This document shows positions 1-64,000 of a stretch of 64,000 bases of DNA, piece by piece. Origin of the DNA: Halopseudomonas aestusnigri. GTDB taxonomy: Bacteria > Pseudomonadota > Alphaproteobacteria > Kiloniellales > Kiloniellaceae. A program made the position numbers and the translations under genes. Below the pieces are notes generated by a model. That model was not told where the DNA came from, did not search any database, and saw nothing but the letters and a program-made list of their open reading frames with translations. The stretch is taken from positions 10,799-74,798 of the forward strand of contig JBALWN010000010.1 in assembly GCA_036960845.1 (NCBI GenBank). The letters are read 5' to 3'. The first letter of the stretch is position 1, and each line of letters begins with the position of its first letter.

Positions 1-47
1 CAATCATAATTAATTAATATTCACAGTAAGTTACGTGGTGTTTTTAA

Positions 48-91
48 CACCCTTAGCAGGGGAGCGCCTTCAGCCACTCGGCCAACTCTCC
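48..91 (-). tRNA. tRNA-Ser(GCU)-like 5' half only (5' acceptor strand, D-arm, anticodon arm); truncated or pseudo-tRNA
   Basis: Reverse complement of 48-91 reads GGAGAGTTGGCCGAGTGGCTGAAGGCGCTCCCCTGCTAAGGGTG. It has a class-II-type D-arm (GCCGAGTGG...GAAGGC) and an anticodon loop CU-GCU-AA (anticodon at 55-57). The remaining 47 nt (1-47) are AT-rich, with no GGTTCGAAT-type T-loop and no ACTCTCC 3' acceptor strand. Confidence 0.55.
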
Positions 92-461
92 ACATTCCGT
101 GAACAAGCGAATTTCTAAGGTTTTACATCAAGACTGTAAAGTGAAAAATATCATTTAAATTCACTTTCTTAGAAACAAGGCAGGAACAGGCGGTTTTTAA
201 TAATATTTTTAATCAAGTGTTGGCTCATTTTGCTCAAACCGTAGATAAATTTCCGACATTCCGATTCTAGAAATACCAATGATATATCAAACAAATTAAG
301 TACTCTTAGGTAGTGCCCCTAAAAGGCTCATTGTTTCTTCCATAATATCACTTTGGATACCTTCAATCGTATCTTTATGATTAAAAAGTATACGGCAGGG
401 GAAATATGACGCATCCCAAAAAATTTTACTTCGTGGTAATCTGTACTTAACAGAGACATAT

Positions 462-1418
462 TTGCTTATAAAATACTTTAAAGATCATCATAATATGTAT
501 CCAACCAAAAATATCGCCGAGTATTGCAGAAACAATATATTGATATTGCCTAATACTCTTCATGAAATGAAAGATGCGACATGCATAATAGAGCACGGTA
601 CTTCAGCTATATTTTATAAAGACTTGGATCAGGATCTTGTAGATGTTGAGTTCTATTGTAATAGCCCTTGTTTTATTTATGTAAAAAACGGTCGCGAAAA
701 AGTCACCTCATCAGATGACACTATTGTTGAAATGTCTGAGGGCACAGCAACATTCCTCCCCCAAGGGACAAACCTTCACTCTGATTACGTGAAAAGCTAT
801 AATAGCCTTCAGGCTTTTTTATTATTCTTCGACGATGGTATTATAAGAGAATTCCTCAGCACCCAACCAATAACAGAGCAAAACAACAAAAACAAACCAT
901 CCGATATACATCAATTTAAATGTCATAATGCCTTAACAGGGTACTTTGATAGCATATCAAATCTAAATCGTAACAAACTGTTTACCCAGCAGTTATTGCG
1001 GCTGAAATTATTAGAATTTTTGCAAATCCTAGCCTTAACCAACAACCCCATTTTCTTAACGACATTGCTGTCTAAAACAAAATCTAGGTCACCTAAGAGA
1101 AATATCAAACGCCTGATTGATAAACCAGAAATGCTCCGCCTTACTGTCACCGATCTTGCCAAACTATCAGGCCGTAGCTTGTCGAGTTTCAACCGTGACT
1201 TTAGGAAGGATTTTAATATGCCTCCTCAGAAATGGCTCAAGTCCAAACGATTGGCCTATGCACAAAAGATATTAGTGGAAAAAAATTTATCTGTTACAGA
1301 GGCCGCCCTCGAAGTGGGTTATGAAAACATATCTCATTTCATCAAATCATTTAAAGAACAGTTTGGCCTTACGCCTAGAGAACACAAAAACAATACGTAT
1401 AACGTAATTATTAAATGA
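462..1418 (+). CDS. AraC/XylS-family transcriptional regulator
   Basis: C-terminal double HTH (LTVTDLAKLSGRSLSSFNRDFRK ... VTEAALEVGYENISHFIKSFKEQFGLTPREH) with an N-terminal cupin-like sensor part. The ORF opens with TTG at 462; the first ATG is at 495. Confidence 0.85.
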   Translation: MLIKYFKDHHNMYPTKNIAEYCRNNILILPNTLHEMKDATCIIEHGTSAIFYKDLDQDLVDVEFYCNSPCFIYVKNGREKVTSSDDTIVEMSEGTATFLPQGTNLHSDYVKSYNSLQAFLLFFDDGIIREFLSTQPITEQNNKNKPSDIHQFKCHNALTGYFDSISNLNRNKLFTQQLLRLKLLEFLQILALTNNPIFLTTLLSKTKSRSPKRNIKRLIDKPEMLRLTVTDLAKLSGRSLSSFNRDFRKDFNMPPQKWLKSKRLAYAQKILVEKNLSVTEAALEVGYENISHFIKSFKEQFGLTPREHKNNTYNVIIK

Positions 1419-1510
1419 CTGGAAAACCGTATAAATGGACGTTCATAGGTAGTGGGGCTTAAAAGGAATTCATACAGTTAGGACATCAACTAATTATAGG
1501 AGATTGTCCA

Positions 1511-1801
1511 ATGACTGTAAGAGTAACTCTCAATTGCCCATTAAAGCCATCTGGCTTCGTTAAGCTATTACCTTTTTTGCAAGAAAACTTACCTAATGTC
1601 AGAGCTTTCGAAGGCAATAAGAGGGTCAGTATATTCTTTGACAAACCGAACAATGAGATGTTGATTGACGAAGATTGGGCTTCTGTTGAACACCATCAAA
1701 GTTACATAGAGTTCATTTCTAATAATGGTATTATGGATCAGTTGGCTGCTTTCTTAAGCCTTCCACCTACAATCAAATACTTTGATCTCGTTGATATCTA
1801 A
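1511..1801 (+). CDS. ABM/Dabb-like small protein (putative monooxygenase-fold)
   Basis: 96 aa. Pattern RVSIFFDKPNNEMLIDEDWASVEHHQSYIEF resembles ABM domains. AGGAG lies 8 nt upstream of the ATG. Confidence 0.5.
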   Translation: MTVRVTLNCPLKPSGFVKLLPFLQENLPNVRAFEGNKRVSIFFDKPNNEMLIDEDWASVEHHQSYIEFISNNGIMDQLAAFLSLPPTIKYFDLVDI

Positions 1802-1833
1802 AATATCTACGACGAAACCCTATACGACCAAAG

Positions 1834-1875
1834 CCATTAGGCCCTGCCTCGAACTCAGTACCTAATGGTTTTTTC
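1834..1875 (+). terminator. rho-independent terminator candidate
   Basis: CCATTAGG (1834-1841) pairs with CCTAATGG (1861-1868), followed by TTTTTTC. The loop is long (19 nt). Confidence 0.5.
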
Positions 1876-2049
1876 TTTAACAATATAAGTTCTTTTTTCT
1901 ACATATCTAAAATAAGGCCGTGTTAATCAATTGATTTACTGTACAAAAGATATGTATTTTTTATTTTGAAACTCAATGTAAATCAAACTTTCTGCAACAT
2001 AAACTTTAACATTACAAAGCTTCTTACATTTACGAGGAAACCTACAGCA

Positions 2050-2733
2050 ATGAACATTAACCCTCTTACCGCTGTTGATTTAGTAGGATTTGGGGGATTT
2101 TTGGCAGCGTGGATTCTTTACACTGGATTTGCGGATCATAGTCGATGGTCCGATCAGAGTTTAACCCAGAGAATGAACCAATACAGAGAGCGCTGGATGA
2201 GAGAAATGGTATCGCGTGACATGCGCATGATTGATACCACGATCCTTGGCAATCTTATGACCGGAATTGCATTTTTTGCATCCACAGCCATGCTTATATT
2301 GGGTGGAATCATCGCCCTCCTTAGTAATGGAACGACCGTTTCTCAATCTATCAAACACTTGCCTTATGCGATAGACAGTAGCCCTGCCCTTTGGGAGTTT
2401 AAGGTACTCGTGCTCGCATTGATTTTTGTTTATGCATTCTTCAAATTTGCCTGGGCTTTTCGTCTAACCAACTATTGCAACATTATGGTTGGATCTGCAC
2501 CCGTTAAAGAAGCCAATAAAAACGAATTGGAGGAACATGCCAAACGCGCATCAAAACTAAGCTGTCGTGCCGGACATCATTTCAACCGTGGCCTTCGTGC
2601 ATTCTTCTTTGGCTCAGCAGCCCTCGCCTGGCTCTTCCACCCACTCGCCATGCTTTTTGCTTCTCTCGTCGTCGTTTTTGTTCTTTATCGTAGAGAATTT
2701 AGCTCCACAGCATTGTTGGTGCTGCAGGACTGA
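2050..2733 (+). CDS. DUF599-family membrane protein
   Basis: Several TM segments and the motif QRMNQYRERWMREMVSRDMRMIDTTILGNL, typical of DUF599. The ORF opens at 1966, but MNINPL at 2050 is the likely start. Confidence 0.65.
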   Translation: MNINPLTAVDLVGFGGFLAAWILYTGFADHSRWSDQSLTQRMNQYRERWMREMVSRDMRMIDTTILGNLMTGIAFFASTAMLILGGIIALLSNGTTVSQSIKHLPYAIDSSPALWEFKVLVLALIFVYAFFKFAWAFRLTNYCNIMVGSAPVKEANKNELEEHAKRASKLSCRAGHHFNRGLRAFFFGSAALAWLFHPLAMLFASLVVVFVLYRREFSSTALLVLQD

Positions 2734-2923
2734 GCGGAGCTAAAATAATTGTTAAATTAACACAACGACTTAAAACCCCAAAATTTCGGTGCATAGAAAC
2801 ATCAATTAATTGTTCTAAATGTCGAGTTTTGAAATATCTCTCCTTTTATAAAGTTAAACCAAATTAATGAAGCTATTCTTCTTGCGGACACTTGGATAGC
2901 AGAACATTCTCAATAAACAGGTG

Positions 2924-3340
2924 TTATGAACACCATGCTCTTCCCCCCCCTAACCTCACGGCAAGATATGCAGCCCAACGCTTAAACCAAGTCATACGGT
3001 CTTGTTTTGCAAGTATCCTCAATATAGCATCCGCCACTGCACGAGAGCCTTCCCTACTTGAATAGAGTAAATCGTGCAGAGTAGCCGCCCTGAAAAACCT
3101 CGCATCAGCTCTTGGAATGAACCACCAAAGTAGCCATGGAACAGATGCGCCATCGTAGTTAAAACCAGCAGGCACATCGATTTTCATATTTCGTGGGCCA
3201 GTGACTTCATGCCGGCAAGCTGTCGTGAACGGATTTTCAGGATCTTCAGGCGATATCCAAACTAATATCCCACCTTTGGGACGAGATGCTTTAATTTGAT
3301 GAATATTGTATTTGGGGTGAAATTCGTATCGATCAGCCAT
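2924..3340 (-). CDS. DUF1353-domain phage protein
   Basis: Motif GFNYDGASVPWLLWWF ... ATLHDLLY matches the DUF1353 signature (F-x-DGAS-P ... HD-x-x-Y). Confidence 0.65.
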   Translation of the reverse strand: MADRYEFHPKYNIHQIKASRPKGGILVWISPEDPENPFTTACRHEVTGPRNMKIDVPAGFNYDGASVPWLLWWFIPRADARFFRAATLHDLLYSSREGSRAVADAILRILAKQDRMTWFKRWAAYLAVRLGGGRAWCS

Positions 3341-3521
3341 TATTATGCCCCGCCGCTTCCCATGCTATCCAAGCTTCATCCAATTTTGCTGTAATTACAG
3401 GCCATTCTGTACGGATTTCATCTGGCGTTTTATCACCATTTTGAACTTCTCGAATTGACTTAAAGGTAAACGTACCGATTTCAATTAGGGCGTTTACGGT
3501 TGCGATTGTTACCGGATTCAT
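3333..3521 (-). CDS. small hypothetical phage protein (weakly hydrophobic N-terminus; possible spanin partner)
   Basis: 62-aa ORF overlapping both neighbours by 4-8 nt, consistent with translational coupling. No recognisable domain. Confidence 0.35.
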   Translation of the reverse strand: MNPVTIATVNALIEIGTFTFKSIREVQNGDKTPDEIRTEWPVITAKLDEAWIAWEAAGHNNG

Positions 3522-3844
3522 GCCTTTACACCTTTCTTTACGGTTAGAAGAACATAAGCTGTTTCCTGCAAAGTTGTGAGGGCTGAAGCGTAATCAGTCA
3601 CCTCACCAGAGCAAATTTTAATCGTGGAAGGCATAAGACCAGATACCGTCTTGATCGTTTCATCTGATAATTGCCCTGCTGCTCGGTATCCTGACAAAAC
3701 ATGAACAGTTGAGATAATACCCTCGCAAGTAATTTGAACCTGTTGTTCTGTTGACAATCGATTGCCTGCTGTCGTCGTGCAGGCAGACATAAAAAAGGCC
3801 GCCATCAAGGCAGCTGTTAAAAATATATATCTCAAGGTTCTCAT
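3518..3844 (-). CDS. phage lipoprotein (outer-membrane spanin-like candidate)
   Basis: MRTLRYIFLTAALMAAFFMSAC is a signal peptide plus lipobox. GGAG lies 8 nt upstream of the ATG at 3844. Sits in the lysis region. Confidence 0.55.
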   Translation of the reverse strand: MRTLRYIFLTAALMAAFFMSACTTTAGNRLSTEQQVQITCEGIISTVHVLSGYRAAGQLSDETIKTVSGLMPSTIKICSGEVTDYASALTTLQETAYVLLTVKKGVKA

Positions 3845-4153
3845 TTTAAGCTCCTTTAAAAACCTGGTGCATTGTGCCTTTTTGGCCAAAACGTTTTTAG
3901 ATGTGTTTGAAAGTAAATACGCGCCAATCCATTAACACGACAGTCGTATACGATGAGCTCTCACTAGATTTAATTCCACTAGGTACACAGGATTGATTTA
4001 TTTGTGAAAAACATAAAATAAATCAATAAGAAGATAAGGAAAATTCAAAAGTTAATCTCTTTCACCTTGATCTAACTCATTACAATTAAATTCGTTAATT
4101 ATTCGGCGGAAAGCCCCTCATCACCGATGATCTCGTGTAATAAGGTTAAGCAT

Positions 4154-4531
4154 TCAATATCCCCATGCCACACAATTCATACGATCTAAATAAGGATGAT
4201 CATCATCCAAGTGTAAGAACGAACCGCTAATACCTACACCTTTAAAGCCCCAATCTTCAGCAACACCTAACATCGCAGCAAGTTGCCGAGCAGATGAATA
4301 TTCGATATCCGCAGCGTGACCAATAGAATGAGCACCACCCCGTAATTTTTTCTTTTCTTCTGGATGATTTTCACAACGAAATCCGCTAGTAATCTTCATT
4401 GGACCTACATAGTTACGCATTTTCTGTAATCGCAACATAAAGGCCGGATCCATCTCTGCACGATGGCAACCACACTTACATTCAAACTCAGCGCGTTCAA
4501 AATTGGGATAATTCGACCAGTTAAGATTCAT
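4154..4531 (-). CDS. endolysin, peptidase M15 (zinc D-Ala-D-Ala carboxypeptidase-like) family
   Basis: ITSGFRCENHPEE...GGAHSIGHAADI...FLHLDDDH gives the H-x6-D ... H zinc ligands. GGAGGAAG SD lies 7 nt before the ATG at 4531. ATGA overlap with the upstream gene. Confidence 0.8.
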   Translation of the reverse strand: MNLNWSNYPNFERAEFECKCGCHRAEMDPAFMLRLQKMRNYVGPMKITSGFRCENHPEEKKKLRGGAHSIGHAADIEYSSARQLAAMLGVAEDWGFKGVGISGSFLHLDDDHPYLDRMNCVAWGY

Positions 4532-5055
4532 ATTAGCTTCCTCCGAAACCAAGCGGTTACAATCGAAGCATCTGAACCCGTAGACCCAACAAGAGTTCGA
4601 AAATTCACAACATCTCCAGCAAAAAATGAAACGGGATCAGTATCAAATACAGAGTGAGCTTTAGTATCGTTGATAATTGAAACACTTTTATTGGTACTCA
4701 CCGTGTTTTTTATCACTTCAACTTCGACACTCGTTATGCCTTTGATACTAAGGCCTATCCCAATGAGATCACAATCAAAAGCCAATACAACCCCCATACC
4801 ACTTGAGGTGTTGCCTCCATTACCAAAAGCCCATTCATAGGTATTATCAGCTATATCAGCATTTTCTTCTGCCCAAATAGGAAAATAGCAATAAGTAGCA
4901 GGCTTTTTTAAAAGGGATGCATAGTTACCATCAAAGGCAGTAATTATATCTTGTTTTGCATTTAAGTTTGCTAACAATCCTGGAACATCGGAAATACCAG
5001 ATACACTTCCACCACCCTCGCCATTCGTTTGACTGCCGTGCGTCACCTTTATCAT
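4528..5055 (-). CDS. hypothetical phage tail-associated protein
   Basis: The ORF opens at 5094, but MIKVTHG at 5055 has a GAAGGG SD. Position is between the fibre genes and the endolysin. No recognised domain. Confidence 0.45.
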   Translation of the reverse strand: MIKVTHGSQTNGEGGGSVSGISDVPGLLANLNAKQDIITAFDGNYASLLKKPATYCYFPIWAEENADIADNTYEWAFGNGGNTSSGMGVVLAFDCDLIGIGLSIKGITSVEVEVIKNTVSTNKSVSIINDTKAHSVFDTDPVSFFAGDVVNFRTLVGSTGSDASIVTAWFRRKLI

Positions 5056-5059
5056 TGGC

Positions 5060-5317
5060 TTACCCTTCGATAACAACAAGAAGTGTTTTGTCACTCCCCG
5101 CTGCCCGTGCCCAAATGGGCGAAGTAGTCGAATTTAAAGTCAAACTTTCGCCTGATTTATTCAGTAAAATCGAATCAGGTGTATCTGGTATTGGCTGCAT
5201 ATCCCCATAATGAAGTTTTGCTCCCCAATCAGATTGGACGATAATAGAAACTGGTGGGCCATTTTGAGTGATTTGCGGCCAGACAGAACCTAATTCATAA
5301 GAGGTTGTCGTTCCCAT
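5060..5317 (-). CDS. hypothetical small phage protein
   Basis: 85-aa ORF, co-directional and tightly packed in the tail/lysis block. Confidence 0.4.
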   Translation of the reverse strand: MGTTTSYELGSVWPQITQNGPPVSIIVQSDWGAKLHYGDMQPIPDTPDSILLNKSGESLTLNSTTSPIWARAAGSDKTLLVVIEG

Positions 5318-5332
5318 CCTAATCTCCCTTTC

Positions 5333-5530
5333 TTAATTAGGTATTCTCTTTTTCGTGTTTAAGAAATCTTGCCTTGCTTTAGCAATCCTATAGGCCAAAA
5401 GAGCGAGACCTCCAATACCGACCATTACCGCCACACCAGTATTAAAATAATGCAACCAAAGAGGTGTCGAAACCGCCGTTACCCCAATAACTTTGTCCAA
5501 TCCATCCCCTCGTACTAAACTCTCAAACAT
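5333..5530 (-). CDS. holin-like small membrane protein
   Basis: 65 aa with hydrophobic segments (VIGVTAVSTPLWLHYF, GVAVMVGIGGLALLAY) and a basic C-terminal tail (RIAKARQDFLNTKKRIPN). Confidence 0.4.
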   Translation of the reverse strand: MFESLVRGDGLDKVIGVTAVSTPLWLHYFNTGVAVMVGIGGLALLAYRIAKARQDFLNTKKRIPN

Positions 5531-6200
5531 GATACTGATTGGCTGCCTCAGCCCATCCGGCTTCTAGATCAAGAGCGCAAATTTTTTCTATGGAGTTTGT
5601 TTCCTGGGATTTTATCTTCTCTTCCAACTCTCTATATCGTTCCCAACAAACAATCTGTTGTTGCCCCTTTACCTCAATCATGGTTGTAATTTCTTCTGAT
5701 TTCAGAGGGGCTGTCCAGAGGTTATCAGAAGTGCGCCAAGGAACCATTGTCTGGGATAATTCTGCACCACGAGACTTAACGACATCAAGTAAGTGACGGA
5801 TCCGTTCCATCTTGGACATATCAGCATCAGACCCTTGTATTGAGTACAGTTTACCATCTTTAGACCAGGTAAAATCTCCGTTTAAGATCTCATCTCGCCT
5901 TCTTTTGATTTCTTGCAATGTCTGTTGTTTGGCAATATTTAAAGGTAAATCTATGGCCTTTTGTTGAATTATCCATTCATTTTCGACAATCGATCCTTTA
6001 CCCTCTATTCGTGTTTGATATTTCCCAGGAACGGTTTTTTCAACACGCACTTTACGTAAACATTGTCCGTCACGGAGAAAACAAGGTAAATTTTGAGGAG
6101 CATTCAAATTCCCCTTTAATCCACATTTTTCAGCCAAACCCGGCGTCCAAACATTGACTGGAGAAACAGCTGAACCGTCTTTTTCAATTACAAATTTCAT
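5523..6200 (-). CDS. phage protein with DUF4376-like C-terminal region (fibre-associated)
   Basis: Lies directly downstream of the tail fibre gene. LQEIKRRRDEILNGDFTW...WRTSDNLWTAPLKSEEITTM resembles DUF4376. Confidence 0.4.
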   Translation of the reverse strand: MKFVIEKDGSAVSPVNVWTPGLAEKCGLKGNLNAPQNLPCFLRDGQCLRKVRVEKTVPGKYQTRIEGKGSIVENEWIIQQKAIDLPLNIAKQQTLQEIKRRRDEILNGDFTWSKDGKLYSIQGSDADMSKMERIRHLLDVVKSRGAELSQTMVPWRTSDNLWTAPLKSEEITTMIEVKGQQQIVCWERYRELEEKIKSQETNSIEKICALDLEAGWAEAANQYHV

Positions 6201-6209
6201 GTTTCTTCC

Positions 6210-9200
6210 TTAGTTCCCTAGTAGGCCGGGGAGATTGCCGCCACCTGCACTGTCTGCGAATGCAACTACAAGATAACGTCCACCATTTGCATTAAAAGCA
6301 CCCCCAGAAGACCGACAAGTAATTCCCCTAGAAGTAATATCTAAGCGATCCCCACCTGCTGTAGTAACAGCTGCGAAGGTGTCTATATTTAACTCTTCTC
6401 TCATCGGGTTTCCGTCACTATCAAGTGACGTATCTAACAGATTCCAAGCTCCTGAACTGTCCATACGCTTAACCCAAACCAACCGAGTTAAGAACCCAGT
6501 GTGAACACGCCAACCTTGAGTAGATCCATTACCTGTAATTGTATGGATAGAGCACAATCCCGGCACTGACTTAAATCCCCACCCAAGGTAGTTGATATTC
6601 AGAAGATTGGTATATTTGATCGTGCTGGTAGCTAACTGCATAAGTCTGTTGGTTCTACCCGCTGCTGGGAAAATATTTACAGATCCATCTTGGGGACCAT
6701 TAGAGTTGAACCCTAAGTAGTAGTCATCCGGCAATCCTTTAAACCACGTTTGCCAACTGTAGGTGCTCGGCTCAAATGCTTTAGATATGAATAACTCCAC
6801 ATCATCAACACCTGTCCCAATAGTAGCCCCAGAAGTTCCAGTACCTTTCCATGTCAGAAGGGTCTGGTATTGAGTGCTGTCAGCAATAACCTTGGTAGGG
6901 ACTGTACCTTCAGTGTTATCTACTTCTGTACCGTCGTTGCTGAACAACCACGATTGGTAGATCTTACCTTCTTCGTTGACACTGTTACCCGGACCTCCTG
7001 TGTAACCATCATCATGAAATGCAGTTAGACCATTAGCATCCGTAGCTAAAGCACCCGTGGAATTAGGTATAAGCTCTTTTGTAGGACCCATTGTCGATAA
7101 AGTAGACCAGAGCTTAAAGTTATACCCTCCATTCACGACCTTGGACATTATGACGCCATTGGTCATATTTACCGAACTGCGGAGCCTACGCGCTGCTGTA
7201 CCATCACCGATGTACCTAATGATATCAAATTTATCTTGCCCGTGATATTTTGGGGTAGGCTTGTTGAATGACTTAAGTTCAACAAATCCTGCGGGTGGTG
7301 TTGCCTGAAATGGAACTTGCCCACAGTTGAACGTCATAACACCGCTGTTGTATATGCTTACAGCGAAGAACAATCCAGAAGGTATCCCCGTTACGGTTGG
7401 GTTTGCGCCCGTTGCTGGGTTACCTGAATTATACCAAGTGATAACTCCACCTGAAATAATGCCGTACCAAAGATTCCCTTCTTTGTACGCCATGCACGAC
7501 CATTCGTTATCTGTCAGAGGCGTAGCCGAAATACCATTAGCCTGCTGTCGAGTTACTAGTCCGGTTAAACCAGCAAGCCGAACGTCATCCAAGCTCGTTA
7601 AGTTCCCGAACAATGACGCCGCAGTAGCGCCACCGGGAAGAGAGTAGCCGGGGTCCATGAGGCCGAAGTAGTTATCTTGTCTATTGGTAGTGGAAAGCTC
7701 TATATAGCACCCGCTTTCAAAGGTGGGCATTGTTAAAGATGTTGTACTGAAAGTTGCCCCCGTTGACTGGAACGACATACCACCATTTCTTATAATGCCA
7801 GTGTTCTGCCGAACAGCACTTAGCGTTGCGTAAGCATCCCCCGGCGTGTCGGTTAGCTGATCATCGGAAGTTATGCCTGTAAGCGTCCAAAGAAGCTTGT
7901 TCCCAGCAGTTACCGCACCAAGATTTGAGCTATCCTCAAAGAGTAACTGGCAACCGTTCGGGCCATACTCAAGCTCTTGCTGCATAGCTGTTTGAGCATT
8001 AAGTTTCTGATAGGCTACGCCCTGATCTGAGTACGTGAAGGGTGCGAACTCACCAAAATTCCAAGTCATACCTGATGAATACAAAACACCCGCAAAGGCC
8101 CACACTTGGCCGGGTTCTAAATCTATACCGCCCGTTCCGTTTACTGGATCACCATACCATCCCACAGGGGAACGTAAGAACAGCTTATTACGGTTAAGGT
8201 CTAAGAGAATCCCGAACACATCACCCGCCGTCGGACGGATCAGAGAGGGCTCGGAACTTACCACTGAAACACCACCAGCTGTGTACACGTTCATGTGTGA
8301 ATTAGTGCCATCATATACACCGTACCAATCGTCTGCCACCTGTACGTTCTGTCCAAACACCCTAGATTTAGGCCCAAAGATACCAAGCATCACTTGTACG
8401 GTGTCATCTAGGGTACTTTCAGCGTAGTAAACGCCCTCATTCATCAGGTATTGCGAGTAGTGACCAAAGAAACTTGCGTTACTTCGTGTCGTAATTAGGT
8501 TGTTAGGTCCAGAAAGTACAGTTGCCCCAAAGGTTGCCTCGACTAGACCCGTTGGTGCAGCCGGACGTAAAGTGTCAAAATCCAAACTTGCAGGGCCGAC
8601 GAAGCCTGTTGGCGGGATTTGGTCCCAAGGGTTATCACCGAAATTGAAGAGGCCACCGCCATAACTGTGAACGGATATAAACAGCTTCCAATCAAGTCCT
8701 GTAGGTAGCGTCGTACCACCCGTACCCGCAGCAGGATCACCAATCCACTCGTCGTCAGATCCGTACCACCAAAGTCCCGTATCGAAGTCGATAGCCATCT
8801 TGGTTACTTCGTTGGCCCTGTGAGCGCCAGCCCATGTTCCGGTTACGCCTGTAACATTCGTTCCTGTGTTGCCGTATACTTGATGGTAATGTCCTGCAGT
8901 ATCCAGATAGAAACTTATCGTATTAGCATTAGACGCGCCTATTATCGCATTAGAAGCGAACGTATCTAATCTGCCTAAATCACTAGTAAGCCCCCAACTG
9001 AGAGAATTAACGTCGCTCGTTAGGTTCTTATGCTCGATGTAAATCTTACCCGAATTCAACACAAAATTGCTCTGTGCGCTCCACCATGATCCAGAGTTTA
9101 CGTATGCTGATAACTGTCTTTGAGACAAGTAACAGGCTCTATTAGGAGTCGGTAGAAGTTTACACCGTTTAAGGTCTGACTTGGCAGGTTCCTTGAGACC

Positions 9201-10355
9201 GCCGTAACCCGCTACAGGGTATTTATAATCGGTCTTGCCTGTATTTAAGACCGCACCTGTAGCAAAACTATGCAAATCGAAGTATAGCCGAACAGCCCCG
9301 GTTGTAACCGTAATACCACCAGTACCAGCTATAGGGTCATGGCCCGTCATGTAGATACCATTAACAGCACAATACAGGCGTCTGTTTGGCATATCAAAAT
9401 ACACCGACATAACATCACCAGCAGTAGCGTTAGCTAGTTCCCCATGTGTGGTTACAGAGCTTCCGTCATCGTAAGTTTTGTACTGTGCATCCATGTATAT
9501 GCCAGATTGATTGCCATGCACACCAACGGAGTTACCCGCGAAATTCTCTAGTCCTGTCTTGTTTATAGCCATGATGAAATGGGAGAAATCTGTGTAGTCA
9601 CTCACCTCAACTTGAAACTTAATCTCTGGAAGAATATCTGTGTGAGCCTGTTTCCAATTAGCCTCAGTATTATATATAAATGTACTCTCATTATTAACAT
9701 GCAACACGGTGTGATCATAAACTGTAATAGGGTAGAACCGCTCTTGTGTTCCCTCAGTCGTGAATTTCTTAGTGGTAACATTCACCCCATTTCCGTGAGG
9801 AACGTTTTGGGTGCGGTAGGTACGGCCTTCTTCTGGTGTCAAGACTTCCCCATCAAGCAACACAACATCTGATACACAAGCTTCTGTAGAGCCTGTGCCA
9901 TGATTGTACGCGCCAATATCCATAGCTGTGCCAGCGAGGTTTACGGTGGTCTGATGGTTAGCTGTTATAGGCGTATGATTTGAAACAGGAACCTCTTCGC
10001 CATTGATGCTAATTTTCATATCTTTGGCTACGCTGTCATACGTGAACATCGCAAAGAACCATTCGGTATCTCTGAATTTTTGTACTGTAGCGAGAGTACC
10101 AACTGTGTTGTTAGGAGCGCCTTCAAAACGTAAGGTGTCGTCAGTGTTGAAATAGATGTAGATACCCGTTCCAGCACTGAATACATACTGAAGTGTCCCA
10201 TGTTGGACCCTCCGTAAGTTCATCATCAATGTCCACTGACGGCGATTACCTGTAATCGTTGGAGTGTAGGTAAGTTTCTTGCCCGCAGACAGGGCAAGGG
10301 AGTTAGTTAAATCGTTCTGCCATCCATCATCATCACCGCTATAAAGTGCTCTCAT
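6210..10355 (-). CDS. tail fibre / receptor-binding protein (LamG-like N-terminus, four SPRY-like repeats, three C-terminal ~100-aa modules)
   Basis: 1381-aa uninterrupted ORF. ATGA overlap with the upstream adaptor gene. Internal repeats end in NFG-x-x-PF/PW-type strands (details in findings). Confidence 0.75.
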   Translation of the reverse strand: MRALYSGDDDGWQNDLTNSLALSAGKKLTYTPTITGNRRQWTLMMNLRRVQHGTLQYVFSAGTGIYIYFNTDDTLRFEGAPNNTVGTLATVQKFRDTEWFFAMFTYDSVAKDMKISINGEEVPVSNHTPITANHQTTVNLAGTAMDIGAYNHGTGSTEACVSDVVLLDGEVLTPEEGRTYRTQNVPHGNGVNVTTKKFTTEGTQERFYPITVYDHTVLHVNNESTFIYNTEANWKQAHTDILPEIKFQVEVSDYTDFSHFIMAINKTGLENFAGNSVGVHGNQSGIYMDAQYKTYDDGSSVTTHGELANATAGDVMSVYFDMPNRRLYCAVNGIYMTGHDPIAGTGGITVTTGAVRLYFDLHSFATGAVLNTGKTDYKYPVAGYGGLKEPAKSDLKRCKLLPTPNRACYLSQRQLSAYVNSGSWWSAQSNFVLNSGKIYIEHKNLTSDVNSLSWGLTSDLGRLDTFASNAIIGASNANTISFYLDTAGHYHQVYGNTGTNVTGVTGTWAGAHRANEVTKMAIDFDTGLWWYGSDDEWIGDPAAGTGGTTLPTGLDWKLFISVHSYGGGLFNFGDNPWDQIPPTGFVGPASLDFDTLRPAAPTGLVEATFGATVLSGPNNLITTRSNASFFGHYSQYLMNEGVYYAESTLDDTVQVMLGIFGPKSRVFGQNVQVADDWYGVYDGTNSHMNVYTAGGVSVVSSEPSLIRPTAGDVFGILLDLNRNKLFLRSPVGWYGDPVNGTGGIDLEPGQVWAFAGVLYSSGMTWNFGEFAPFTYSDQGVAYQKLNAQTAMQQELEYGPNGCQLLFEDSSNLGAVTAGNKLLWTLTGITSDDQLTDTPGDAYATLSAVRQNTGIIRNGGMSFQSTGATFSTTSLTMPTFESGCYIELSTTNRQDNYFGLMDPGYSLPGGATAASLFGNLTSLDDVRLAGLTGLVTRQQANGISATPLTDNEWSCMAYKEGNLWYGIISGGVITWYNSGNPATGANPTVTGIPSGLFFAVSIYNSGVMTFNCGQVPFQATPPAGFVELKSFNKPTPKYHGQDKFDIIRYIGDGTAARRLRSSVNMTNGVIMSKVVNGGYNFKLWSTLSTMGPTKELIPNSTGALATDANGLTAFHDDGYTGGPGNSVNEEGKIYQSWLFSNDGTEVDNTEGTVPTKVIADSTQYQTLLTWKGTGTSGATIGTGVDDVELFISKAFEPSTYSWQTWFKGLPDDYYLGFNSNGPQDGSVNIFPAAGRTNRLMQLATSTIKYTNLLNINYLGWGFKSVPGLCSIHTITGNGSTQGWRVHTGFLTRLVWVKRMDSSGAWNLLDTSLDSDGNPMREELNIDTFAAVTTAGGDRLDITSRGITCRSSGGAFNANGGRYLVVAFADSAGGGNLPGLLGN

Positions 10356-11260
10356 TCTAGCACCTCCAGGGCAACACGGGCGACGCCGTTTACCGTCGAC
10401 ATGTGCATGATGGTAATCACGCCATCGCCAACACCAAACGTGCCTTTGATGTAATCAAAGCTAGAGATATCAAGCGCCCCGGCGGTGGGGTCATTGGTCA
10501 TCCAGATATCGACTGAGTTATTGTTGGCTTTATCCGCTGTAATCGTCCCGGCGCCGTTGTTAATCATGGAAGTGAGAAAGGTTTTGGTCAGATCAATAAC
10601 GGGGTTAACCGAAGTATTACCGTAAGAATTCACGTCCGTGGTAAAGCCGGCACTAAGGGCCTTTGATATATCCGATAACAGAACCTTCTCTGTCCCGGAC
10701 AAACCGGAAAAGGGATGGGTATGTGCCTGGCCGGTATCTGCTGCCAGGGTAATGAGCCCCTGAACGGTACTCAACAGCGTACTGAACCCGACGGAAGACA
10801 TCACCAGCTTGCCATCAGCGTCGTAATAGGGAACCTCGTTTGGCACCGGGGCCGGGAATTGCAATTCATCCCCGCTATAGGAGACAGGAAGCTTGATCGC
10901 CAAACCAATTTGATCTGCTTGTTCCTGGTTTTGAATGGTTAAGAGATCAACGGCCGTTTCAATAACATCCGCAGGCATCCCGTCCGATATGGCAAGGTCT
11001 GTCTGCTGCTCCAGTGGCGTCGCACCCAAAATGGTGATGGTTTCCCCGACCAACGGGGCCGTTGAAAAGGTAATTGCCCCTCCGTTGGCTGTCCCGGACC
11101 CACTGACGGCAGAGGGAACAACAACGTTCTCAACTCCAGCCAGAGACGTAACCACCACCTTCAGATGACTGTCGGTCAAAAACTTGAAAGGCACGGCAAA
11201 AACCGCGGTAGAGCCATCTCCACTATAGGAGGCTCTCCGCGGTGTCGCAGAAATTGTCAT
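10352..11260 (-). CDS. tail fibre adaptor / short fibre protein
   Basis: N-terminus RRASYSGDGSTAVFAVPFKFLTDSHLKVVV...ILGATPLEQQTDL is typical of podovirus fibre N-terminal domains. TTG at 11275 or ATG at 11260. Confidence 0.6.
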   Translation of the reverse strand: MTISATPRRASYSGDGSTAVFAVPFKFLTDSHLKVVVTSLAGVENVVVPSAVSGSGTANGGAITFSTAPLVGETITILGATPLEQQTDLAISDGMPADVIETAVDLLTIQNQEQADQIGLAIKLPVSYSGDELQFPAPVPNEVPYYDADGKLVMSSVGFSTLLSTVQGLITLAADTGQAHTHPFSGLSGTEKVLLSDISKALSAGFTTDVNSYGNTSVNPVIDLTKTFLTSMINNGAGTITADKANNNSVDIWMTNDPTAGALDISSFDYIKGTFGVGDGVITIMHMSTVNGVARVALEVLE

Positions 11261-11276
11261 ATCAGATTTTCCCAAT

Positions 11277-11303
11277 AAAAAAACCTCCGCTAAAAAGCAG
11301 AGG
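11277..11303 (-). terminator. rho-independent terminator (minus strand)
   Basis: Minus strand reads CCTCTGC-TTTTTA-GCGGAGG followed by TTTTTTTATT, just after the 916-aa gene. Confidence 0.6.
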
Positions 11304-11371
11304 TTGAGACCTGTTTATCCAAGAACGATTATAAGTGTTGAGAAGGAGAGCTACAATTCATTAGAAAAAAA

Positions 11372-14062
11372 CTAATGTAAATTCGAACTTTCAAACCAGT
11401 CATCCATCAAAAATTCAACTGCTTTACTTTTAGCTTCGCCAGTAACCCCTTTTAAGAATTTCTCACCATCTCTATACATCTTTGATTGTATTTTTTGCCT
11501 AATTATATTTTGTTTCTCAAGTGATAGTTTCTTAAAAGTTTGTCTTGAAACGACACCCTTAAATGATTTCATAGCTGCATCAATCGTCGTATTTGCATTT
11601 GCAGAGAACACACCATAAGCAAGTGCTTCAGCGGGTTTAAATCCGTTTTTTAGTCCCCTTGCGATACTATCACCGACAACTTTTGATTTTAACCCTTGGT
11701 TTACTAATTGCCTAGCCATGGTAGCAGCAATAACATCAGGCATTGCTTTCACCAAAGCACGCTGCATTTTCAGGCCGCCTTTTTTGACCAAGTTACCAAT
11801 TTTTCCAACCTTTAAAGCGCTCAGCCCTGCAGTACCCAAATATCCTAAAGCACCTTTGACGTCATTTTTTTCCAGAGCAAGTGATGCATTAACCAACCCT
11901 TCTCCGATATCAAGAACAGTACCTGCAGGAGTCAATGAAACTATAAATACTGCAGTTTTAGCGACGTTTTCGTTCATTCCTGCATTAATAAAATGTCTTG
12001 TAAGTCCCTCTTCCCAGTCAACTTCTTCAAATATACTTCTTTGTAGTCCACCAGCTCTCAATGAATTGTGTTGATGTTCTGGGGTATTATTTATGGCCGC
12101 ATTATGTGTCGAAGGGTTTGATAGGTAACGTACACCGCCACGATTATGAGCCCAATATCGTTCATTAGTTGCTCTATCTTCGAGAGGTAATGCATCATAT
12201 CTTTTTTTATCAGTCATCATCAGATGCATCATAGAATTGTACCAGGCATGAGAATCACTTGAATAGCTAGAGTGCCTATCTACTTCGTTAGAGCTTTGAT
12301 GCAAAAGTGTACCAGCATCTCCTATTGCCAAGATTTCTTCTGTCAACAAATCAGTTTTCACCGTGTCTTCACTTCTACTTTCTTGGTCACTAACATCAGA
12401 ATCATTTTCGATTTCTTCGGAAAACTCTCCCGCATCACCAACGAAAAAATCACTTCCTGACCCTCCAAAGATTACACCCTCAACCCCAAATTCAACGACC
12501 TCACCATCATCGCGCATGGTATTGGCAATCTCTTCGACATCAAAAGGGCCAGCCTGCTTTTTATGAAGCTGTTCATACTCTTCAATGCGCTCATCAAATC
12601 TCGTTCTGAAGTCTGCAAAGTTGGCAGTTTCAAGCTCATCGCGTCCATTACGACCTGTGACTTCTTTCCACGTACGCAAAGCCAGTCTGTCACGTAACTT
12701 GAAATGTGCGGTTTCGTATGCGTCTGGCTCGGATTGTTGCATGGCCATGACTTGGCCGATTTGTTTTCGGCTTAGATCTTTAAAATAGTGGGACAGATCT
12801 AATCGTTGAAATGCTTCAAGATCTGAAACGCGTAACGAATTGATTTCATAAAGAGCCTGAGTTCCTTTTTTGCGGGTAAAGTCATCGCGGGCAGGCCCTC
12901 GTTCTATGTGGGTCTCAATGTCACGACGAAGGTTCTCATCCGCATCCAGAGGAATATCTGTAATCTCTGCGTTTTCACCTGTTTCCAGAATGCCGCCCCA
13001 AGCCGTATAGCGGTTTGTACGTATTGCTTCTCGCTGTGCACGCGCTCTTTTTCGTTCTTGGCTCTTGAACAAAGATAGCGCTTCATTAGCCAGATCAGAA
13101 TCAGGGTGAAGAGACATCTCCTGAAACTGTTCTTCGCCAGACAAACCAGCCACCGCCATATCATCAAGAAATCTAACGGCACCTTCTTGTAGCAACCCTT
13201 TGGTCGCAAGATCCTGAAAATAGGCTTTATCCACACCGCCAACATAACGATCTATATTGATCCGTGCTCCGGTTGCAGGGTCTATACCGTCCAATAGGGT
13301 TTGTAATGCACCGTAATTTCCTTGTTTGGCATGCCCTTGCAATGCAAAAGACAAAAGACTTTTACGTGCCTGCGCGCTTTTTTCTACGGCAGCATCTCGA
13401 CCTATGCCGGGTGCGAGATCATTAATAGAACTGTCAATAACGACAATTGCATCGGTCAGGGTACTGGGATCAGCCTCAACACCCGAATTATACTTCTCAA
13501 TATGGCGATCAACGGTCGCGTGAATTTTCTCAGTTAAGGCCTGCTTTTGAAACGCCCCCAAGGCTTCACGATCATACCCAATCTTCTCATCAAGCTTCCG
13601 ACTGAAAATATTTGCCGTTTCAGAATTATCAAACTCTTGCCGTGCCAAGATTTCACTCTTCTTTTCCGCATAGGCAGTACTAACTTCCTGATTTATTTTA
13701 TCTGGCGACTTTTCGGTAAACCCAAGTTGATCACGAACGGTTTGATAAATACCCGAAGTAAACTCTGACAATTCCTCATAAACATCAACATCACGCAATT
13801 TTTCTTGAAGAAATTTAGACGCATCTGTCAGATCTGCTTTAAATCCTTCAACAAACGTCTCATCTACATTAGTATCAGGCGACGTCTTTTTTTCTGGTGA
13901 TGTCTCTTTATCTACAGATGCTTCTTCTTCAGGTTGTTTGGGGATCTTCTTTGCTAGCGTTTTAGACAAAGAATTAAGCCCATCCGAAACCGCATCAAAA
14001 TTTTCATCAGGCAAAGAAAAACCTGCGCTTGATGGCGCCCGGCTATCAGGGATATTTGGCAT
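11372..14062 (-). CDS. internal virion / ejection protein (large)
   Basis: Position between tail tubular B and the fibres. The ORF opens at 14122, but its first 20 codons lie inside the intergenic repeat, so MPNIPDS at 14062 is the likely start. Confidence 0.6.
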   Translation of the reverse strand: MPNIPDSRAPSSAGFSLPDENFDAVSDGLNSLSKTLAKKIPKQPEEEASVDKETSPEKKTSPDTNVDETFVEGFKADLTDASKFLQEKLRDVDVYEELSEFTSGIYQTVRDQLGFTEKSPDKINQEVSTAYAEKKSEILARQEFDNSETANIFSRKLDEKIGYDREALGAFQKQALTEKIHATVDRHIEKYNSGVEADPSTLTDAIVVIDSSINDLAPGIGRDAAVEKSAQARKSLLSFALQGHAKQGNYGALQTLLDGIDPATGARINIDRYVGGVDKAYFQDLATKGLLQEGAVRFLDDMAVAGLSGEEQFQEMSLHPDSDLANEALSLFKSQERKRARAQREAIRTNRYTAWGGILETGENAEITDIPLDADENLRRDIETHIERGPARDDFTRKKGTQALYEINSLRVSDLEAFQRLDLSHYFKDLSRKQIGQVMAMQQSEPDAYETAHFKLRDRLALRTWKEVTGRNGRDELETANFADFRTRFDERIEEYEQLHKKQAGPFDVEEIANTMRDDGEVVEFGVEGVIFGGSGSDFFVGDAGEFSEEIENDSDVSDQESRSEDTVKTDLLTEEILAIGDAGTLLHQSSNEVDRHSSYSSDSHAWYNSMMHLMMTDKKRYDALPLEDRATNERYWAHNRGGVRYLSNPSTHNAAINNTPEHQHNSLRAGGLQRSIFEEVDWEEGLTRHFINAGMNENVAKTAVFIVSLTPAGTVLDIGEGLVNASLALEKNDVKGALGYLGTAGLSALKVGKIGNLVKKGGLKMQRALVKAMPDVIAATMARQLVNQGLKSKVVGDSIARGLKNGFKPAEALAYGVFSANANTTIDAAMKSFKGVVSRQTFKKLSLEKQNIIRQKIQSKMYRDGEKFLKGVTGEAKSKAVEFLMDDWFESSNLH

Positions 14063-14083
14063 TTTGAGGTTACCTTGAAAAAT

Positions 14084-14160
14084 CGAGCAGCAAGGCTCAG
14101 GACATAAAAATAGGCCCTGCAACCTTGCATGGGCCTTTGATGATCATTTATTTATGAGAA
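14084..14160. repeat. direct repeat copy A (contains a minus-strand terminator hairpin)
   Basis: 14084-14136 matches 15258-15310 at 51 of 53 positions by hand alignment, with a looser ~22-nt extension. Minus strand reads AGGCCCATGCAAGGTTGCAGGGCCT followed by ATTTTTAT. Confidence 0.8.
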
Positions 14161-14212
14161 CGTCGTTTTTTAAATTTTAAATTAGGCCTAATCGTCAGAT
14201 ACCACGGACTGG

Positions 14213-15127
14213 TTAACGAACTTGAGGATGTAACAAAGCATTGTGTGCATAGTCATTCAAAAAACTTGGAGAGTTGATCTTTTTCTCAGTATCATCATCG
14301 AAATCTTCTGCTTCAACATCGTTACTATTTAGTAATTGCCTTTTCTGTTGAGCGTCTTCTGATATTCGTTTTTGTATATCGACATCATTAGCAAAAATTT
14401 CTTCTGGTTCTTTTACAATCAATTCATTCGAAGAATTAATTTCACTTTCTGTATCGTTCTTTTTTAAGAAATTGGGTAATACAGGTGTACTCTGCCCCCC
14501 TTGACCTTCATTTAAATGTATATTTTCTTTACTAATATTTTTGCCAGAGTAATCAATTTTTTCTGGGTACGTAGGTATCATGCGAATACCATTATTGTTT
14601 TTAACCTTATGGACCCAATTTTTAAGCCGTTCATCAGTAAAGCCCCATACCTCATCAGAAAGGTCTTCGTTTAATCGAGGAAGAATACCAATTCCAATTC
14701 CAACAGTGCGAATATGATATCCACCATTCTTCACAACGATAGAACGTTGGACAATACCAGGGTAAAAACTATGGGCACCGGAGGTATAGTTTGTGACAAC
14801 ATTTGGATTGGCTGAAGTTTGTTCAACAAACCCTGGTCCAGCAAAAACAGGACCAAAGGGTGTAGGGTAAACGGCAAGGCCATTCTGGATTGTTTTCAAA
14901 TCTACTTCTTTTGTTGAAATTCCAAGGTCGACAAGCTCTCCATACTCATGATATTTTTCGTGCCTTGTATTGATATCACTAATATCGTCGTCCCAAAAAC
15001 TAACTCCTAATAAATTATTCTTGTAGTCACTGGTAAAGAAATTATCTGCATTAATTGAAATGTCCCCGTGTTTTTTTGTTGTGAACGTTGCCGTTCCATC
15101 TTTGTTTATTTTCCATTTATCCGGCAT
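14213..15127 (-). CDS. hypothetical protein (AT-rich moron inside the ejection-protein block)
   Basis: 304-aa ORF with an acidic, low-complexity C-terminal third. Bracketed by the two repeat copies. No recognised domain. Confidence 0.55.
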   Translation of the reverse strand: MPDKWKINKDGTATFTTKKHGDISINADNFFTSDYKNNLLGVSFWDDDISDINTRHEKYHEYGELVDLGISTKEVDLKTIQNGLAVYPTPFGPVFAGPGFVEQTSANPNVVTNYTSGAHSFYPGIVQRSIVVKNGGYHIRTVGIGIGILPRLNEDLSDEVWGFTDERLKNWVHKVKNNNGIRMIPTYPEKIDYSGKNISKENIHLNEGQGGQSTPVLPNFLKKNDTESEINSSNELIVKEPEEIFANDVDIQKRISEDAQQKRQLLNSNDVEAEDFDDDTEKKINSPSFLNDYAHNALLHPQVR

Positions 15128-15257
15128 TGCATCCTCACAACTAACTATTAAACTTAATTAAAATTACTATCGATAATCATTTCAACATTTTAACTACACA
15201 AATTTTCCATAAATCAGTACTATCTTGTATTCTTGCCTTAACGATTATCCCTAAGAG

Positions 15258-15335
15258 CGAGCAGCAAAGCTCAGGACATAAAAATAGGCCCTGCAACATT
15301 GCATGGGCCTATAATCATTTTTATTTATGTGAAAT
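15258..15335. repeat. direct repeat copy B (contains a minus-strand terminator hairpin)
   Basis: See copy A. Lies 9 nt downstream of the stop of the 15344-15847 gene. Confidence 0.8.
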
Positions 15336-15343
15336 TTTAAATT

Positions 15344-15847
15344 TTATTCCAACAGGCGTTCACGCTTGCGATAAAACTTATAAAAATGATTAAAAACCGA
15401 GGCTGCAATAAAAGATTCAAATATGGAATCAAGAAAACCTTTAGCCCAACTTTCATAACCACATGCTGTTCTGACATTATTGACGATGATATCGCAGTCA
15501 CGCGTACTAAATCCAAATGTTGAATTGCTTTCACCTGGAAGTAAATGATCAAAAAAACTATAGATATCGTACGAGGCATACAAAATCAGGAAAATCAAAA
15601 TAAAATACAAATATCTGTCTAAATTAAAAAATTTCAACGCGTAGACCATAGCCAAAAATGGAGGCAGCCCCAGTATCAAAACATATAGATAAAGCATTGA
15701 ATAACCCACCAACACTGTACCAAAATCATCATAAAAAGACGCTATCATTACTCCAATTACATAAATCGCGAGAACTGCAAGTACGTATGACTTGAGAACA
15801 TTTGTCCAATTGAGTTCCATAAATGCTCTTATCAATAACATACGCAC
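15344..15847 (-). CDS. polytopic membrane protein (AT-rich moron)
   Basis: About four hydrophobic helices (VLAVLAIYVIGVMIASF, LVGYSMLYLYVLILGLPPFLAMVYAL, YLYFILIFLILYASY). GTG at 15847 or ATG at 15841. Confidence 0.5.
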   Translation of the reverse strand: MRMLLIRAFMELNWTNVLKSYVLAVLAIYVIGVMIASFYDDFGTVLVGYSMLYLYVLILGLPPFLAMVYALKFFNLDRYLYFILIFLILYASYDIYSFFDHLLPGESNSTFGFSTRDCDIIVNNVRTACGYESWAKGFLDSIFESFIAASVFNHFYKFYRKRERLLE

Positions 15848-15956
15848 CTTCCACTTATTGATGTTTTGGAATATTCCCCAACAAATTTCTCAAACGAATA
15901 CTCATCCTTTATAGTTTACAATACAAATTATATTTCTACCATAAGCATAATTCACA

Positions 15957-16409
15957 TCATCCGTTCAAATAACTAGATCCAGCGTTAAGAAAGCCACCTA
16001 TTGCCGAATTTCGGCCAGCACGTTTATAGGCCTTTGCCTTTTGATTTCCGGCATAGAGGATATTGTTTACTTCTTCTGTACCAAGTTTCTCAGTCTCTTC
16101 AATCAGCAACGCCGGACTGCCTTCAATTTTCAAGCCTGCCGCGGCAAAGTTAGCGCGCTGTTGACCTGCCAGCCTTTGCGTATTTCTTTGACTGACTTTG
16201 GCATCAAGCGCGGCCTGACGTCGCGCCAGTTTAGCCTGCTTCTTAGCTCGTTTTTGCTCTGCAAACCCTTTAAAGAATGAACCACCCATTCCCAATGCTG
16301 AAGCAGCCGTTAATCCTGTTGCTCCAAGCCCTCCAATTAACCCTAGTGCAGGAGCAGCAACGCCAAGAACCTTGCCGACGCCTTTAAATAATTTTTTGAA
16401 AAAACCCAT
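15957..16409 (-). CDS. internal virion protein (Gly-rich hydrophobic N-terminus)
   Basis: 150 aa, starting 4 nt after the stop of the tail tubular B gene. N-terminus GVAAPALGLIGGLGATGLTAASALGMGG followed by a basic coiled region. Confidence 0.5.
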   Translation of the reverse strand: MGFFKKLFKGVGKVLGVAAPALGLIGGLGATGLTAASALGMGGSFFKGFAEQKRAKKQAKLARRQAALDAKVSQRNTQRLAGQQRANFAAAGLKIEGSPALLIEETEKLGTEEVNNILYAGNQKAKAYKRAGRNSAIGGFLNAGSSYLNG

Positions 16410-16412
16410 AAT

Positions 16413-18176
16413 TTATCCCTCTGACTGAACTTCTGTAATCAGTGATCTGATTGTGGCTGGTAGGGGCTGTTGGGCCCGGATGAAGATTTGTGCTTTGTCG
16501 TCAAAACCGTTTTCAGGATCGATCTCCAGATAACCGGTATAGAGATCCGGTGATTGTCCAAAAGGTGTCGAGCCATCGCGGAAGATATGGCTTTGGGTAT
16601 CAGACAGGCTATCCCCGGCTTCAATCGTGCCCGTGTTCATGACATCGACGCCCATGGAAACCACACGTTTTTTCTTGCCTCTGCCAGTGCCGTTTTGAAG
16701 GGCAACGATGGGCGAGAGAGGTTGCACCACTGATTGATAGGGCAAGCCTGCGGTAATTTTCAATCCGGTGCGATTATTCAGCAGCGATACTGTGCCGTCC
16801 CCCGCGACTGTCGTCCTTGGTGAGACCTTGCCGTCGTGCAGAATATCGACCTCTTCTCCGATCAGGTGGTCAAAGCCGTTGATCGTCCCGGCAGCTACGC
16901 CGTCATAGGTCCCACCGCAATCGACAAAGAAGGCATCCTTTTTATCATCACCGTCATCAAATACGGCTTCCATAAACTCGATGTGCCGTGCAACAACACC
17001 GTTCACCTTACGCTTGACCGACAGCCATAACACTTCACGCTTGGCTTCATAAGTCACAGCAACGGTTTCAACCTCTCCCCAGGGATGCTCATCGGTTGAT
17101 CCGCCAAGTTTGTGACGATGAAAGGCCACGACTTCCTGCGATTTTTCGTACGTCACACCAATCAACTGACCATCATCGCGCACCATCCAGATAATTGAAT
17201 CCGGATCGTTCACCATGTCCATATCCTTGATCCCCGTGCCCGTAATGTGCTGGGAAAGAAAGGTCTGGTCCGGGGCAATAAAACTGTCGCGCTCAAAAGA
17301 GAAAACAAATTCGTGCAGCCGTTTACGGTTGCGGCTTAAAAACAGGGCGACCTCCCCCTTTTGGATCGGGGGAATTGCGGCCGATCCTTCTGTGGTATGA
17401 CGGCGGTTAATCACCGAAGTTACCGTCAACGCCTCGTTTGCGCTTGATCCACTGAGCGTACGTGTTGCGCCAGACGTTCCCATCATCAGAGCGCGCCCCT
17501 CAACCATCCACTGGATGTGATTGACTTGTCCGGCTTTAATGGTGGCCTTAAATGCATCATCCGCATTGGTACCAAGCGTAAAGTTTTTTTCGTTCGATGT
17601 CTTCGATGTCCAGATGGTTTGCGGTTGATCCGGGGGTGATGCAAAAATAGCCCTCTGCTGATAAAACGAGCAACGTCTTGGATAGTTTCCTGCCTTCCAC
17701 TCCGCAGGTTTTCCCGTAAACGCAATATCCGCTATCGTCCAATTATCGTGATCTACACGCTTTAATTCTTTTGGTGGATGGTCCTTGTGCACAATCCAGA
17801 GGCTGTTTTCCGTCTGGGTAAAGACCAACTCAAACAACTGTGCCTCAGTATAGGTCGTCACGATCTCGTAAGGGGCATCGTCTTTTTCGATTTGTCCAAA
17901 ATCACGATAGAACCGCATATAAAGATCACCAACTTCAATCGTATAGGCGTCTTCAGTTGAATACTCAAAAGGGACCAATCGGCATTGTTTATCAGGGAAC
18001 TTTGCCGTAGTGACAAATCGGGTTCCTGGGCGACGGGTCATGCCGCCATGGGGCAACACGATCCAGTTTTCACACAAGGCTAGCCCTGTTTGATAAAGTT
18101 GGGTGTCTTCACGCCCATGGAGCCGAGGGGTAATTTCCCCACGTACAAAACTTGCCTGAAGGGTTCTTGGTGGCAT
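16413..18176 (-). CDS. tail tubular protein B-like
   Basis: N-terminus MPPRTLQASFVRGEITPRLHGREDTQLYQTGLALCENWIVLPHGGMTRRPGTRF is characteristic of the podovirus gp12-like family. TGATG overlap with the tubular A gene. Confidence 0.7.
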   Translation of the reverse strand: MPPRTLQASFVRGEITPRLHGREDTQLYQTGLALCENWIVLPHGGMTRRPGTRFVTTAKFPDKQCRLVPFEYSTEDAYTIEVGDLYMRFYRDFGQIEKDDAPYEIVTTYTEAQLFELVFTQTENSLWIVHKDHPPKELKRVDHDNWTIADIAFTGKPAEWKAGNYPRRCSFYQQRAIFASPPDQPQTIWTSKTSNEKNFTLGTNADDAFKATIKAGQVNHIQWMVEGRALMMGTSGATRTLSGSSANEALTVTSVINRRHTTEGSAAIPPIQKGEVALFLSRNRKRLHEFVFSFERDSFIAPDQTFLSQHITGTGIKDMDMVNDPDSIIWMVRDDGQLIGVTYEKSQEVVAFHRHKLGGSTDEHPWGEVETVAVTYEAKREVLWLSVKRKVNGVVARHIEFMEAVFDDGDDKKDAFFVDCGGTYDGVAAGTINGFDHLIGEEVDILHDGKVSPRTTVAGDGTVSLLNNRTGLKITAGLPYQSVVQPLSPIVALQNGTGRGKKKRVVSMGVDVMNTGTIEAGDSLSDTQSHIFRDGSTPFGQSPDLYTGYLEIDPENGFDDKAQIFIRAQQPLPATIRSLITEVQSEG

Positions 18177-18754
18177 CAGTTTCGCGCCTCCAACCAACTT
18201 GAGGGAGCAATTTCACTTGTCCCATCTTCCATCATATCACTGGCTTTTGCCTGTGCGAGATCGTTGCGATAGAGCCCAAGTGCCGTGTTGAGTTTCGATT
18301 GGGAACCCGTTAAGACCTCTGCCAAACGAACAGCAAGTTGCCCAGAAATAACACGTCGAAGATCCGGTGGCATATCCGATGGATCAATATCGCGGCTGAT
18401 ATAGCGGTAATAAAGCGGCGCATCTAGATGGCAAAGTACATAACGGCCCTCGAGTGTATATTGGACCGCGAGGCCACCCATCTCGCCAGTCGTAGTTATA
18501 GGAAGGGCCTGAATATCATCAACCGGGCGCCGATAACGTTTCCAGTCTCCAAATGCAGGCACCTCAGCAGAAGTCGCCAATTTGACCCGTCTGATAGCAC
18601 AGCTCCAGGGATAAGCGCGCAGAACAGTCTCAACGGCACGGGGATAGGCAATTTTACACTGGCGCGCTTCCTTGCTGCTTTCTTCCAGACTGACAATGGA
18701 CTTGTCCCCCAGGATCTGCAAGGCATCCCGGCAGATTTCAACCTTGCTGCTCAT
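18176..18754 (-). CDS. tail tubular protein A-like
   Basis: N-terminus ICRDALQILGDKSIVSLEESSKEARQCKIAYPRAVETVLRAYPWSCA matches the gp11-like adaptor pattern. Lies directly upstream of the tubular B gene. Confidence 0.65.
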   Translation of the reverse strand: MSSKVEICRDALQILGDKSIVSLEESSKEARQCKIAYPRAVETVLRAYPWSCAIRRVKLATSAEVPAFGDWKRYRRPVDDIQALPITTTGEMGGLAVQYTLEGRYVLCHLDAPLYYRYISRDIDPSDMPPDLRRVISGQLAVRLAEVLTGSQSKLNTALGLYRNDLAQAKASDMMEDGTSEIAPSSWLEARN

Positions 18755-18790
18755 CTATCTTCCTGACCAAAATTGTAAAAGAAAATTCAA

Positions 18791-18826
18791 GTAAAATGGG
18801 AGGCCGTCGCAAAGACAAAACCTCCC
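18791..18826 (-). terminator. possible terminator after the capsid module
   Basis: Minus strand reads GGGAGG-17 nt-CCTCCC followed by ATTTTAC. The loop is long and the T-tract weak. Confidence 0.35.
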
Positions 18827-18869
18827 ACTTTCAATTCATGCTGGTGGCGCATTGGCCGCCAGTGATCAG

Positions 18870-19133
18870 CTATGCTTTTTCCATCCAGCTAGAGGAAAAA
18901 TGTGCTTCATCCCTTAGCTCAAAAGCATCGCCTTCTTCACGGAGTTGAGCGCCGTAATACCCAAGAGAAATTGCTCTGACCTTAAACGCAACCGCCTTTG
19001 TTTTTTGGGGAACTTGTTGCTTAGCCATTTCTTCAGGCATTGCCTTATAGTTCCCTTCAGACTTAACGCCTTTAAGCTTTATCTTTTTACTGGCAGTTCC
19101 GGTCTTGCGACCAGATTTTGCCGAGAACACCAT
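18870..19133 (-). CDS. small hypothetical head/tail-joining region protein
   Basis: 87 aa. 1-nt overlap with the upstream gene. Basic N-terminus; C-terminus FELRDEAHFSSSWMEK. Confidence 0.45.
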   Translation of the reverse strand: MVFSAKSGRKTGTASKKIKLKGVKSEGNYKAMPEEMAKQQVPQKTKAVAFKVRAISLGYYGAQLREEGDAFELRDEAHFSSSWMEKA

Positions 19134-19555
19134 TAACTCTGAACCCCAGCCACAATTGCAGCTGAGATTCTACCGGCACTTGGGTTGGTGCCCGATACGG
19201 TATAACGCAAACGCATATAACGCTCATCCAGACCCTTTGGCAGGATATGGAACGACGTCTGTTTTCCAGCCACCAAATCTGCCCGCACAATAGATTGTGA
19301 AAGAACTTCACGTGCTGAAGAGAACCCGGAATTGTTATCAACCTCAATCGCAATTTTAAGCGATGTGAGATTATTAAAAGCCTCTGTCACCTGTACGTTA
19401 AGTGGCACAGCCGTGCCATCACCGGGATTAGAAGGTAGAGCAATAGATGCCCCGACAACCGTGCCCGTTGTGCCAAGGTCCAGAATGTTCGTTGACGAAG
19501 CAGTACCTGTAATCGTCTGCTGATCAGAAAACGTGAGTTGTTTACTATGGATCAT
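19133..19555 (-). CDS. capsid cement/decoration-like protein (Bbp16-like position)
   Basis: 140 aa directly after the MCP gene, beta-rich, C-terminal ERYMRLRYTVSGTNPSAGRISAAIV. This is the position of the jelly-roll cement protein in BPP-1-type gene order. Confidence 0.5.
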   Translation of the reverse strand: MIHSKQLTFSDQQTITGTASSTNILDLGTTGTVVGASIALPSNPGDGTAVPLNVQVTEAFNNLTSLKIAIEVDNNSGFSSAREVLSQSIVRADLVAGKQTSFHILPKGLDERYMRLRYTVSGTNPSAGRISAAIVAGVQS

Positions 19556-19573
19556 GTTTTATCCCTCTCTCAA

Positions 19574-20593
19574 TTAAGCAGACAGAACGCGTGCTTCGGA
19601 ATTGAGCAACGCATCAGTTTCACGAATAGGAATACCGCGATAAGTCAGCACTTCCTGACCTTCAAGTTCGCTGTCTTTCAACCGAACAAAGTTATCGCTC
19701 GCGCCTGCATTGGTGGCCAAGGCATCCAGAGATTCCAGAACGTCACGGTTACAGTAAATAACCTGACGACCACCCGCCGCATCGCCACGACGAATGCGAG
19801 ACTGGAGCTTGTAATAGGCCTTGCGCATGAAATCGTACAACTTCACATTACCTGCTGACATTTCAGATACATCAATGTTGGCAATACGGGAAACATAACG
19901 CCAATCTTTAACAGCCAACCCAAGGTGCCATGTGAATTTTTCTTCTTTCACATAATAAGGATTGCTGTTTTCATCCAACACACGTTGACGGCCCATGTCA
20001 TCGCGTTGAAGGCCCGCTTTCGTGCCTTGTGGATAAAGCAAGTGACAATGACGATCCCCCCAGGTCACAAACCAGATCGATGTGTTGTCAGAACCAACAC
20101 CCCCCGCATCAATAACCTGTTCGCCGGAACCGCCCCCACCAATGGAATTAAAGCGCGAGGAAAGACCTTTGAACTTTTCAGGAGTTGTCGCAGTGTCATG
20201 ATAGAAAAGACCGGAAGCCGCTTCCTGGTTCATTGATTCCATAAACGCCATGGCTTCATTCAGACGAACACCTGCTTCATTTTTGGCCAAATGCAACACA
20301 CGCTCATCAATGGTTGCCAGTGCTTCAAGATAGCCAGTGGTATCTGTAACCTGCTGTTGTTTTGCTTTTGATTGGGAAATGCCCTGATAAAGCGCGCCCC
20401 AACTTACAGATGGCAGACCAGTACGGATAGTATGTAAATGCTCAGAGCCCTTGTTACATTCCATTGCAATTGCATCATCCAAAATCGGATTTTGCTGCTT
20501 TAGAAGCTCAATAATAGTAGCAGTAGATCCGTTGGGATCAGTCTGTTTGTAGATGTCGATCAGATCGACAAAGGTATTTCCAAGTGTAGCCAT
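19574..20593 (-). CDS. major capsid protein
   Basis: 339 aa. NPILDDAIAMECNKGSEHLHTIRTGLPSVSWGALYQGISQSK is typical of the epsilon15/BPP-1-type MCP family. Preceded by the scaffold gene. Confidence 0.75.
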   Translation of the reverse strand: MATLGNTFVDLIDIYKQTDPNGSTATIIELLKQQNPILDDAIAMECNKGSEHLHTIRTGLPSVSWGALYQGISQSKAKQQQVTDTTGYLEALATIDERVLHLAKNEAGVRLNEAMAFMESMNQEAASGLFYHDTATTPEKFKGLSSRFNSIGGGGSGEQVIDAGGVGSDNTSIWFVTWGDRHCHLLYPQGTKAGLQRDDMGRQRVLDENSNPYYVKEEKFTWHLGLAVKDWRYVSRIANIDVSEMSAGNVKLYDFMRKAYYKLQSRIRRGDAAGGRQVIYCNRDVLESLDALATNAGASDNFVRLKDSELEGQEVLTYRGIPIRETDALLNSEARVLSA

Positions 20594-20595
20594 GA

Positions 20596-21411
20596 TTAGC
20601 CTTCCTTAGTATATGATGGGTAGAGAATTTCCGCCGCAGATCTGTTGCGTCGGGATGCACCGGCTCCGCCGGGGCTGCTGTCCTCTACCAGGGAGAGGCC
20701 AGCTTTATGGAAAGCGCGTAAAACGATCGGGTCATTCAAAACCCCCGCTTCGCTCAACACGCCTTCCAGTTCAGAACCGCCAAAGGCTTTAAGGGCGCGA
20801 TTGGCCGTTCTGACATTGGTATCCATGTTCGAACCCCATTCTTCACGCAGGGCGGAAGAGGTGTCCTCTATTTGTTGTTCCAAATAATGTTTCTGCTCCC
20901 GTTCCATCGTTTCATACGACTGGGATTTTGCCTGAAGATCCAACTCGGTCAGAGCTTGAGCCTGACTTGGTGAAAGCCCGAGTGCGTGAGAGAGTTGACT
21001 GATAGCGCTGGTGTATTCTTTCCACTCCCCACCTGTCACGTCTTCGCCCATCTCCTTGGGAATAACTAGTTCATAACCTTCAGGGCTATCCGGTACGCCG
21101 AGAACTGCATAAAAGGCATCGACTTCATCTTCGTTTGCCCCCTCACCTGGCAACTTGATGAAACCATCCGGATTATCTGTGAAATTATCTTCCGAATTAT
21201 CTGCCTCCAGATTTGAAGAACCATCGCTGCCTTCATCTGAAGAAGAAAGTGCCTCGTCAAGCCCAGGTGCAGACCCGGCATTATCTGCTGATGATGGCTC
21301 ATAAAAATGCCCGCTATCTTTCGATGCGGGCTGATCAGAGGATCCAGATGAATAATCGAGGTCTAAAGATCCCGTGGGAGGACTTTTCTCCGAGATTTGA
21401 ATTTCACTCAT
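20596..21411 (-). CDS. scaffolding protein
   Basis: 271 aa, strongly acidic with a low-complexity N-terminal half. Located between the portal and MCP genes. ATGA overlap upstream. Confidence 0.6.
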   Translation of the reverse strand: MSEIQISEKSPPTGSLDLDYSSGSSDQPASKDSGHFYEPSSADNAGSAPGLDEALSSSDEGSDGSSNLEADNSEDNFTDNPDGFIKLPGEGANEDEVDAFYAVLGVPDSPEGYELVIPKEMGEDVTGGEWKEYTSAISQLSHALGLSPSQAQALTELDLQAKSQSYETMEREQKHYLEQQIEDTSSALREEWGSNMDTNVRTANRALKAFGGSELEGVLSEAGVLNDPIVLRAFHKAGLSLVEDSSPGGAGASRRNRSAAEILYPSYTKEG

Positions 21412-21686
21412 TCTTGCGCGTCTTCCTCTTGTATTAGATAAGCTGCCTTAGCCAGTTCCGCCCGAAGGTCAGCACTGACGGAAGCCTTGCGGAGAATGTC
21501 AAAGACGATGGCACGCTTGCCATCGTTAAAAACAGACGGGCCGCCTGGCACTGTTGCCTCAAATGCCCCAGCCTGATCCAACATGTCAGCCATGACCAAC
21601 TGCCCGTCAGCGGTTGCAAAAAGCCGACCATAGGCATCAATCAACTCATGCTGTTTCTTCAACGAAAAGGACCAACCTTTAAGCAT
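21408..21686 (-). CDS. small hypothetical protein downstream of the portal gene
   Basis: The ORF opens at 21722, but MLKGW at 21686 overlaps the portal stop. Conserved position between portal and scaffold genes. Confidence 0.4.
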   Translation of the reverse strand: MLKGWSFSLKKQHELIDAYGRLFATADGQLVMADMLDQAGAFEATVPGGPSVFNDGKRAIVFDILRKASVSADLRAELAKAAYLIQEEDAQE

Positions 21687-23370
21687 TAAACTGCTCCTCC
21701 CCACCCTCAGATACTTGACCACCTGCTATTTGATTGGGATCTATCCCAGCGGCACTAAGTGCTTCCATTATCGGTAAAGCTTTACCAGCAGTGTCGACCT
21801 CTTGTGCCTGTTGCGCAGCAAGGGCCTGTTGTTGCTCAGCCTGTACCTTGGCTTGCCTGCTAGCTTGAACCTCTTCTACCGGACGCATGAGATCAGCGGG
21901 CATTCCATTTATATCGGCGCGCGCACGAATAATCTTGTCGTGATCAAAGTTGTCCATGATTGTCGGATCAAACTGTGCTTGTTGCGCAGCCGTTTCCAAA
22001 GTTCGTTGTATCCCCACATCTTCGGCAGCACGTCTGAGCTTTGCCATTGGGCTAGTGAACTTTAGTGAAAGTTTGCGGCCTTGAAGGGCTTCGGGTCTCG
22101 GCGGCAAATCAATAATGCCATCCGCGGCTTGGCGCTCTAAAATGGCATTTTCCCGCATCACTATTGATGCCAACATTTCTTCCTGCTTGGCAAAAGGAGG
22201 ACCGATCAGCTCGTTCTTTTCCTGTGCCCGTAAGGCTGCTTCATAAGCAGTCATATCCGGCTTGTTGACCAAGATTTGCCAGAGATCGCCATAAAAATTC
22301 GCCGAGATATCCATCTGTTTTTTTGCAATCAGCTGCTCACCAATATCTGGTCGTGCCCCCGTGACAATAGGTTGAATTTTCAAGCGCCCATCGTCCGTTA
22401 TCAAATCGGGATTGATTGCATTGGCACTCAGGTTCAGACGACGTTTAAGCTTTTGCACTGTTGCAAAGGCAGGTGACACGGCTTGTTCTGCCGCTGCAAT
22501 CGTTGTCTTGTTCATGATGTTCAACTGCTTGATATCCGGCAGCGCCATCATACCAGGTCCCCATCCATAGGCCTGCCCATCGCTTTCAACAAAAGAGGAC
22601 GCATGGATAGGAAATTCGTAATAACCCGATTGTCTGAGAACGTGGTTCTGTCCTTTGAGTACATGCACTGACGGCCAGGGAAGCTGCGTACTGGTATTAT
22701 TGGAAAGAGAAGGATCAATCGCATGGATCAATTCAAACTTTTCTTCCAGTTGATCTGGGCGATCCATCCGCATACGCAAGAGTTCGGGTAGGTTCTCCTT
22801 ACCAAATTCTTGAATAATCTGGCGCAGGGTCAGCTTGTATACCCGATAGAAAGTATCCACCTGTCCCCAGGCCGTTGTCGCTAGAAAACATTCAATTATC
22901 GGGATCATACGATATCTGATAGGCGGAAGATCTTCCCCACCGGGACCACGGCTAAGAACTTCCTCGGTCATTAAAACTTGATTGCCGTAGCACCCAAGGG
23001 ATCGGAACATTCGTTGCGTATTGGCAACAAAACCTGATTGGGTCATATAGCGAACAGAAAATAACTTTTTTGTGCGCGCTTCGGCCCAGGCTTGAACCTC
23101 GTCATTTTCTTTTAACTCATCATCCATTGGCATAAGTCCATGCCAGATAGAGCCCCGTGGGATAAGTAAACTCTCAATTGCCGCTGCAAAACGTGCCAAA
23201 TCCTGTAGAGGGCGAGAGCTATACATCTTCGACATATCGCCCACTCTACCCTCGAGGATCGACCCAAAAGGATCTAACCGTTCGGCCGTTTCCTTCCAGA
23301 TCACCTCAAACTTTTGCCGCTCTTGCTGCAGTGCGCTCTGGCGGTTGATCACCTTCTCAGCAAGTTCCAT
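21679..23370 (-). CDS. portal (head-to-tail connector) protein
   Basis: 563 aa. N-terminus RQSALQQERQKFEVIWKETAERLDP and a Q/A-rich C-terminal tail are typical of podovirus connector proteins. Position upstream of the scaffold and MCP genes. Confidence 0.75.
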   Translation of the reverse strand: MELAEKVINRQSALQQERQKFEVIWKETAERLDPFGSILEGRVGDMSKMYSSRPLQDLARFAAAIESLLIPRGSIWHGLMPMDDELKENDEVQAWAEARTKKLFSVRYMTQSGFVANTQRMFRSLGCYGNQVLMTEEVLSRGPGGEDLPPIRYRMIPIIECFLATTAWGQVDTFYRVYKLTLRQIIQEFGKENLPELLRMRMDRPDQLEEKFELIHAIDPSLSNNTSTQLPWPSVHVLKGQNHVLRQSGYYEFPIHASSFVESDGQAYGWGPGMMALPDIKQLNIMNKTTIAAAEQAVSPAFATVQKLKRRLNLSANAINPDLITDDGRLKIQPIVTGARPDIGEQLIAKKQMDISANFYGDLWQILVNKPDMTAYEAALRAQEKNELIGPPFAKQEEMLASIVMRENAILERQAADGIIDLPPRPEALQGRKLSLKFTSPMAKLRRAAEDVGIQRTLETAAQQAQFDPTIMDNFDHDKIIRARADINGMPADLMRPVEEVQASRQAKVQAEQQQALAAQQAQEVDTAGKALPIMEALSAAGIDPNQIAGGQVSEGGEEQFNA

Positions 23371-23418
23371 AAGATCTCCAGTCCATGTTGCTCCAACTTT
23401 TATTGGAGTTTTGACATC

Positions 23419-23446
23419 AAAAAAACCTCACAAAAATTTGCGAGGG
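23419..23446 (-). terminator. rho-independent terminator (minus strand; also hairpin plus T-run on the plus strand)
   Basis: CCTCACA (23426-23432) pairs with TGCGAGG (23439-23445). An A-run at 23419-23425 gives a T-run on the minus strand. Confidence 0.55.
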
Positions 23447-23621
23447 TTTTAAAAATTTTCATATTTCATGTATTAAGAAATAGTTTTATGCGTCTGTGAG
23501 TTTTAACAAAATTTCGTTCGACAGACCTATATACCCAAGAACGAATATACCGTTATTCAGAGAGGCAAACAAAGTATAACGAAATAAAAACAATCCTTTT
23601 TATCATGTTTTAGTCTATTAA

Positions 23622-23945
23622 TTACAAGGTGTTATTATATTCAGGTTTGCGTAAGTTTAAAGTAGCCAATCCCCGAATACGACGTACGGGAGATTTCTCC
23701 AGACTGGTATAAGGAGAAAGAAATGGCTTTTCCGTTGGATAAAGAATTTCTGCTGGGGACCCATAGGTATCACCTCTAGTGACCCCAACCGAAAAACCAC
23801 CGACACCTCTACCACTTCCAGCTCGATTATGTATGGGACGGCGACTAACGACACTAGTAGAAAAAACTCTTTCTCGGTTAAGAGATTTTGCTCCCGAACC
23901 CGACGATGCCTGATTATTTGTGATCGCTGAAAAAGATAAACTCAC
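23622..23945 (-). CDS. hypothetical virion-associated protein, or readthrough extension of the upstream gene
   Basis: GTG at 23945 immediately follows, in the same frame, the TAG stop (23946-23948) of the upstream gene. The C-terminus repeats the upstream protein's C-terminal module. Confidence 0.45.
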   Translation of the reverse strand: MSLSFSAITNNQASSGSGAKSLNRERVFSTSVVSRRPIHNRAGSGRGVGGFSVGVTRGDTYGSPAEILYPTEKPFLSPYTSLEKSPVRRIRGLATLNLRKPEYNNTL

Positions 23946-25175
23946 CTACCGTACCCTTCCAAAGTTTGCTCGCTTGGCCTTTAGTGCTGACAAGTCAGGA
24001 GCTTTTCGAACCTTGGATTTACCAAATGATGTATAGGGCGATGATATCTGGTTCACATTATCCTCTGTATTAGGATAAAGAGATTGAGCCGCGCTGTCAT
24101 AAATCGATTTTGCTTGAAATCCTTCACCATCTCTTTGCGCGTTCCTATTTATTGCCGCTTGGCGACTTTGTGCCCGCTGAGTACTATCTAGTGTAACATT
24201 TTCATACGCTTTACCTACTGGGTACCCTGCAAGAGAAGCTAGGTTACCCGCATATCCAATAGCCCCAGAAATCCCACTCTTGGAACTTGCGACTTGTGAG
24301 AAAGAAAACTCGCCTGGATTAAATGATTTATTCCAGGCTGGCTGACCAAACGTTTCACTATCAAGCGAATAGGTGGGCGATGAGTGTACGCCAGCTAACA
24401 CCCGGCTTCCGACCTTTGAAAAAAATGACGCGACAGGGTTATTTTGAGCTGCATATGTATCAGCTAATGCTTTTTGCTCCACGGGAGACGTTGCGGCTTG
24501 TATATCAGAAAGTTGCTCTTTAGTAAGCCCACTAAAACTTGCTGTTCCAATTCCATTAGCGCCACGCACCGCGCCATTCCATGCTGTCTGCATCTCGGGG
24601 GCATGCATTCCACCTAGTGTTGGATTAGCATCAACAAATTCTTGAGAAGGCTGTGTTGAGTGTTGCCAACCTTTCGCTACGCCAGGCACTCCTACAACTT
24701 TTCCATTAGTGACAGCGCTTAGATTGTTCGCTTCAGAATCTATCTCTGAATATTCTTTTTCAAGAGCCCCTCTGTGACGATCAGCAGCAGCTTTTGTTGC
24801 TGCCTTTGAAGCGGCTTCTTTATCAACCGAGACACTATCTGCAGGGCCAGCTTTTGATGGGTTTTGAGAATCATCTCTATTACCAACTCCACTGGGCCTA
24901 TCCCGGTTGTCATTTTCTTGACTACGATCCTGCCCACGACCATCAAGCCCTGTATTATCTTGAGGAGAATTCGCCCCCGCTTCATTATCACCAGGCGCAT
25001 CGTAATATTCCCGCAACCCGGTTCTAGGGTTAATTGAACCACTGCCTCCCCTTGCCTCAAGAAGTGCAACTTCTTCTTTGTTTACATGTGCAAGTTCCGT
25101 ATCACCAAAACGACCTAATTTTGCAAGACGAGACAAAGCTATACCTCTCTTACTCGACTTTGATTTCAACTTCAT
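23946..25175 (-). CDS. phage structural/internal protein with the GDTELAH...NP-x-TGL motif
   Basis: GDTELAHVNKEEVALLEARGGSGSINPRTGLREYY is, from memory, a motif recurrent in podovirus virion proteins. AAAGGAG SD lies before the ATG at 25175 (ORF opens at 25196). Confidence 0.6.
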   Translation of the reverse strand: MKLKSKSSKRGIALSRLAKLGRFGDTELAHVNKEEVALLEARGGSGSINPRTGLREYYDAPGDNEAGANSPQDNTGLDGRGQDRSQENDNRDRPSGVGNRDDSQNPSKAGPADSVSVDKEAASKAATKAAADRHRGALEKEYSEIDSEANNLSAVTNGKVVGVPGVAKGWQHSTQPSQEFVDANPTLGGMHAPEMQTAWNGAVRGANGIGTASFSGLTKEQLSDIQAATSPVEQKALADTYAAQNNPVASFFSKVGSRVLAGVHSSPTYSLDSETFGQPAWNKSFNPGEFSFSQVASSKSGISGAIGYAGNLASLAGYPVGKAYENVTLDSTQRAQSRQAAINRNAQRDGEGFQAKSIYDSAAQSLYPNTEDNVNQISSPYTSFGKSKVRKAPDLSALKAKRANFGRVR

Positions 25176-25193
25176 CACCGCTACTCCTTTCAA

Positions 25194-25218
25194 CAAAAAA
25201 AGCCCTGCAAATTGCAGG
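25194..25218 (-). terminator. weak rho-independent terminator candidate (minus strand)
   Basis: Minus strand reads CCTGC-AATTT-GCAGG followed by GCTTTTTTTG. Sits at the boundary between the cargo island and the structural genes. Confidence 0.4.
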
Positions 25219-25766
25219 ACTCTTACTTAGAAAAGACATTTTTGTCCGAGAGAATAATACACGTAAAAAAATCTTGATAAAAAGTATCATAACGATTTTA
25301 GGATTTATTTTTAACGCAACAAACATCACAAACTTTAGTTGATAAACATACACCAATCCTCCATTTTTTATTCAAAGTTGAAGTCTAAAATTTAAACAAA
25401 TCATTTCACTTTAGGGCCTAAAGTGCTATTTATCTTCATTATTTCCCTGACGTTTTTAGTTTTCTCAGAACAAACGTCAACAGCCCAATCCATTGATGCC
25501 ATGGAGATTGAGCGACAAATAAAAAATGGTGAATTTAATCAGGTCAAAAGTCTGCCTTTAATAAGATGATTCAGGGCGTAGAGTTAAACTCTTCCGGTCA
25601 ACGAGCCCTGCAGAAAGAAACCAGTACTTTTAGGCTTACCAGCGAATATGACCCAATGAAATGTATTCTTGCACCGCTTGGCCTCTATGACGAGATGCTA
25701 GTCACCTTGTAAAAAGCTCTTTTGATACTGAAAGTTCCTCAATTCATAACTCAAAAAATCAACCGA

Positions 25767-26192
25767 CTAATCACACCGGACAAGGTCCAAAAATTTAACG
25801 GCGTTCTCTAGTTGATCATCCAACTTGTCGGTAATTACCTTTTCACCAAGGTAAAAGCTTTCAAAGGAAAGACTGTTATTGGTTCGGGCCAGTTTAATAT
25901 AAAGATCTTTGTTGACTATAGCTGTGGATTGGGTGGGTTGTTCTGAATAGTAGGGATAAATCAATAAGTCACCGCCCTCATCAATAACATACTTGGGCTT
26001 ACCAAATATCATCGCTTCCACAACCGTATTTGAATAAAAGATACCTTGCTCGCGAAACGAAATATAATTCCCTGCCTCGGTGCAGGTGGCCGCGTTGTTT
26101 TCACTCCATTTTTTTGACAACAGGTTATCTTCTTCATCACAGGAAGAAAGTGAAAACAATAAAAATATAGATAAAATTAATTTCAAATACAT
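25767..26192 (-). CDS. lipoprotein, unknown function
   Basis: MYLKLILSIFLLFSLSSC is a signal peptide plus lipobox. Confidence 0.55.
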   Translation of the reverse strand: MYLKLILSIFLLFSLSSCDEEDNLLSKKWSENNAATCTEAGNYISFREQGIFYSNTVVEAMIFGKPKYVIDEGGDLLIYPYYSEQPTQSTAIVNKDLYIKLARTNNSLSFESFYLGEKVITDKLDDQLENAVKFLDLVRCD

Positions 26193-26883
26193 ATCTTAAC
26201 CTATTGTAATATAACAATATTATATCATATGATTTTTGTTAAACAACCCAATTAATTTTGAAGAAAACGATAGAAAAGGCCAAATTTCGTAACTTATTTG
26301 CATTGAAAAACATGTCAATAAGAGGCCATTTCCTCTCATTAAGGATAAGAGATTGCTCTACACAAGCTACTTTTTATGCCCTAAACCCAAAAACGCCGCT
26401 CAGTCATTACAACTTTGCGGCGTTTGGTACAATCAATCAGTCGAAACACGATCCTAACTACATTAGGATCATTAGCAATGATAATTTTTATTTTTTTTCA
26501 AAAGGAAAATATCATACGGGCGCTTCTATTGGAAACTCTACAGAAATACAGGTCCCTAACCCTTACTCACAAATCATAGGTATATAGCCGTCGTGGTGTT
26601 CGCGAGGGATTAAAAATGTAACATCTAAAATAATATTACCCGCCAAAATATTCAAATAATTTTTGAATTTAACCTTTGGCTCTCCCCTGTATTCTATTCG
26701 ACCTTTGTCCCTCGTTATTTTTCCCGGAAGTCGGAATGCAATAAAACACAAAAAGAACAGACAACAGGTAGCAATTTATAATTAAACTTATCTTCGAATA
26801 TATTTATAAATTATACTCATGAAGTTAAAGAATAGTACTGATAATAAATGGTACCGGGGGAACGATAAAATGGGAACGATAAA

Positions 26884-27681
26884 ATGAAATTTTATCTTAC
26901 TGTCATCTCATCAATTCTTCTTGGAAGTTGTAGTTTGCCAGAAGTTGCCAGTATCACTCTTGAACCGACGGTAAGGCAACAAATCTACACCGATAAAAAA
27001 GGCTCTCGTGATGCAATCCCCTTTGGTTGCCATAGTAATCACACTGGCCTCGGCGCTCCTTATTTTGAAGATTTAGAGCTAGATGAAGCACAAATTGGTT
27101 ACCAAAGTCTCGAGCTCCCAAGAGGTGTAAGACAGCGATGCCGTTTTGATTATGCTATGGAGCATCAGGCTGTATATTATTTTGACTTGCAAGAATACAC
27201 CTATGGCAATCTAACTACCACTCACCCTGACATAGGGTCTCTCTCCGGTGCGTTGCTCACAGCCGACTATATTCTCGACCCAGAAAATGAGAACTGCTTG
27301 GCCAGCCCCACAACACAGATATCTGGTGTTAGAACCCATGATTTCTACCTTTCAGAAGAACCAAGTCCTGGCAGCCCCCATCGTGCAATAGAAGGACCAC
27401 CCGTGGATTTAGATGGTGAGCTTATCTCCTTCCCAGACATTAACAGACAACGTGCCGCCCTGGACCCCGTTAATATTACAGCGGGGTCTGGCCATATTAC
27501 CATCGCGTTAACCGACAGGCAGGTCGAACACATCCAAGCAATGTTGGATCGCTCGACTTTAAACCTGCGACTGAACGTTTTACTGCTTGGCCTCGCGAAC
27601 CCAACCTGGCGACAAAACCATCATTGTATAAGCCGAGTACAGAAGACCCGCCTGGTATTACTTTTTAGGCCAGATACTTAA
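26884..27681 (+). CDS. lipoprotein, unknown function
   Basis: MKFYLTVISSILLGSC is a signal peptide plus lipobox. A 14-nt tandem duplication (GGGAACGATAAAAT x2) lies just before the start. Confidence 0.55.
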   Translation: MKFYLTVISSILLGSCSLPEVASITLEPTVRQQIYTDKKGSRDAIPFGCHSNHTGLGAPYFEDLELDEAQIGYQSLELPRGVRQRCRFDYAMEHQAVYYFDLQEYTYGNLTTTHPDIGSLSGALLTADYILDPENENCLASPTTQISGVRTHDFYLSEEPSPGSPHRAIEGPPVDLDGELISFPDINRQRAALDPVNITAGSGHITIALTDRQVEHIQAMLDRSTLNLRLNVLLLGLANPTWRQNHHCISRVQKTRLVLLFRPDT

Positions 27682-27929
27682 ACCCTACGTCGCGATCATC
27701 TGGCATCTTTTTAGGCAGAGATTACAGCTTTAGAGGAACACGACAACTGGAGATTACTATTTCTCTACAGAGGTATCTAGCAAGTATTAAAAACGTGTTG
27801 TATTGAAAAACACTCACTAAGTTTTTATTGGCAATTCCTTGCTAGTCCATCCATTTATGGTCCATAGTTTTTACGAAATTTCCTTCGCCATTTCCAAATC
27901 GAAATGTAAAGAATATCAGGGCCCAAGAA

Positions 27930-28193
27930 ATGGCATTAAGACAAAGACTAATTGATCTCCTCCTCCTCATTACCTTCCCCCATGTCTGTATTTCGGTTTG
28001 GATCAGCGAACGAATCCCTCCAGCCCTGAGCGCGGTTATTGCCACGAGCTTTGCCTTACTGCTCGGGTATCTTATTTTCTTTGATAAACCGGACATCTAT
28101 TACCAGCTAAGTGAATTCTGGCTCCTGCTCCTCACCGCCTACCTCGCCCTCCCTGGACTGTTCTTCCTTGCTCGGGGATTTGATAAGGATTGA
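27930..28193 (+). CDS. small membrane protein (tentative)
   Basis: 87 aa with three hydrophobic stretches. Competes with an overlapping antisense ORF (27842-28096). Confidence 0.3.
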   Translation: MALRQRLIDLLLLITFPHVCISVWISERIPPALSAVIATSFALLLGYLIFFDKPDIYYQLSEFWLLLLTAYLALPGLFFLARGFDKD

Positions 28194-28259
28194 GATTAGG
28201 TATTAAGCCAATAAAAAAAGACCCCGGAGGGCCTTAATCTAAAGGGTATCTTTTACTAA

Positions 28260-28877
28260 CTACTCAACTAAAACCTTATCATTGATGGCATATAGTACAC
28301 ATTTATCATCAGAAGATTTAGCACGGCAAATTTCAAGAACCGTTAGCTTCAATTTATTATAAGGCGCAGATTCTTGAGAACGAGTTCTTGCTATTTCCCC
28401 ATTTTTACTTATTGCAAAAGCAAGATTAACGTCCGAGCTTTTGATGTTTACTAAATCAAGATATCTGTCGAATTCGACTTTTTGACCCGTAGATATTTCA
28501 AATTCATTTGGATTATAAAGATCTACCTTTAATTCTTTTTCAGGTTTCTCATTCTTATCCCACACAACTTCTCCACCAATGTCATAGATCTTACAAAACT
28601 TACCTTTTGCATATTTTTCACAAGATCGGATTGCTTTAGGCATTGAATCGTGGCTAGTCCCCCGACACTCAATATCGCCACAATAATAATACCCCCAGCT
28701 GGTACGTCCATCCTCGGTTACCGCAAATGATCGTGGGTTTGATTTAAGATATTGATCATAAGACTGTTGAATTCTAGGGCTTAAAGTAATTGGCCCCGAA
28801 CCTGTCATATCGGTAAATGTGGCATTATTACAACCAACTGTAAAAAGTGCCAAAATCAATACCATAAAATATTTCAC
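28260..28877 (-). CDS. lipoprotein with two Cys-containing modules
   Basis: MKYFMVLILALFTVGC lipobox. Two similar modules, each ending C-x(6-8)-C-x-(I/L)Y (SCEKYAKGKFCKIYD and ICRAKSSDDKCVLYA). Confidence 0.6.
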   Translation of the reverse strand: MKYFMVLILALFTVGCNNATFTDMTGSGPITLSPRIQQSYDQYLKSNPRSFAVTEDGRTSWGYYYCGDIECRGTSHDSMPKAIRSCEKYAKGKFCKIYDIGGEVVWDKNEKPEKELKVDLYNPNEFEISTGQKVEFDRYLDLVNIKSSDVNLAFAISKNGEIARTRSQESAPYNKLKLTVLEICRAKSSDDKCVLYAINDKVLVE

Positions 28878-29418
28878 AAATACTCTCCTAAAATAACAAC
28901 TATTGAATATTAAATTTTAAACAGACAAAGCCCGTGTATAGATTACGAGGCTTTTCCATCTCTCTAACACAACGTTTCACAACCCAAAAGAGAATAAGTT
29001 ACTCATATTTTCAAAAATTTAAGAAGATCTTCAGCACCTGATACTAAAACGAGATCTAGTGTTCCCCCTAAGCGTTCACCTGTTGGATAATTGGAAGGGA
29101 GCAGATTAATCCTCGGTAGGACTTTTCTACCTTTAAACGCCCCCAATAACCTTGTGAAGAAGGCCCTTTATACGCCTACATTACCAGCCATTGGGGCGAA
29201 AATATAATTCTGTGATTCCTAGCAAAGGCTTATTAATTCTATCGCTTTTGATATTTTTTAGTCAGCCTGTCTCTCCCACCCGGATTATTTTTCCTTGCCC
29301 ACTTGGGGAGCTATATCCCGCCATACCTGAAACCCCTTATGGTTGACTCTTCTCTATTCCACTCCCATTTTGAGAGTAGATAATCTCATAATAATCAAAA
29401 ATCGCTAGGATAAATGAA

Positions 29419-29811
29419 ATGTCAAAAACAGTAACTGGAGGATGTTTTTGCGGCGAAGTAAGGTACGAAGTTACGGGTGACCCAGTGCTACAACTCCTAT
29501 GTTTTTGCAAAGACTGCCTATCTATTACTGGTACAGATGGATATGCGGGCTATATGGTGAAAAATGCTGACTTTCGGGTAACGTCCGGTACCCCAAACGT
29601 GCATCAAAAAATCTCAAAAGAAGGACGAACCGTGCACAGAAATTTTTGTGGGGTTTGTGGTTCCAATCTTTGGGGAGAAACAGAGTTTGGCCTCACAAGT
29701 GTTGCCGCAGGAACATTAGATGATCCAAATTTGTTTCAACCAAGCAAGAAGGTTTTCACATCAAACACGCCTCATTGGGCCAGAATACCCGATTATCTGG
29801 ATGAAATGTGA
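29419..29811 (+). CDS. GFA/CENP-V-family (glutathione-dependent formaldehyde-activating-like) zinc protein
   Basis: Cys pattern GGCFCGEVRYEV...CFCKDC...FCGVCGSNLW is characteristic of the GFA domain. Confidence 0.8.
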   Translation: MSKTVTGGCFCGEVRYEVTGDPVLQLLCFCKDCLSITGTDGYAGYMVKNADFRVTSGTPNVHQKISKEGRTVHRNFCGVCGSNLWGETEFGLTSVAAGTLDDPNLFQPSKKVFTSNTPHWARIPDYLDEM

Positions 29812-30083
29812 TCGTACCTTGCTCGTAAATCATCGTTACACTTATCCTTCGAATTACGGATAAAGCAAAAGCGACTTAACTAAGTTTACAACGCAATGTA
29901 GCCCCTCACTCACAAACAGTGTCCTCAACATTGCCTTGGCAGGTAATCCGAATTACAGTCTCCAACCAATCCGAGATCTATCTTGGGTCAGGAATATTCG
30001 TGTGAAGATCCGTTGATGTTATTCGCCTGATCCTTGCATTCTCCTTAATAGCCACCTCCTATTATTCGGACTAATTTAAGAAA

Positions 30084-30890
30084 ATGAAGCCAACAAATAA
30101 GATAAAATATTTATACCTCATCTACGCTTTATTAGGTGCGGTTGTCGGTGTTTTTATCCTTTATCCCCTCATCATGGCACTGATGTGGTTCGAATTTGCG
30201 CCGAATAATCCGACGAGCCCCTCACTAAATGAATTTATGCGGGTCCGGTTTTTGTTAGGGTTCATACCAAAAATTCTTCATATGGAGCTGATCTTTGCCC
30301 TACTTGGCGGATCTATTGGCCTTGGTTTTGGTTTTTTCACTAGGACATTTCTTCGACAGCAAAATAGCCTTCGATACTTTATAGAGCAGCGAAAGCGTTC
30401 AATTCCCGAAATTATTCGCGGTGGAGAAAGTGATCTGGTTGAATTTAAATCTTCGATCAGATGGGACGTTAAAGAAGCTCGGCTAAACCGCGACCTTGAG
30501 AAGGTTATTGTAAAAACCATTGCTGGCTTTTTTAATTCCAGAGGTGGCGACTTGCTTATCGGTGTCGCTGATGATGGAACGATCCTTGGTTTGGAGGATG
30601 ATTACCAAACGCTGAAACACAAAAACACCGATGGGTTCGAACTTTACTTCAACGATATTATAAAAAACTCCCTTGGTGGCGATCTCTGCCCATTCTTACA
30701 TTTTGTTTTTGCAAAAATTGATAATCATGATGTTTGTATGATCACTGTCGAACCTTCATCGAGACCCGTTTATTTGGAAGAAAGCAAAGATTCTATCTTT
30801 TTCATACGAACCGGAAACTCAACCCGGAAACTCGATGTTAAAGAAGCTCTGAGCTATGCCCGTACCCGTTGGAAAAATGCCCCCAGATAG
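30084..30890 (+). CDS. membrane-anchored AlbA_2 (Schlafen-like) domain protein
   Basis: Two N-terminal TM helices (YLYLIYALLGAVVGVFILYPLIMAL; LIFALLGGSIGLGFGFF). These are followed by GESDLVEFKSSIRWD...KTIAGFFNSRGGDLLIGVADDGTILG, the AlbA_2 signature. Confidence 0.65.
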   Translation: MKPTNKIKYLYLIYALLGAVVGVFILYPLIMALMWFEFAPNNPTSPSLNEFMRVRFLLGFIPKILHMELIFALLGGSIGLGFGFFTRTFLRQQNSLRYFIEQRKRSIPEIIRGGESDLVEFKSSIRWDVKEARLNRDLEKVIVKTIAGFFNSRGGDLLIGVADDGTILGLEDDYQTLKHKNTDGFELYFNDIIKNSLGGDLCPFLHFVFAKIDNHDVCMITVEPSSRPVYLEESKDSIFFIRTGNSTRKLDVKEALSYARTRWKNAPR

Positions 30891-30940
30891 GGAGTAGATA
30901 ATCTTCGCCCTCCTCCTTCTTTGTTTTGGAATTTCATTAC

Positions 30941-31522
30941 ATGAGATTAATTCTACTGTTATCACTCTTGGTTCTTTCAGCATGCAAAACTACTCCCGAA
31001 AACGCCAAACTCTATAAAACAGAACAGCTTGCTTGTGATGTTGGAATTTTTGCTTCGTGCACAAGCCTGGGCAATAGGTACAGACTAGATAGAAACACAG
31101 CCAGCCTTGGAGAAAATGAAGCTTTTGAATTATACGAACGCGCCTGTGATGGCGGGGATAGTAACGGATGTGCTAATTTAAGTTCTATGTATAAACAAGG
31201 AAGAGGCACCCAGAAAGACTATAAAAAAGCTTTTCATTTTGCCCAAATATCTTGTGAGAAAGGCTCGGCTCAAGGTTGTTCGAACCTTGGAGTATTTTAT
31301 ACAGAGGGCAAAAGCATCCAGCGTGATTTCGTTAAGGAAAATCAACTATTTGACCGAGCATGTATTCGTGGTGCGGCAACGGCTTGTTACAACATAGGCA
31401 ATTCCTATAACCGTTCCGGAAATTTAAAAAGTAACAATACACCCGCGATTTCTTATTCTAAAAAAGCTTGCCGATTAGGGCTCACAAAAGCATGTAGTCG
31501 TCTTTCTGCTGCCGGGCTTTAA
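30941..31522 (+). CDS. Sel1-repeat (Hcp-like, Cys-rich) lipoprotein
   Basis: MRLILLLSLLVLSAC lipobox. Repeated C-x-x-G-x-x-x-GC-x-N-L-(G/S)-x-x-Y units (CDGGDSNGCANLSSMY, CEKGSAQGCSNLGVFY). Confidence 0.75.
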   Translation: MRLILLLSLLVLSACKTTPENAKLYKTEQLACDVGIFASCTSLGNRYRLDRNTASLGENEAFELYERACDGGDSNGCANLSSMYKQGRGTQKDYKKAFHFAQISCEKGSAQGCSNLGVFYTEGKSIQRDFVKENQLFDRACIRGAATACYNIGNSYNRSGNLKSNNTPAISYSKKACRLGLTKACSRLSAAGL

Positions 31523-31527
31523 TCCCC

Positions 31528-31920
31528 ATGCCCCATAAATCCCTCCCCATAGCGTACCTACTCTGGCTGTTCACTGGTGTGTTCGGTGGGCATCGGTGGT
31601 ATTTGGGGAAACGCTGGAGTGCTGCAACCATACTCATCTCAAGTTTGTTCTTCTTTTTTTGGCTTAGAATTTTTGCATTCAAAGTCTTCCCCGATAATAT
31701 TCAGGGTTTGCAAGATATGTACAGCTATATGCTGCTTAATCCCTTACAAAATATACGTTTCTCATTTAGGTATTTCAGTAATAATGTGCTCCATATTCTC
31801 TTAAATTTTACTTTCTGGTTTAATTCTTTACTTCTGCTCTTCGATCTCTTCTGGATCTATTTCGCAGTCAGAAAACAGAGCAAGGCCCTCACTCAACAGC
31901 AGGTTGAGGCGTTCGATTAG
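31528..31920 (+). CDS. TM2-domain membrane protein
   Basis: IAYLLWLFTGVFGGHRWYLGKRWSA matches the TM2 domain core. Further hydrophobic segments follow. Confidence 0.65.
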   Translation: MPHKSLPIAYLLWLFTGVFGGHRWYLGKRWSAATILISSLFFFFWLRIFAFKVFPDNIQGLQDMYSYMLLNPLQNIRFSFRYFSNNVLHILLNFTFWFNSLLLLFDLFWIYFAVRKQSKALTQQQVEAFD

Positions 31921-32145
31921 CCCCCATATTCAGCTTGAATCTTCTTGTAGTACTCAACCATCCCATCAGTAACATCGTGCACGTAACAAAGCGGCTCAGC
32001 TCCACCTGGCTTCGAATAAGCACTAGGGTTTACCGCACTTGTTACCGTTAGAAGCACTGTTATATGGGCAAGCACAATTACCGGGATAAGTGATCTGAGA
32101 AAGCTCTATGAGATTTTGTACATTTCTACCCCCTGTTGACTTAAA
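31917..32145 (-). pseudogene. decayed small Cys-rich ORF (frameshifted, no start codon)
   Basis: Two minus-strand frames read ...ITYPGNCACPYNSASNGNKCGKP* and ...NPSAYSKPGGAEPLCYVHDVTDGMVEYYKKIQAEYGG*. They join if 1 nt is restored near 32023-32030. Confidence 0.3.
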
Positions 32146-32186
32146 TTATAACTAAGCGCAGAGTTTTACAATCAGAGGGAGGGGAA

Positions 32187-33110
32187 ATGCTCGTCTCAGA
32201 GTTAAAAGAACTTTTAAATATTGAATTTAGTATAGCTTTTGCGATATCAGCAGGGGTTTTTGGGCTCGTAACCTTTATAGGTAGCTTTCTTTCTAAAAGT
32301 AAAAAAGAAAGCTTATCTTTATGGCTTTTAGGATCTGTAGATAATGAGTGGATCGATAGCTTTTTAAAGATCTTTGACAATCTTTTTGGAAAAAAGTTCC
32401 TTTCAAAAAAATTTCTTCTCAGATCACTCCTATTTACTGTCATTAGTACAATACTACTCTATGTAGGGCTTAATTTATCATTCACAATATACTTTTTTAA
32501 CTTTGATACTGCTATCTTAATAAACCTAGAATTTATACTATCATACTCGATCGCCACTATAGTTATTGTAATAGTCAATGCACCCTCAGATTTCTTATCC
32601 TTGGTTCAAACACGATATTTTTTAGGTCTTTATGCTTTTACAGATAGCATTGTATTGAAAATTACAATCTTACTATTTGATAGTATAACCTCAGTATTTA
32701 TTTCGATAATCACAGGAATCATGCTTATTTTACCTTTTGGTTTTGGTTTAGATTTCGACTTTCTCGAACTGATGACCGTCATTGAAAAATTTGTAGAATC
32801 TTCAATTAAGAGTGTTGAGACTAAGGATATAAATAGTGCCTATGAAATTCATGATTCCCCAGGAATCATAATGATATTCGCGTATATGAGTACAATTTGG
32901 ATTGCCTCTGCCATTACGAATCTTTTTACAACATTTTGGTCCTGGTATTATGTTCTGTCGCTAATCACCATAAGGACGGCTAATAATAGTTTTTTAAGAC
33001 CCTGGCTTGCAATAGAAACTAAACCGACGAAAATTCTCGCGTTACTCTTATCCATTGAATCTTTTATTATAATATACTTCTGCCAGAAACTGATTAGCAC
33101 ATTCTTCTAA
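32187..33110 (+). CDS. polytopic membrane protein, unknown function (very AT-rich)
   Basis: 307 aa with at least seven hydrophobic helices. GAGGGAGGGG SD precedes the ATG. Its stop overlaps the terL stop. Confidence 0.6.
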   Translation: MLVSELKELLNIEFSIAFAISAGVFGLVTFIGSFLSKSKKESLSLWLLGSVDNEWIDSFLKIFDNLFGKKFLSKKFLLRSLLFTVISTILLYVGLNLSFTIYFFNFDTAILINLEFILSYSIATIVIVIVNAPSDFLSLVQTRYFLGLYAFTDSIVLKITILLFDSITSVFISIITGIMLILPFGFGLDFDFLELMTVIEKFVESSIKSVETKDINSAYEIHDSPGIIMIFAYMSTIWIASAITNLFTTFWSWYYVLSLITIRTANNSFLRPWLAIETKPTKILALLLSIESFIIIYFCQKLISTFF

Positions 33111-34570
33111 CCCCCCGGCTCATAATCTGAAATAGCGGTTTCCATATCTCCAAAGTCATCCTCTGACCACTTCACGATATCTTCCGCGAAAGTAAGCGCC
33201 AGAGCATCCGCCACGTCAGGTGAATGTAGCCCGCGCTTCTTCATGTCCTCTTTCTTCTCAAGCTGTAACCTGTTCTTTGCATCGAAACCGTATTCAATAG
33301 CTGTGAGATCGGTTTCAAGTTCCTGATCGTCTGTTGGTATATCGCCACCTTTGAGCCATTCACGCATTTTGCCCCACATTTCAGCACGCTTATTGAGATA
33401 GGTTTTATGGTCCTGCGCCCGTGATCCGGCGTTTACGTCAATCACGTCATGACCGAGTTGTTGCAGCCTATCCACAACACCGCCACCGACGCCTACACCA
33501 TCAACGAGAACGCCGTCGGGTCTATATTGCCTTAAGGCCTCAACAACAAAACCAACCAGTGCCATGGTATCCACCCGATATTTATTTATTTCCAAGATCT
33601 TACGACCTTGGCGAATAAGAATAACCGACTGATCATCACCGAACCTTGCGACATCAACCCCAATGACAATGGGTTGTTTAGATTGTGGAGGAAGTTCCCG
33701 GCTTTGAGCTTCGCCAACGATCTCATTTGATATAAACTGAGTAGAGCCAGCGCGTGGAAAAACACCGCGGACCCTGACCCGAACAAAATCGCTGTCTTCA
33801 CCATAGTCTTCGACCCACTGCGCCATTAATTTGGCGTTGGTGCCTTCGACCTCACGACTATCGATCTGTTGGACCTGCCAGCGGTGGCGGAGACGGTTAA
33901 AACACTCGAAAAAACGTCCCGAATTTCGCGTTGGGTTACCAAAGACAAAACGCATCGGCTCCCCATCTGTCAGCCCGCCATCACTGACCTCCCAAACTTT
34001 ATCCGGCACAGCAGAAGCCTCATCAAAGAGATAAAACGGGGTCGAATTAGCAGCGTGCAAACCAGCAAAGCTCTCTGAGTTTTCCTCACGGCAAGTCTGG
34101 GCATCACAGCGCCAACTCTCAGCGTTTTGTTTATGGACCAAAGACATGTTTCCCTTACTTGCACTATAAGAAAACCAGTGTCCGGTCAGGCACCGTTTAT
34201 GCCACTTACCCAATTCAGCCCACGTTTTGGTTCGCAGCTGATCCCCGGTATTGGATGTCACCACGCCCTTGGCAAAGGGTCGCGTCGACATGATAAAGAG
34301 GATCAACCAGGCCGACATGGCAGATTTACCAATTCCATGCCCGGATGCTGTTGCCACATCCATCGGTGCCACCGGATGAACCCCGTCAAAATCACGAGCT
34401 TTGATCAGCTCGCCAAGGCTTATTAGGTATTCTCGTTGCCAATCACGGGGGCCCAGAAAATCTTTGAGATCTCCATGGCCCCAATCAAAAGCCCAAGATA
34501 CAAACCCCAGAGGGTCTGCATAAAATTGAGAACAATCCCCGGCAATATCCAAATCTACGGCATGGGTCAT
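33107..34570 (-). CDS. terL: terminase large subunit
   Basis: Walker A-like ASGHGIGKSAMSAWLILF, and YLFDEAS as a Walker B-like segment. The C-terminal nuclease-like half has IVIGVDVARFGDDQSV. Confidence 0.85.
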   Translation of the reverse strand: MTHAVDLDIAGDCSQFYADPLGFVSWAFDWGHGDLKDFLGPRDWQREYLISLGELIKARDFDGVHPVAPMDVATASGHGIGKSAMSAWLILFIMSTRPFAKGVVTSNTGDQLRTKTWAELGKWHKRCLTGHWFSYSASKGNMSLVHKQNAESWRCDAQTCREENSESFAGLHAANSTPFYLFDEASAVPDKVWEVSDGGLTDGEPMRFVFGNPTRNSGRFFECFNRLRHRWQVQQIDSREVEGTNAKLMAQWVEDYGEDSDFVRVRVRGVFPRAGSTQFISNEIVGEAQSRELPPQSKQPIVIGVDVARFGDDQSVILIRQGRKILEINKYRVDTMALVGFVVEALRQYRPDGVLVDGVGVGGGVVDRLQQLGHDVIDVNAGSRAQDHKTYLNKRAEMWGKMREWLKGGDIPTDDQELETDLTAIEYGFDAKNRLQLEKKEDMKKRGLHSPDVADALALTFAEDIVKWSEDDFGDMETAISDYEPGG

Positions 34571-34634
34571 TTAACGCCTCAAATTAGCTCATAAAATAAT
34601 AAATTGTAAAAAGGAGGAGGTATTGAGTATGGGT

Positions 34635-35084
34635 TTACTGGTTGTCTCGACGTTTGCGCCCTCTCGACAGACGTTCAATCAGTTCACTCTCGATGCCCAT
34701 TTCAACTTTTTCTTTAAAGGCCTGAACAGCCACGTGTTTACCAATAAGCTCAAGCGCCTTACCTGCACCACTGTGTTGGAATTTATATTCCCCTTCGGCA
34801 TCAGCTACAGAGCTTCGTTGCATGCATCTTTCGAAAAGTTCTACGGCTCCCTTCAAGACATAATCAGCATCAATTTTCAAACGCTCCGAACGATCGAACT
34901 GCGCCTGCTTTATCGCTTTTTGGACCGCGGGTTTATGAAACACGCGATTAGCTGTTTGTTTGGTAGAGTTCGGGCTATATCCCGCTCGGCGCGCTGCCTG
35001 TGTTGCATTGAGATCAATAAGATATTCCTCGACAAAACGCTGTTGCATACCCGTGAGGTCACTCTTTTGCTTTAAACCACCCAT
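34635..35084 (-). CDS. terS: terminase small subunit
   Basis: QQRFVEEYLIDLNATQAARRAGYSPNSTKQTANRVFHKPAVQKAI is a Terminase_2-type HTH. Lies directly upstream of terL. Confidence 0.8.
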   Translation of the reverse strand: MGGLKQKSDLTGMQQRFVEEYLIDLNATQAARRAGYSPNSTKQTANRVFHKPAVQKAIKQAQFDRSERLKIDADYVLKGAVELFERCMQRSSVADAEGEYKFQHSGAGKALELIGKHVAVQAFKEKVEMGIESELIERLSRGRKRRDNQ

Positions 35085-35222
35085 TTAACACCCGATATGA
35101 CCTGCCAATTTTTGTAAGGGAGTTACTCAAACGAATGAGAAACCCCCTACACATTGTAAATCCGGTGAGGAGTTTGCTCAATTCATCATAAACCTAGGGC
35201 CAGGGCCTTGGAGGTATATATA

Positions 35223-35996
35223 TTAGTGTTGCTCTTTATTTAAAACGCGAGGAGCTTGTCTTTTCCTTTTCGCTTTTGTTTTCATCGTTATTTTTGCTTT
35301 CCTTAACCGTTTGCGGCGCTTGGAAAGAGGATCATCACGGACAAAAAGAAGAACGATTGCACCAATAAAAAATACAAAAAGAACGATAGAAAGTTGCAGC
35401 CAATAATAATAATTTATCCTTTCACTACGTTCATTTATGTCTTTGTCGAGTAACAGCAGCTCAACTTGCATAATTTCCTTCGCAAATACGTTGAATGAAA
35501 TCAGGCTGGAAACCAATTCAGATAAGAGAATAATCGATGGTCTATCCCCTTTGTGTTTCGCTTTGTCTAACAATGGAAAGATACCTGCCGAACTTGGTAT
35601 CTTAGAATGATCAGGAAAGACTTGATCAATTTTTTCGACGGCACTTATAAATCCTTTTTGGGAAGAGTCCCAAAACAGAAATATCGTATTACGCCGCTCT
35701 TTGATGCCTTCAGTTAATAACAGTTGATAACGATGCGACCTCAATTCAGACACTCCATCATCAAAATCCTTCCAAGCTTGGATCCAGGCATCTTTTTGCA
35801 AGGGTTGTCCACGTTCCCCCCGAAGGAGCGATTTAGTCAATCTAGACAAGTTTCGATACTGTTCGCTGACGCTTTTTATCGTATCGTTTATGTATGCCAG
35901 TTCATTTTGAACGACGACATAGCTTGAAACTTCAAGCCCAATAGAAAAGGCGACTGCAACAATAAAGGCCTTATTATAACGGCGCATAAGACTCAT
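35223..35996 (-). CDS. two-TM sensor-module-like membrane protein lacking any output domain
   Basis: TM1 (AFIVAVAFSIGLEVSSYVVV), a ~190-aa extracytoplasmic part, TM2 (LQLSIVLFVFFIGAIVLLFV), then only a Lys/Arg-rich tail. The TAATG overlap with the upstream binding-protein gene places the start at 35996. Confidence 0.5.
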   Translation of the reverse strand: MSLMRRYNKAFIVAVAFSIGLEVSSYVVVQNELAYINDTIKSVSEQYRNLSRLTKSLLRGERGQPLQKDAWIQAWKDFDDGVSELRSHRYQLLLTEGIKERRNTIFLFWDSSQKGFISAVEKIDQVFPDHSKIPSSAGIFPLLDKAKHKGDRPSIILLSELVSSLISFNVFAKEIMQVELLLLDKDINERSERINYYYWLQLSIVLFVFFIGAIVLLFVRDDPLSKRRKRLRKAKITMKTKAKRKRQAPRVLNKEQH

Positions 35997-37105
35997 TAGG
36001 GAGCCACTCTCAAAATGTCGGCGGGAATTTCTTCGTGTTGTATCTCTCGCCACCGTATAGCAAGGCTTTGTTTATCAACCTTTTCAGCACGAACGGTGAT
36101 CAGGGCGGGGGTCGGCTCTCCGATCTTTGACAAGACCCCAAGACGTACCAGCGAAAGACCAATATCAAAGGGGTGGTCTACAACAAACCCTCCGACATTG
36201 CCTCCGTTCATCATGTCTCTTGATAAGTCCTTGTCAAAATCAACCGTAAAGAGTTTTACGGTTTTGTTATTCATCTTTCTCAACCCGGCTAGGCTCCCCT
36301 TAGCAAGGGATGCCCACGGCGCATAGATTACATCGATTTCAGGGTGATTTCTCAAAATTTCAAGCGTTTTTGCTTCCGCTTCTTCTTTTGAATTAACGCC
36401 CTCTCGTGCAACAATATTGATGTTTGGATAACGATGTTTTAAAACTGTCTCAAGCGCTTGATCACGTTGGTTGGTCACATAATAAGGGGTGTTGTGATAA
36501 AGAATTGCGACTTCTCCGCTCCCCCCCATACTGTTTGCAACCATCTCTGCTGAATACCGTCCCATCTGAAACAGATCATCTGTCACCACCCCTGCATAAT
36601 CTTTGGGATGTTCCAATCCCTCAGGCAAGTTACTAAGAATTGCCACTGCCGTATCACGCTCATTTGCAAGCTTAAGATAATAGGTCAGATCATCAGGATT
36701 TAGGGGTAAAATAATTAGTAGATCTGGAGATTTTAACAATGCAGAAATCAATTGCAGACGTTCGATGTAAGGATCATATCCTGCATCTGACAGATAAATC
36801 AGATCTATATCCAAATTGGCCATTTCCTGCTTAAGGCCTCGTATCAGAACCCGGCTGAAATCAGACTTTGTATCATGAAGCACAACCGCTGCCTTCAAAC
36901 CCATTTTTTGAACTGATTTAATTTGGCTATCAAGAAGATAAAGAACATCTGAATTTACAGGCGCTTCACCGCGGGGCCCGACCGTGGAAAGTTGGATAAG
37001 TTCAGAAACAGGCCTAGGACCTTCACGTAACAAAAAGAAACCAAGGCCCATCAGACCTATTATGGCGAATAGGCCAACCGCAAGAAGAGGTGCCCACTTA
37101 TTCAT
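35996..37105 (-). CDS. periplasmic sugar-binding-protein-like (type I PBP fold) protein
   Basis: N-terminal signal anchor (MNKWAPLLAVGLFAIIGLMGLGFF). Alternating beta-alpha pattern AAVVLHDTKSDF...DLLIILPLNPDD...AVAILSNLPEG...EVAILYHN is typical of RbsB/LacI-type binding proteins. Confidence 0.65.
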   Translation of the reverse strand: MNKWAPLLAVGLFAIIGLMGLGFFLLREGPRPVSELIQLSTVGPRGEAPVNSDVLYLLDSQIKSVQKMGLKAAVVLHDTKSDFSRVLIRGLKQEMANLDIDLIYLSDAGYDPYIERLQLISALLKSPDLLIILPLNPDDLTYYLKLANERDTAVAILSNLPEGLEHPKDYAGVVTDDLFQMGRYSAEMVANSMGGSGEVAILYHNTPYYVTNQRDQALETVLKHRYPNINIVAREGVNSKEEAEAKTLEILRNHPEIDVIYAPWASLAKGSLAGLRKMNNKTVKLFTVDFDKDLSRDMMNGGNVGGFVVDHPFDIGLSLVRLGVLSKIGEPTPALITVRAEKVDKQSLAIRWREIQHEEIPADILRVAP

Positions 37106-37405
37106 TACCAGTACCTGTTTCGTTAAATGTACACAGTATAGATTAAGCCCCAAAAGTTAATGTCATACTACCATAATTAACCACATCATTCTAGGGTCAG
37201 GATCGAGCATACCCAGAAGGGAAATCATTAGATAATTTTCATCGATAATGATTTAGCTAAAAACGATTTTGAACGACGTCTCAAAACCATCTAATCCACT
37301 ATTTCAGCCATATTTTTCTTAATCTTCAATACTCTCGGTTCTCAATAACGAATATTCTCGATAACAATTGTTTTTGAAATCAGAAATTATCACCAATTTT
37401 TTATC

Positions 37406-38281
37406 GTGATTTACACATTAGAAACTTCCATGAGACAAACTGATAAAAACACAAACAATGTTTACGAGCATAAAACTCTAACCACTTATAAGTGGAGCTA
37501 TTGCTTGATAAAGCTTACAGCTATCTGGATATCTCTGGCCATCAGCCTATTCACTTCAGCATCTTCTCGGGCGGGAGAGCTACCATCCGTCGCCTTATTT
37601 GAGTCGTTCCCCGAAGCTTTCCGTGTCAACGATGGCCCCTATCAAGGTACCTTGATAGATACATTTGAAGCTCTGGAAGACGGAATGGGTATCGAGTTGG
37701 AAAGGAAAATCACTTCTTGGCCGCGAATTATGGAATACCTGGGTACGGATCGGTATGACTTTACCTTTATTTTTAAGGTTCCAGCTTTTGAAAGCAAAGT
37801 ACATTACCTCGGAAAATTGGGTTGTTTAGCTGATATTATTGTTCCTCATCAAGGTGTTGAGATAAATTCTGTTGAAGACATCACCGGTAAAAATGTGGCT
37901 TTCATCAAAAATGGCGGCTTTGCCAAAGCGAATGAAAATAATTCGACTTTTATTAAAAGCCCAACACCGGATTCACCCACAATGATGCGTTTACTCGCCA
38001 ATGATCGTGTGGATGCCATTGTCATTCATTCTGGACATTATAACCGCCTTTTAAACTCACATGAGCCCCGCCCTGGTATGCCAGAGAACTGGCGAACAAA
38101 GTTCGGTTTTCCAGTCGTTTTTCAAATTTACGAAGTACACCTTACCTTATCAAAAAATTCTCCACATCAAGACCTTATTCCAAAGGCAAAAGAGGCCGTA
38201 AAAAAGCAAGTTGAAAGTAAAGCATGGTCAAAGGCTTTGGAAAATTACGGCATGTCCTTTTGGCCCTGTCCTGAGGAATAA
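37406..38281 (+). CDS. family-3 solute-binding-protein-like periplasmic protein
   Basis: Signal peptide ending SASSRAGE. YQGTLIDTFEAL...TSWPRIMEYL...DFTF resembles SBP_bac_3. The start is uncertain (GTG 37406 or ATG 37430). Confidence 0.55.
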   Translation: MIYTLETSMRQTDKNTNNVYEHKTLTTYKWSYCLIKLTAIWISLAISLFTSASSRAGELPSVALFESFPEAFRVNDGPYQGTLIDTFEALEDGMGIELERKITSWPRIMEYLGTDRYDFTFIFKVPAFESKVHYLGKLGCLADIIVPHQGVEINSVEDITGKNVAFIKNGGFAKANENNSTFIKSPTPDSPTMMRLLANDRVDAIVIHSGHYNRLLNSHEPRPGMPENWRTKFGFPVVFQIYEVHLTLSKNSPHQDLIPKAKEAVKKQVESKAWSKALENYGMSFWPCPEE

Positions 38282-38380
38282 CCTCATTTAAAACCTGCAT
38301 TTCGATGTCAAAATCAGGATCTTTAAAAATAAATTTCTAGAGGGACTTATCCTCTGGCTGTCTTTACGCTAAAAGATACC

Positions 38381-38429
38381 CAGAGCAAGTACCAGAGTAA
38401 TGTGCCAGAGTAAGTACCAAAGTAAGTAC
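38381..38429. repeat. four tandem ~12-nt direct repeats (CAGAGTAAGTAC-like) upstream of the topoisomerase gene
   Basis: The units are cagagcaagtac, cagagtaatgtgc, cagagtaagtac and caaagtaagtac. The array ends 18 nt before the TTG start at 38447. Confidence 0.7.
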
Positions 38430-38446
38430 GGGTAAAGGGTTTCAGT

Positions 38447-41400
38447 TTGTCGACGATTATCATTACGGAAAAAACATCTCAAAAACGAGATGTTCAAGCT
38501 GCTGTCGGCAGTAATTTTGGGCGCATTTATCCAGCAGAGGGACACCTGCTTAGCCTTGAAGAACCTCAAAAAGTTCAAAGCAGTTGGGGCCGATGGTCTT
38601 TTGATTTGCTAAAGCCTGACGATTTTTACCCCACCTGCCCCTCTCCAGATGCATCACCGTCTTCCAAAGGCAAACTCCAGGCCATCGCAGAAGCTCTCAA
38701 AACTGCAACGCGTGTTATTCTCGCAACCGATTGTGATCGCGAAGGACAGTTAATTGGCGAAGAAATCCTCCGTCATTATAAGTTCAAAGGTGTCGTAGAG
38801 CGTGCCATGTTTACTGCGCAGGATGAAAAAACCCTAAGGCATGCTTTTTCAAACCTGGAGCCAAACGAAAAGTATTTCAATCTCGGTCAGGCCGCGGTTG
38901 TTCGTCAACAGTCAGATCAAGTCTATAATCTATCGCTGACCCGTGCAGCAACGGTAGCTTTAAAACAACCAGGACAGTACGGCGCTATTGGCATTGGCCG
39001 GGTCAAAACCCCAACCATGGCAATCGTCTGCATGCGCGAATTGGAGATCCTTGATTTTACGCCACAGGATTACTATCACCTTGTCGCCACAGCCACGGTT
39101 GATGGTTCACAAAGTCAAAACGAAGTCTTAAATAACGATCAAAAGCTTCAATTGGATTTACGCCACGCACCAAAAGACAAGATCCTCAACGTGGAGAAGG
39201 TTGAGGAAATTCGAGCTGCAGTCGAAGGCTTTAAAGGTCCGTTAAAAGCCGAGAAGAAGATCAAACGCACAAAGCCCCCGCGCTTACTTGATCTCCCCGA
39301 GTTACAAAAAATATGTGCCCGACGATGGGGCTGGAGCGCGGATAAAACGCTCAACATTGCTCAAGAATTATATGACGGTGAAGGTAAAAAGATTCAAACG
39401 TACCCGCGTGCTGAATCTCGTTATCTTGCAGAAAATCAGATTGAAGATATCGGAGAGATTATTCAAGGCTTGAGTAAGCTTCCCCATTACCAGTCCCCAG
39501 AATTAGCACGGGACCTCTCAAAACCAGAAGTCCGAAAGGGCAAGTCAGGTCACTTCTCTGATGCTGGGCTAAAAGGGGTTTCCCACCATGCGATCGTGCC
39601 TAATAAAAATACCATGGATAAGATCGAGGTAATCTACCCCCGGCTGACCCCAGATGAACAGCGCATGTTTGATCTCGTCGCTAGTTCCTATCTTGCTATT
39701 CTCATGCCCGATTACGTCTATGAATCCACTAATATTTCCATGGCCGTGCCGATTACTTTGCCTGAAGAAAAGCAAAAAATTCTCGACTTCAAGGTTACGG
39801 GTAACATCCCAAAAGAGCAGGGCTGGAAAGCGGTTTATACCGATGAAATGGAAAAAAAGGAAGATCACGCCGGGGAACTTCCGCCCGTACATGATGGTGA
39901 TATCGCTACCCTATTACCAGTTATAACTGATGCAAAAAAAACGAAGGCTCCGCCCCGTTATAACGAAGGTACGCTCATTGATGCCATGCAAAACTCGTGG
40001 CGGTTTGTTGATGATAAGGAACAGAAAGAGCGCTTAAAAGAAGCCAAAGGCATTGGAACGCCTGCAACGCGTGCCGCAGTGATCACAGGCTTGAAACTGC
40101 AAAATTTCCTCGCCCAGAGCGGTAAACATATTGTACCGACGGATGCCGGGCTTACACTTTACAAAACCTTAAAATCTGCAGCGCCAGAACTTGTAGATCC
40201 AGGCGTGACAGCCATGTGGGAAATGAACCTCGACGACGTACTGGAAGGAAAACAGAGCGCCCGGCAAGTTTGGGATAATATCGGTGACGATACTGCCCGT
40301 CTTATTGGTATTTTAAAGACCAATGGATCTACAGCCCCCAAGATCAATACTGGTGTAGCAATGCCAAAAGGCGCTGGTCGAGGAAAACCCACAGATAAAA
40401 TGAAAGACACGGCGAAATCCATTGCCGCCAACAAGGGTCTTAAACTACCCAAGGGATACACCTCCGACTTTAATATTTGCCGCGAATTCCTTGATGAACA
40501 CTTAGGCGGTAAAGGTCCTAGTCCCGAACGCGTTCTTGCGAATTTGGAAACCCAGCTTAGTAGCATGATTAAAGGTTTGGGCGCCAAAGCTGCCAAACAG
40601 CTGGTCGAGGCTTATGGTACTGATACCCTAAAAATAATAGAGCAAAATCCTGAAAAACTAGAGACCCTGGATGGCCTGCCAAAAGGAAAGCTGAAACTTC
40701 TTCAGGAGTGGATAACAGAAGATAAATGCAGTCGAGAAATTCAAGATTTCCTTCACGCTAATGACGTTGATCCTGCACGTGCTTTTCGGTTCTATCAGGC
40801 ATATGGCCAGGATACGCTCACAAAATTAAAAGAAAATCCTTATTGCATAGTACGAGACATCCGTGGCTTGCCTTTTAGTATAGCTGACAATCTTGCCCAC
40901 CGTTTAGACTTTCAAGCTGATAGCTTATCCCGTGCCCGGGCTGCTCTCTTTCATGCAATGACACAAGCAGCGGATTACCGGGAAAAAGATAGTCTCTTAA
41001 ATATGCTCAACAAGCGCCTGGGCCTTTCTCCAGAACTGTTGGCAGAAGCATTAGAAGCTGAATTGGAAGATAAACAACTCCACATAGTGAAGCGCAAAAA
41101 CTCAGAAGGATTAACTGAAGAACAGTTGATTACACGCCCTCTCTGGCAAGCTGAGAGCAAAGCTTTTAAGCGTTTAAAATCCATGCTCGACACCACGCCA
41201 TCATGGGCCAGTATCGAAGCTGACAAAGCCATCACATGGGTCACCAGCCGCGAGGGCATTGCTCTCACACAACAGCACACTCAGACGGTTACAAGACTTT
41301 TCCAAAACCAGTTATCTGTCCTTACAGGTATTGCAAACACTGGTAAAATTCAAACTCTCCACGCCTTTATAAAAATCCTTAGTGCTAAGGGTGTAAAGAT

Positions 41401-42457
41401 ATCGCTAACCACGCCCTCTTCCAGTGGTGCAAAAGAACTCTCTAAAGCAACAGAACTAGAAGCAACATCCCTCACTAAATTGTTGGAATACAATAGTAAG
41501 AATAGCAGTTACAAACGAACGTCTCGCAAACCACTTGATTGCCAACTTCTAATCATTACCCAAGCTCAACTTGTTGACCGTCCCCTACTGCTCGCAGCCA
41601 TTGAAGCATTACCAGAAGATGCTGGATTAATTCTATTGGATGATTTCAAGCGCAGCCCAATGCCAGGAACAGGGCGGGTACTTAAAGACATCATCAAGGC
41701 ACTTGATATTGCCCCTCTTAACCTGACAGAACTATCCCAGGAAACAGCTGACAATAAACTCCACAAAAATTGCCAACTCCTTGCCAAAAAACAAGATCTC
41801 GATTATTCAGCCGATACAGAAGGCAAAGCTTCAGGGGGGAAAGGCAGCTTTTATTTTGTCGAGGCCAATGACACCCCTGATCTCCAGCGTAAGCTCGCCG
41901 AAATTGCCAAGAACAGAATTCCCAAAACGTTTAAACTTGATGCTATAGGTGATATTCAAGTCATCAGCCTGGCAAATGGCAACCTCAACCCAAGAGCCTT
42001 AATCCCGAACCTCCAACAACTCTTGAATACATCACAAGACGGTCTTTATGCCCAGCGTTTTGATTGTTGTTACCGAACGGGGGACAAAGTAATCCTCGGT
42101 GAAAACGACCCTGAACGCGATATACTCACAGGTGAAATTGGGATTATCAAAGACATTTCTCGAGGCGCTCTATTACCGGGAGATCAAAACGCCCGTAAAA
42201 TAGATACAGGCCAAATAACCATTGATTTTTCTGGTAAAAACCATGAGTTCCATTTTGATGAGTTAGATCGTTTGTCCCTCGCCTATGCCCTGCCAGCAAC
42301 ACGATGTATGGCACAACAATGTAAAGCTGTGATTGTCGTTCTGCCCTTCGAACCAATAAAACCATCAAGCCACCAAGATTTCTATGATGCGTTATCTTCA
42401 TCACAACAGCTGGCCATTATAATCGGCCCCAAATCATCTCTGGAATTAATGACTTAA
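38447..42457 (+). CDS. DNA topoisomerase III (type IA) fused to a C-terminal RecD2-like SF1 helicase-fold domain with degenerate ATPase motifs
   Basis: Toprim (IIITEKTSQ; ATDCDREGQ), active-site IQTYPRAES (Tyr codon 39401-39403) and GIGTPATRA. From about aa 700 come HhH-like repeats, then LTGIANTGKIQT, LLIITQAQLVD, an SH3-like GDKVILGEND...GEIGII, and AYALPATRCMAQQCKAVIVV. Confidence 0.85.
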   Translation: MSTIIITEKTSQKRDVQAAVGSNFGRIYPAEGHLLSLEEPQKVQSSWGRWSFDLLKPDDFYPTCPSPDASPSSKGKLQAIAEALKTATRVILATDCDREGQLIGEEILRHYKFKGVVERAMFTAQDEKTLRHAFSNLEPNEKYFNLGQAAVVRQQSDQVYNLSLTRAATVALKQPGQYGAIGIGRVKTPTMAIVCMRELEILDFTPQDYYHLVATATVDGSQSQNEVLNNDQKLQLDLRHAPKDKILNVEKVEEIRAAVEGFKGPLKAEKKIKRTKPPRLLDLPELQKICARRWGWSADKTLNIAQELYDGEGKKIQTYPRAESRYLAENQIEDIGEIIQGLSKLPHYQSPELARDLSKPEVRKGKSGHFSDAGLKGVSHHAIVPNKNTMDKIEVIYPRLTPDEQRMFDLVASSYLAILMPDYVYESTNISMAVPITLPEEKQKILDFKVTGNIPKEQGWKAVYTDEMEKKEDHAGELPPVHDGDIATLLPVITDAKKTKAPPRYNEGTLIDAMQNSWRFVDDKEQKERLKEAKGIGTPATRAAVITGLKLQNFLAQSGKHIVPTDAGLTLYKTLKSAAPELVDPGVTAMWEMNLDDVLEGKQSARQVWDNIGDDTARLIGILKTNGSTAPKINTGVAMPKGAGRGKPTDKMKDTAKSIAANKGLKLPKGYTSDFNICREFLDEHLGGKGPSPERVLANLETQLSSMIKGLGAKAAKQLVEAYGTDTLKIIEQNPEKLETLDGLPKGKLKLLQEWITEDKCSREIQDFLHANDVDPARAFRFYQAYGQDTLTKLKENPYCIVRDIRGLPFSIADNLAHRLDFQADSLSRARAALFHAMTQAADYREKDSLLNMLNKRLGLSPELLAEALEAELEDKQLHIVKRKNSEGLTEEQLITRPLWQAESKAFKRLKSMLDTTPSWASIEADKAITWVTSREGIALTQQHTQTVTRLFQNQLSVLTGIANTGKIQTLHAFIKILSAKGVKISLTTPSSSGAKELSKATELEATSLTKLLEYNSKNSSYKRTSRKPLDCQLLIITQAQLVDRPLLLAAIEALPEDAGLILLDDFKRSPMPGTGRVLKDIIKALDIAPLNLTELSQETADNKLHKNCQLLAKKQDLDYSADTEGKASGGKGSFYFVEANDTPDLQRKLAEIAKNRIPKTFKLDAIGDIQVISLANGNLNPRALIPNLQQLLNTSQDGLYAQRFDCCYRTGDKVILGENDPERDILTGEIGIIKDISRGALLPGDQNARKIDTGQITIDFSGKNHEFHFDELDRLSLAYALPATRCMAQQCKAVIVVLPFEPIKPSSHQDFYDALSSSQQLAIIIGPKSSLELMT

Positions 42458-42645
42458 AAAGCACGCCTATGTAAGATTATTAGGTGCAGGGATAGAAGTT
42501 CGAAGGTCCTGTGGTATTTGGGTTCGAGATGAAACAAACTGTTTTATTCTTGCGGATTACTAAGATCTTGGAGCCTGATTTGAAGTTTGGGAATTCAAAC
42601 CGGGTGAATTGCCAACCGACCAAGAGAAAGAAGGGACATTGTTCC

Positions 42646-44562
42646 TTAGTTAGTTAAAACTGGTGACAAGATACGTTCTATAGGAAATACCAGAGTTACG
42701 CGCGTCCCTAGTTTTGGTTGGCTTTCAATTGTAATGGTTCCATCATGTATTTCCATCATTCGCTTGGCTAAAGGAAGACCGAGGCCCGTGCCTTTCGTAT
42801 TGTCATCATAAACATTCTTAACCATGCCAAAAGGCGTAAGGGCAACAACCACTCCAGCCTCATCCATCCCAATACCAGTATCCGTAACGGCGAGGCAAAA
42901 CCGTCCTTTGTGATCAAAACGTTTTGAAATACGAATGATGCCATTTTCTGGGGTGAACTTAACTGCGTTGCTCAAGAGATTAACAACAACTTGCTTCACC
43001 AGACGATCATCCGCAAATAATCTCGGGCCATCATCGCCAACATTATTTTCAATAACGACAACAGACTCCTTCGCCTGTAAGCGTACCATTTGAATGGATT
43101 CATTCAGCACCTCTGGAAAATCAAATTCCTTTTCATTGATTTGAAGCTGTCCGGCTTCAATAGATGACACATCAAGAATGTCATTGATAATTTCAAGTAA
43201 GTGCTGACCTGATTGTGTAATATCACTACAATATTCCTGATACTTATCATTACCAAGTGGCCCAAATGTTTGCAGTTTCATTATTTGCGAAAACCCAATG
43301 ATCGCGTTCAAAGGAGTTCGTAATTCGTGGCTCATAGATGCTAAAAAATTACTCTTGGCTTCATTGGAAGATTCAGCCTGTTGTCTTAAATCAGAGAGAG
43401 TATCAACTTGACTTGAAACAGCTTTAAAAATAAACCAAATCAAGATCAAAAAAATCATGACACCGAAGACACTGATCAAAGAAACAGTAATCCAGGTTGC
43501 AGATAAATTTTCAGCTGCTTTTAATCTGATTTCTTTTTGCCGAGCTTGTTCCATTATTACAAACTCGGTCCAGTCCTGATCTATTTTGATCATTGCCCTC
43601 TGGAGGTCATCTCGTAGTTGCCCGTTAAGCTGTTGTATTTCAATATGATCTCTGATCAGTGTATACAACCCACCCGGCTGAACATGTATCGTTTGGTGTT
43701 GTTCATCAATAATATACCCCTCACCAAACAAGTATTTATTTAACGTTTTGATCTCAGTTAGGAAGACTTTTTTTACTGAAACAGACCCCGTCTTTAGAGT
43801 TGCCATTCCGCGTTCAAGACGGTCTAAACTTGGCTTGAGCTTGTTGTCTTTTATATCAGATAAGTGGTCATAATTAGGGTCACCAGAAAGGACTTCGACT
43901 AACCGCTGAATATCTGCAAGTTCAGTTAATAGAGTTCCTACATTTTCCCTCAACAGCTCTTTGTGTTGCTCTATTATTCTTTTTGAAAGATCAACCCGAT
44001 CATTCCCCTTCGCTCGTTGATACCTCTTGATATCCAAGGTCATCTGCAAACGATTTTGACCCACAATCCCATTGATAAGCGTGTGAATTATAGTCAACTG
44101 ACGACGGACTTTATTGAGAGTAATGTCCTTACCTAAATTGTCTTCAATTCTATCATTTCTCCCTCGCCAATTTTCAGACTTAACCAGAAGGCTTAATAGT
44201 TGATCCGCTTCAACAATGAGAGAATTTAGTAGAGGTTTAGTATCTTCTTGGGTGTTTTTTTTCAATATCCCTAATGATAGCTGTAGATTTTGGAGAGCTC
44301 TGACCCCTTTAATAGGATTGTTTTTCTCACCCCTATCGAGTATGAGCCTGATCTCAGTCGTTCCGATACGGATCAAAAGATTTAACTTAGCGACTTGTTC
44401 TGCAAATATTTTTTCGTCGACAGCTAAACGGGCAGATTGATCTCGTTGATTTATCCCGCCCCACCCCAACGAGAGGTTAACCACCAGAGACGTCAAAAGG
44501 CTGAGACCGATCAAAGCCCACAACATTCTTCTAATACGCCTGACCTCCTGGTGAGCTTCCAT
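42646..44562 (-). CDS. sensor histidine kinase (two TM, large extracytoplasmic region, HisKA + HATPase_c)
   Basis: H-box FLASMSHELRTPLNAIIGFSQIM; N/G boxes NLLSNAVKFTPENG, DTGIGMDE, GTGLGLPLAKRMMEIHDG. Confidence 0.85.
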   Translation of the reverse strand: MEAHQEVRRIRRMLWALIGLSLLTSLVVNLSLGWGGINQRDQSARLAVDEKIFAEQVAKLNLLIRIGTTEIRLILDRGEKNNPIKGVRALQNLQLSLGILKKNTQEDTKPLLNSLIVEADQLLSLLVKSENWRGRNDRIEDNLGKDITLNKVRRQLTIIHTLINGIVGQNRLQMTLDIKRYQRAKGNDRVDLSKRIIEQHKELLRENVGTLLTELADIQRLVEVLSGDPNYDHLSDIKDNKLKPSLDRLERGMATLKTGSVSVKKVFLTEIKTLNKYLFGEGYIIDEQHQTIHVQPGGLYTLIRDHIEIQQLNGQLRDDLQRAMIKIDQDWTEFVIMEQARQKEIRLKAAENLSATWITVSLISVFGVMIFLILIWFIFKAVSSQVDTLSDLRQQAESSNEAKSNFLASMSHELRTPLNAIIGFSQIMKLQTFGPLGNDKYQEYCSDITQSGQHLLEIINDILDVSSIEAGQLQINEKEFDFPEVLNESIQMVRLQAKESVVVIENNVGDDGPRLFADDRLVKQVVVNLLSNAVKFTPENGIIRISKRFDHKGRFCLAVTDTGIGMDEAGVVVALTPFGMVKNVYDDNTKGTGLGLPLAKRMMEIHDGTITIESQPKLGTRVTLVFPIERILSPVLTN

Positions 44563-45786
44563 CTATTCCCCTATTTGCCTCAACAAAGATGAGATATCGG
44601 CCCAATGAAAGGGAACGAATTTCCCATTACGTAATACGGTTGACCAAACTCGATGGCTGGCTTGATGATTATCTTCATCAAAGCGAAGTTGATGGCCTGA
44701 ACCTATGGAAAATTCTTTCAAACCTTCCAACGCATCAATAATATTTTCTCTGCTAGGGGCGCCTTCTATACGATATAATGCCTTTATAAGAATCTCTGCA
44801 GCAATATATCCCTCAAGGCTGCCAAAAGAAGATCTCCTTCCTTTACCATAGGATAAGATATCTTTTTGATAACGATCCACAATGGGTAAAGAATTATCTT
44901 CGGGGTAGGGAACAACTTGGGTCACAATGACCCCATCATACTTATCGCCGAGCTCCCGGGCGAGTGGCTCTGCCCCAACAAAAGAAACATTTACGAACAA
45001 AGCTTCAAGACCGGCATCCCGGGCCAACTTTATAAACCGTGCAGAAGGCGCATATGCCCCAACCATGATTACGGCACGAGGCGTAGGATCTGCCAGCAAT
45101 ATATCTGCTAAGGCATTTTCCACAACCAAGGTATTGCGTTCATAACGTGTATGGGTAATTAAAGATTCAGATTCTAGACCAAATTTCTTTAAGGCGCTAA
45201 TACCACCAATGTAGCCTGCATCTCCATATCCATCTCGTTGAGTAAAAAATGCAATTTCCTCTGGCTTTAATTTTGCGTGGTTGATTAAGGCATCCACCAT
45301 AGCAGAAGTTTCTTCTGCGTAACTCGCCCGATAATTAATAACATAACGATCAGGAGGCGTTTTTCGAAGAACACCTGCGCCTGTGTAGGGAGCGAATAAT
45401 AACGTTTTTTCTTCGTTGGCAATCGGGATCGCCGAAATGGCCGTTGGCGTCCCTACGTTGCCAATTATCGCCAGCACATCTTCCTGTTCGATAAGGTCGC
45501 GCATATTGGGGACTGTTTGCTCTGGTTCATACCCATCATCCCAAGCAAGCAATCGGATAAGGCGTCCTTTTACCCCACCTTTAGCATTTTCTCGTGCTAT
45601 TCTTATACCAACCCCCAACCGCATGTTTTTCCCTAACTCAGCAGCCGGCCCGGTTAAAGCCGTAGACATACCGAGAAGGACCTCATCATCATGCGTATCT
45701 GCACTTATCTCAGACACAGAAAACAATACGGCAAAGATAGAGAATATGGTTGAAAAATAGATATTCGAGTACCGGTTAATCGGCAT
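44563..45786 (-). CDS. periplasmic binding protein, LivK/branched-chain amino-acid-type (PBP type I)
   Basis: Signal peptide, then LLGMSTALTGPAAELGKNMRLGV...GGVKGRLIRLLAWDDGYEP. Its TAG stop directly abuts the ATG of the kinase gene (TAGATG). Confidence 0.8.
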   Translation of the reverse strand: MPINRYSNIYFSTIFSIFAVLFSVSEISADTHDDEVLLGMSTALTGPAAELGKNMRLGVGIRIARENAKGGVKGRLIRLLAWDDGYEPEQTVPNMRDLIEQEDVLAIIGNVGTPTAISAIPIANEEKTLLFAPYTGAGVLRKTPPDRYVINYRASYAEETSAMVDALINHAKLKPEEIAFFTQRDGYGDAGYIGGISALKKFGLESESLITHTRYERNTLVVENALADILLADPTPRAVIMVGAYAPSARFIKLARDAGLEALFVNVSFVGAEPLARELGDKYDGVIVTQVVPYPEDNSLPIVDRYQKDILSYGKGRRSSFGSLEGYIAAEILIKALYRIEGAPSRENIIDALEGLKEFSIGSGHQLRFDEDNHQASHRVWSTVLRNGKFVPFHWADISSLLRQIGE

Positions 45787-45947
45787 ATTTAGTATCCAAT
45801 TTATTATCAGGATTTTGATAATACCTCCCTTTAATAATATTACGGTCACATGCCTTTAAAGGTCGTTAATTCTCGCCAATTTGAAATATTATAGTCTTAA
45901 TGGCTAACATTTTTCCTGGAAAGTTACTCTAACTGACCAACTAGGAA

Positions 45948-46760
45948 TTATTCCATCGACCTAACCAGTTCCGTATTTCGAGTTAAGAAATCATCTCTCA
46001 AATTTACGATCTGTCCTCCATTCACCAATTCACCGAAGACTTGATTGAATTGATTTAGGAGCTCTTCTGATCGATGAGACTGTCGGGGGAAAATAATATA
46101 GCCATAATCAGTGCTAATGGGTTTTCTCAAACCAATGATCTCATCAGATCGTTCACCAAGAACTTCTTTTCTAAATATATCGGCAACAAAAATATCTTCA
46201 ACAAAGAAATCTGCCCGCCCATTTAGTATCATCAGCCAACAACTTTTTATATGAGGCGGACGAATACGTTTAATTTCTCCAGCTGAATGCATTTCTTCGA
46301 GTTCACTTAGGCTACCATAGTGATATGGAATACACTCAGTTAACCCCTTAAGATCAAGCATTTTATTAAAAACAATCTTAGAATCACCCCGTACATAAAC
46401 TTTGCTCTTCCACTCAACAATTGCATCACTATAAAAGAACTCTTTTGTACGTTCTTCTGTCTTCAAATAGGGATAAGTGGCGACATACTTGTTTTGTTTT
46501 GTCAGGACATATCCCCGTTTCCAAGGTAAATAATCAACTGCCAAATCGTAATCCATTTTAGAGAATACCAATTTCACAATTTCAGAGACAACGCCCCCGT
46601 TTAGGATTTGATTTGAAGTAAAGGGTGGGTATTCACCTGTTGCCAACTTTAATTCCTCGGCACTTACTTTAGACAGCATAAACACTGAAGACAGAATAGC
46701 GATAAATCCTGCTATAAATATTTCATAAAAATATCGCACGCGAAGCTTTCTCCTCGTCAC
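45948..46760 (-). CDS. family-3 solute-binding-protein-like periplasmic protein
   Basis: Signal anchor, then LKLATGEYPPFTSNQ...DYLPWKRGY...ATYPYLKTEERTKEFFYSD. Divergent from the kinase gene at 47017. Confidence 0.6.
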   Translation of the reverse strand: MTRRKLRVRYFYEIFIAGFIAILSSVFMLSKVSAEELKLATGEYPPFTSNQILNGGVVSEIVKLVFSKMDYDLAVDYLPWKRGYVLTKQNKYVATYPYLKTEERTKEFFYSDAIVEWKSKVYVRGDSKIVFNKMLDLKGLTECIPYHYGSLSELEEMHSAGEIKRIRPPHIKSCWLMILNGRADFFVEDIFVADIFRKEVLGERSDEIIGLRKPISTDYGYIIFPRQSHRSEELLNQFNQVFGELVNGGQIVNLRDDFLTRNTELVRSME

Positions 46761-47016
46761 ATTTTGAGAAGCCTTATTAGGCCTTAAGCAATTTTATTAT
46801 TATAATATATTTTAAGTTAATTATTCATCTCTCCAATCTGAGTATTCAGCCCCTCGCCCTGACGGCTATCATAGATTGATCATTAACACCTTAACAACTT
46901 TATGGTTGTATTATTGCCATTAACTGGCTTTCCGTAGGGGTGAGACAAGTAAACATGTTTGGCCTCAAATAAGTCGACCAAGAAAAAGACTGCCAAGGAA
47001 AAGAGGGGTAATCTGA

Positions 47017-49275
47017 ATGGATAGATTCACGCGCCAAACAGCATCAAAAAGAATAAGATTACACCACGTTCTTTTCATCGTTTTCTCTTTGATATCCATT
47101 ATACCAGTTTTATTTCTCGCTGTTTGGGCGCAAAAATCTGCAATTGAAAACGAATACTCAGCAATAAAAGATAAACACCTTCTTCTTGCCAATAACGTTT
47201 CTGGTGCTTTATCTCGGTATGCCTCTGATGCAGAACTAATTTTCAGAATTTCAACCGAAAGCTTAATGAACAATCAATCTATCGAACAAATTCCTAATCT
47301 TCTCAAAATTGTACAATTTGGTCATATATGTATTACAGATAAAACGGGCCGAATTTACAACATGGCAACAATTAAACCAGGAATGTTCCCACGTTTTAAG
47401 AATGGCCACTTACCCCCTAAAACTCTGAAAAAGCTTTCTGATACAATAGCCAAAGCAAAAGCAAATCCCAGCCATGTTATTTTTTCGAGAGCATTTCTTA
47501 ATTCCTTTGGAAAACCGACGCTTTACCTCGTTAAGGCAGAGGCTGACGGTTCCATGGCATTTGGAAGTTTAAAGACGGATTTTATTGTTAATATAGGCAA
47601 TAAAATATCATTTGGAAAACTTGGGCATGCAGCAATTGTTGATCAAGCAGGGCAAATACTTGCCCATCCCAATGCCAAGTGGCGTTCAGAAATAAAAGAT
47701 CTTTCCGCAGTCAAACCCGTAAAATTAATGATGGCGAAGCAAACAGGTGTAACCACCTTTTACTCCCCTTCTTTAAAAGCTGATATGATTGCAGGTTATA
47801 CAGTCCTCCCCAAAATTGGTTGGGGCGTTATGGTTCCCCAACCAATATCCGAATTGGAAGATCGCGCTAGCGGTGTTCATCTCGTCGTTTTAATAATATC
47901 AGCGGTAGGTATCGCTGCGGCGGCCCTAATGAGTTGGTGGCTCGCGCGTTACCTATCAATGCCAATGCAAGCCGTGGTCAAAGCAGCTGGGGATGTTTCT
48001 GCTGGTCGTCTCAATGCTAGAATCCCCTCCTTTCATTCCTTTGTACTAAGAGAAGCAGGTGATCTTGTTCACTCTTTTAACTCCATGGTCGATGAATTGG
48101 AAAAAGTTGAATGTCGATTAAGAACTAGCGAAGAACGTTTTCGCGAATTTGCCTCCACAGCATCAGACTGGTTATGGGAGACAGATCCTCATGGACGAAT
48201 AATATGGGAATCAGAAAGCCGAGACTTCGGGTATCGGGGAAAAAGATTTACTGAAATTCAAGGAAAAACCCGCGAACAACTTGCAGGCGATCTCATGTCC
48301 GAGAAAGAGTGGCAACCCTATAGAGACGCATTAGTAAAGCACTTGGAGATCAACGATTTTGAATACAGGTACTTAAGCTCCCAAGGAGAGACTTTTCATG
48401 CTCTTATCAATGGAACTCCTTTGTTTGATGAAGCTGGTAAATACCTTGGACACAGAGGTGCAGCATCAGACATTACCAAAAGAAAAAATATCGAAGCTGC
48501 ATTGGAAAAATCCAAAGAATGCGCAGAGAAAGCAAATAGATCCAAATCAGAGTTTTTAGCAAATATGAGTCACGACTTACGCACTCCTTTAAACGCCATT
48601 ATCGGTTTCAGTGACATTATGCGGCGTAAAACATTTGGGGGCCTTGGGCACCCAAAGTATGATGAATATGCAAGTGATATCCACAACAGCGGCACTCTCC
48701 TTGTTAGCCTGATAAATGATATTCTAGATCTTTCAAAAATCGAAGCCGGTAAATACGAACTCGCAGAAGAAACCTTAAAGTTGGAATCCTTGATAAAAAT
48801 CTCATTTCGACAATTGCAGGTTATGGCAGAAGATACCGATCAGAAATTAGTATTGGAAATTCCGAAAAACTTTCCCTCTCTACTGGGTGACAAGCGAGCC
48901 CTCATTCAAATACTCAACAATCTAATTTCCAATGCTATAAAATATACCCATGGCCCAGGAACAGTCCATGTTAGTACGAAGGTGAATGAAGAGAACTGTA
49001 TTATCCTCTCTGTAAGAGACAACGGCATGGGGATGTCTGAAGATGATTTAGAACATGCTCTAGAAGCCTTTGAGCAGACAAATCGTTTACATCCCCGTCG
49101 GCACGAAGGCACTGGGCTCGGTTTATATCTCTGCATTAGTTTTATGAAATTATTTGGCGGTTCTTTAGAAATAGAAAGTGAAGTTGGCAAAGGCACCACA
49201 GTCACTTTAAAATTCCCCAAAAGCAGAACTCTTAGCTTTGAAGAAGTCGACCAAGAACCAATTAGCTTTATTTAA
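47017..49275 (+). CDS. sensor histidine kinase (Cache-like periplasmic domain, HAMP, PAS, HisKA, HATPase_c)
   Basis: HAMP: MPMQAVVKAAGDVSAGRLNARIP. PAS: EERFREFASTASDWLWETDPHGRI. H-box: FLANMSHDLRTPLNAIIGFSDIM. G-boxes are present. Confidence 0.85.
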   Translation: MDRFTRQTASKRIRLHHVLFIVFSLISIIPVLFLAVWAQKSAIENEYSAIKDKHLLLANNVSGALSRYASDAELIFRISTESLMNNQSIEQIPNLLKIVQFGHICITDKTGRIYNMATIKPGMFPRFKNGHLPPKTLKKLSDTIAKAKANPSHVIFSRAFLNSFGKPTLYLVKAEADGSMAFGSLKTDFIVNIGNKISFGKLGHAAIVDQAGQILAHPNAKWRSEIKDLSAVKPVKLMMAKQTGVTTFYSPSLKADMIAGYTVLPKIGWGVMVPQPISELEDRASGVHLVVLIISAVGIAAAALMSWWLARYLSMPMQAVVKAAGDVSAGRLNARIPSFHSFVLREAGDLVHSFNSMVDELEKVECRLRTSEERFREFASTASDWLWETDPHGRIIWESESRDFGYRGKRFTEIQGKTREQLAGDLMSEKEWQPYRDALVKHLEINDFEYRYLSSQGETFHALINGTPLFDEAGKYLGHRGAASDITKRKNIEAALEKSKECAEKANRSKSEFLANMSHDLRTPLNAIIGFSDIMRRKTFGGLGHPKYDEYASDIHNSGTLLVSLINDILDLSKIEAGKYELAEETLKLESLIKISFRQLQVMAEDTDQKLVLEIPKNFPSLLGDKRALIQILNNLISNAIKYTHGPGTVHVSTKVNEENCIILSVRDNGMGMSEDDLEHALEAFEQTNRLHPRRHEGTGLGLYLCISFMKLFGGSLEIESEVGKGTTVTLKFPKSRTLSFEEVDQEPISFI

Positions 49276-49549
49276 CTATTGCTGTATGGTTGAAAAACGT
49301 TAACGCCCCCCCTCTATGTAGGGATCATAACAATAAGATTTGATCAAAACTTGATCGAAATTGCGCTGTTATATGTTATTCTAACAGCGCCGTTGGTCTT
49401 CCCTAAGACATTATTGGGAATATACAAAATCTTTTCACCACGATAGATATTCTGGTGACAAGGGCCATGCTCTTACAGACGCTGAAAATAACATGCCCCT
49501 GATATCATGCAAAAAATAAATTAAAGAATTCAGAAGCGGAAAGTTTCGA

Positions 49550-51913
49550 ATGCAAAATGATATAAGTGATAAGCTTCTATTTGCCGACGAGCTAGACGAA
49601 ATAGAAAAAATAAATGGCACAAGGACCGCTGGAGATCCTGAATTCTGGCATATCTTGATTGTCGATGATGAGGAAGATATTCATACCCTTACGAGTATGA
49701 TGTTATCAGATATTACATTTGGTGGCCGGAAATTACAATTCCACTCAGCCTTCTCGGGACAAGAGGCTAAGAGGTTTCTAATAAAATACCCCGATACTGC
49801 ACTCATTTTACTTGATATCATGATGGAAAGTGATGACGCTGGCATAGAGCTGATCTCGGTAATAAGAAACGAGTTGAACAACAATAAAATTCAAATTGTT
49901 TTACGAACCGGTCAACCAGGACAAGCACCAGATCGCGATATTATTTATAATTACAACATCAATGGATATTATCTAAAAACAGAGATCACCTCTCAAAAAC
50001 TCTTTTCAATACTCATATCATCTCTTCGTACTTATAGCCTTATTAATAGGCTTGAAAAAAACAGGCATGGGTTAAATAAAATCATGAATGCTTCCGAGCA
50101 TATGATGAAAAGCCCCTCACTAAATCTATTCTGTAGCGGCGTACTCACCCAATTCGCCGCCATCTTAGGGTGCAATCCTGATGGAATAATTTGCAGTGGG
50201 AACCTTAGCCCGGAAATGAAATCCTCTAAACAGATCGATATCCTTTCCGCTACAGGCAGCTACGCACATACAACAGGAAGATCCCTTGAATCGCTGGATG
50301 AAAATGATCTGTCACTTCATGTCCACAAAACTTTAAAAGAGAAACATCACCAATTCCTCCCCACCTCAGCTTATCTTTATGTTCAGTCTGAAACTGAAAA
50401 TGAGATGGTGATATACTTAAACCTGGGCCATCCCTTAAGCGACCACGATAAACAATTAGTCGAAATTTTTTGTTCGCGCATATCGCTGCTCCATGAAAAC
50501 TTACAGCTCTTTACTAACATCAGGCGTACCGCCTACTATGATACTCTCACCGGGCTCCCAAACAGAACATCATTTATCGAGCGACTAGGAACTTTCCTCG
50601 ACTTTACCCCATCGGATAAAGCCAACATCATCAGCCAAACAACCGCTCTTCGAACTGATCTTCCCCTCCTCGACAATGAACAAATACCAAATAAAGGTGT
50701 CGCAATCCTTCTACTTGGTCTTGATAAATTTCGTGATATTAATCATAGCTTTAGTCATAAAATTGGGGATAATGTTCTAAAAGAAATAGCCCATCGACTA
50801 AAAAAAGGAGCCCGTAATTGGGCCGTTAACAATATACAAATATCCAGGGTTGGGGGGGATACTTTTGGTATTCTTAGCCGTATAGACTGTGGTCAGAATA
50901 CCGCAAAATTTCTAGCAGAGCTCGTCTTATCGGTTTTAGAAGATCCCTTTAACATTGATGGTTTAAACTTACGAATTACGGGGAGCATCGGTACTGTCGT
51001 CAGTAAAGAAGACGATAGCTCCAGTAAGGCAGAAGATTTACTTCACCAAGCTGATATTTCGATGGCACAAGCCAAGGAACTCGGCCGGAATTCGATTAAA
51101 GCTTATGACGAAACTTACGGCCAGGACTTAATCCGCCGGACCCAAATACTACAGAATTTAAGAGCGGCCATATCTCGAAAAGAGTTCTCTCTAAATTACC
51201 AGCCGCAATTTGATGCTTTCACCGGACAAATCGTTGGCACAGAGGCCTTACTCAGGTGGCGTAATCAGCAAGGAATTTGGATAACTCCTGAAGAATTTAT
51301 CCCTTTGGCCGAACAAGCGGGACTTATTGCCCCCATTGGTCAATGGGTCCTTGAAGAAGCTATAAATACCCACAGCAAATGGATGAAGAAGGGGGTTTCC
51401 CCCATGAAAATGGCTGTAAACATTTCAGCCGTTCAATTAGCCAATCCTGAATTGCCATCCCATATAGAAACCTGCCTTGAAAACGCGGGCCTCGACCCAA
51501 GGTATCTTGAAGTTGAGGTAACAGAAACGGCTATTATGAGCGAGCCTGCTATTGCTTTGGAATCTCTCTGGCTGATAAAGGAAATGGGAGTAGATATATC
51601 GATCGATGACTTCGGAACAGGGATGACATCCATGTCTCAACTTAAATCTATCCCCGCTCAAAAATTAAAGATTGATAAATCTTTCGTTGCTGGCGCCATG
51701 AGCGACACAAGGGACGCTGCCATTACCAAGTCTATCATCCAGCTTGGTAATGCCTTCAACATGAAAGTCATCGCCGAAGGGGTTGAAACCATAGAACAAG
51801 AAGCATTTCTCCAAAAAGAAGGTTGTCACATTCTCCAGGGTTACTATTACGCGAAACCCATGCCCGAAGAGAAAATGCTCATATTCCTCCAGGAGCACCC
51901 AAGAGATAAGTAA
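49550..51913 (+). CDS. response regulator with REC, linker domain, degenerate GGDEF and intact-looking EAL domains
   Basis: REC (ILIVDDEEDIH...LLDIMM). GGDTF at 50852-50866 in place of GGDEF. EAL at 51242-51250, plus DDFGTG, KIDKSFV and AEGVET. Confidence 0.85.
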   Translation: MQNDISDKLLFADELDEIEKINGTRTAGDPEFWHILIVDDEEDIHTLTSMMLSDITFGGRKLQFHSAFSGQEAKRFLIKYPDTALILLDIMMESDDAGIELISVIRNELNNNKIQIVLRTGQPGQAPDRDIIYNYNINGYYLKTEITSQKLFSILISSLRTYSLINRLEKNRHGLNKIMNASEHMMKSPSLNLFCSGVLTQFAAILGCNPDGIICSGNLSPEMKSSKQIDILSATGSYAHTTGRSLESLDENDLSLHVHKTLKEKHHQFLPTSAYLYVQSETENEMVIYLNLGHPLSDHDKQLVEIFCSRISLLHENLQLFTNIRRTAYYDTLTGLPNRTSFIERLGTFLDFTPSDKANIISQTTALRTDLPLLDNEQIPNKGVAILLLGLDKFRDINHSFSHKIGDNVLKEIAHRLKKGARNWAVNNIQISRVGGDTFGILSRIDCGQNTAKFLAELVLSVLEDPFNIDGLNLRITGSIGTVVSKEDDSSSKAEDLLHQADISMAQAKELGRNSIKAYDETYGQDLIRRTQILQNLRAAISRKEFSLNYQPQFDAFTGQIVGTEALLRWRNQQGIWITPEEFIPLAEQAGLIAPIGQWVLEEAINTHSKWMKKGVSPMKMAVNISAVQLANPELPSHIETCLENAGLDPRYLEVEVTETAIMSEPAIALESLWLIKEMGVDISIDDFGTGMTSMSQLKSIPAQKLKIDKSFVAGAMSDTRDAAITKSIIQLGNAFNMKVIAEGVETIEQEAFLQKEGCHILQGYYYAKPMPEEKMLIFLQEHPRDK

Positions 51914-52053
51914 TTAATGGAAAGCGACTAAATACAGAAGATCATTACTCTCTTCACTCCAGCCTTTTAAATAATATTAGACGCTATTACGAAGGCGCAT
52001 TACGATCCTGAAATTATGTATATTTAATAATTTTCTATTTTTGGGTGATCCAG

Positions 52054-52368
52054 ATGAAGCCGATCCTTTTTGTTCTCAAAATGCCCTTCGAAGATAATGA
52101 TGTCGAGGGGAGCAATAACTCTATTTGGTTTTGTTCTCATTGTGCCTTGATCGAAGGTGCATTGGCCATTAACCCAAGCTGGAACGATCACATTGAAGTC
52201 CGCCGTATCCCATTTGAGCGACCAAGAAATGAAGTTGTTGAAATATTGGGAAAAGATAATCAATGGTTGCCGGTTCTCATCCTTAATAAAGAAAACACCC
52301 TTACGGACCCCTTGGAAATCACAAATTATCTAGCGTCAACTTACGGGGGTGCAGCGCCCCATCCTTAA
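52054..52368 (+). CDS. DUF3088-family protein
   Basis: KPILFVLKMPFED...WFCSHCALIEGAL...RRIPFERPRNEVVEILGKDNQWLPVLIL matches my recollection of DUF3088. Confidence 0.55.
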   Translation: MKPILFVLKMPFEDNDVEGSNNSIWFCSHCALIEGALAINPSWNDHIEVRRIPFERPRNEVVEILGKDNQWLPVLILNKENTLTDPLEITNYLASTYGGAAPHP

Positions 52369-52548
52369 TATATTAAATTCATGGTGTGATAATATTGACG
52401 GCCAATGCCTGCCATGGCATAAAATTGGTGGCTTTACTTAAGCCTCCTCGTCCGCGGAAAGGGCTGCGCCCAAGTTCAAGATAGAATGCACATCAACGAT
52501 TTCCTGACCTGACAGGCGGACACGGGTTTAGCTTTTGAGGGTAATCGT

Positions 52549-53871
52549 ATGACTTCGACACAACAACCACGTCCATCTCGCCGCCATTTATCCAGCACTC
52601 AGCAATCCAGAACCAAATATTCTAGAAATATGTTTCATGGTTCGATTAATTTTGAGCAGCAAAAAAAACGAGCAAAAGATCTTTATAAAGCCATGAATAA
52701 AGGCGAAAATATCGCCCTGCTCCGTTTTTCTCAATATCATCCAAAAGCCCAGGCCATTACTCAGGTCAAAGCTCCGGATTTAAATATCTCTCTCCATCTT
52801 CTAAAACTCAGCGATTGCCAATTGGTGATATCACGAGAAAATGGTTTCGCTTCCTGGCCGCAACTGAAGACACATTGTGATCGTCTTGCCTTACGTAAAA
52901 AACAAATCAGCGAAGGCACAGCTCCTCAGCTTGATGACGATAAGACCCTGCACATCCGCTGTGGCTCTGATATTAAGCACGGTTTGGGTATCGCAGGATT
53001 TGTCGGAGAATTTCATGAATTTTCGGATCCCTTCTGTCAGGGCCCTGTACCAAATTTAGAAGGCGAGGCTTTCTACAAACTACGAGCAGACTTTATATCA
53101 ACCACCTACGGCTTGCCTCTCCAGGAAATTCAGACCCGGCAAAAGCTTGGTTATGAAAAACTCGACAACCTACATAGCTACACAAAAATTGTGTTGTGGT
53201 TTGAACACGACAGTTACGATCAACTCATTTTGGCCTATCTTTTAAACCATATATCGGGTCTTTCATCGTCACCCACTATTGATTTGATCTGCGTAGATGA
53301 TGTCCCAGGAGTGCCTGGTTTTACGGGGCTTGGGCAATTAGCCCCAGAGATGTTGGTTTGGGTGTGGGAAAATTGCCGCGCCCCCCTTACTGAAGAACAA
53401 ATTGTCCTTGGAAAAGTTGTTTGGAAAGCCGTTCAACAAGACACCCCTATGGCCCTTGAAGCTATTACATCCCAAGGAACACCGGAAATCCCACCCATGG
53501 CCGCTGCTTTGGAACGTCATCTGCAGGAACTACCCGCACCCCACAATGGCCTTAGCCTAACCCAACAGTTATCACTCGAAATTATTGCAGATAGTAAATC
53601 TATCAAAGGCGGAAAACTCTTTAATCAACTCATGCGTGAAAGAGAACCTCTCCCATTCCTCGGCGATTTGATGTTCTGGTCGGTTCTTGCTGAACTTGCT
53701 CAGGGCAAAACCCCTCTTATTGCTTACGAAAAGACAGAACAACCAATTCCGTGGCCTGAACGGCAGATTACTCTCACAAATACTGGTAAAAAAATCCTCA
53801 ACGGCGACCTAAACTACCTAGACATAACCCAATCAGAACGATGGGTAGGTGGCATCAAGATTTCTCTATAG
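52549..53871 (+). CDS. DUF1835/DUF3658-type protein
   Basis: LHIRCGSDIKHGLGIAGFVGEFHEFSDPFCQGPVP is DUF1835-like. The C-terminal half resembles DUF3658. Confidence 0.55.
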   Translation: MTSTQQPRPSRRHLSSTQQSRTKYSRNMFHGSINFEQQKKRAKDLYKAMNKGENIALLRFSQYHPKAQAITQVKAPDLNISLHLLKLSDCQLVISRENGFASWPQLKTHCDRLALRKKQISEGTAPQLDDDKTLHIRCGSDIKHGLGIAGFVGEFHEFSDPFCQGPVPNLEGEAFYKLRADFISTTYGLPLQEIQTRQKLGYEKLDNLHSYTKIVLWFEHDSYDQLILAYLLNHISGLSSSPTIDLICVDDVPGVPGFTGLGQLAPEMLVWVWENCRAPLTEEQIVLGKVVWKAVQQDTPMALEAITSQGTPEIPPMAAALERHLQELPAPHNGLSLTQQLSLEIIADSKSIKGGKLFNQLMREREPLPFLGDLMFWSVLAELAQGKTPLIAYEKTEQPIPWPERQITLTNTGKKILNGDLNYLDITQSERWVGGIKISL

Positions 53872-54036
53872 GCTTTTGTTCCTACATAGGTGTTCGTATA
53901 TAACCACGTTAATAATTCTCACAAATCTGTGATTAGATTTGGTTGTATAATCAAGGGAAACTTCTCTTCATTGAAATCAGATACCTTGATTCTACTAATG
54001 AGTTTATTAGGCAATTGATATATTGGGGGAAAGAGT

Positions 54037-54597
54037 ATGGATACACAGAGCGAGAAAGCCATTCCTTTGAGTAAGGTAAAGCTGGTTTTCTTCCAACTTC
54101 TTGCCTTAGCATTGGTTGGACTTGGTGCATCAATTTTTACTCTGTCCCCCGAAGAGCTTATTAATCAACGAGGTCAAGATGAAACGACCTTGATGTATAG
54201 TATGGCAGTCATCTTAATTTTGCTTTGTGGAGGTGCTGGGGTGGTATGTTTTATGAAGCTTTTAGATACTGCACCAGGATTAACTCTCTCAACCACTGGC
54301 TTTACGGATAATTCGAGCAGTATGCCGGCAGAATTTATTCCTTGGGAAGAGGTTACAGAGCTAAAAGAGTTCCGATTTAACCGACAAAAAATAGTCTCTA
54401 TCCATATTAAAAACCCCGAAATTCACCTTAGAAAGGGTAATATTTTACAACGCCTGACCAATCGCGCTGTATCGAAGGCCAGTGGTACCCCTATAAATAT
54501 TTCGGCCAATAGCCTTAAAACCAGTTACAACAGCTTGGTTGCCGATTTTGAACGATACTTTAAACACAGCCAAAACCAAAATCTAAAAAGCAGTTAA
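54037..54597 (+). CDS. two-TM membrane protein with a PH-like C-terminal domain (STM3941-like)
   Basis: TM helices VFFQLLALALVGLGASIF and MAVILILLCGGAGVVCFM, followed by a ~100-aa soluble domain. Confidence 0.45.
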   Translation: MDTQSEKAIPLSKVKLVFFQLLALALVGLGASIFTLSPEELINQRGQDETTLMYSMAVILILLCGGAGVVCFMKLLDTAPGLTLSTTGFTDNSSSMPAEFIPWEEVTELKEFRFNRQKIVSIHIKNPEIHLRKGNILQRLTNRAVSKASGTPINISANSLKTSYNSLVADFERYFKHSQNQNLKSS

Positions 54598-54604
54598 CTT
54601 TAAC

Positions 54605-55159
54605 ATGATACCCGTTGGCTATATGGCGAAATATATCGCCAAAAAACCCAAAATTCTTAATAATAAAATTGTTAAAGATCTCTTTTCGGTAAGTGGGTGT
54701 ATTTCGGAAAATTTCGCCGATTATATACCCTTTTGGAAGCACAATGGTTATTGGTTATTCAACTGTCCAACAATAATAACGAAGCTCGCTAAAGATAATA
54801 ATCTCAATTTATCCCAAACTCGAATTTTTTATTATGAAGCTTACGAACTACAGCATAGATCCGAAAAAAAAATAGTGGGTGGACATTGGGAACCCTTTGC
54901 GTCTGAAAAATCAATACCGACAGATGTGTTTGTCCCCACGCGAAAAAAGCTGGAGGGATTTGATATAGTATCTTTCTCGCAAGAGAATGCGCCAGAATGT
55001 TCCTTTCTGTCTTGTAACCATATGGCTGAAGAGATCGTGGTCAACAGCCATTGCCTTCTTGGATCATTAGACGAGGCCAAAAATTACTTAAACCAAGGGT
55101 TTTTCGACAACTGTGAACCCGGGCCCAATAGGATATTGGCCGTTTATAGTTTGGATTAG
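54605..55159 (+). CDS. hypothetical protein
   Basis: 184-aa ORF starting 8 nt after the previous stop. No recognised domain. Confidence 0.4.
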   Translation: MIPVGYMAKYIAKKPKILNNKIVKDLFSVSGCISENFADYIPFWKHNGYWLFNCPTIITKLAKDNNLNLSQTRIFYYEAYELQHRSEKKIVGGHWEPFASEKSIPTDVFVPTRKKLEGFDIVSFSQENAPECSFLSCNHMAEEIVVNSHCLLGSLDEAKNYLNQGFFDNCEPGPNRILAVYSLD

Positions 55160-55197
55160 TAAACTCTCAGTTAGGTCTCTGCCATTACGTCAGATTA

Positions 55198-56781
55198 CTA
55201 ACGTACCTTCGCTTTTTTTGCGAACACTATCTTACGCTCTTGCCCCTCCATTTTTACAGTGAAACGGTAGGCTTCATTCATGCCTTTTTTACCAGAGTGA
55301 GTGAATACGAGTACACGTTCTCCGTCAGTTCGAATATGGATAATACCAAAATTCTTGCGCTCAAAAGCATAGAAAGCCCCGCGAGGATCTCCAGGATCTA
55401 TTTTCCCGGTAAACATTTTTTGTAGTTCTTCACGGGTAAAGTTTTCTCGGGTGTGTTCTTTAAAAAAGGCTTTTAAATCATCACGCTCATAAGCATAACC
55501 TTTGGTGCCGAAAAAAGCGGCTAATTCAGTGTTCAATATCACACCTGTATCCAAACGCATAACTTTCCCCAAAGCTGCCATCAAAGTTGCTCGAGGGTGA
55601 ATGTGTTCTTTGCTTGGGTTTTCGTCACCAGATGAAATTATTGCCACGATGGGGCTCATATCTTTGAGTGCATGAAAGTCAAAATCGGCTGATCCATGGT
55701 GCGGCGCTTTTATAATCTCGGCCTCGAGCTCATTTGCAGGTATATTCTCTCGCATCAATCTCATAGAAGGCTTGTTCAAATCCCCGGTCAGATTTAAACG
55801 CACATTTCCGACACGAACTTGCAAGGCAATAGAATGGCCATTGATAGTGTGTGAAGCTGAAATCGCCCCCTCTCGTCCTCCATCAAGATGCATATCGGGG
55901 GATTTTTCAGGGGCACGGAAAAACCGCAACATCGGCTTTATTTTATCATCCAGCGGGTCCTTGATCGGCTCGCTAAAGGGGCCTTGCAGACGCACATGAA
56001 CGCCGTCTTCATGAAGAAAATCAAAAAGGTCATTTTCATTATCTCCAAAAGCAATCCGACGAACATCCATATGCCCTAGGGCTTCCCAGTGATCTAAAGT
56101 TTTTGCCCAGCGATCAAATGGCGCGTTGCGTAACTCATCTTCGACATCTCTTGGATCATCCACGAGATCACAGGCGTAGGTTTCCCCTTGTTTTTCTATG
56201 CTACGACCAAACATTTCTCGGGTTGGTCTACTTGATCTATCCTCTTTTTTTGATGATGCCTTCACCAAACCATTGTGATAGATCCGTTTGGGATGGATAA
56301 AGATGCGCTTACGATCAGCCAGCCCCGGTTGCAGTTCGGATCTAACGAGGTCATTCAAACCATCAAAATGATCGGCATCCCCGTGAGAGATAATGATTGC
56401 AGCCACATCCAAGGGGTTATCGGCAGAGGTCTGTCTGTGCCTGAATCGTGCAGCCACATGACGGGCGAAAAGTTTATTATCCCCCCCATCAATCAGAACG
56501 ATCTTACCATTGGGAGATTCCATAATCAGGCCGTCTCCTTGTTGGACATCGACCATGGAAAATTTGAATATCCCCTTATCACCTAACGAAAGGTTCGGAT
56601 CATTTTTGGCCCAACCCTCAGCGGTACCATCATAATGTGTTTTCGCCCTCAACTTGATGTATCGGCCGTGTTGCTCAATAACATCAACTTCGTCACCATA
56701 AGCCAGGGTCAATATCACCTTCGATCTGGAATCAGGTTCACGCCGTAATCTCACAAAATCATCATAGATAAACTTGCTCAT
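55198..56781 (-). CDS. SH3b-like domain + ComEC/Rec2-type metallo-beta-lactamase-fold hydrolase
   Basis: SH3-like VRLRREPDSRSKVILTLAYGDEVDVIEQHGRYIKLRA...GWA. MBL motifs VDVQQGDG, SHGDADH (56368-56388), SASHTINGHS, LTGDL and APHHGS. AAGGAAA SD precedes the ATG at 56781 (ORF opens at 56817). Confidence 0.75.
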   Translation of the reverse strand: MSKFIYDDFVRLRREPDSRSKVILTLAYGDEVDVIEQHGRYIKLRAKTHYDGTAEGWAKNDPNLSLGDKGIFKFSMVDVQQGDGLIMESPNGKIVLIDGGDNKLFARHVAARFRHRQTSADNPLDVAAIIISHGDADHFDGLNDLVRSELQPGLADRKRIFIHPKRIYHNGLVKASSKKEDRSSRPTREMFGRSIEKQGETYACDLVDDPRDVEDELRNAPFDRWAKTLDHWEALGHMDVRRIAFGDNENDLFDFLHEDGVHVRLQGPFSEPIKDPLDDKIKPMLRFFRAPEKSPDMHLDGGREGAISASHTINGHSIALQVRVGNVRLNLTGDLNKPSMRLMRENIPANELEAEIIKAPHHGSADFDFHALKDMSPIVAIISSGDENPSKEHIHPRATLMAALGKVMRLDTGVILNTELAAFFGTKGYAYERDDLKAFFKEHTRENFTREELQKMFTGKIDPGDPRGAFYAFERKNFGIIHIRTDGERVLVFTHSGKKGMNEAYRFTVKMEGQERKIVFAKKAKVR

Positions 56782-56856
56782 ACCAGTTTCCTTAAATTCC
56801 AGTGACCTCATTTCCATTTGAAGTCAGGTTTAATTTATCAAAAGGGGCGTTATTCC

Positions 56857-57897
56857 CTAAAATATTGTGGTCCACCCTTCACGTGCGGCTTCGTGTTTTT
56901 TATAGCTGATAGCATGGGCGACAATTCCATCAGGCGTAACCAATCGGATGACGCCGCCTTTATTACGAAGGTGAGGATTATCCGGCCCAGCGGACAGAGT
57001 TATTCTTATGGTCTCGCCGGCTCGAACCTTCCCTTCAAGAGACTGAGCGCGATCATCTCGATCCATCAACCTCCAACCCCTTAAATCAAATGCGGCATCA
57101 GTGCGATTAAGGAGTGTTACGCTCTCCCTACCGTCTTCATTTCCTGAAGGGTTTATAAGGGCGGCAATGATCGCCACACCTGGCTTCAAAGGATCAATCT
57201 TTCCTGGTTCGACAACAATATCATCCAAAGGATGTCCGGTATGGGCATCCGTGTTCCAATCCTGGCTTTGAAAAGCGAGAAAAATAGCGGCCCAGTGATT
57301 AGTGGTGCCAAAATGAATTAAAAGGGCCCCATCTTGATTAGCGCCATTTGTTGCCTTGAAACGTCCGCTCGATCCCTGATTCAAATGTACATCGTGAATA
57401 CCATTGCCAGGAACAAAGCCAAAATACTTATCTACTTCACCATCTTCAGGACCCCAAGCTTCTCCAAAGATATAAAAAGTAAGACTATTATCTGCCATAC
57501 CCTGGCGGATAATAGGCTCTAAATAATCGCGAAGATCATTATCCGGACCAGTGCGTTGAAAGGGAGCAATTTCCATCGCTTCACGTTGGACAAAGTTCCC
57601 CCTGACGTAGTCAAGAACCAGTTCTGATAAGCGGCTATTTGGCACATTATTTCGACCATTCTTCAAATCAATTAGCCCTTCTGGAAGAGCAAGTAATTCA
57701 TTTAAAAAGGGATGGGAGAAAGGATCTTGCTTACGATAAAGAAGATCGTTGGGAGCAACATTCGAACGCACATTGATGGCCGCGCGGTAACTTACCCCTG
57801 CTGCTTCTATCCTGATTTCCATATGCGGGCTATCATCATCATCAATGGCAATATTTGACGCTTTACCCTTGAGGAGTGAATAGTTTTTTAACGGCAT
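56857..57897 (-). CDS. DUF2278 (YukJ-like) domain fused to a lamin-tail domain (LTD)
   Basis: GNGIHDVHLNQGSSGRF...NQDGALLIHF...AIFLAFQSQDWNTD is the DUF2278 signature. The C-terminal IAALINPSGNEDGRESVTLLNRTDAAFDLRGWRLMD...AGETIRI...NKGGVIRLVTPDG is the LTD pattern (about 56878-57192). Confidence 0.7.
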   Translation of the reverse strand: MPLKNYSLLKGKASNIAIDDDDSPHMEIRIEAAGVSYRAAINVRSNVAPNDLLYRKQDPFSHPFLNELLALPEGLIDLKNGRNNVPNSRLSELVLDYVRGNFVQREAMEIAPFQRTGPDNDLRDYLEPIIRQGMADNSLTFYIFGEAWGPEDGEVDKYFGFVPGNGIHDVHLNQGSSGRFKATNGANQDGALLIHFGTTNHWAAIFLAFQSQDWNTDAHTGHPLDDIVVEPGKIDPLKPGVAIIAALINPSGNEDGRESVTLLNRTDAAFDLRGWRLMDRDDRAQSLEGKVRAGETIRITLSAGPDNPHLRNKGGVIRLVTPDGIVAHAISYKKHEAAREGWTTIF

Positions 57898-58206
57898 GTG
57901 CTGACAGTCCCTTCAGGTGAACACCAGGAAAAATAAAAATACATATTTGATTAAAACCTAAATCATAACAGAAATCATGTGAAATTTACGTGAAATCAAT
58001 AAACTATTTCAACCTTTTATGGTGTAAATTTATTTCAACATGACTTAAAACTATGACCCTGGTCTGAATAAAAGTGCCTTTAACTTGTCGGTAGTGAATT
58101 AACTTTATGATGATTAAGGCTTTTGAGCACATTAGGTCTTTAGGGAAGATAGTTTTACTGTGTGTTTCAATGTCGTGATTGGTTATAAAAATTCGCGGAT
58201 TGTACC

Positions 58207-59025
58207 ATGAAAAAAGCACAACGAGTATTTACGACGGCGCTCATGACTTTATTTTTCATTATGTGCCTATATTTTTTACCTATCTCCGCGTCCCAAGTTT
58301 CGGCCCAAGTTTCGGCTCAAATTCCGGCACAAATAACAGAGAATATACCTCTGATTTCCTACCATTCACACGTGCCTTTTGTGACAAACACCGACAAGGG
58401 TCTCACCTACGATCTTGCCGCTTATCTCACTAAAAAATCACGTGGCCGATACATTTTTCGGGCTAGGGTAATGTCCCGTCCACGGGTGAATAACTTGATA
58501 GAAAGTTCCAAAATTTTCGTCGTTCCTTGGGTTAACCCGGTATGGTTTAAGGATAAAGATGAAACAAAGTTTCTGTGGACTCAAAACGTTCTGCTATTGG
58601 GTAAGAATGTGGTGATCTCACGACAGGATAATAAATTGATTTATAAAGGTCCAAATTCGTTATCAGGTCTCAAATTTGGCGGTGTCCGAGGGCATCAATA
58701 TACCGGGATAGATGACTTTATTTCACAATCGGTAAAGACGGTCCGAATTGATTCTGACAGGCACCTTTCAAATATCCATAAGCTGCTAAACGGCCTAATT
58801 GACGTTACCTCCATGCCTTCCTCTGCCGCAAATTATTTTATCTCGGAACTAAACCTTGAACAAAGCTTATTCATAGCCCCGATCCCCCATAAATCATATG
58901 AACGTAAAATGTTGATTTCGAGCAAACGTAAAGATATCAGAGACTTCCTAGATCAAGCCATACGAGCCATGGCAGAAGATCCAGAATGGCTGGTAATTAT
59001 TAAAAACTATAAAAATGATGAGTGA
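58207..59025 (+). CDS. family-3 solute-binding-protein-like periplasmic protein
   Basis: Signal peptide, an AQVS/AQIP repeat linker, then SBP_bac_3-like segments. Its stop lies 7 nt before the kinase gene start. Confidence 0.6.
   Translation: MKKAQRVFTTALMTLFFIMCLYFLPISASQVSAQVSAQIPAQITENIPLISYHSHVPFVTNTDKGLTYDLAAYLTKKSRGRYIFRARVMSRPRVNNLIESSKIFVVPWVNPVWFKDKDETKFLWTQNVLLLGKNVVISRQDNKLIYKGPNSLSGLKFGGVRGHQYTGIDDFISQSVKTVRIDSDRHLSNIHKLLNGLIDVTSMPSSAANYFISELNLEQSLFIAPIPHKSYERKMLISSKRKDIRDFLDQAIRAMAEDPEWLVIIKNYKNDE
58294..58335 (+). repeat. in-frame 12-nt tandem repeat (3 units plus a partial fourth)
   Basis: The units caagtttcggcc, caagtttcggct, caaattccggca and caaata... encode SQVSAQVSAQIPAQI just after the signal peptide. 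Confidence 0.75.
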
Positions 59026-59034
59026 TAAACAAAT

Positions 59035-61344
59035 ATGCTAAAAGAGTGGCAGTATAAATATGGCCTTTCCCGCCTGCAGATCAAACTGCTTACCATCACT
59101 GTTCCCATTTTTCTCATTCTAGGCGCAATATTTGTTACCACTATGGAAGTAACCATATATGTGGATGAAAAAATTAAACTCGAAGAAAAACTAGAACGTA
59201 TTTCAGAAACTTTCATGGTCGTTGTTGCTGAACCCTTGTGGAATGTTGACATGGATCGGACTTCCTCAATTCTTGAGGCCATGACCATCGACAAAGACTT
59301 TGTCAGCGCCGTTGTATATGACGATGAAGGAAATCTGTTTGCAGAAATAGGTAAAAAAACCAAAGAAATACCTACATCTTTAACGTCTCAGAAATCTATA
59401 AAATATATTCCTGAAATGGAACAGGAACCTAGAGTAATAGGTACATTGGTCATTGTTTTCACAGATAAACAGTTGTTATCAGCGACCTACAGACGGGTAG
59501 AAATAGTTGCCACCCTGGCCATCCTCTTAGTCTTGGTCATGACCGTCACAAACATTTTTATTCACAGAAAATTTGTCGGAACCCCTCTACAGCGCATGCT
59601 TGCGCTTATCCAATCAACTTCAGAAAAGTCTCGCGGCCAAAGGGTACAGTGGTCTAGTGATGATGAGATTGGCGTGGTTACAACCGCGTTCAATCAAATG
59701 CTCGACGTTCAAGAACGATATTACGAAGAACTTGAAATTCAGGTTGAAAAGCGAACTCAAGAGCTTTCGGAAAAATCAGAATTATTACAGGCTGCGCTCT
59801 CTAACATGAGAGGCGGTCTTGTGGTGTATGATGCTCAAGGTCGCATGCTAACTTGGAACACCCAATATTTTGAAATATTTAAGCTCCCAGATCAATTCCA
59901 ACGTGTTGGTCAAGATTATGCAGAGATTATAAAACATGATGTTGAAATTTGTTTTTTCGATAAAGACCTACATCACAATTTCGATATCGACACCCTTATT
60001 CAAAAACGCCTAAACAGTTTTGCAGAAGGTAGAACAGAAACAGAGGAGCTATTTTTCACCGATGGTCGCATCGTAGAAGCAAGACGAAATCCAATGCCGG
60101 GTGGGGGGCAAATTTGCAGCTATATTGATATTACCACACGCAAACTTGCCGAAGAACAAATGGTCGAAAAGGAAGCACAACTCAGAGCCGTCCTCGACAA
60201 TATACCCGGCGGGATCAGATATGTAGATAAGGACCGGAATTATGTCTTCTTCAATACACAATATTCTAGATTATATGGCTTTCCCGACGACCTGTTAAAA
60301 ATAGGAAATTCCGTTCGTACCGAAAATCTGTACCAAGCCAAACGGGGAGACTTTGGGAGTGGTGATCCAGGCGAACTGGTTGATACCTGGTTCGAAAAGT
60401 TCCCAGTACTTGATAATCCTCAAAACTGGGAACGTACAACAGTTCACGGTAAAGTGCTTGAGGTTCATACCACCCCAACTCCGACTGGTGGCGTCATAAA
60501 TGTTGTTACAGATATCACCACACGCAAGCAAGCTGTTGAGGAGCTTCGTAAGGCAAAGGAAATTGCAGAACTCGCTAACAGATCCAAGTCTGATTTCCTG
60601 GCCGCCATGAGCCATGAACTCAGAACGCCTCTGAATGCCATTCTTGGATTTTCGGCCATGATCAAAGATCAAATGCTCGGCCCAAACAAACAAGACGTTT
60701 ATGCTGAATACGGAACCGATATTTTTAATAGTGGCCGACATCTTCTTCGCTTAATCAATGACTTATTAGATTTATCGAAGATAGAAGCCGGAAAACTCGA
60801 GCTTACTTTTGATACGTTGAACGTTAAAAAATCGATCTTGGAAAACATCCGCACCATGGATCCTATTGCAGCAAGATCAGAGGTAAAAACTGAAACCATT
60901 TTCGCGGACAACCTTCCTTCACTGATCGCCGATCAACGAGCCCTAGATCAAATCATCTTAAATTTACTGTCAAACGCAATTAAATTCACCCCTCCGGACG
61001 GTCTCATAACGGTGCGTGTTTCAAGTGACACCGATTACACCCGTATTGTGATTTCAGATACCGGGATCGGTATCGAACATGAGTATATAGATAAAATCTT
61101 GAAACCCTGGGGGCAAATCATAGATCCCTTGAGGATTGATGTTAAGGGATCAGGCCTTGGCCTTCCAATCGTCAAATCTCTGGTCGAATTACACAGCGGC
61201 AAACTCAAACTCGAAAGTGAAGTCGGCACAGGAACAACCGTAACAGTAACCTTGCCAAATTCGGAGCCAAATTCGGGGCCAAATTCGGGGCCAAATTCGG
61301 GGCCAAATTCAGGGCCAAATCTGGAGCCAGAAGCTGAAATTTAA
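59035..61344 (+). CDS. sensor histidine kinase (two TM, HAMP, two PAS, HisKA, HATPase_c, C-terminal SGPN repeat tail)
   Basis: HAMP: GTPLQRMLALIQSTSEKSRGQ...IGVVTTAFNQM. H-box: FLAAMSHELRTPLNAILGFSAMI. N/G boxes are present. Confidence 0.85.
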   Translation: MLKEWQYKYGLSRLQIKLLTITVPIFLILGAIFVTTMEVTIYVDEKIKLEEKLERISETFMVVVAEPLWNVDMDRTSSILEAMTIDKDFVSAVVYDDEGNLFAEIGKKTKEIPTSLTSQKSIKYIPEMEQEPRVIGTLVIVFTDKQLLSATYRRVEIVATLAILLVLVMTVTNIFIHRKFVGTPLQRMLALIQSTSEKSRGQRVQWSSDDEIGVVTTAFNQMLDVQERYYEELEIQVEKRTQELSEKSELLQAALSNMRGGLVVYDAQGRMLTWNTQYFEIFKLPDQFQRVGQDYAEIIKHDVEICFFDKDLHHNFDIDTLIQKRLNSFAEGRTETEELFFTDGRIVEARRNPMPGGGQICSYIDITTRKLAEEQMVEKEAQLRAVLDNIPGGIRYVDKDRNYVFFNTQYSRLYGFPDDLLKIGNSVRTENLYQAKRGDFGSGDPGELVDTWFEKFPVLDNPQNWERTTVHGKVLEVHTTPTPTGGVINVVTDITTRKQAVEELRKAKEIAELANRSKSDFLAAMSHELRTPLNAILGFSAMIKDQMLGPNKQDVYAEYGTDIFNSGRHLLRLINDLLDLSKIEAGKLELTFDTLNVKKSILENIRTMDPIAARSEVKTETIFADNLPSLIADQRALDQIILNLLSNAIKFTPPDGLITVRVSSDTDYTRIVISDTGIGIEHEYIDKILKPWGQIIDPLRIDVKGSGLGLPIVKSLVELHSGKLKLESEVGTGTTVTVTLPNSEPNSGPNSGPNSGPNSGPNLEPEAEI
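61255..61332 (+). repeat. in-frame 12-nt tandem repeat, about 6 units (TCGGGGCCAAAT)
   Basis: Encodes NSEPNSGPNSGPNSGPNSGPNLEPE at the extreme C-terminus of the kinase. Three central units are identical. Confidence 0.85.
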
Positions 61345-61468
61345 ACCCAATTTAAAAATATGAAAAAGGCGGCGTACTAAAACCATCTCCTAAATCCTGA
61401 CTTATACAATAAAGTAAGGCTCGTATTTAGAATATGATGAGAACAACCGCCTTTATTTATTCTGCTAA

Positions 61469-61990
61469 CTATTCTGCGCCGATTGCAGCCAAACCGACCT
61501 TAGCACATTTTTCGTCTTTATCACCGCCTGGGGCGCCACCAACACCAATACCGCCAACGAGTTTACCGTTGAATTTAATGGGCAAGCCACCGCCAAGAAT
61601 TATCATGCGCGGGTCCATATCGCGTAAACCATCAAGCTCACGGTGATCTTTGAGAAAGTTGGCAAGGCCCAAGGTCGCGCGGCCCATACTTGCTGCTGTA
61701 AACGCTTTACCTGTGCTGCTACCAACCGTGTGAGGTCCTGATCCATCAGCCTTGAGAAGAACTTTTGTTGCACCAGAGCGTTCAACAATTGCCACACTCA
61801 CGTTATAACCATCAGCCTTACATTGCGCGACAGCAGCCTGTGCTGCTTTTTCAGCCATCTCAAGCGGGAGATATGGCGCGGTTGGAAGATCCGCAGCGAT
61901 TGTCGTGGTTACGGCGGTGAGAGTAGATACTGCCACAACGCCCAAAGCTGCAAAACTACGTACTGCCTGCGTTTTAAATGAGGTCTTCAT
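61469..61990 (-). CDS. GlcG/HbpS-like (DUF336) haem-binding-type protein, secreted
   Basis: Signal peptide MKTSFKTQAVRSFAALGVVAVSTLTAVT. C-terminal GGGLPIKFNGKLVGGIGVGGAPGGDKDEKCA is the DUF336 signature. Confidence 0.75.
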   Translation of the reverse strand: MKTSFKTQAVRSFAALGVVAVSTLTAVTTTIAADLPTAPYLPLEMAEKAAQAAVAQCKADGYNVSVAIVERSGATKVLLKADGSGPHTVGSSTGKAFTAASMGRATLGLANFLKDHRELDGLRDMDPRMIILGGGLPIKFNGKLVGGIGVGGAPGGDKDEKCAKVGLAAIGAE

Positions 61991-62093
61991 GTCTGAACTC
62001 CAGTAAGGATGAAACTGGAGATAAGGTAGCGTTGTTACTTAATGCTGGTAATTCGTATCACACCTAGGTTCTATCCGTAGTGCTACGGATAAG

Positions 62094-62696
62094 CTATTCT
62101 TGTGCTTCCAGTACAAGCCGGGCCATTTCAGCAACAGATGTGGTACCAAGTTTCTCTGCTATGTGGGATCTATGGCTTTCGATTGTCCGCGGTGAAACAG
62201 ATAGGCTTGCGGCTATTTCTTTCGTCGCCCAACCGCGACTGACCATATCTAATACTTCTTTTTCTCGGGGCGTCAGAGAATTTAACAAGGTAGTTGTTTC
62301 AGTGACTTCTGCATGTTTTTTGTTTATTTGAATTAAATTTGCTTCACCCTTTTGAATGGCATCAATAAGGTCCTGCTCATCCAGCGGTTTGCTAAGAAAA
62401 TCAACTGCCCCATTTTTGAAAGCCTTACGGCACGCATTAATATCACCATGCCCGCTGATAACAACAACTGGCCAGTGACAATTAGCTTCAATTAGCTTTT
62501 CTTGTACTTTTAAACCAGAAATCATTGGCATGCGTATATCCATAACGATACAGCCTGCTACTAATCTTGGCAGAGTTTCGAGGAACGTTTGGGGGTCTCC
62601 AAAAGCGACAACGTGATATCCCAGAGTTTTAAGCAACAAGCTTAATCCCTCCCGAACGGCTTCGTCATCGTCGACCAGATAAATATTCGTACTCAT
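62094..62696 (-). CDS. FixJ/LuxR-family response regulator (REC + LuxR-type HTH)
   Basis: IYLVDDDEAVREGL...VMDIRMPMISG, then LTPREKEVLDMVSRGWATKEIAASLSVSPRTIESHR. Confidence 0.85.
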   Translation of the reverse strand: MSTNIYLVDDDEAVREGLSLLLKTLGYHVVAFGDPQTFLETLPRLVAGCIVMDIRMPMISGLKVQEKLIEANCHWPVVVISGHGDINACRKAFKNGAVDFLSKPLDEQDLIDAIQKGEANLIQINKKHAEVTETTTLLNSLTPREKEVLDMVSRGWATKEIAASLSVSPRTIESHRSHIAEKLGTTSVAEMARLVLEAQE

Positions 62697-62738
62697 TTTT
62701 TTGTATTTCAGTTCTTAATATTGGTTTTTGATTTTCAC

Positions 62739-64000
62739 TTATCTCTGCAGTGGAAATTTTGCTGTGGCGACCACACCATCTCTTGATCGATTTTTTATTT
62801 CTAACACACCATTAAACCGCTCTACGATATTTTCGCAAAGAGAAAGCCCCAGGCCCATACCACCTGGTTTGGTCGTAAAAAATGGTTTGAGTACATTTGA
62901 CATGCTGTCTTTTGAAATCCCTGAACCATTATCTGAAATTTCAATAACCGCAAACTCATCACGAATAAACGTTGATATTTCTAAGGTGCCGCCGGAAACG
63001 TCATCGTCTTTAATGTTCTCTACAGTTAAATTATCATCACTAATATTTTCTAAGGCTTCAGCCCCATTTTTAGCCAAGTTAAAAACCACTTGTTCAATTT
63101 GTACGACATCCGCAAAGATAATGGGGGAAGTCGGATTAAGAAACAGATGTATAGCAATCCCCCTCTCCCTGAGGTCTGCTTTCATTATCTCTTTGATCCC
63201 CCGTGCGACGGCATTTAAATCAACCTGCTCCAACCCGCCGGTTTCCTGAACGGTCCATTTCCTAAGCCTGATAAGAATATCACCTGCTCGTTTGGATTGT
63301 TGTGTAATCGAACTTAAAACAGAGGATAGTGTTTCGGTATCTTCTGGATTGAGTTTCACAATGTGTTCTCCAGCCTGACTTTTACTGAGTATGGCCGTAA
63401 GGGGTTGGGTGAGTTCATGGGCGAGACCAGATGCCATCTCCCCCAGACTATTGATCCGAGAAGCCTGCGCAATACGTGCCTCATGTTCCCCTAATAAGGC
63501 GCGCTCTTCCGAACGTTTTGCTCTAAAAAACTGATTAGAGTATGCCTTTATAGCAAGCAAGGTTACACCAGAGAGCAAGATAAACGGCAGGACAATTGCC
63601 CAGGGTATCATGTCTGACAAGGTTACCGTCTTGCGAACATCTAATATTAACGGCTGGCTTCGGCTTCCAAGTACTTGGTGATACTTCAACGGAAAAGAAA
63701 ATAGTCCGGCGACAGAATTGCCCTCTTTGTAAAATAATTGGGTACCATCATCTCTCGCTAGAGAAATTGAAATTTCAGGGCCAAAATTGAGATCATTTTC
63801 AAGAAGCGTGGCGGTATCAATACTGAGGGCGATCCCATAGCGAGCCAAATCAGAATTAGGAGAGCGTTTCACCAAAAGATACCCATTTGGCGCTGGTAAT
63901 ATTTGCAAGGCCCCCCTAGAAGCATATGCAGCAGCATTAATAGCCTCGACAGTGTTCGGGATTATATCCGTCTTTCTTGTGGTAAAAATTTGGAAAGGAT
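62739..64000 (-). CDS. sensor histidine kinase, 5' end outside the window
   Basis: H-box GLAHELTQPLTAILS; N/G boxes NLAKNGAEAL, DNGSGIS, GGMGLGLSL. The frame stays open from 63908 to the window edge by hand translation, so the listed TTG start is probably not the real start. Confidence 0.8.
   Translation of the reverse strand, partial: PFQIFTTRKTDIIPNTVEAINAAAYASRGALQILPAPNGYLLVKRSPNSDLARYGIALSIDTATLLENDLNFGPEISISLARDDGTQLFYKEGNSVAGLFSFPLKYHQVLGSRSQPLILDVRKTVTLSDMIPWAIVLPFILLSGVTLLAIKAYSNQFFRAKRSEERALLGEHEARIAQASRINSLGEMASGLAHELTQPLTAILSKSQAGEHIVKLNPEDTETLSSVLSSITQQSKRAGDILIRLRKWTVQETGGLEQVDLNAVARGIKEIMKADLRERGIAIHLFLNPTSPIIFADVVQIEQVVFNLAKNGAEALENISDDNLTVENIKDDDVSGGTLEISTFIRDEFAVIEISDNGSGISKDSMSNVLKPFFTTKPGGMGLGLSLCENIVERFNGVLEIKNRSRDGVVATAKFPLQR

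What the first reader, a model, noticed from the sequence alone, without database searches (positions are those of the whole stretch)
38447..42457. Topoisomerase III fused to a RecD2-like helicase domain in which every ATPase motif is degenerate
One uninterrupted 1336-aa ORF.

- aa 1 to ~630: a complete type IA topoisomerase, with the Toprim Glu, the DxD motif and the catalytic Tyr in IQTYPRAES.
- aa ~645-690 (KPTDKMKDTAKSIAANKGLKLPKGYTSDFNICREFLDEH): resembles, from memory, the tail of plasmid/ICE-borne TopB proteins.
- aa ~700-1336: the HhH-repeat + 1A/SH3/2A layout of RecD2-type SF1 helicases, but the catalytic positions are replaced.

The replacements are:
- Walker A GxxxxGK(T/S) reads GIANTGKI (41327-41350).
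- Walker B LLIVDE reads LLIITQ (Thr-Gln at 41558-41563).
- Motif III reads DDFKRSPMPGTG.
- Motif VI HKSQGSE reads ATRCMAQQ.

A topoisomerase IA covalently joined to a helicase fold recalls reverse gyrase. Here, however, the helicase fold is SF1, sits at the C-terminus and is apparently ATPase-dead. That suggests a DNA-binding or clamp role rather than a motor.
Basis: partly seen in the sequence, partly recalled or inferred. Interest (0 to 1): 0.65.

Follow-up and report, generated by a model that had tools for sequence, protein, structure and literature searches.

The report
Topoisomerase III with dead RecD2 helicase tail
A marine alphaproteobacterium encodes a normal-looking DNA topoisomerase III permanently joined to a helicase-shaped domain whose ATP-burning residues are all lost; the fusion is conserved in a whole group of related bacteria and seems undescribed.

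Summary
ORF 38447-42457 (+) encodes 1336 aa. It consists of a catalytically intact type IA topoisomerase III, a conserved 40-aa two-helix tail, and a RecD2-derived module (HhH repeats, 1A, 2A, SH3). The module folds confidently (pLDDT 88) and its best structural match is D. radiodurans RecD2.

The fusion is not an assembly artefact. It occurs in at least 24 protein clusters and 11 species genomes (Kiloniella, Sneathiella, Aestuariispira, Terasakiella). These form one clade in a topoisomerase tree. The gene always sits in ordinary chromosomal surroundings, not an ICE, plasmid or defence island.

The ATPase is dead in every member:
- Walker B Glu is kept in 0/24.
- Motif VI Arg is kept in 1/24.
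- Motif III Gln is kept in 2/24.
- Walker A Lys is kept in 13/24.

The module is nevertheless under purifying selection (dN/dS about 0.1, against 0.02 for the topoisomerase). Its HhH region is the part that best keeps RecD2-conserved residues.

- Walker A keeps its Gly and Lys.
- "Motif VI" is really motif V; the true motif VI (YDALSSSQ) is also lost.

The most likely role is a flexibly tethered, ATP-independent DNA-binding or targeting module, analogous to the vestigial helicase of relaxase TraI. It is not reverse-gyrase-like. I rate it a new variant of a known kind, of moderate to high interest.

The parts
38447..42457 (+). Whole gene: topoisomerase III fused to a RecD2-derived pseudo-helicase, 1336 aa, TTG start
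   Evidence: ORF list and translation. Full-length homologues at 48-83% identity in 24 clusters. TTG start conserved in relatives.
38337..38446 (+). 5' region: conserved hairpin/promoter-like stretch (38337-38375), four roughly 12-nt tandem repeats CCAGAG(Y)AAGTA (38379-38430), and AAGGG ribosome-binding site (38436-38440)
   Evidence: Sequence. Terminator-like hairpin in the scan. The hairpin/TTTACGCTAAAAGA block is conserved in L006, L007 and L008, and the repeat copy number varies from 0-1 to 4. Function was not tested.
38453..38782 (+). Toprim domain (aa 3-112) with Glu8 (ITEKT) and D95-C-D97-R-E99
   Evidence: Pfam PF01751, E 1.4e-13. Residues read directly. Invariant in 24 homologues.
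38870..40270 (+). Topoisomerase IA core (aa 142-608), with catalytic Tyr319 (39401-39403, KIQTYPRAE) and the region aligned to the E. coli topo III decatenation loop (39974-40075)
   Evidence: Pfam PF01131, E 8e-85. Best PDB sequence match is E. coli topoisomerase III 1d6m, E 3e-55, with the loop region aligned without gaps. Residues read directly.
40379..40504 (+). Conserved two-helix tail motif RGKPTDKMKDTAKSIAANKGLKLPKGYTSDFNICREFLDEHL (aa 645-686)
   Evidence: Mean conservation 0.80 in the fused family. It is the C-terminal end of unfused Azospirillum topo III. Found in 25 plasmid records, mostly under topoisomerase genes. No Pfam hit. Two helices flanked by linkers of pLDDT below 50.
40556..40996 (+). 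HhH repeat region of the RecD2-derived module (aa 704-850); first hairpin MIKGLGAKAAKQL, RecD2 signature NPYCIVRDIRGLPFSIAD
   Evidence: Pfam HHH_5 and HHH_RecD2. RecD2-conserved positions are kept at a mean of 0.76, the highest of any part of the module. It holds 6 of the module's 14 best conserved 15-aa windows.
41267..41791 (+). RecA-like domain 1A remnant (aa 941-1115) with dead Walker A (41327-41350, GIANTGKI), motif Ia (PSSSGAKE), Walker B (41543-41563, QLLIITQ) and motif III (41639-41674, DDFKRSPMPGTG); conserved hairpin and basic loop LEYNSKNSSYKRTSRKPLD (41483-41539)
   Evidence: Pfam AAA_19/AAA_30. Alignment to RecD2 3e1s. Per-sequence motif table. Conservation profile. Coordinates checked.
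41882..42454 (+). Domain 2A remnant with inserted SH3 (2B) domain (42008-42160); dead motif V (42296-42319, ATRCMAQQ) and dead motif VI (42383-42406, YDALSSSQ)
   Evidence: Pfam SH3_13. Alignment to RecD2. AF2 model and Foldseek match to 3gp8. Motif retention table.

Best explanation
The gene encodes the chromosomal topoisomerase III of a Kiloniella-like marine alphaproteobacterium.

**Shown**
- The enzyme half is intact: Toprim Glu and DxD, the catalytic Tyr, and a region aligned without gaps to the E. coli topo III decatenation loop.
- It carries the family's normal two-helix tail.
- Directly after the tail, an almost complete RecD2 SF1B helicase has been appended. It lacks only RecD2's N-terminal OB domain and last ~15 residues.
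- In every known member of the fused clade the residues that bind and hydrolyse ATP are replaced.
- The fold is kept and remains under purifying selection.
- Structure modelling gives low confidence for the linkers on either side of the tail motif and no confident fixed arrangement of the two halves.

**Inferred**
- The module no longer translocates or unwinds.
- It works as an ATP-independent nucleic-acid-binding or targeting appendage. Its well-preserved HhH hairpins would hold DNA. Its RecA-like/SH3 body, with a conserved basic hairpin loop, may hold a single strand or a single-strand/duplex junction.
- This would keep topo III at gaps, forks or hemicatenane-type substrates where it needs single-stranded DNA, and raise its local concentration or processivity.
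- The same job is done by the ssDNA-binding C-terminal domains of other type IA enzymes, and by partners such as RecQ/SSB or RMI1.
- The closest mechanistic precedent is the vestigial RecD2-like helicase domain of relaxase TraI, which serves as an ssDNA-binding domain next to a tyrosine transesterase.
- The two halves are probably joined by flexible linkers rather than packed rigidly.
For: **Domain calls and motif alignment:**

**The fusion is real and old**
- 24 full-length clusters and 11 species loci in GTDB genomes.
- The fused clade is monophyletic in a topo-domain NJ tree: 73-92% identity within it, 54-57% to unfused relatives.

**Context**
- Ordinary chromosomal and variable neighbours; no conserved partner gene.
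- No full defence-system match.

**Dead ATPase in all members**
- Walker B Glu 0/24, motif VI Arg 1/24, motif III Gln 2/24, motif V Gln 3/24, Walker A Lys 13/24.
- Helicase-motif positions keep the RecD2 residue at a mean of 0.24, against 0.58 for other RecD2-conserved positions and 0.76 in the HhH region.
- No Walker A elsewhere in the protein.

**Fold retained**
- AF2 pLDDT 87.9, pTM 0.85.
- Foldseek best hits are RecD2 3gp8/3gpl/3e1s (E 6e-32, TM 0.65/0.75). TraI 5n8o is also hit.

**Selection**
- dN/dS is about 0.10-0.14 for the module and 0.02-0.03 for the topoisomerase. dS is near saturation.

**Conserved patches in the module**
- First HhH, the hairpin/basic loop before the Walker B strand, aa 1149-1163, the SH3 domain, and aa 1270-1284.

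**Flexible tether**
- Linkers at aa 629-645 and 687-692 have pLDDT below 50, and pTM is 0.53 for aa 137-1336.

**Precedent**
Against: - No DNA-binding assay exists, and no structure with DNA could be modelled here.
- The canonical ssDNA-contact motifs of SF1 helicases (Ia, TxHR, III, V) are also largely replaced, so binding along the classical track may be lost.
- The module as a whole is slightly acidic (pI 6.45). Only the 1A part (pI 9.5) and the tail (pI 9.8) are basic.
- The low pTM of the long model may partly reflect the truncated Toprim domain and a shallow 20-sequence alignment.
- A protein-protein docking or autoregulatory role would fit the same data.
Confidence: 0.6

Rival explanations
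1. The dead helicase module is mainly a protein-protein or intramolecular regulatory scaffold. It would dock a partner (SSB, replisome, an active helicase such as RecQ) or gate the topoisomerase's own opening and closing, rather than bind DNA itself.
For: - The ssDNA-contact motifs are eroded along with the ATP motifs.
- The module is not basic overall.
- It is conserved under purifying selection.
- One metagenomic relative (P0025) carries a RecQ N-terminus at the same position, hinting that this position hosts helicase-type partners.
- From general knowledge, topo III works with RecQ/SSB in E. coli and with RMI1 in eukaryotes.
Against: - The HhH hairpins, a classical non-specific DNA-binding element, are the part that best keeps RecD2-conserved residues.
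- No conserved neighbouring gene suggests a partner.
- No confident docking of the two halves in the long model.
- P0025 is a single 2.9-kb contig and may be chimeric.
Confidence: 0.2
2. The module still binds a nucleotide without hydrolysing it, and acts as an ATP/ADP-sensing switch for the topoisomerase, at least in Kiloniella.
For: - Kiloniella proteins keep G..(G/N)TGK. Six of them combine it with a Walker B Asp followed, in five, by Gln (LLIIDQ), the classic hydrolysis-dead but binding-competent pattern. One of the six (P0009) has GLHETGKT.
Against: - The window's own protein has Thr-Gln in place of Asp-Glu and Ile in place of the Mg-binding Ser/Thr.
- 11 of 24 members have lost the Lys altogether. 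Positions around the pocket (motifs III, V, VI) vary freely between lineages, which argues against a conserved ligand site.
Confidence: 0.07
3. The module is a functionless relic of a once active helicase fusion, drifting towards loss.
For: - It evolves about 4 times faster in dN than the topoisomerase half.
- Catalytic motifs differ between lineages as if unconstrained.
- The most divergent member (P0024) has lost most Pfam matches.
Against: - About 640 aa are kept in frame without stops in all 24 clusters across several genera.
- dN/dS is about 0.1.
- The fold prediction is confident.
- There are discrete highly conserved patches.
Confidence: 0.06
4. The module is still an active motor that uses non-canonical residues, making the protein a reverse-gyrase-like ATP-driven topoisomerase.
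For: - Only the overall layout: a type IA topoisomerase covalently joined to a two-RecA-domain fold.
Against: - Walker B Asp-Glu, the motif III Gln, motif V and the motif VI Arg are all missing in the window protein.
- No alternative Walker A exists.
- The RecD2 curated cut-off is not reached.
- The reverse gyrase model matches only the topoisomerase part, at 59.6 bits against a 471.7 cut-off.
Confidence: 0.03
5. The long ORF is an artefact: two genes joined by a sequencing or assembly error.
For: - None found.
Against: - The same uninterrupted architecture is seen in isolate genomes (K. majae, K. spongiae, K. litopenaei, K. laminariae, Aestuariispira insulae, Terasakiella pusilla) and in many metagenome assemblies.
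- The junction region is itself highly conserved.
Confidence: 0.01

Closest known systems
Bacterial DNA topoisomerase III (TopB; E. coli structures 1d6m/1i7d)
   Same: - Toprim plus topoisomerase IA core, catalytic Tyr, acidic triad, and a region aligned without gaps to the decatenation loop.
- It is the best PDB sequence match (E 3e-55).
- The nearest unfused relatives are ~745-aa Azospirillum topo III proteins, 54% identical and ending in the same tail motif.
   Different: - Carries about 640 extra residues of RecD2-derived fold after the normal C-terminus.
- Scores below the NCBIfam TopB cut-offs (414.9 against 597, and 383.8 against 515.75).
RecD2 SF1B helicase (D. radiodurans RecD2 3e1s/3gp8; B. 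subtilis YrrC type)
   Same: - HhH repeats, 1A, 2A and SH3 (2B) domains in the same order.
- TIGR01448 aligned over nearly its full length.
- Best structural match.
- 26-35% identity to stand-alone RecD2 proteins.
   Different: - No N-terminal OB domain and no last ~15 residues.
- Motifs I, Ia, II, III, V and VI are all replaced.
- Below the curated cut-off (345 against 500).
- It therefore cannot be a RecD2-type motor.
Vestigial helicase domain of F/R1 relaxase TraI
   Same: - A RecD2-like SF1B fold that has lost its ATPase and sits in one polypeptide with a tyrosine-based DNA strand-transferase.
- In TraI it acts as an ssDNA-binding domain (PMC5422253).
- TraI 5n8o is among the structural hits.
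   Different: - TraI also keeps a second, active helicase domain, and its catalytic domain is an HUH relaxase, not a topoisomerase.
- No specific sequence relationship (TIGR02760, 14.6 bits).
- TraI is plasmid-borne, whereas this gene is chromosomal.
Reverse gyrase
   Same: - A type IA topoisomerase covalently linked to a helicase-like two-RecA-domain module.
   Different: - Reverse gyrase has an N-terminal, ATP-hydrolysing SF2 module that packs against the topoisomerase and drives positive supercoiling (general knowledge).
- Here the module is C-terminal, SF1B, ATPase-dead and apparently flexibly tethered.
RecC and AddB (inactivated SF1 helicase folds in RecBCD/AddAB)
   Same: - Helicase folds that lost ATPase motifs but were kept as DNA-handling scaffolds (general knowledge, not tested here).
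   Different: - These are separate subunits of helicase-nuclease complexes, of SF1A type, with no topoisomerase. No specific similarity was detected here.
DpdF of the Dpd (7-deazaguanine) defence system
   Same: - The topoisomerase half matches positions 63-665 of the 1499-position PADLOC DpdF model (E 3e-55).
- DpdF is listed among defence proteins with an SF1/SF2 helicase domain (PMC12278908).
- DpdF may therefore be another N-terminal topo-IA-like plus C-terminal helicase protein.
   Different: - Only 40% of the DpdF model is matched.
- The RecD2-like half does not align to it.
- No dpd genes are nearby.
- DpdF's own architecture was not verified here.
RecQ-topoisomerase III and BLM-TOP3A-RMI 'dissolvasome' partnerships
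   Same: - Topo III acting together with a helicase-type partner that supplies or holds single-stranded DNA (general knowledge).
- One relative (P0025) even has a RecQ N-terminus fused at the same site.
   Different: - Those partners are separate proteins with active SF2 motors. Here the partner is fused, of SF1B origin and inactive.

Membership tests
Type IA DNA topoisomerase, topoisomerase III subfamily | Toprim domain with conserved Glu and DxD(xE) acidic cluster | tested here: met
   Pfam Toprim, E 1.4e-13. ITEKT and TDCDREG read directly. Invariant in 24 homologues.
Type IA DNA topoisomerase, topoisomerase III subfamily | Full topoisomerase IA core with catalytic Tyr in the (T/S)YPR context | tested here: met
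   PF01131 covers 2-409 of 411 positions, 285.7 bits against a cut-off of 35.1. Tyr319 aligns with E. coli topo III ITYPRSD.
Type IA DNA topoisomerase, topoisomerase III subfamily | Topo III-type decatenation loop; closer to TopB than to TopA | tested here: met
   E. coli topo III chains are the best PDB hits (E 3e-55, against 7e-23 or weaker for topo I). The loop region FVDDKEQKERLKEAKG aligns without gaps to FVQDKDLKKILRATDG. The loop's residue range in E. coli is recalled from memory.
Type IA DNA topoisomerase, topoisomerase III subfamily | Reaches the curated NCBIfam TopB cut-off | tested here: not met
   NF005829: 414.9 bits against 597. TIGR01056: 383.8 against 515.75. This is a divergent alphaproteobacterial subfamily.
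Type IA DNA topoisomerase, topoisomerase III subfamily | Relaxation of negative supercoils and decatenation through a 5'-phosphotyrosine intermediate | not testable with these tools
   Needs enzyme assays.
RecD2 SF1B helicase | Domain order HhH repeats, 1A, 2A with inserted SH3 (2B) | tested here: met
   Pfam HHH_5, HHH_RecD2, AAA_19/AAA_30 and SH3_13. AF2 model pLDDT 87.9. Foldseek 3gp8 E 6e-32.
RecD2 SF1B helicase | N-terminal OB-fold domain (OB_YrrC) | tested here: not met
   Absent from the query but present in stand-alone relatives. RecD2-conserved N-terminal columns are gaps in all fused proteins.
RecD2 SF1B helicase | Walker A GxxxxGK(T/S) | tested here: not met
   GIANTGKI: Lys kept, Thr replaced by Ile, GPG replaced by IAN. 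No other Walker A in the protein. The Lys is kept in 13/24 relatives and the Ser/Thr in 6/24.
RecD2 SF1B helicase | Walker B hhhhDE | tested here: not met
   LLIITQ. Asp kept in 8/24 and Glu in 0/24 fused proteins.
RecD2 SF1B helicase | Motifs III (GDxxQLP), V (HKxQGSE) and VI (YTAxTR) | tested here: not met
   DDFKRSP, ATRCMAQQ and YDALSSSQ. Motif III Gln 2/24, motif V Gln 3/24, motif VI Arg 1/24.
RecD2 SF1B helicase | Reaches the curated TIGR01448 cut-off | tested here: not met
   345 bits against 500.
RecD2 SF1B helicase | ATP-dependent 5'-3' translocation and unwinding | not testable with these tools
   Needs biochemistry. Sequence predicts none.
Reverse gyrase | N-terminal ATP-hydrolysing SF2 helicase-like module followed by a C-terminal topoisomerase IA | tested here: not met
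   The order is reversed, the module is of SF1B type and its motifs are dead. TIGR01054 matches only the topoisomerase part, 59.6 bits against 471.7.
Reverse gyrase | ATP-dependent positive supercoiling | not testable with these tools
   Needs biochemistry.
TraI-type relaxase with vestigial helicase (functional analogue only) | Sequence membership in the TraI relaxase/helicase family | tested here: not met
   TIGR02760: 14.6 bits against 929.85. TIGR02768: 22.2 against 590.45.
TraI-type relaxase with vestigial helicase (functional analogue only) | ATPase-dead RecD2-like fold that binds ssDNA | tested here: inconclusive
   The dead RecD2-like fold is shown. ssDNA binding is not testable here, and the ssDNA motifs are partly eroded.
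DpdF (Dpd defence system) | Match over the whole DpdF model, with dpd genes alongside | tested here: not met
   Only model positions 63-665 of 1499 are matched. Neighbours are solute-binding proteins and histidine kinases.

The most novel reading that the evidence does not exclude
The fused module may be a new kind of built-in substrate selector or gate regulator for a type IA topoisomerase. A helicase fold stripped of its motor would read DNA structure (for example a 5' single-strand/duplex junction, as RecD2 would) and license strand passage only there. That would make a single-polypeptide, ATP-independent counterpart of the helicase-topoisomerase III 'dissolvasome'. The RecQ-fused relative (P0025), if real, would show that this topo III lineage swaps helicase-type modules at one docking point behind the conserved tail motif.
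Probability: 0.15. Interest if true: 0.8.

Novelty: new variant of a known kind. Interest (0 to 1): 0.58.

Why it matters
- Type IA topoisomerases need single-stranded DNA. They usually obtain it through accessory C-terminal domains or helicase partners such as RecQ, SSB, RMI1, or the helicase module of reverse gyrase.
- Here a lineage has hard-wired a complete helicase fold onto topo III, discarded its motor and kept it under selection for a long time.
- That gives a natural experiment on what a helicase fold contributes to a topoisomerase apart from ATP-driven unwinding.
- It adds a chromosomal example to the short list of 'vestigial helicase' DNA-handling modules (TraI, RecC, AddB).
- It flags about two dozen database entries, named only 'DNA topoisomerase' or 'AAA family ATPase' by their sources, as a distinct architecture.
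- No paper describing it was found in the searchable library.

Tried and rejected
1. **ICE, plasmid or defence-island context.** Rejected. Neighbours in the window and in seven related genomes are solute-binding proteins, histidine kinases, transporters and the like. They differ between genera. PADLOC gives only partial, domain-level matches.
2. **Pfam family for the tail motif** (for example a topoisomerase C-terminal repeat). No hit even at E = 10.
3. **A degenerate RecD2-like gene next to unfused topo III in Azospirillum, as the source of the fusion.** Not there.
4. **More topo III-RecQ fusions like P0025.** The last word-indexed protein search returned only short RecQ fragments. The metagenome scan returned ordinary RecQ genes, and the two loci with the longest matches (L065, L068) have no topoisomerase upstream. 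No recQ lies downstream of the fused gene in the Sneathiella-type relatives checked.
5. **Read-level checks.** No public run holds the window's junction. The P0025 contig could not be submitted.
6. **The C-terminal-only word-indexed search** gave just 5 RecD2 hits. The exhaustive representative search was needed. It showed one fused representative plus two truncated fused fragments (P0128, P0159; identified), both with dead motifs.
7. **Long structure model (aa 137-1336).** It gave no confident inter-domain arrangement (pTM 0.53).
8. **Literature on DpdF architecture.** Nothing specific found.

Full report

Yes. The window has a single open frame at 38447-42457 on the + strand, 1336 codons long, with a TTG start. 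An AAGGG ribosome-binding site lies 7 nt upstream. The same TTG start and N-terminus (LSTIIITEK) are found in the closest relatives.

Pfam finds six domains:
- Toprim, aa 3-112.
- Topoisom_bac, aa 142-608, E 8e-85, nearly the full model.
- HHH_5, aa 708-749.
- HHH_RecD2, aa 760-842, E 1.5e-23.
- AAA_19/AAA_30, aa 944-1112.
- SH3_13, aa 1188-1238.

NCBIfam aligns the RecD2 equivalog model TIGR01448 over aa 704-1335 (model positions 79-696 of 713, E 8e-103). The score of 345 bits is below the 500-bit cut-off.

**2. The topoisomerase half**

The best solved relatives by sequence are the E. coli topoisomerase III chains (1d6m, E 3e-55). Topo I chains score far lower.

- Glu8, Asp95-x-Asp97-x-Glu99 and Tyr319 (KIQTYPRAE, aligned to E. 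coli ITYPRSD) are present. They are invariant in 24 homologues.
- The stretch aligned to the E. coli decatenation loop region (FVDDKEQKERLKEAKG against FVQDKDLKKILRATDG) is present without gaps. That the loop occupies this stretch in E. coli is my recollection of the literature.
- The protein falls below the curated TopB cut-offs. It belongs to a divergent alphaproteobacterial topo III subfamily whose nearest unfused members are ~745-aa Azospirillum proteins, 54% identical.

**3. The tail**

Residues 645-686 (RGKPTDKMKDTAKSIAANKGLKLPKGYTSDFNICREFLDEHL) are among the most conserved parts of the protein.

- In unfused Azospirillum-type topo III the same motif is the very C-terminus. The helicase-like module was therefore added directly behind a complete topo III.
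tblastn finds the motif (45-58% identity) in 25 plasmid records, under genes annotated as DNA topoisomerase in most of the listed ones. One example is megaplasmid pMPPla107.
- No Pfam family covers it.
- In the long structure model it forms two helices flanked by linkers with pLDDT below 50.
- Its function is unknown.

**4. The helicase-like half**

phmmer against PDB sequences aligns it to D. radiodurans RecD2 (3e1s, E 5e-20). The motifs line up as follows:

| Motif | RecD2 | This protein |
|---|---|---|
| Walker A | GGPGTGKS | GIANTGKI |
| Ia | CAPTGKAA | TTPSSSGA |
| Walker B | LLIVDEVS | LLIITQAQ |
| III | VGDTDQLPPV | LDDFKRSPMP |
| V | TVHRAQGSE | PATRCMAQQ |
| VI | YTALTRAR | YDALSSSQ |

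Walker A keeps its first Gly and its Lys. The string labelled motif VI is motif V, and the true motif VI is also lost.

No canonical Walker A exists anywhere else in the protein. The only hhhhD[DE] string is the motif III strand.

An AlphaFold2 model of aa 691-1336, built on a 25-sequence alignment, is confident (pLDDT 87.9, pTM 0.85). Its best Foldseek matches are:
- RecD2 3gp8, 3gpl and 3e1s (E 6e-32 to 1.5e-28; TM 0.65/0.75).
- Then RecD of RecBCD, Dda and Pif1.
- Also TraI 5n8o.

Compared with stand-alone RecD2 (for example P0126, which has fully canonical motifs), the module lacks the N-terminal OB_YrrC domain and the last ~15 residues.

**5. Is the fusion real, and how widespread is it?**

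A search of 5.8 billion proteins returns 24 full-length clusters with the same architecture, at 48-83% identity. They come from Kiloniella species, Sneathiella, Aestuariispira insulae and Terasakiella pusilla. Many sit on contigs of 0.2-2.3 Mb.

A scan of one genome per GTDB species finds 11 loci in the same genera, plus an uncultured Rhodospirillales MAG at 85% identity in the module.

- Most source names are just 'DNA topoisomerase'; one reads 'AAA family ATPase'.
- In an NJ tree of the topoisomerase domain the fused proteins form one clade on a long stem. Identity is 73-92% within the clade and 54-57% to unfused relatives. This suggests a single old fusion event.
- An assembly artefact is excluded.

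Gene neighbourhoods are ordinary and change between genera:
- Solute-binding proteins and histidine kinases in Kiloniella-type genomes.
- Other housekeeping genes elsewhere.
- No conserved partner gene and no mobile-element or defence context.

PADLOC gives only domain-level hits. The topoisomerase half matches positions 63-665 of the 1499-position DpdF model, and the module weakly matches RecD-type models.

**6. Dead everywhere, yet kept**

Motif strings were extracted for all 24 fused proteins:

| Catalytic residue | Kept in |
|---|---|
| Walker B Glu | 0/24 |
| Walker B Asp | 8/24 |
| Walker A Lys | 13/24 |
| Walker A Ser/Thr | 6/24 |
| Motif III Gln | 2/24 |
| Motif V Gln | 3/24 |
| Motif VI Arg | 1/24 |

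- No protein has more than four of the eight key residues.
- Two further truncated fused fragments from the exhaustive representative search (P0128, P0159) are also degenerate.
- The replacements differ between lineages, as expected for unconstrained positions.

Against 100 stand-alone RecD2 sequences, retention of the RecD2 residue at positions conserved at 85% or more differs by region:
- Mean 0.24 at helicase-motif positions.
- Mean 0.58 at other conserved positions.
- Mean 0.76 in the HhH region.

The module is nevertheless under purifying selection. Against the two closest relatives, dN/dS is about 0.10-0.14 for the module and 0.02-0.03 for the topoisomerase. dS is close to saturation, so these values are approximate.

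Conservation is concentrated in several patches:
- The first HhH hairpin (MIKGLGAKAAKQL) and other windows in the HhH region.
- The short hairpin and basic loop before the Walker B strand (YKRTSRKPLDCQLLII).
- aa 1149-1163.
- The SH3 domain (YRTGDKVIL).
- aa 1270-1284.

**7. How the two halves relate**

pLDDT is below 50 at aa 629-645 and 687-692, that is, on both sides of the tail motif.

This suggests a beads-on-a-string arrangement rather than a rigid reverse-gyrase-like body. Two caveats apply: the Toprim domain was truncated, and the alignment is shallow.

**8. Most likely mechanism**

What is shown:
- An intact topo III.
- A RecD2 fold without ATPase residues.
- Long-term retention of that fold under selection.
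- The HhH region as the part that best keeps RecD2-conserved residues.
- Low-confidence linkers around the tail motif.

What is inferred:
- The module is an ATP-independent DNA-binding or targeting appendage.
- It holds the enzyme on substrates that expose single-stranded DNA next to duplex, such as gaps, forks, precatenanes and hemicatenanes.
- Functionally it replaces or supplements the ssDNA-binding C-terminal domains or helicase/SSB partners that other type IA enzymes use.

The closest precedent is relaxase TraI. [quoted passage not shown] RecC and AddB are further examples of retained dead helicase folds (general knowledge).

Points against:
- The classical ssDNA-contact motifs (Ia, TxHR, III, V) are eroded too.
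- The module is not basic overall; only domain 1A (pI 9.5) and the tail (pI 9.8) are.
- A protein-docking or gate-regulating role therefore remains a serious rival.
- A nucleotide-sensing role is conceivable only for a Kiloniella subgroup that keeps GTGK. Six of these proteins also keep the Walker B Asp, followed by Gln in five of them. It does not fit the window's own protein.

**9. Comparison with the known**

- It is a member of the type IA / topo III family.
- It is not a RecD2 helicase. The defining motifs and the curated cut-off were tested and not met. It is RecD2-derived.
- It does not work like reverse gyrase.
- I found no paper describing a topo III-RecD2 fusion. The searchable library is incomplete.
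- DpdF of the Dpd defence system may be another protein with an N-terminal topo-IA-like part and a C-terminal helicase. Its architecture was not verified, and the present gene is not a DpdF.

**10. Verdict**

This is a new variant of a known kind: a topo III with a previously undescribed, conserved, ATPase-dead SF1B accessory module. Interest is moderate to high.

The most novel reading still open is a built-in structure-reading selector or gate regulator, possibly part of a modular helicase-docking position suggested by the RecQ-fused relative P0025. I give it a probability of about 0.15.

Noticed in passing
L019 (JGI 3300022707, contig Ga0247389_10095969) 478-2868; protein P0025: This is a 796-aa protein cut off by the contig end. 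Its topo III is 70% identical to the window's, has the same tail motif, and nests inside the RecD2-fused clade. After '...NPLTAIKNVHSSG' it continues into the N-terminus of a RecQ-type helicase with an intact-looking Walker A (MSTGSGKSLCYQIP). It is either a genuine swap of the helicase module or a chimeric contig.
   Followed up: partly
window 5500-35100, mostly minus strand: A podovirus-like structural gene set:
- Small terminase 34635-35084.
- Large terminase 33107-34570.
- Portal 21679-23370.
- Protease/scaffold-like 20596-21411.
- Major capsid 19574-20593.
- Tail proteins 16413-18197, 10352-11275 and 6210-10355.

The terminase pair alone also sits next to the topoisomerase locus in three other Kiloniella-type genomes (L003, L006, L007). 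This suggests an old prophage remnant or a recurrent insertion site.
   Followed up: partly
window 38337-38446: Upstream of the gene lies a hairpin (CTAGAGGGACTTATCCTCTGG) and a TTTACGCTAAAAGA block, both conserved in relatives. They are followed by about four tandem 12-nt units (CCAGAGCAAGTA-like). The copy number is 4 in the window, 2 in L008 and 0-1 in L006/L007. These could be promoter or operator elements, or slippage-prone repeats.
   Followed up: partly
window 40379-40504; L100 (pMPPla107) 4001-4120: The two-helix tail motif occurs in 25 plasmid records (Microvirga, Halomonas, Campylobacter, Methylobacterium, Bradyrhizobium, Pseudomonas and others), mostly under genes annotated as topoisomerase. 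It is also the C-terminus of chromosomal Azospirillum topo III. It matches no Pfam family, so it may be an uncurated mini-domain.
   Followed up: partly
L001 4904-7084; L002 4854-6794: A DbpA-type DEAD-box helicase gene lies one or two genes upstream of the fused topoisomerase gene in both Aestuariispira insulae and Terasakiella pusilla, but not in Kiloniella. This could be residual synteny or coincidence.
   Followed up: no
proteins P0011, P0012 (Kiloniella laminariae), 1475 and 1491 aa: These two fused proteins are about 140-155 aa longer than the rest. The position and nature of the extra segment were not examined.
   Followed up: no
proteins P0160 (1819 aa) and P0138 (1114 aa) from the representative search: P0160 is a RecD2 with canonical domains preceded by about 1100 residues without Pfam matches. 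P0138 is a RecD2 split by a LAGLIDADG (intein-type) insertion between the HhH region and the ATPase domain.
   Followed up: no
window 42646-51913: Downstream of the gene is a signalling cluster: histidine kinase 42646-44562, Peripla_BP_6 binding protein 44563-45849, SBP_bac_3 protein 45948-46760, HAMP/PAS histidine kinase 47017-49275, and response-regulator-DUF3369-GGDEF-EAL protein 49550-51913. It is syntenic in other Kiloniella genomes.
   Followed up: no

What the first reader, a model, noticed from the sequence alone, without database searches (positions are those of the whole stretch)
55198..57897. Two-gene module: DUF2278(YukJ)-lamin-tail-domain protein followed by an SH3b + ComEC-type MBL hydrolase
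Two co-directional minus-strand genes lie about 75 nt apart (stop at 56857, likely start at 56781). They sit apart from the surrounding signalling genes, next to a run of DUF genes.

Gene 1 fuses an uncharacterised DUF2278 core (HDVHLNQG...QDGALLIHF...FLAFQSQDW) to an LTD. In bacteria, LTDs are typically appended to nucleases and phosphoesterases.

Gene 2 has an SH3b-like N-terminus and a metallo-beta-lactamase fold. Its ligand motifs look complete (SHGDADH, H, D, HH) and are of the ComEC/Rec2 DNA-processing flavour.

Neither protein has a signal peptide or TM helix, so a classical secreted eDNA nuclease is not obvious. I know of no described system that combines these parts. A cytoplasmic DNA-targeting module (defence, or degradation of incoming DNA) is a reasonable but unproven reading.
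Basis: partly seen in the sequence, partly recalled or inferred. Interest (0 to 1): 0.7.

Follow-up and report, generated by a model that had tools for sequence, protein, structure and literature searches.

The report
Lineage-restricted DUF2278-LTD and SH3-MBL gene pair
Two real, uncharacterised hydrolase-type genes lie next to each other here, but they are not a conserved two-gene system: almost everywhere else each gene occurs alone, and they are paired only sporadically, in a few unrelated lineages.

Summary
Gene 1 (56857-57897, minus) is DUF2278/YukJ plus a lamin-tail domain. Gene 2 (55198-56781, minus) is SH3b plus a ComEC-type metallo-beta-lactamase with a complete, invariant ligand set. 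Neither has a signal peptide or TM helix.

- None of 80 genomes carrying gene 1 has gene 2 within 10 kb.
- Of 79 metagenome contigs carrying gene 2 from other lineages, one has gene 1.
- Kiloniella antarctica keeps gene 1 in the same synteny but lacks a 3-kb block that contains gene 2.
- Neither family has a conserved neighbour, a full PADLOC match, a defence-island context or a phage association.

Pure chance is also unlikely. The pairing arose independently at least three times: Kiloniella; L181, with a 25%-identical gene 2 subfamily; and L165, in reverse order. Elsewhere DUF2278 genes sit beside other nuclease-type genes: an LmuA-type MBL, a DNase I-like EEP, a PLD-like protein and an Endonuclease I-like protein.

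Best reading: a facultative, probably co-transcribed pairing of two normally stand-alone hydrolases that likely act on DNA or other phosphodiesters. The physiological role is unresolved. Interest is moderate to low.

The parts
56857..57897 (-). Gene 1: DUF2278 (YukJ-family) core fused to a lamin-tail domain, 346 aa
   Evidence: ORF. PF10042 at 210 bits and LTD at 31.4 bits. 25-sequence alignment A1 with an invariant His/Asp/Asn cluster: H25, H168, H171, N173, Q174, G175, D189, Q212, with D169 nearly invariant.
57235..57897 (-). DUF2278 core (aa 1-221): confidently predicted beta-rich domain with no detectable solved-structure relative
   Evidence: Whole-chain AF2 model has mean pLDDT 83.7, with most blocks of the core at 84 or above. 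No PDB or BFVD match to this part. Profile search against PDB sequences gave 0 hits.
56899..57177 (-). Lamin-tail (Ig-fold) domain of gene 1 (aa 241-333)
   Evidence: Foldseek matches to lamin B1 and lamin A/C Ig-folds at E 3e-4, prob 1.0.
56782..56856 (-). 75-nt spacer between gene 1 and gene 2, with the gene 2 ribosome-binding site AAGGAA at 56788-56793. No terminator-like or promoter-like hit on this strand.
   Evidence: Sequence. Promoter and terminator scan. The TTAAGGAAACTG block is conserved in L081 and L084.
55198..56781 (-). Gene 2: SH3b plus ComEC-type MBL hydrolase with a structured insertion of about 150 aa and a C-terminal domain, 527 aa
   Evidence: AF2 model pLDDT 84.9, pTM 0.86. 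Best fold match is 9ic4, the ComEC MBL domain, followed by the Pce phosphorylcholine esterase.
56602..56757 (-). SH3b-like N-terminal domain of gene 2
   Evidence: PF08239 at 32.7 bits, above the 27-bit gathering score. Fold matches to the SH3b domains of 3npf and 4r0k.
53862..56858 (.). 3-kb variable block (gene 2, a 184-aa ORF and an STM3941-family gene). Present in the window and in L081-L083; only partly present in L084; absent from Kiloniella antarctica.
   Evidence: blastn synteny comparison. Gene tables. No flanking repeats.
57979..58012 (-). Promoter-like site upstream of gene 1, overlapping a TTTCAC-N5-TTTCAC direct repeat. This is the candidate promoter and operator for a gene 1-gene 2 transcript.
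   Evidence: This rests on consensus matches only and is not shown to be functional.

Best explanation
The two genes are normally stand-alone genes for soluble, apparently cytoplasmic hydrolase-type proteins. They have been brought together in one Kiloniella clade. They are not the two halves of a conserved system.

How the pairing arose: gene 1 is resident in the local synteny. Gene 2 belongs to a 3-kb block that is present or absent between Kiloniella species.

Expression (inferred): where both are present they are probably co-transcribed from a promoter upstream of gene 1.

Gene 2 (inferred from homology): a two-metal ComEC-type phosphodiesterase, most likely a DNase. It carries an SH3b-like binding domain and a large structured insertion.

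Gene 1 (inferred; activity unknown): the DUF2278 core has an invariant His/Asp/Asn cluster that suggests a metal-dependent active site. The lamin-tail domain would tether it to DNA or another polymer.

Relationship between the two: the same kind of pairing arose independently elsewhere, and other DUF2278 genes sit beside unrelated nuclease superfamilies. I therefore read the pair as a facultative partnership acting on the same nucleic-acid or phosphodiester substrate. Each gene is able to work alone or with another partner.

Open question: whether the role is DNA turnover, scavenging or conflict.
For: Not a fixed module:
- 0 of 80 gene 1 genome loci have a gene 2 relative within 10 kb, by tblastn, by profile search and by a search with the divergent L181 MBL.
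- 1 of 84 gene 2 loci outside Kiloniella has gene 1.
- K. antarctica has gene 1 in the same synteny, with the DUF1835 gene starting 30 nt after its stop.
- No conserved neighbour exists for either family.

Probably co-transcribed:
- The gap is 66-75 nt, the ribosome-binding site is conserved, and no terminator is predicted.

Not mere chance:
- L181 has gene 1 followed by a 505-aa MBL after 52 nt. This MBL has the same architecture as gene 2 but only 25% identity (E 2e-27), whereas the gene 1 copy is 49% identical. That pattern indicates a separate pairing event.
- L165 has the pair in the reverse order.
- L047 has a Peptidase_S8 protein, an LmuA-type MBL and then DUF2278-LTD.

Other nuclease-type genes next to DUF2278:
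- L173: a DNase I-like EEP in the slot that gene 2 occupies here.
- L176, L041, L034: a PLD-like protein.
- L175: an Endonuclease I-like protein.

Gene 2 chemistry:
-. ComEC-type MBLs are DNases according to PMC12799240 and bioRxiv 10.1101/2025.09.03.673762.
Against: - About 90% or more of loci of either family show no nuclease-type partner.
- The partner families were found by inspecting neighbours after the fact, with no formal genome-wide background. The enrichment is therefore suggestive, not demonstrated.
- Some of the lineages counted are related (the two Nitrospira loci, for example).
- The second-best fold match for gene 2 is a phosphorylcholine esterase, so the substrate need not be DNA.
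- No activity is known for any DUF2278 protein. B. subtilis YukJ was still described as of unknown function in 2026.
- Co-transcription is inferred only from spacing and the lack of a predicted terminator.
Confidence: 0.5

Rival explanations
1. Coincidental neighbours. The adjacency is a by-product of an insertion or deletion in a variable chromosomal spot, and the two proteins have nothing to do with each other.
For: - The 3-kb block containing gene 2 is absent in K. antarctica, and it is further rearranged by an ISL3 insertion in L084.
- Both families are overwhelmingly found alone, in unrelated and mostly housekeeping contexts.
Against: Independent pairings in L181 (different gene 2 subfamily, same order) and L165 (reverse order) are very unlikely if placement is random. 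By my rough estimate (assumed: the family present in at most about 2% of genomes, about 4000 genes per genome), a gene family that rare should be the immediate neighbour of a given gene in roughly 1 in 100,000 loci.
Confidence: 0.22
2. A dedicated anti-phage or anti-plasmid defence system. The MBL would be a DNA-degrading effector, and DUF2278-LTD its sensor or regulator.
For: - The MBL domain of gene 2 is related to the MBL nucleases of Lamassu, AVAST, DRT and PDC-M48B (E 1e-9 to 1e-13, partial matches). Those nucleases are now known to be protease-gated DNases (PMC12799240).
- In L047 a DUF2278-LTD gene directly follows a subtilase plus LmuA-type MBL pair.
- L181 has a caspase-family gene about 5 kb upstream.
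Against: - There is no full-length match to any PADLOC or NCBIfam defence model: Avs1a scores 48 bits against a cut-off of 420.
- No protease gene lies next to the pair.
- Only a handful of the 148 neighbours of gene 2 homologues match defence models.
- The gene 2 family is unusually conserved, with 59% mean column identity across phyla.
- Contexts are mostly housekeeping.
- Gene 2 is absent from viral contigs, and gene 1 is nearly absent.
- The pairing is not conserved.
Confidence: 0.1
3. Exported degradative enzymes released by a non-classical route. They would belong to a stationary-phase or antagonistic exo-hydrolase repertoire used for extracellular DNA or lipid scavenging, or as injected effectors.
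For: - LTD and SH3b are typical of extracellular or envelope-associated proteins (PMC6085458).
- YukJ was detected in the pellicle and cell-free fractions of B. amyloliquefaciens (PMC12020853).
- YukJ genes on Bacillus and Priestia plasmids lie among M28, M4 and S8 proteases, phospholipase C and an endonuclease.
- DUF2278-LTD lies in eCIS-associated regions in L035 and L172.
- Gene 2 homologues lie beside signal-peptide-bearing S1/P1 nucleases and beside Tle1-like or patatin-like lipases.
Against: - Neither protein, nor any of their homologues, has a signal peptide or TM segment.
- Detection in an exoproteome can reflect cell lysis.
- No secretion-system genes were seen next to the pair in the window.
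Confidence: 0.12
4. Gene 1 is an inhibitor or immunity protein that keeps the cytoplasmic nuclease encoded by gene 2 in check, in the manner of a toxin-antitoxin pair.
For: - Gene 1 lies upstream of a potentially self-toxic cytoplasmic nuclease, in an operon-like arrangement.
- Many 'orphan' copies exist, as is seen for immunity genes.
Against: - The order is reversed in L165 and L047.
- The partners belong to unrelated nuclease superfamilies. That argues against a specific inhibitor.
- The invariant His/Asp/Asn cluster looks catalytic rather than like a binding surface.
- Gene 2 homologues nearly always lack gene 1.
Confidence: 0.05

Closest known systems
ComEC/Rec2 C-terminal MBL nuclease domain (PDB 9ic4; Silale et al. 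2021, as cited in PMC12799240)
   Same: Best sequence and fold match of gene 2. The same variant ligand motifs are present: D-x-G-x-GD, H-x-D-x-DH and HHGS.
   Different: Gene 2 is a soluble stand-alone protein without the OB domain or the membrane channel. It adds an SH3b domain, a structured insertion of about 150 aa and a C-terminal domain of about 130 aa. TIGR00361 scores 45.9 bits against a cut-off of 190.
Protease-gated MBL pro-nucleases of defence systems (HamM, Avs1a, the Lamassu and DRT MBLs, CanC; PMC12799240, bioRxiv 10.1101/2025.09.03.673762, PMC12642450)
   Same: A ComEC-like MBL with insertions relative to ComEC. Partial PADLOC and NCBIfam hits. A true member of that group lies beside a DUF2278-LTD gene in L047.
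   Different: No adjacent trypsin-like, caspase or subtilase gene in the window. Scores are far below the family cut-offs. The insertion is a confidently folded domain, not a short gating loop. The contexts are not defence islands.
LTD-linked phosphoesterases such as ExeM/NucH (Mans et al. 2004, as cited in PMC6085458)
   Same: A lamin-tail domain associated with MBL, EEP or other phosphoesterase chemistry. In ExeM the LTD contributes to DNase activity.
   Different: In those proteins the LTD is fused to the hydrolase, and the protein carries a signal peptide or membrane anchor. Here the LTD is fused to DUF2278, the MBL is a separate gene, and neither protein has an export signal.
Bacillus subtilis YukJ (DUF2278 family)
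   Same: Same Pfam family as the gene 1 core. The N-terminal motif MP(L/V)KNY..LKG and the His/Asn motif are shared.
   Different: YukJ-type proteins are about 215-230 aa and lack the LTD. Their function is unknown; YukJ is described as probably stationary-phase expressed.
Pce/CbpE phosphorylcholine esterase of Streptococcus pneumoniae (PDB 1wra, 2bib)
   Same: Second-best fold match of gene 2 (E 1.7e-8). It is an MBL phosphodiesterase joined to a binding module.
   Different: Pce is secreted and uses choline-binding repeats. Structure-based identity to gene 2 is only 13-14%.

Membership tests
DUF2278 / YukJ family (PF10042) | Full-length match to the family profile above the gathering score | tested here: met
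   210.4 bits against a gathering score of 25. Residues 1-221 align to profile positions 1-206 of 206.
Lamin-tail domain (PF00932) | Profile match above the gathering score, and the lamin-type Ig fold | tested here: met
   The window protein scores 31.4 bits, just below the gathering score of 34.3. However, 25 of 25 homologues match (best E 9.4e-12). The modelled domain also matches lamin B1 and lamin A/C Ig-folds (E 3e-4, prob 1.0).
ComEC-type MBL hydrolase domain | MBL fold with the ComEC-variant metal-ligand motifs (H-x-D-x-DH, H, D, HHGS) | tested here: met
   The motifs are invariant in 25 homologues. The top PDB match by sequence and by fold is the ComEC MBL domain 9ic4.
ComEC/Rec2 competence protein | OB/DUF4131 domain, polytopic membrane channel and MBL domain in one protein | tested here: not met
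   No hydrophobic segment (maximum KD19 of 1.22). TIGR00361 scores 45.9 bits against a cut-off of 190, and the match covers the MBL part only.
Protease-MBL pro-nuclease defence modules (Avs1a, HamM, LmuA-MBL, CanC) | Adjacent, co-evolving protease gene (trypsin-like, caspase) | tested here: not met
   No protease domain in gene 1 or in the flanking genes of the window.
Protease-MBL pro-nuclease defence modules (Avs1a, HamM, LmuA-MBL, CanC) | Full-length match to the family models | tested here: not met
   NCBIfam Avs1a scores 48 bits against a cut-off of 420. The PADLOC LmuA, RTasMBL and Avs1a hits each cover about 80-125 of 322-392 profile positions in their best stretch. By contrast, the L047 MBL matches LmuA at 1e-51 over its full length.
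Protease-MBL pro-nuclease defence modules (Avs1a, HamM, LmuA-MBL, CanC) | Short loops that block the active site and carry protease cleavage sites | not testable with these tools
   Model coordinates could not be inspected. The main insertion is predicted as a folded domain (pLDDT mostly 78-96). Lower-confidence stretches lie at about residues 381-400 and 421-480.
Conserved two-gene system (DUF2278-LTD with SH3-MBL) | The two families co-occur as neighbours across genomes | tested here: not met
   0 of 80 and 1 of 84 outside Kiloniella. One further case, L181, was found among six targeted look-ups. K. antarctica lacks gene 2.
Secreted LTD nucleases (ExeM/NucH type) | N-terminal signal peptide or membrane anchor | tested here: not met
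   No hydrophobic N-terminus in gene 1, in gene 2 or in the aligned homologues. This was a hydropathy check only; no dedicated predictor was available.
Bacterial SH3 domain (PF08239) | Profile match above the gathering score | tested here: met
   32.7 bits against a gathering score of 27. Fold matches to SH3b domains.

The most novel reading that the evidence does not exclude
DUF2278(-LTD) is a previously unrecognised facultative partner of cytoplasmic nuclease effectors from several superfamilies: ComEC-type MBL (including protease-gated LmuA-type MBLs), DNase I-like EEP, PLD-like and Endonuclease I. It would act as a DNA-tethered co-enzyme or regulator in conflict or DNA-clearance systems. 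On this reading the Kiloniella pair is one instance of a new, modular 'DUF2278 plus nuclease' system.
Probability: 0.18. Interest if true: 0.65.

Novelty: new variant of a known kind. Interest (0 to 1): 0.35.

Why it matters
As first proposed, a new two-gene DNA-targeting defence module would have been notable. The evidence here removes most of that claim: the pair is not a conserved system.

Two things of modest value remain:
- Two large and widespread protein families have no known function. One is DUF2278/YukJ, whose confidently predicted core has no detectable solved-structure relative. The other is a very conserved family of about 520 aa combining SH3b and a ComEC-type MBL.
- There is a testable lead that DUF2278 proteins work alongside nucleases. 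If confirmed, this would give the YukJ family its first functional handle. It would also extend the old observation that lamin-tail domains accompany phosphoesterases.

Tried and rejected
- **Structural relatives of the DUF2278 core.** Foldseek against PDB and BFVD matched only the LTD part. The profile against PDB sequences gave nothing. Relaxed Pfam scans of 25 homologues gave no recurrent weak family.
- **Literature.** 'DUF2278' appears in one unrelated paper. Papers mentioning YukJ give no function.
- **NHEJ link.** Ku genes lie near a gene 2 homologue on pSK02 and LigD near one in Luteimonas. This did not recur in other loci, so I dropped it.
- **Possible MBLs beside gene 1 in Actinoplanes.** The 'H.D.DH...HHG' ORFs in L032 and L039 are spurious wrong-frame ORFs in high-GC DNA.
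- **Mobile-element boundaries of the 3-kb block.** No flanking direct or inverted repeats were found.
- **tRNA and Rfam scans of the window.** Both were empty.
- **Phage origin.** Gene 2 is absent from IMG/VR, and the gene 1 core occurs in only 2 contigs.
- **Plasmid origin.** Gene 2 has one full-length plasmid hit.
- **A conserved operon partner for gene 2.** Only lineage-specific neighbours were found: an ABC-2-like membrane protein in one subclade, FGE-sulfatase and DUF899.
Full report
**1. The observation**

Both ORFs exist as described.

Gene 1 (56857-57897, minus strand, 346 aa):
- It matches PF10042 (DUF2278) over residues 1-221 at E 3.6e-62.
- It matches the lamin-tail domain over residues 241-333 at 31.4 bits, just under the 34.3-bit gathering score.
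- The LTD call is nevertheless secure. All 25 aligned homologues match the LTD model (best E 9.4e-12). The C-terminal domain of the AlphaFold model (mean pLDDT 83.7) matches lamin B1 and lamin A/C Ig-folds (E about 3e-4, probability 1.0).

Gene 2:
- Its longest ORF runs 55198-56817, but the start is almost certainly ATG 56781. Homologues are about 520-527 aa and begin MSKF/MTKF, and AAGGAA lies 6 nt upstream.
- It has an SH3_3 domain above the Pfam threshold.
- Its MBL domain is closest, by sequence (E 7e-11) and by fold (E 5.5e-13, TM-score 0.72 normalised to the target), to the ComEC MBL domain 9ic4.
- The ComEC-variant ligand motifs (DVQQGDG, HGDADH, NGHS, TGD, HHGS) are invariant in 25 diverse homologues.

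Neither protein has a hydrophobic N-terminus or a TM-like segment.

**2. Origin of the window**

The closest relatives of gene 1 are from Kiloniella sp. (79% identity) and K. antarctica (76%). A metagenomic lineage with 91% and 95% identity to the two proteins shares the whole neighbourhood. The window is therefore chromosomal DNA of a Kiloniella-like alphaproteobacterium.

**3. Is the pair a conserved module?**

- *From the gene 1 side.* A scan of one genome per GTDB species with the gene 1 alignment returned 80 loci with up to 10 kb of flank. They come from Rhizobium, Nostocales, Actinoplanes, Nitrospira, Nitrosospira, Chryseolinea and even archaea. None contains a gene 2 relative, whether tested by tblastn, by a profile built from 25 gene 2 homologues, or by a search with the most divergent family member found later. 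Among these 80 loci plus four later look-ups, 68 of 84 have at least 1.7 kb on both sides.
- *From the gene 2 side.* A metagenome scan with the gene 2 alignment returned 80 loci. Only two have a gene 1 relative. One is L086, which is the same Kiloniella-like lineage. The other is L165.
- *Within the genus.* K. antarctica has gene 1 in exactly the same synteny (PAS kinase and a 266-aa gene on one side; DUF1835, DUF3088 and a GGDEF-EAL gene on the other). Its gene 1 stop codon is followed 30 nt later by the DUF1835 gene. Window positions 53862-56858, which hold gene 2, a 184-aa ORF and an STM3941-family gene, have no counterpart there. In Kiloniella sp. (L084) an ISL3 element has been inserted next to gene 2.
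- *Neighbours in general.* Clustering of all neighbours found no partner conserved beyond single lineages for either family. Gene 1 neighbours are lineage-specific housekeeping genes: an aldo-keto reductase in Rhizobium, and PsbP, Maf and SpoIIE genes in Nostocales. The closest non-Kiloniella gene 2 relatives (71% and 63% identity) sit among TctABC, isocitrate dehydrogenase, MscS, peptidase M20 and oligopeptide-transport genes.

**4. Is it a defence system?**

I found no positive evidence.

- Gene 1 matches nothing in PADLOC.
- Gene 2 gives only partial hits through the shared MBL domain to LmuA, RTasMBL, Avs1a and PDC-M48B. Its NCBIfam Avs1a score is 48 bits against a cut-off of 420.
- Recent work shows that those defence MBLs are pro-nucleases gated by short loops and activated by an adjacent, co-evolving protease (PMC12799240; bioRxiv 10.1101/2025.09.03.673762). 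The window has no protease gene next to the pair.
- Of 148 genes flanking gene 2 homologues, only a handful match any PADLOC model. The commonest Pfam families among them are ordinary ones.
- Gene 2 is absent from 2.9 million viral contigs, and the DUF2278 core occurs in two.
- Gene 2 has one full-length plasmid hit.
- The gene 2 family is also unusually conserved, with 59% mean column identity across phyla. This is not the usual pattern for defence genes; that comparison rests on my general knowledge.

**5. Pure coincidence does not fit either**

- *L181.* A gene 1 homologue (49% identity) is followed after 52 nt, in the same order as here, by a 505-aa protein. That protein aligns with gene 2 over nearly its whole length, including the insertion and the C-terminal 'TDGER' domain, but at only 25% identity (E 2e-27). 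Within Kiloniella, gene 2 is the more conserved of the two genes (88% against 79%). A 25%-identical partner therefore indicates a separate pairing event with a different subfamily, not shared descent.
- *L165.* A gene 2 homologue of about 45% identity is followed about 170 nt later by the start of a DUF2278 gene, which is the reverse order.
- *L047 (Chryseolinea).* A Peptidase_S8 protein and a genuine LmuA/Avs1a-type MBL (PADLOC LmuA at 1e-51) overlap by 4 nt. A DUF2278-LTD gene follows after 36 nt.

Other DUF2278 genes lie beside nuclease-type genes of unrelated superfamilies:
- L173 (58% identity to gene 1): a DNase I-like EEP protein in the slot that gene 2 occupies here.
- L176, an Undibacterium plasmid: a PLD-like protein of 565 aa immediately upstream. 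Close homologues of it lie within 0.7-2 kb of gene 1 in two Nitrospira MAGs.
- L175, a B. thuringiensis plasmid: an Endonuclease I-like gene about 0.5 kb downstream.

All non-self hits of these partner families in gene 1 loci fall within about 2 kb of gene 1. None falls in the remaining 8 kb of either flank.

Gene 2 homologues are likewise occasionally next to:
- S1/P1 nucleases (L155 and pSK02);
- Tle1-like lipases (L097, L100);
- a patatin-like lipase together with a second MBL (L159);
- an EEP fragment (L089).

These associations were found by inspection and lack a formal background. I treat them as suggestive.

**6. Further context for DUF2278**

- On Bacillus and Priestia plasmids, YukJ genes sit among M28, M4 and S8 proteases, phospholipase C and peptidoglycan-binding proteins.
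- In L035 the DUF2278-LTD gene lies in a same-strand array with two eCIS_core proteins and a protealysin-like M4 peptidase.
- In L172 it lies a few kb from CIS_TMP and AAA genes and another LTD protein.
- YukJ was detected in pellicle and cell-free fractions of B. amyloliquefaciens. A 2026 preprint still calls it a protein of unknown function, probably expressed in stationary phase.
- The DUF2278 core is confidently modelled but has no match in PDB or BFVD.
- Its invariant residues (H25, H168, H171, N173, Q174, G175, D189, Q212, with D169 nearly invariant) suggest a metal-dependent active site. That is an inference only.

**7. Most likely explanation (confidence about 0.5)**

- The pair is a lineage-restricted and probably co-transcribed juxtaposition of two hydrolase genes that normally stand alone. 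The gap is 66-75 nt, the ribosome-binding site is conserved and no terminator is predicted.
- Gene 2 is inferred to be a two-metal ComEC-type phosphodiesterase, most likely a DNase.
- Gene 1 is an LTD-tethered enzyme of unknown activity.
- The independent recurrences, and the replacement of the MBL by other nuclease types, point to a facultative partnership on a nucleic-acid or phosphodiester substrate.
- The physiological role (DNA turnover, scavenging or conflict) is unresolved.

The rivals are coincidence (0.22), exported degradative enzymes (0.12), a dedicated defence system (0.10) and an inhibitor-nuclease pair (0.05).

**8. Novelty and interest**

The ingredients are known kinds: ComEC-like MBL nucleases, and lamin-tail domains accompanying MBL, EEP or calcineurin-like phosphoesterases (Mans et al. 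2004, as cited in PMC6085458). The arrangement is a new variant, because the LTD is on DUF2278 and the MBL is a separate SH3-bearing gene. It is rare and not a system in the usual sense. The practical value lies in a testable lead to the function of the YukJ/DUF2278 family. Interest: 0.35.

Noticed in passing
window 57979-57995 (minus strand), within 57983-58012: An exact direct repeat TTTCAC-N5-TTTCAC (11-bp period, the spacing typical of OmpR/PhoB-type regulators) overlaps the only sigma-70-like promoter hit upstream of gene 1. The block is conserved in L081 and L084, but that part of the intergenic region is missing in K. antarctica (L085). There is only one exact copy in the window.
   Followed up: partly
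L084 10812-12729 (corresponds to window 54604-55158): In Kiloniella sp. an ISL3-family transposase is inserted inside the homologue of the 184-aa ORF that converges on gene 2. The flanking matches overlap by 7 bp (window 54906-54912), which looks like a target-site duplication. The STM3941-family gene is also missing there.
   Followed up: partly
L047 6615-11023: In a Chryseolinea MAG, a 699-aa Peptidase_S8 (subtilase) protein overlaps by 4 nt a full-length LmuA/Avs1a-type MBL. This appears to be a subtilase version of the protease plus pro-nuclease defence pairs described for trypsin-like and caspase proteases. A DUF2278-LTD gene follows directly.
   Followed up: partly
L035 131-11101: On a Desulfobacterales contig, a same-strand array holds two eCIS_core (DUF4157) proteins (1625 aa and 332 aa), an LGT-like protein, DUF2278-LTD and a protealysin-like M4 peptidase. 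It looks like a payload region of an extracellular contractile injection system. L172 similarly has CIS_TMP and AAA genes and a separate 250-aa LTD protein a few kb from DUF2278-LTD.
   Followed up: partly
L174, L175, L178 (Bacillus thuringiensis and Priestia megaterium plasmids): YukJ-family genes, up to three per Bt megaplasmid, sit in clusters of M28, M4, S8 and zinc metalloproteases, phospholipase C, an Endonuclease I-like gene and peptidoglycan-binding proteins.
   Followed up: no
L159 2237-6671; L127/L128 about 8800-11413: Some gene 2 homologues are flanked by a second ComEC-like MBL: a 541-aa protein in L159, which also has a patatin-like lipase 3 nt downstream, and an LmuA-like MBL in L127/L128. 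These are small clusters of degradative enzymes around gene 2.
   Followed up: no
L142, L143, L156, L161 and about 6 other loci of the gene 2 subclade with about 45% identity: In this soil and sediment subclade the gene 2 homologue is regularly followed on the same strand by an ABC-2-type membrane protein. This is the only neighbour that recurs in about 10 loci, and it is absent from the window.
   Followed up: partly
window 61270-61344: The PAS-HisKA sensor kinase (59035-61344) ends in a short tandem peptide repeat, PNSG x4, followed by PNLEPEAEI.
   Followed up: no
L166 (R. leguminosarum plasmid pSK02) 5717-9308: A gene 2 homologue of 43% identity lies between a DUF3616 gene and a signal-peptide-bearing S1/P1 nuclease gene 40 nt downstream. 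Two Ku genes lie 4-5 kb away. The Ku/LigD link did not recur in other loci.
   Followed up: yes
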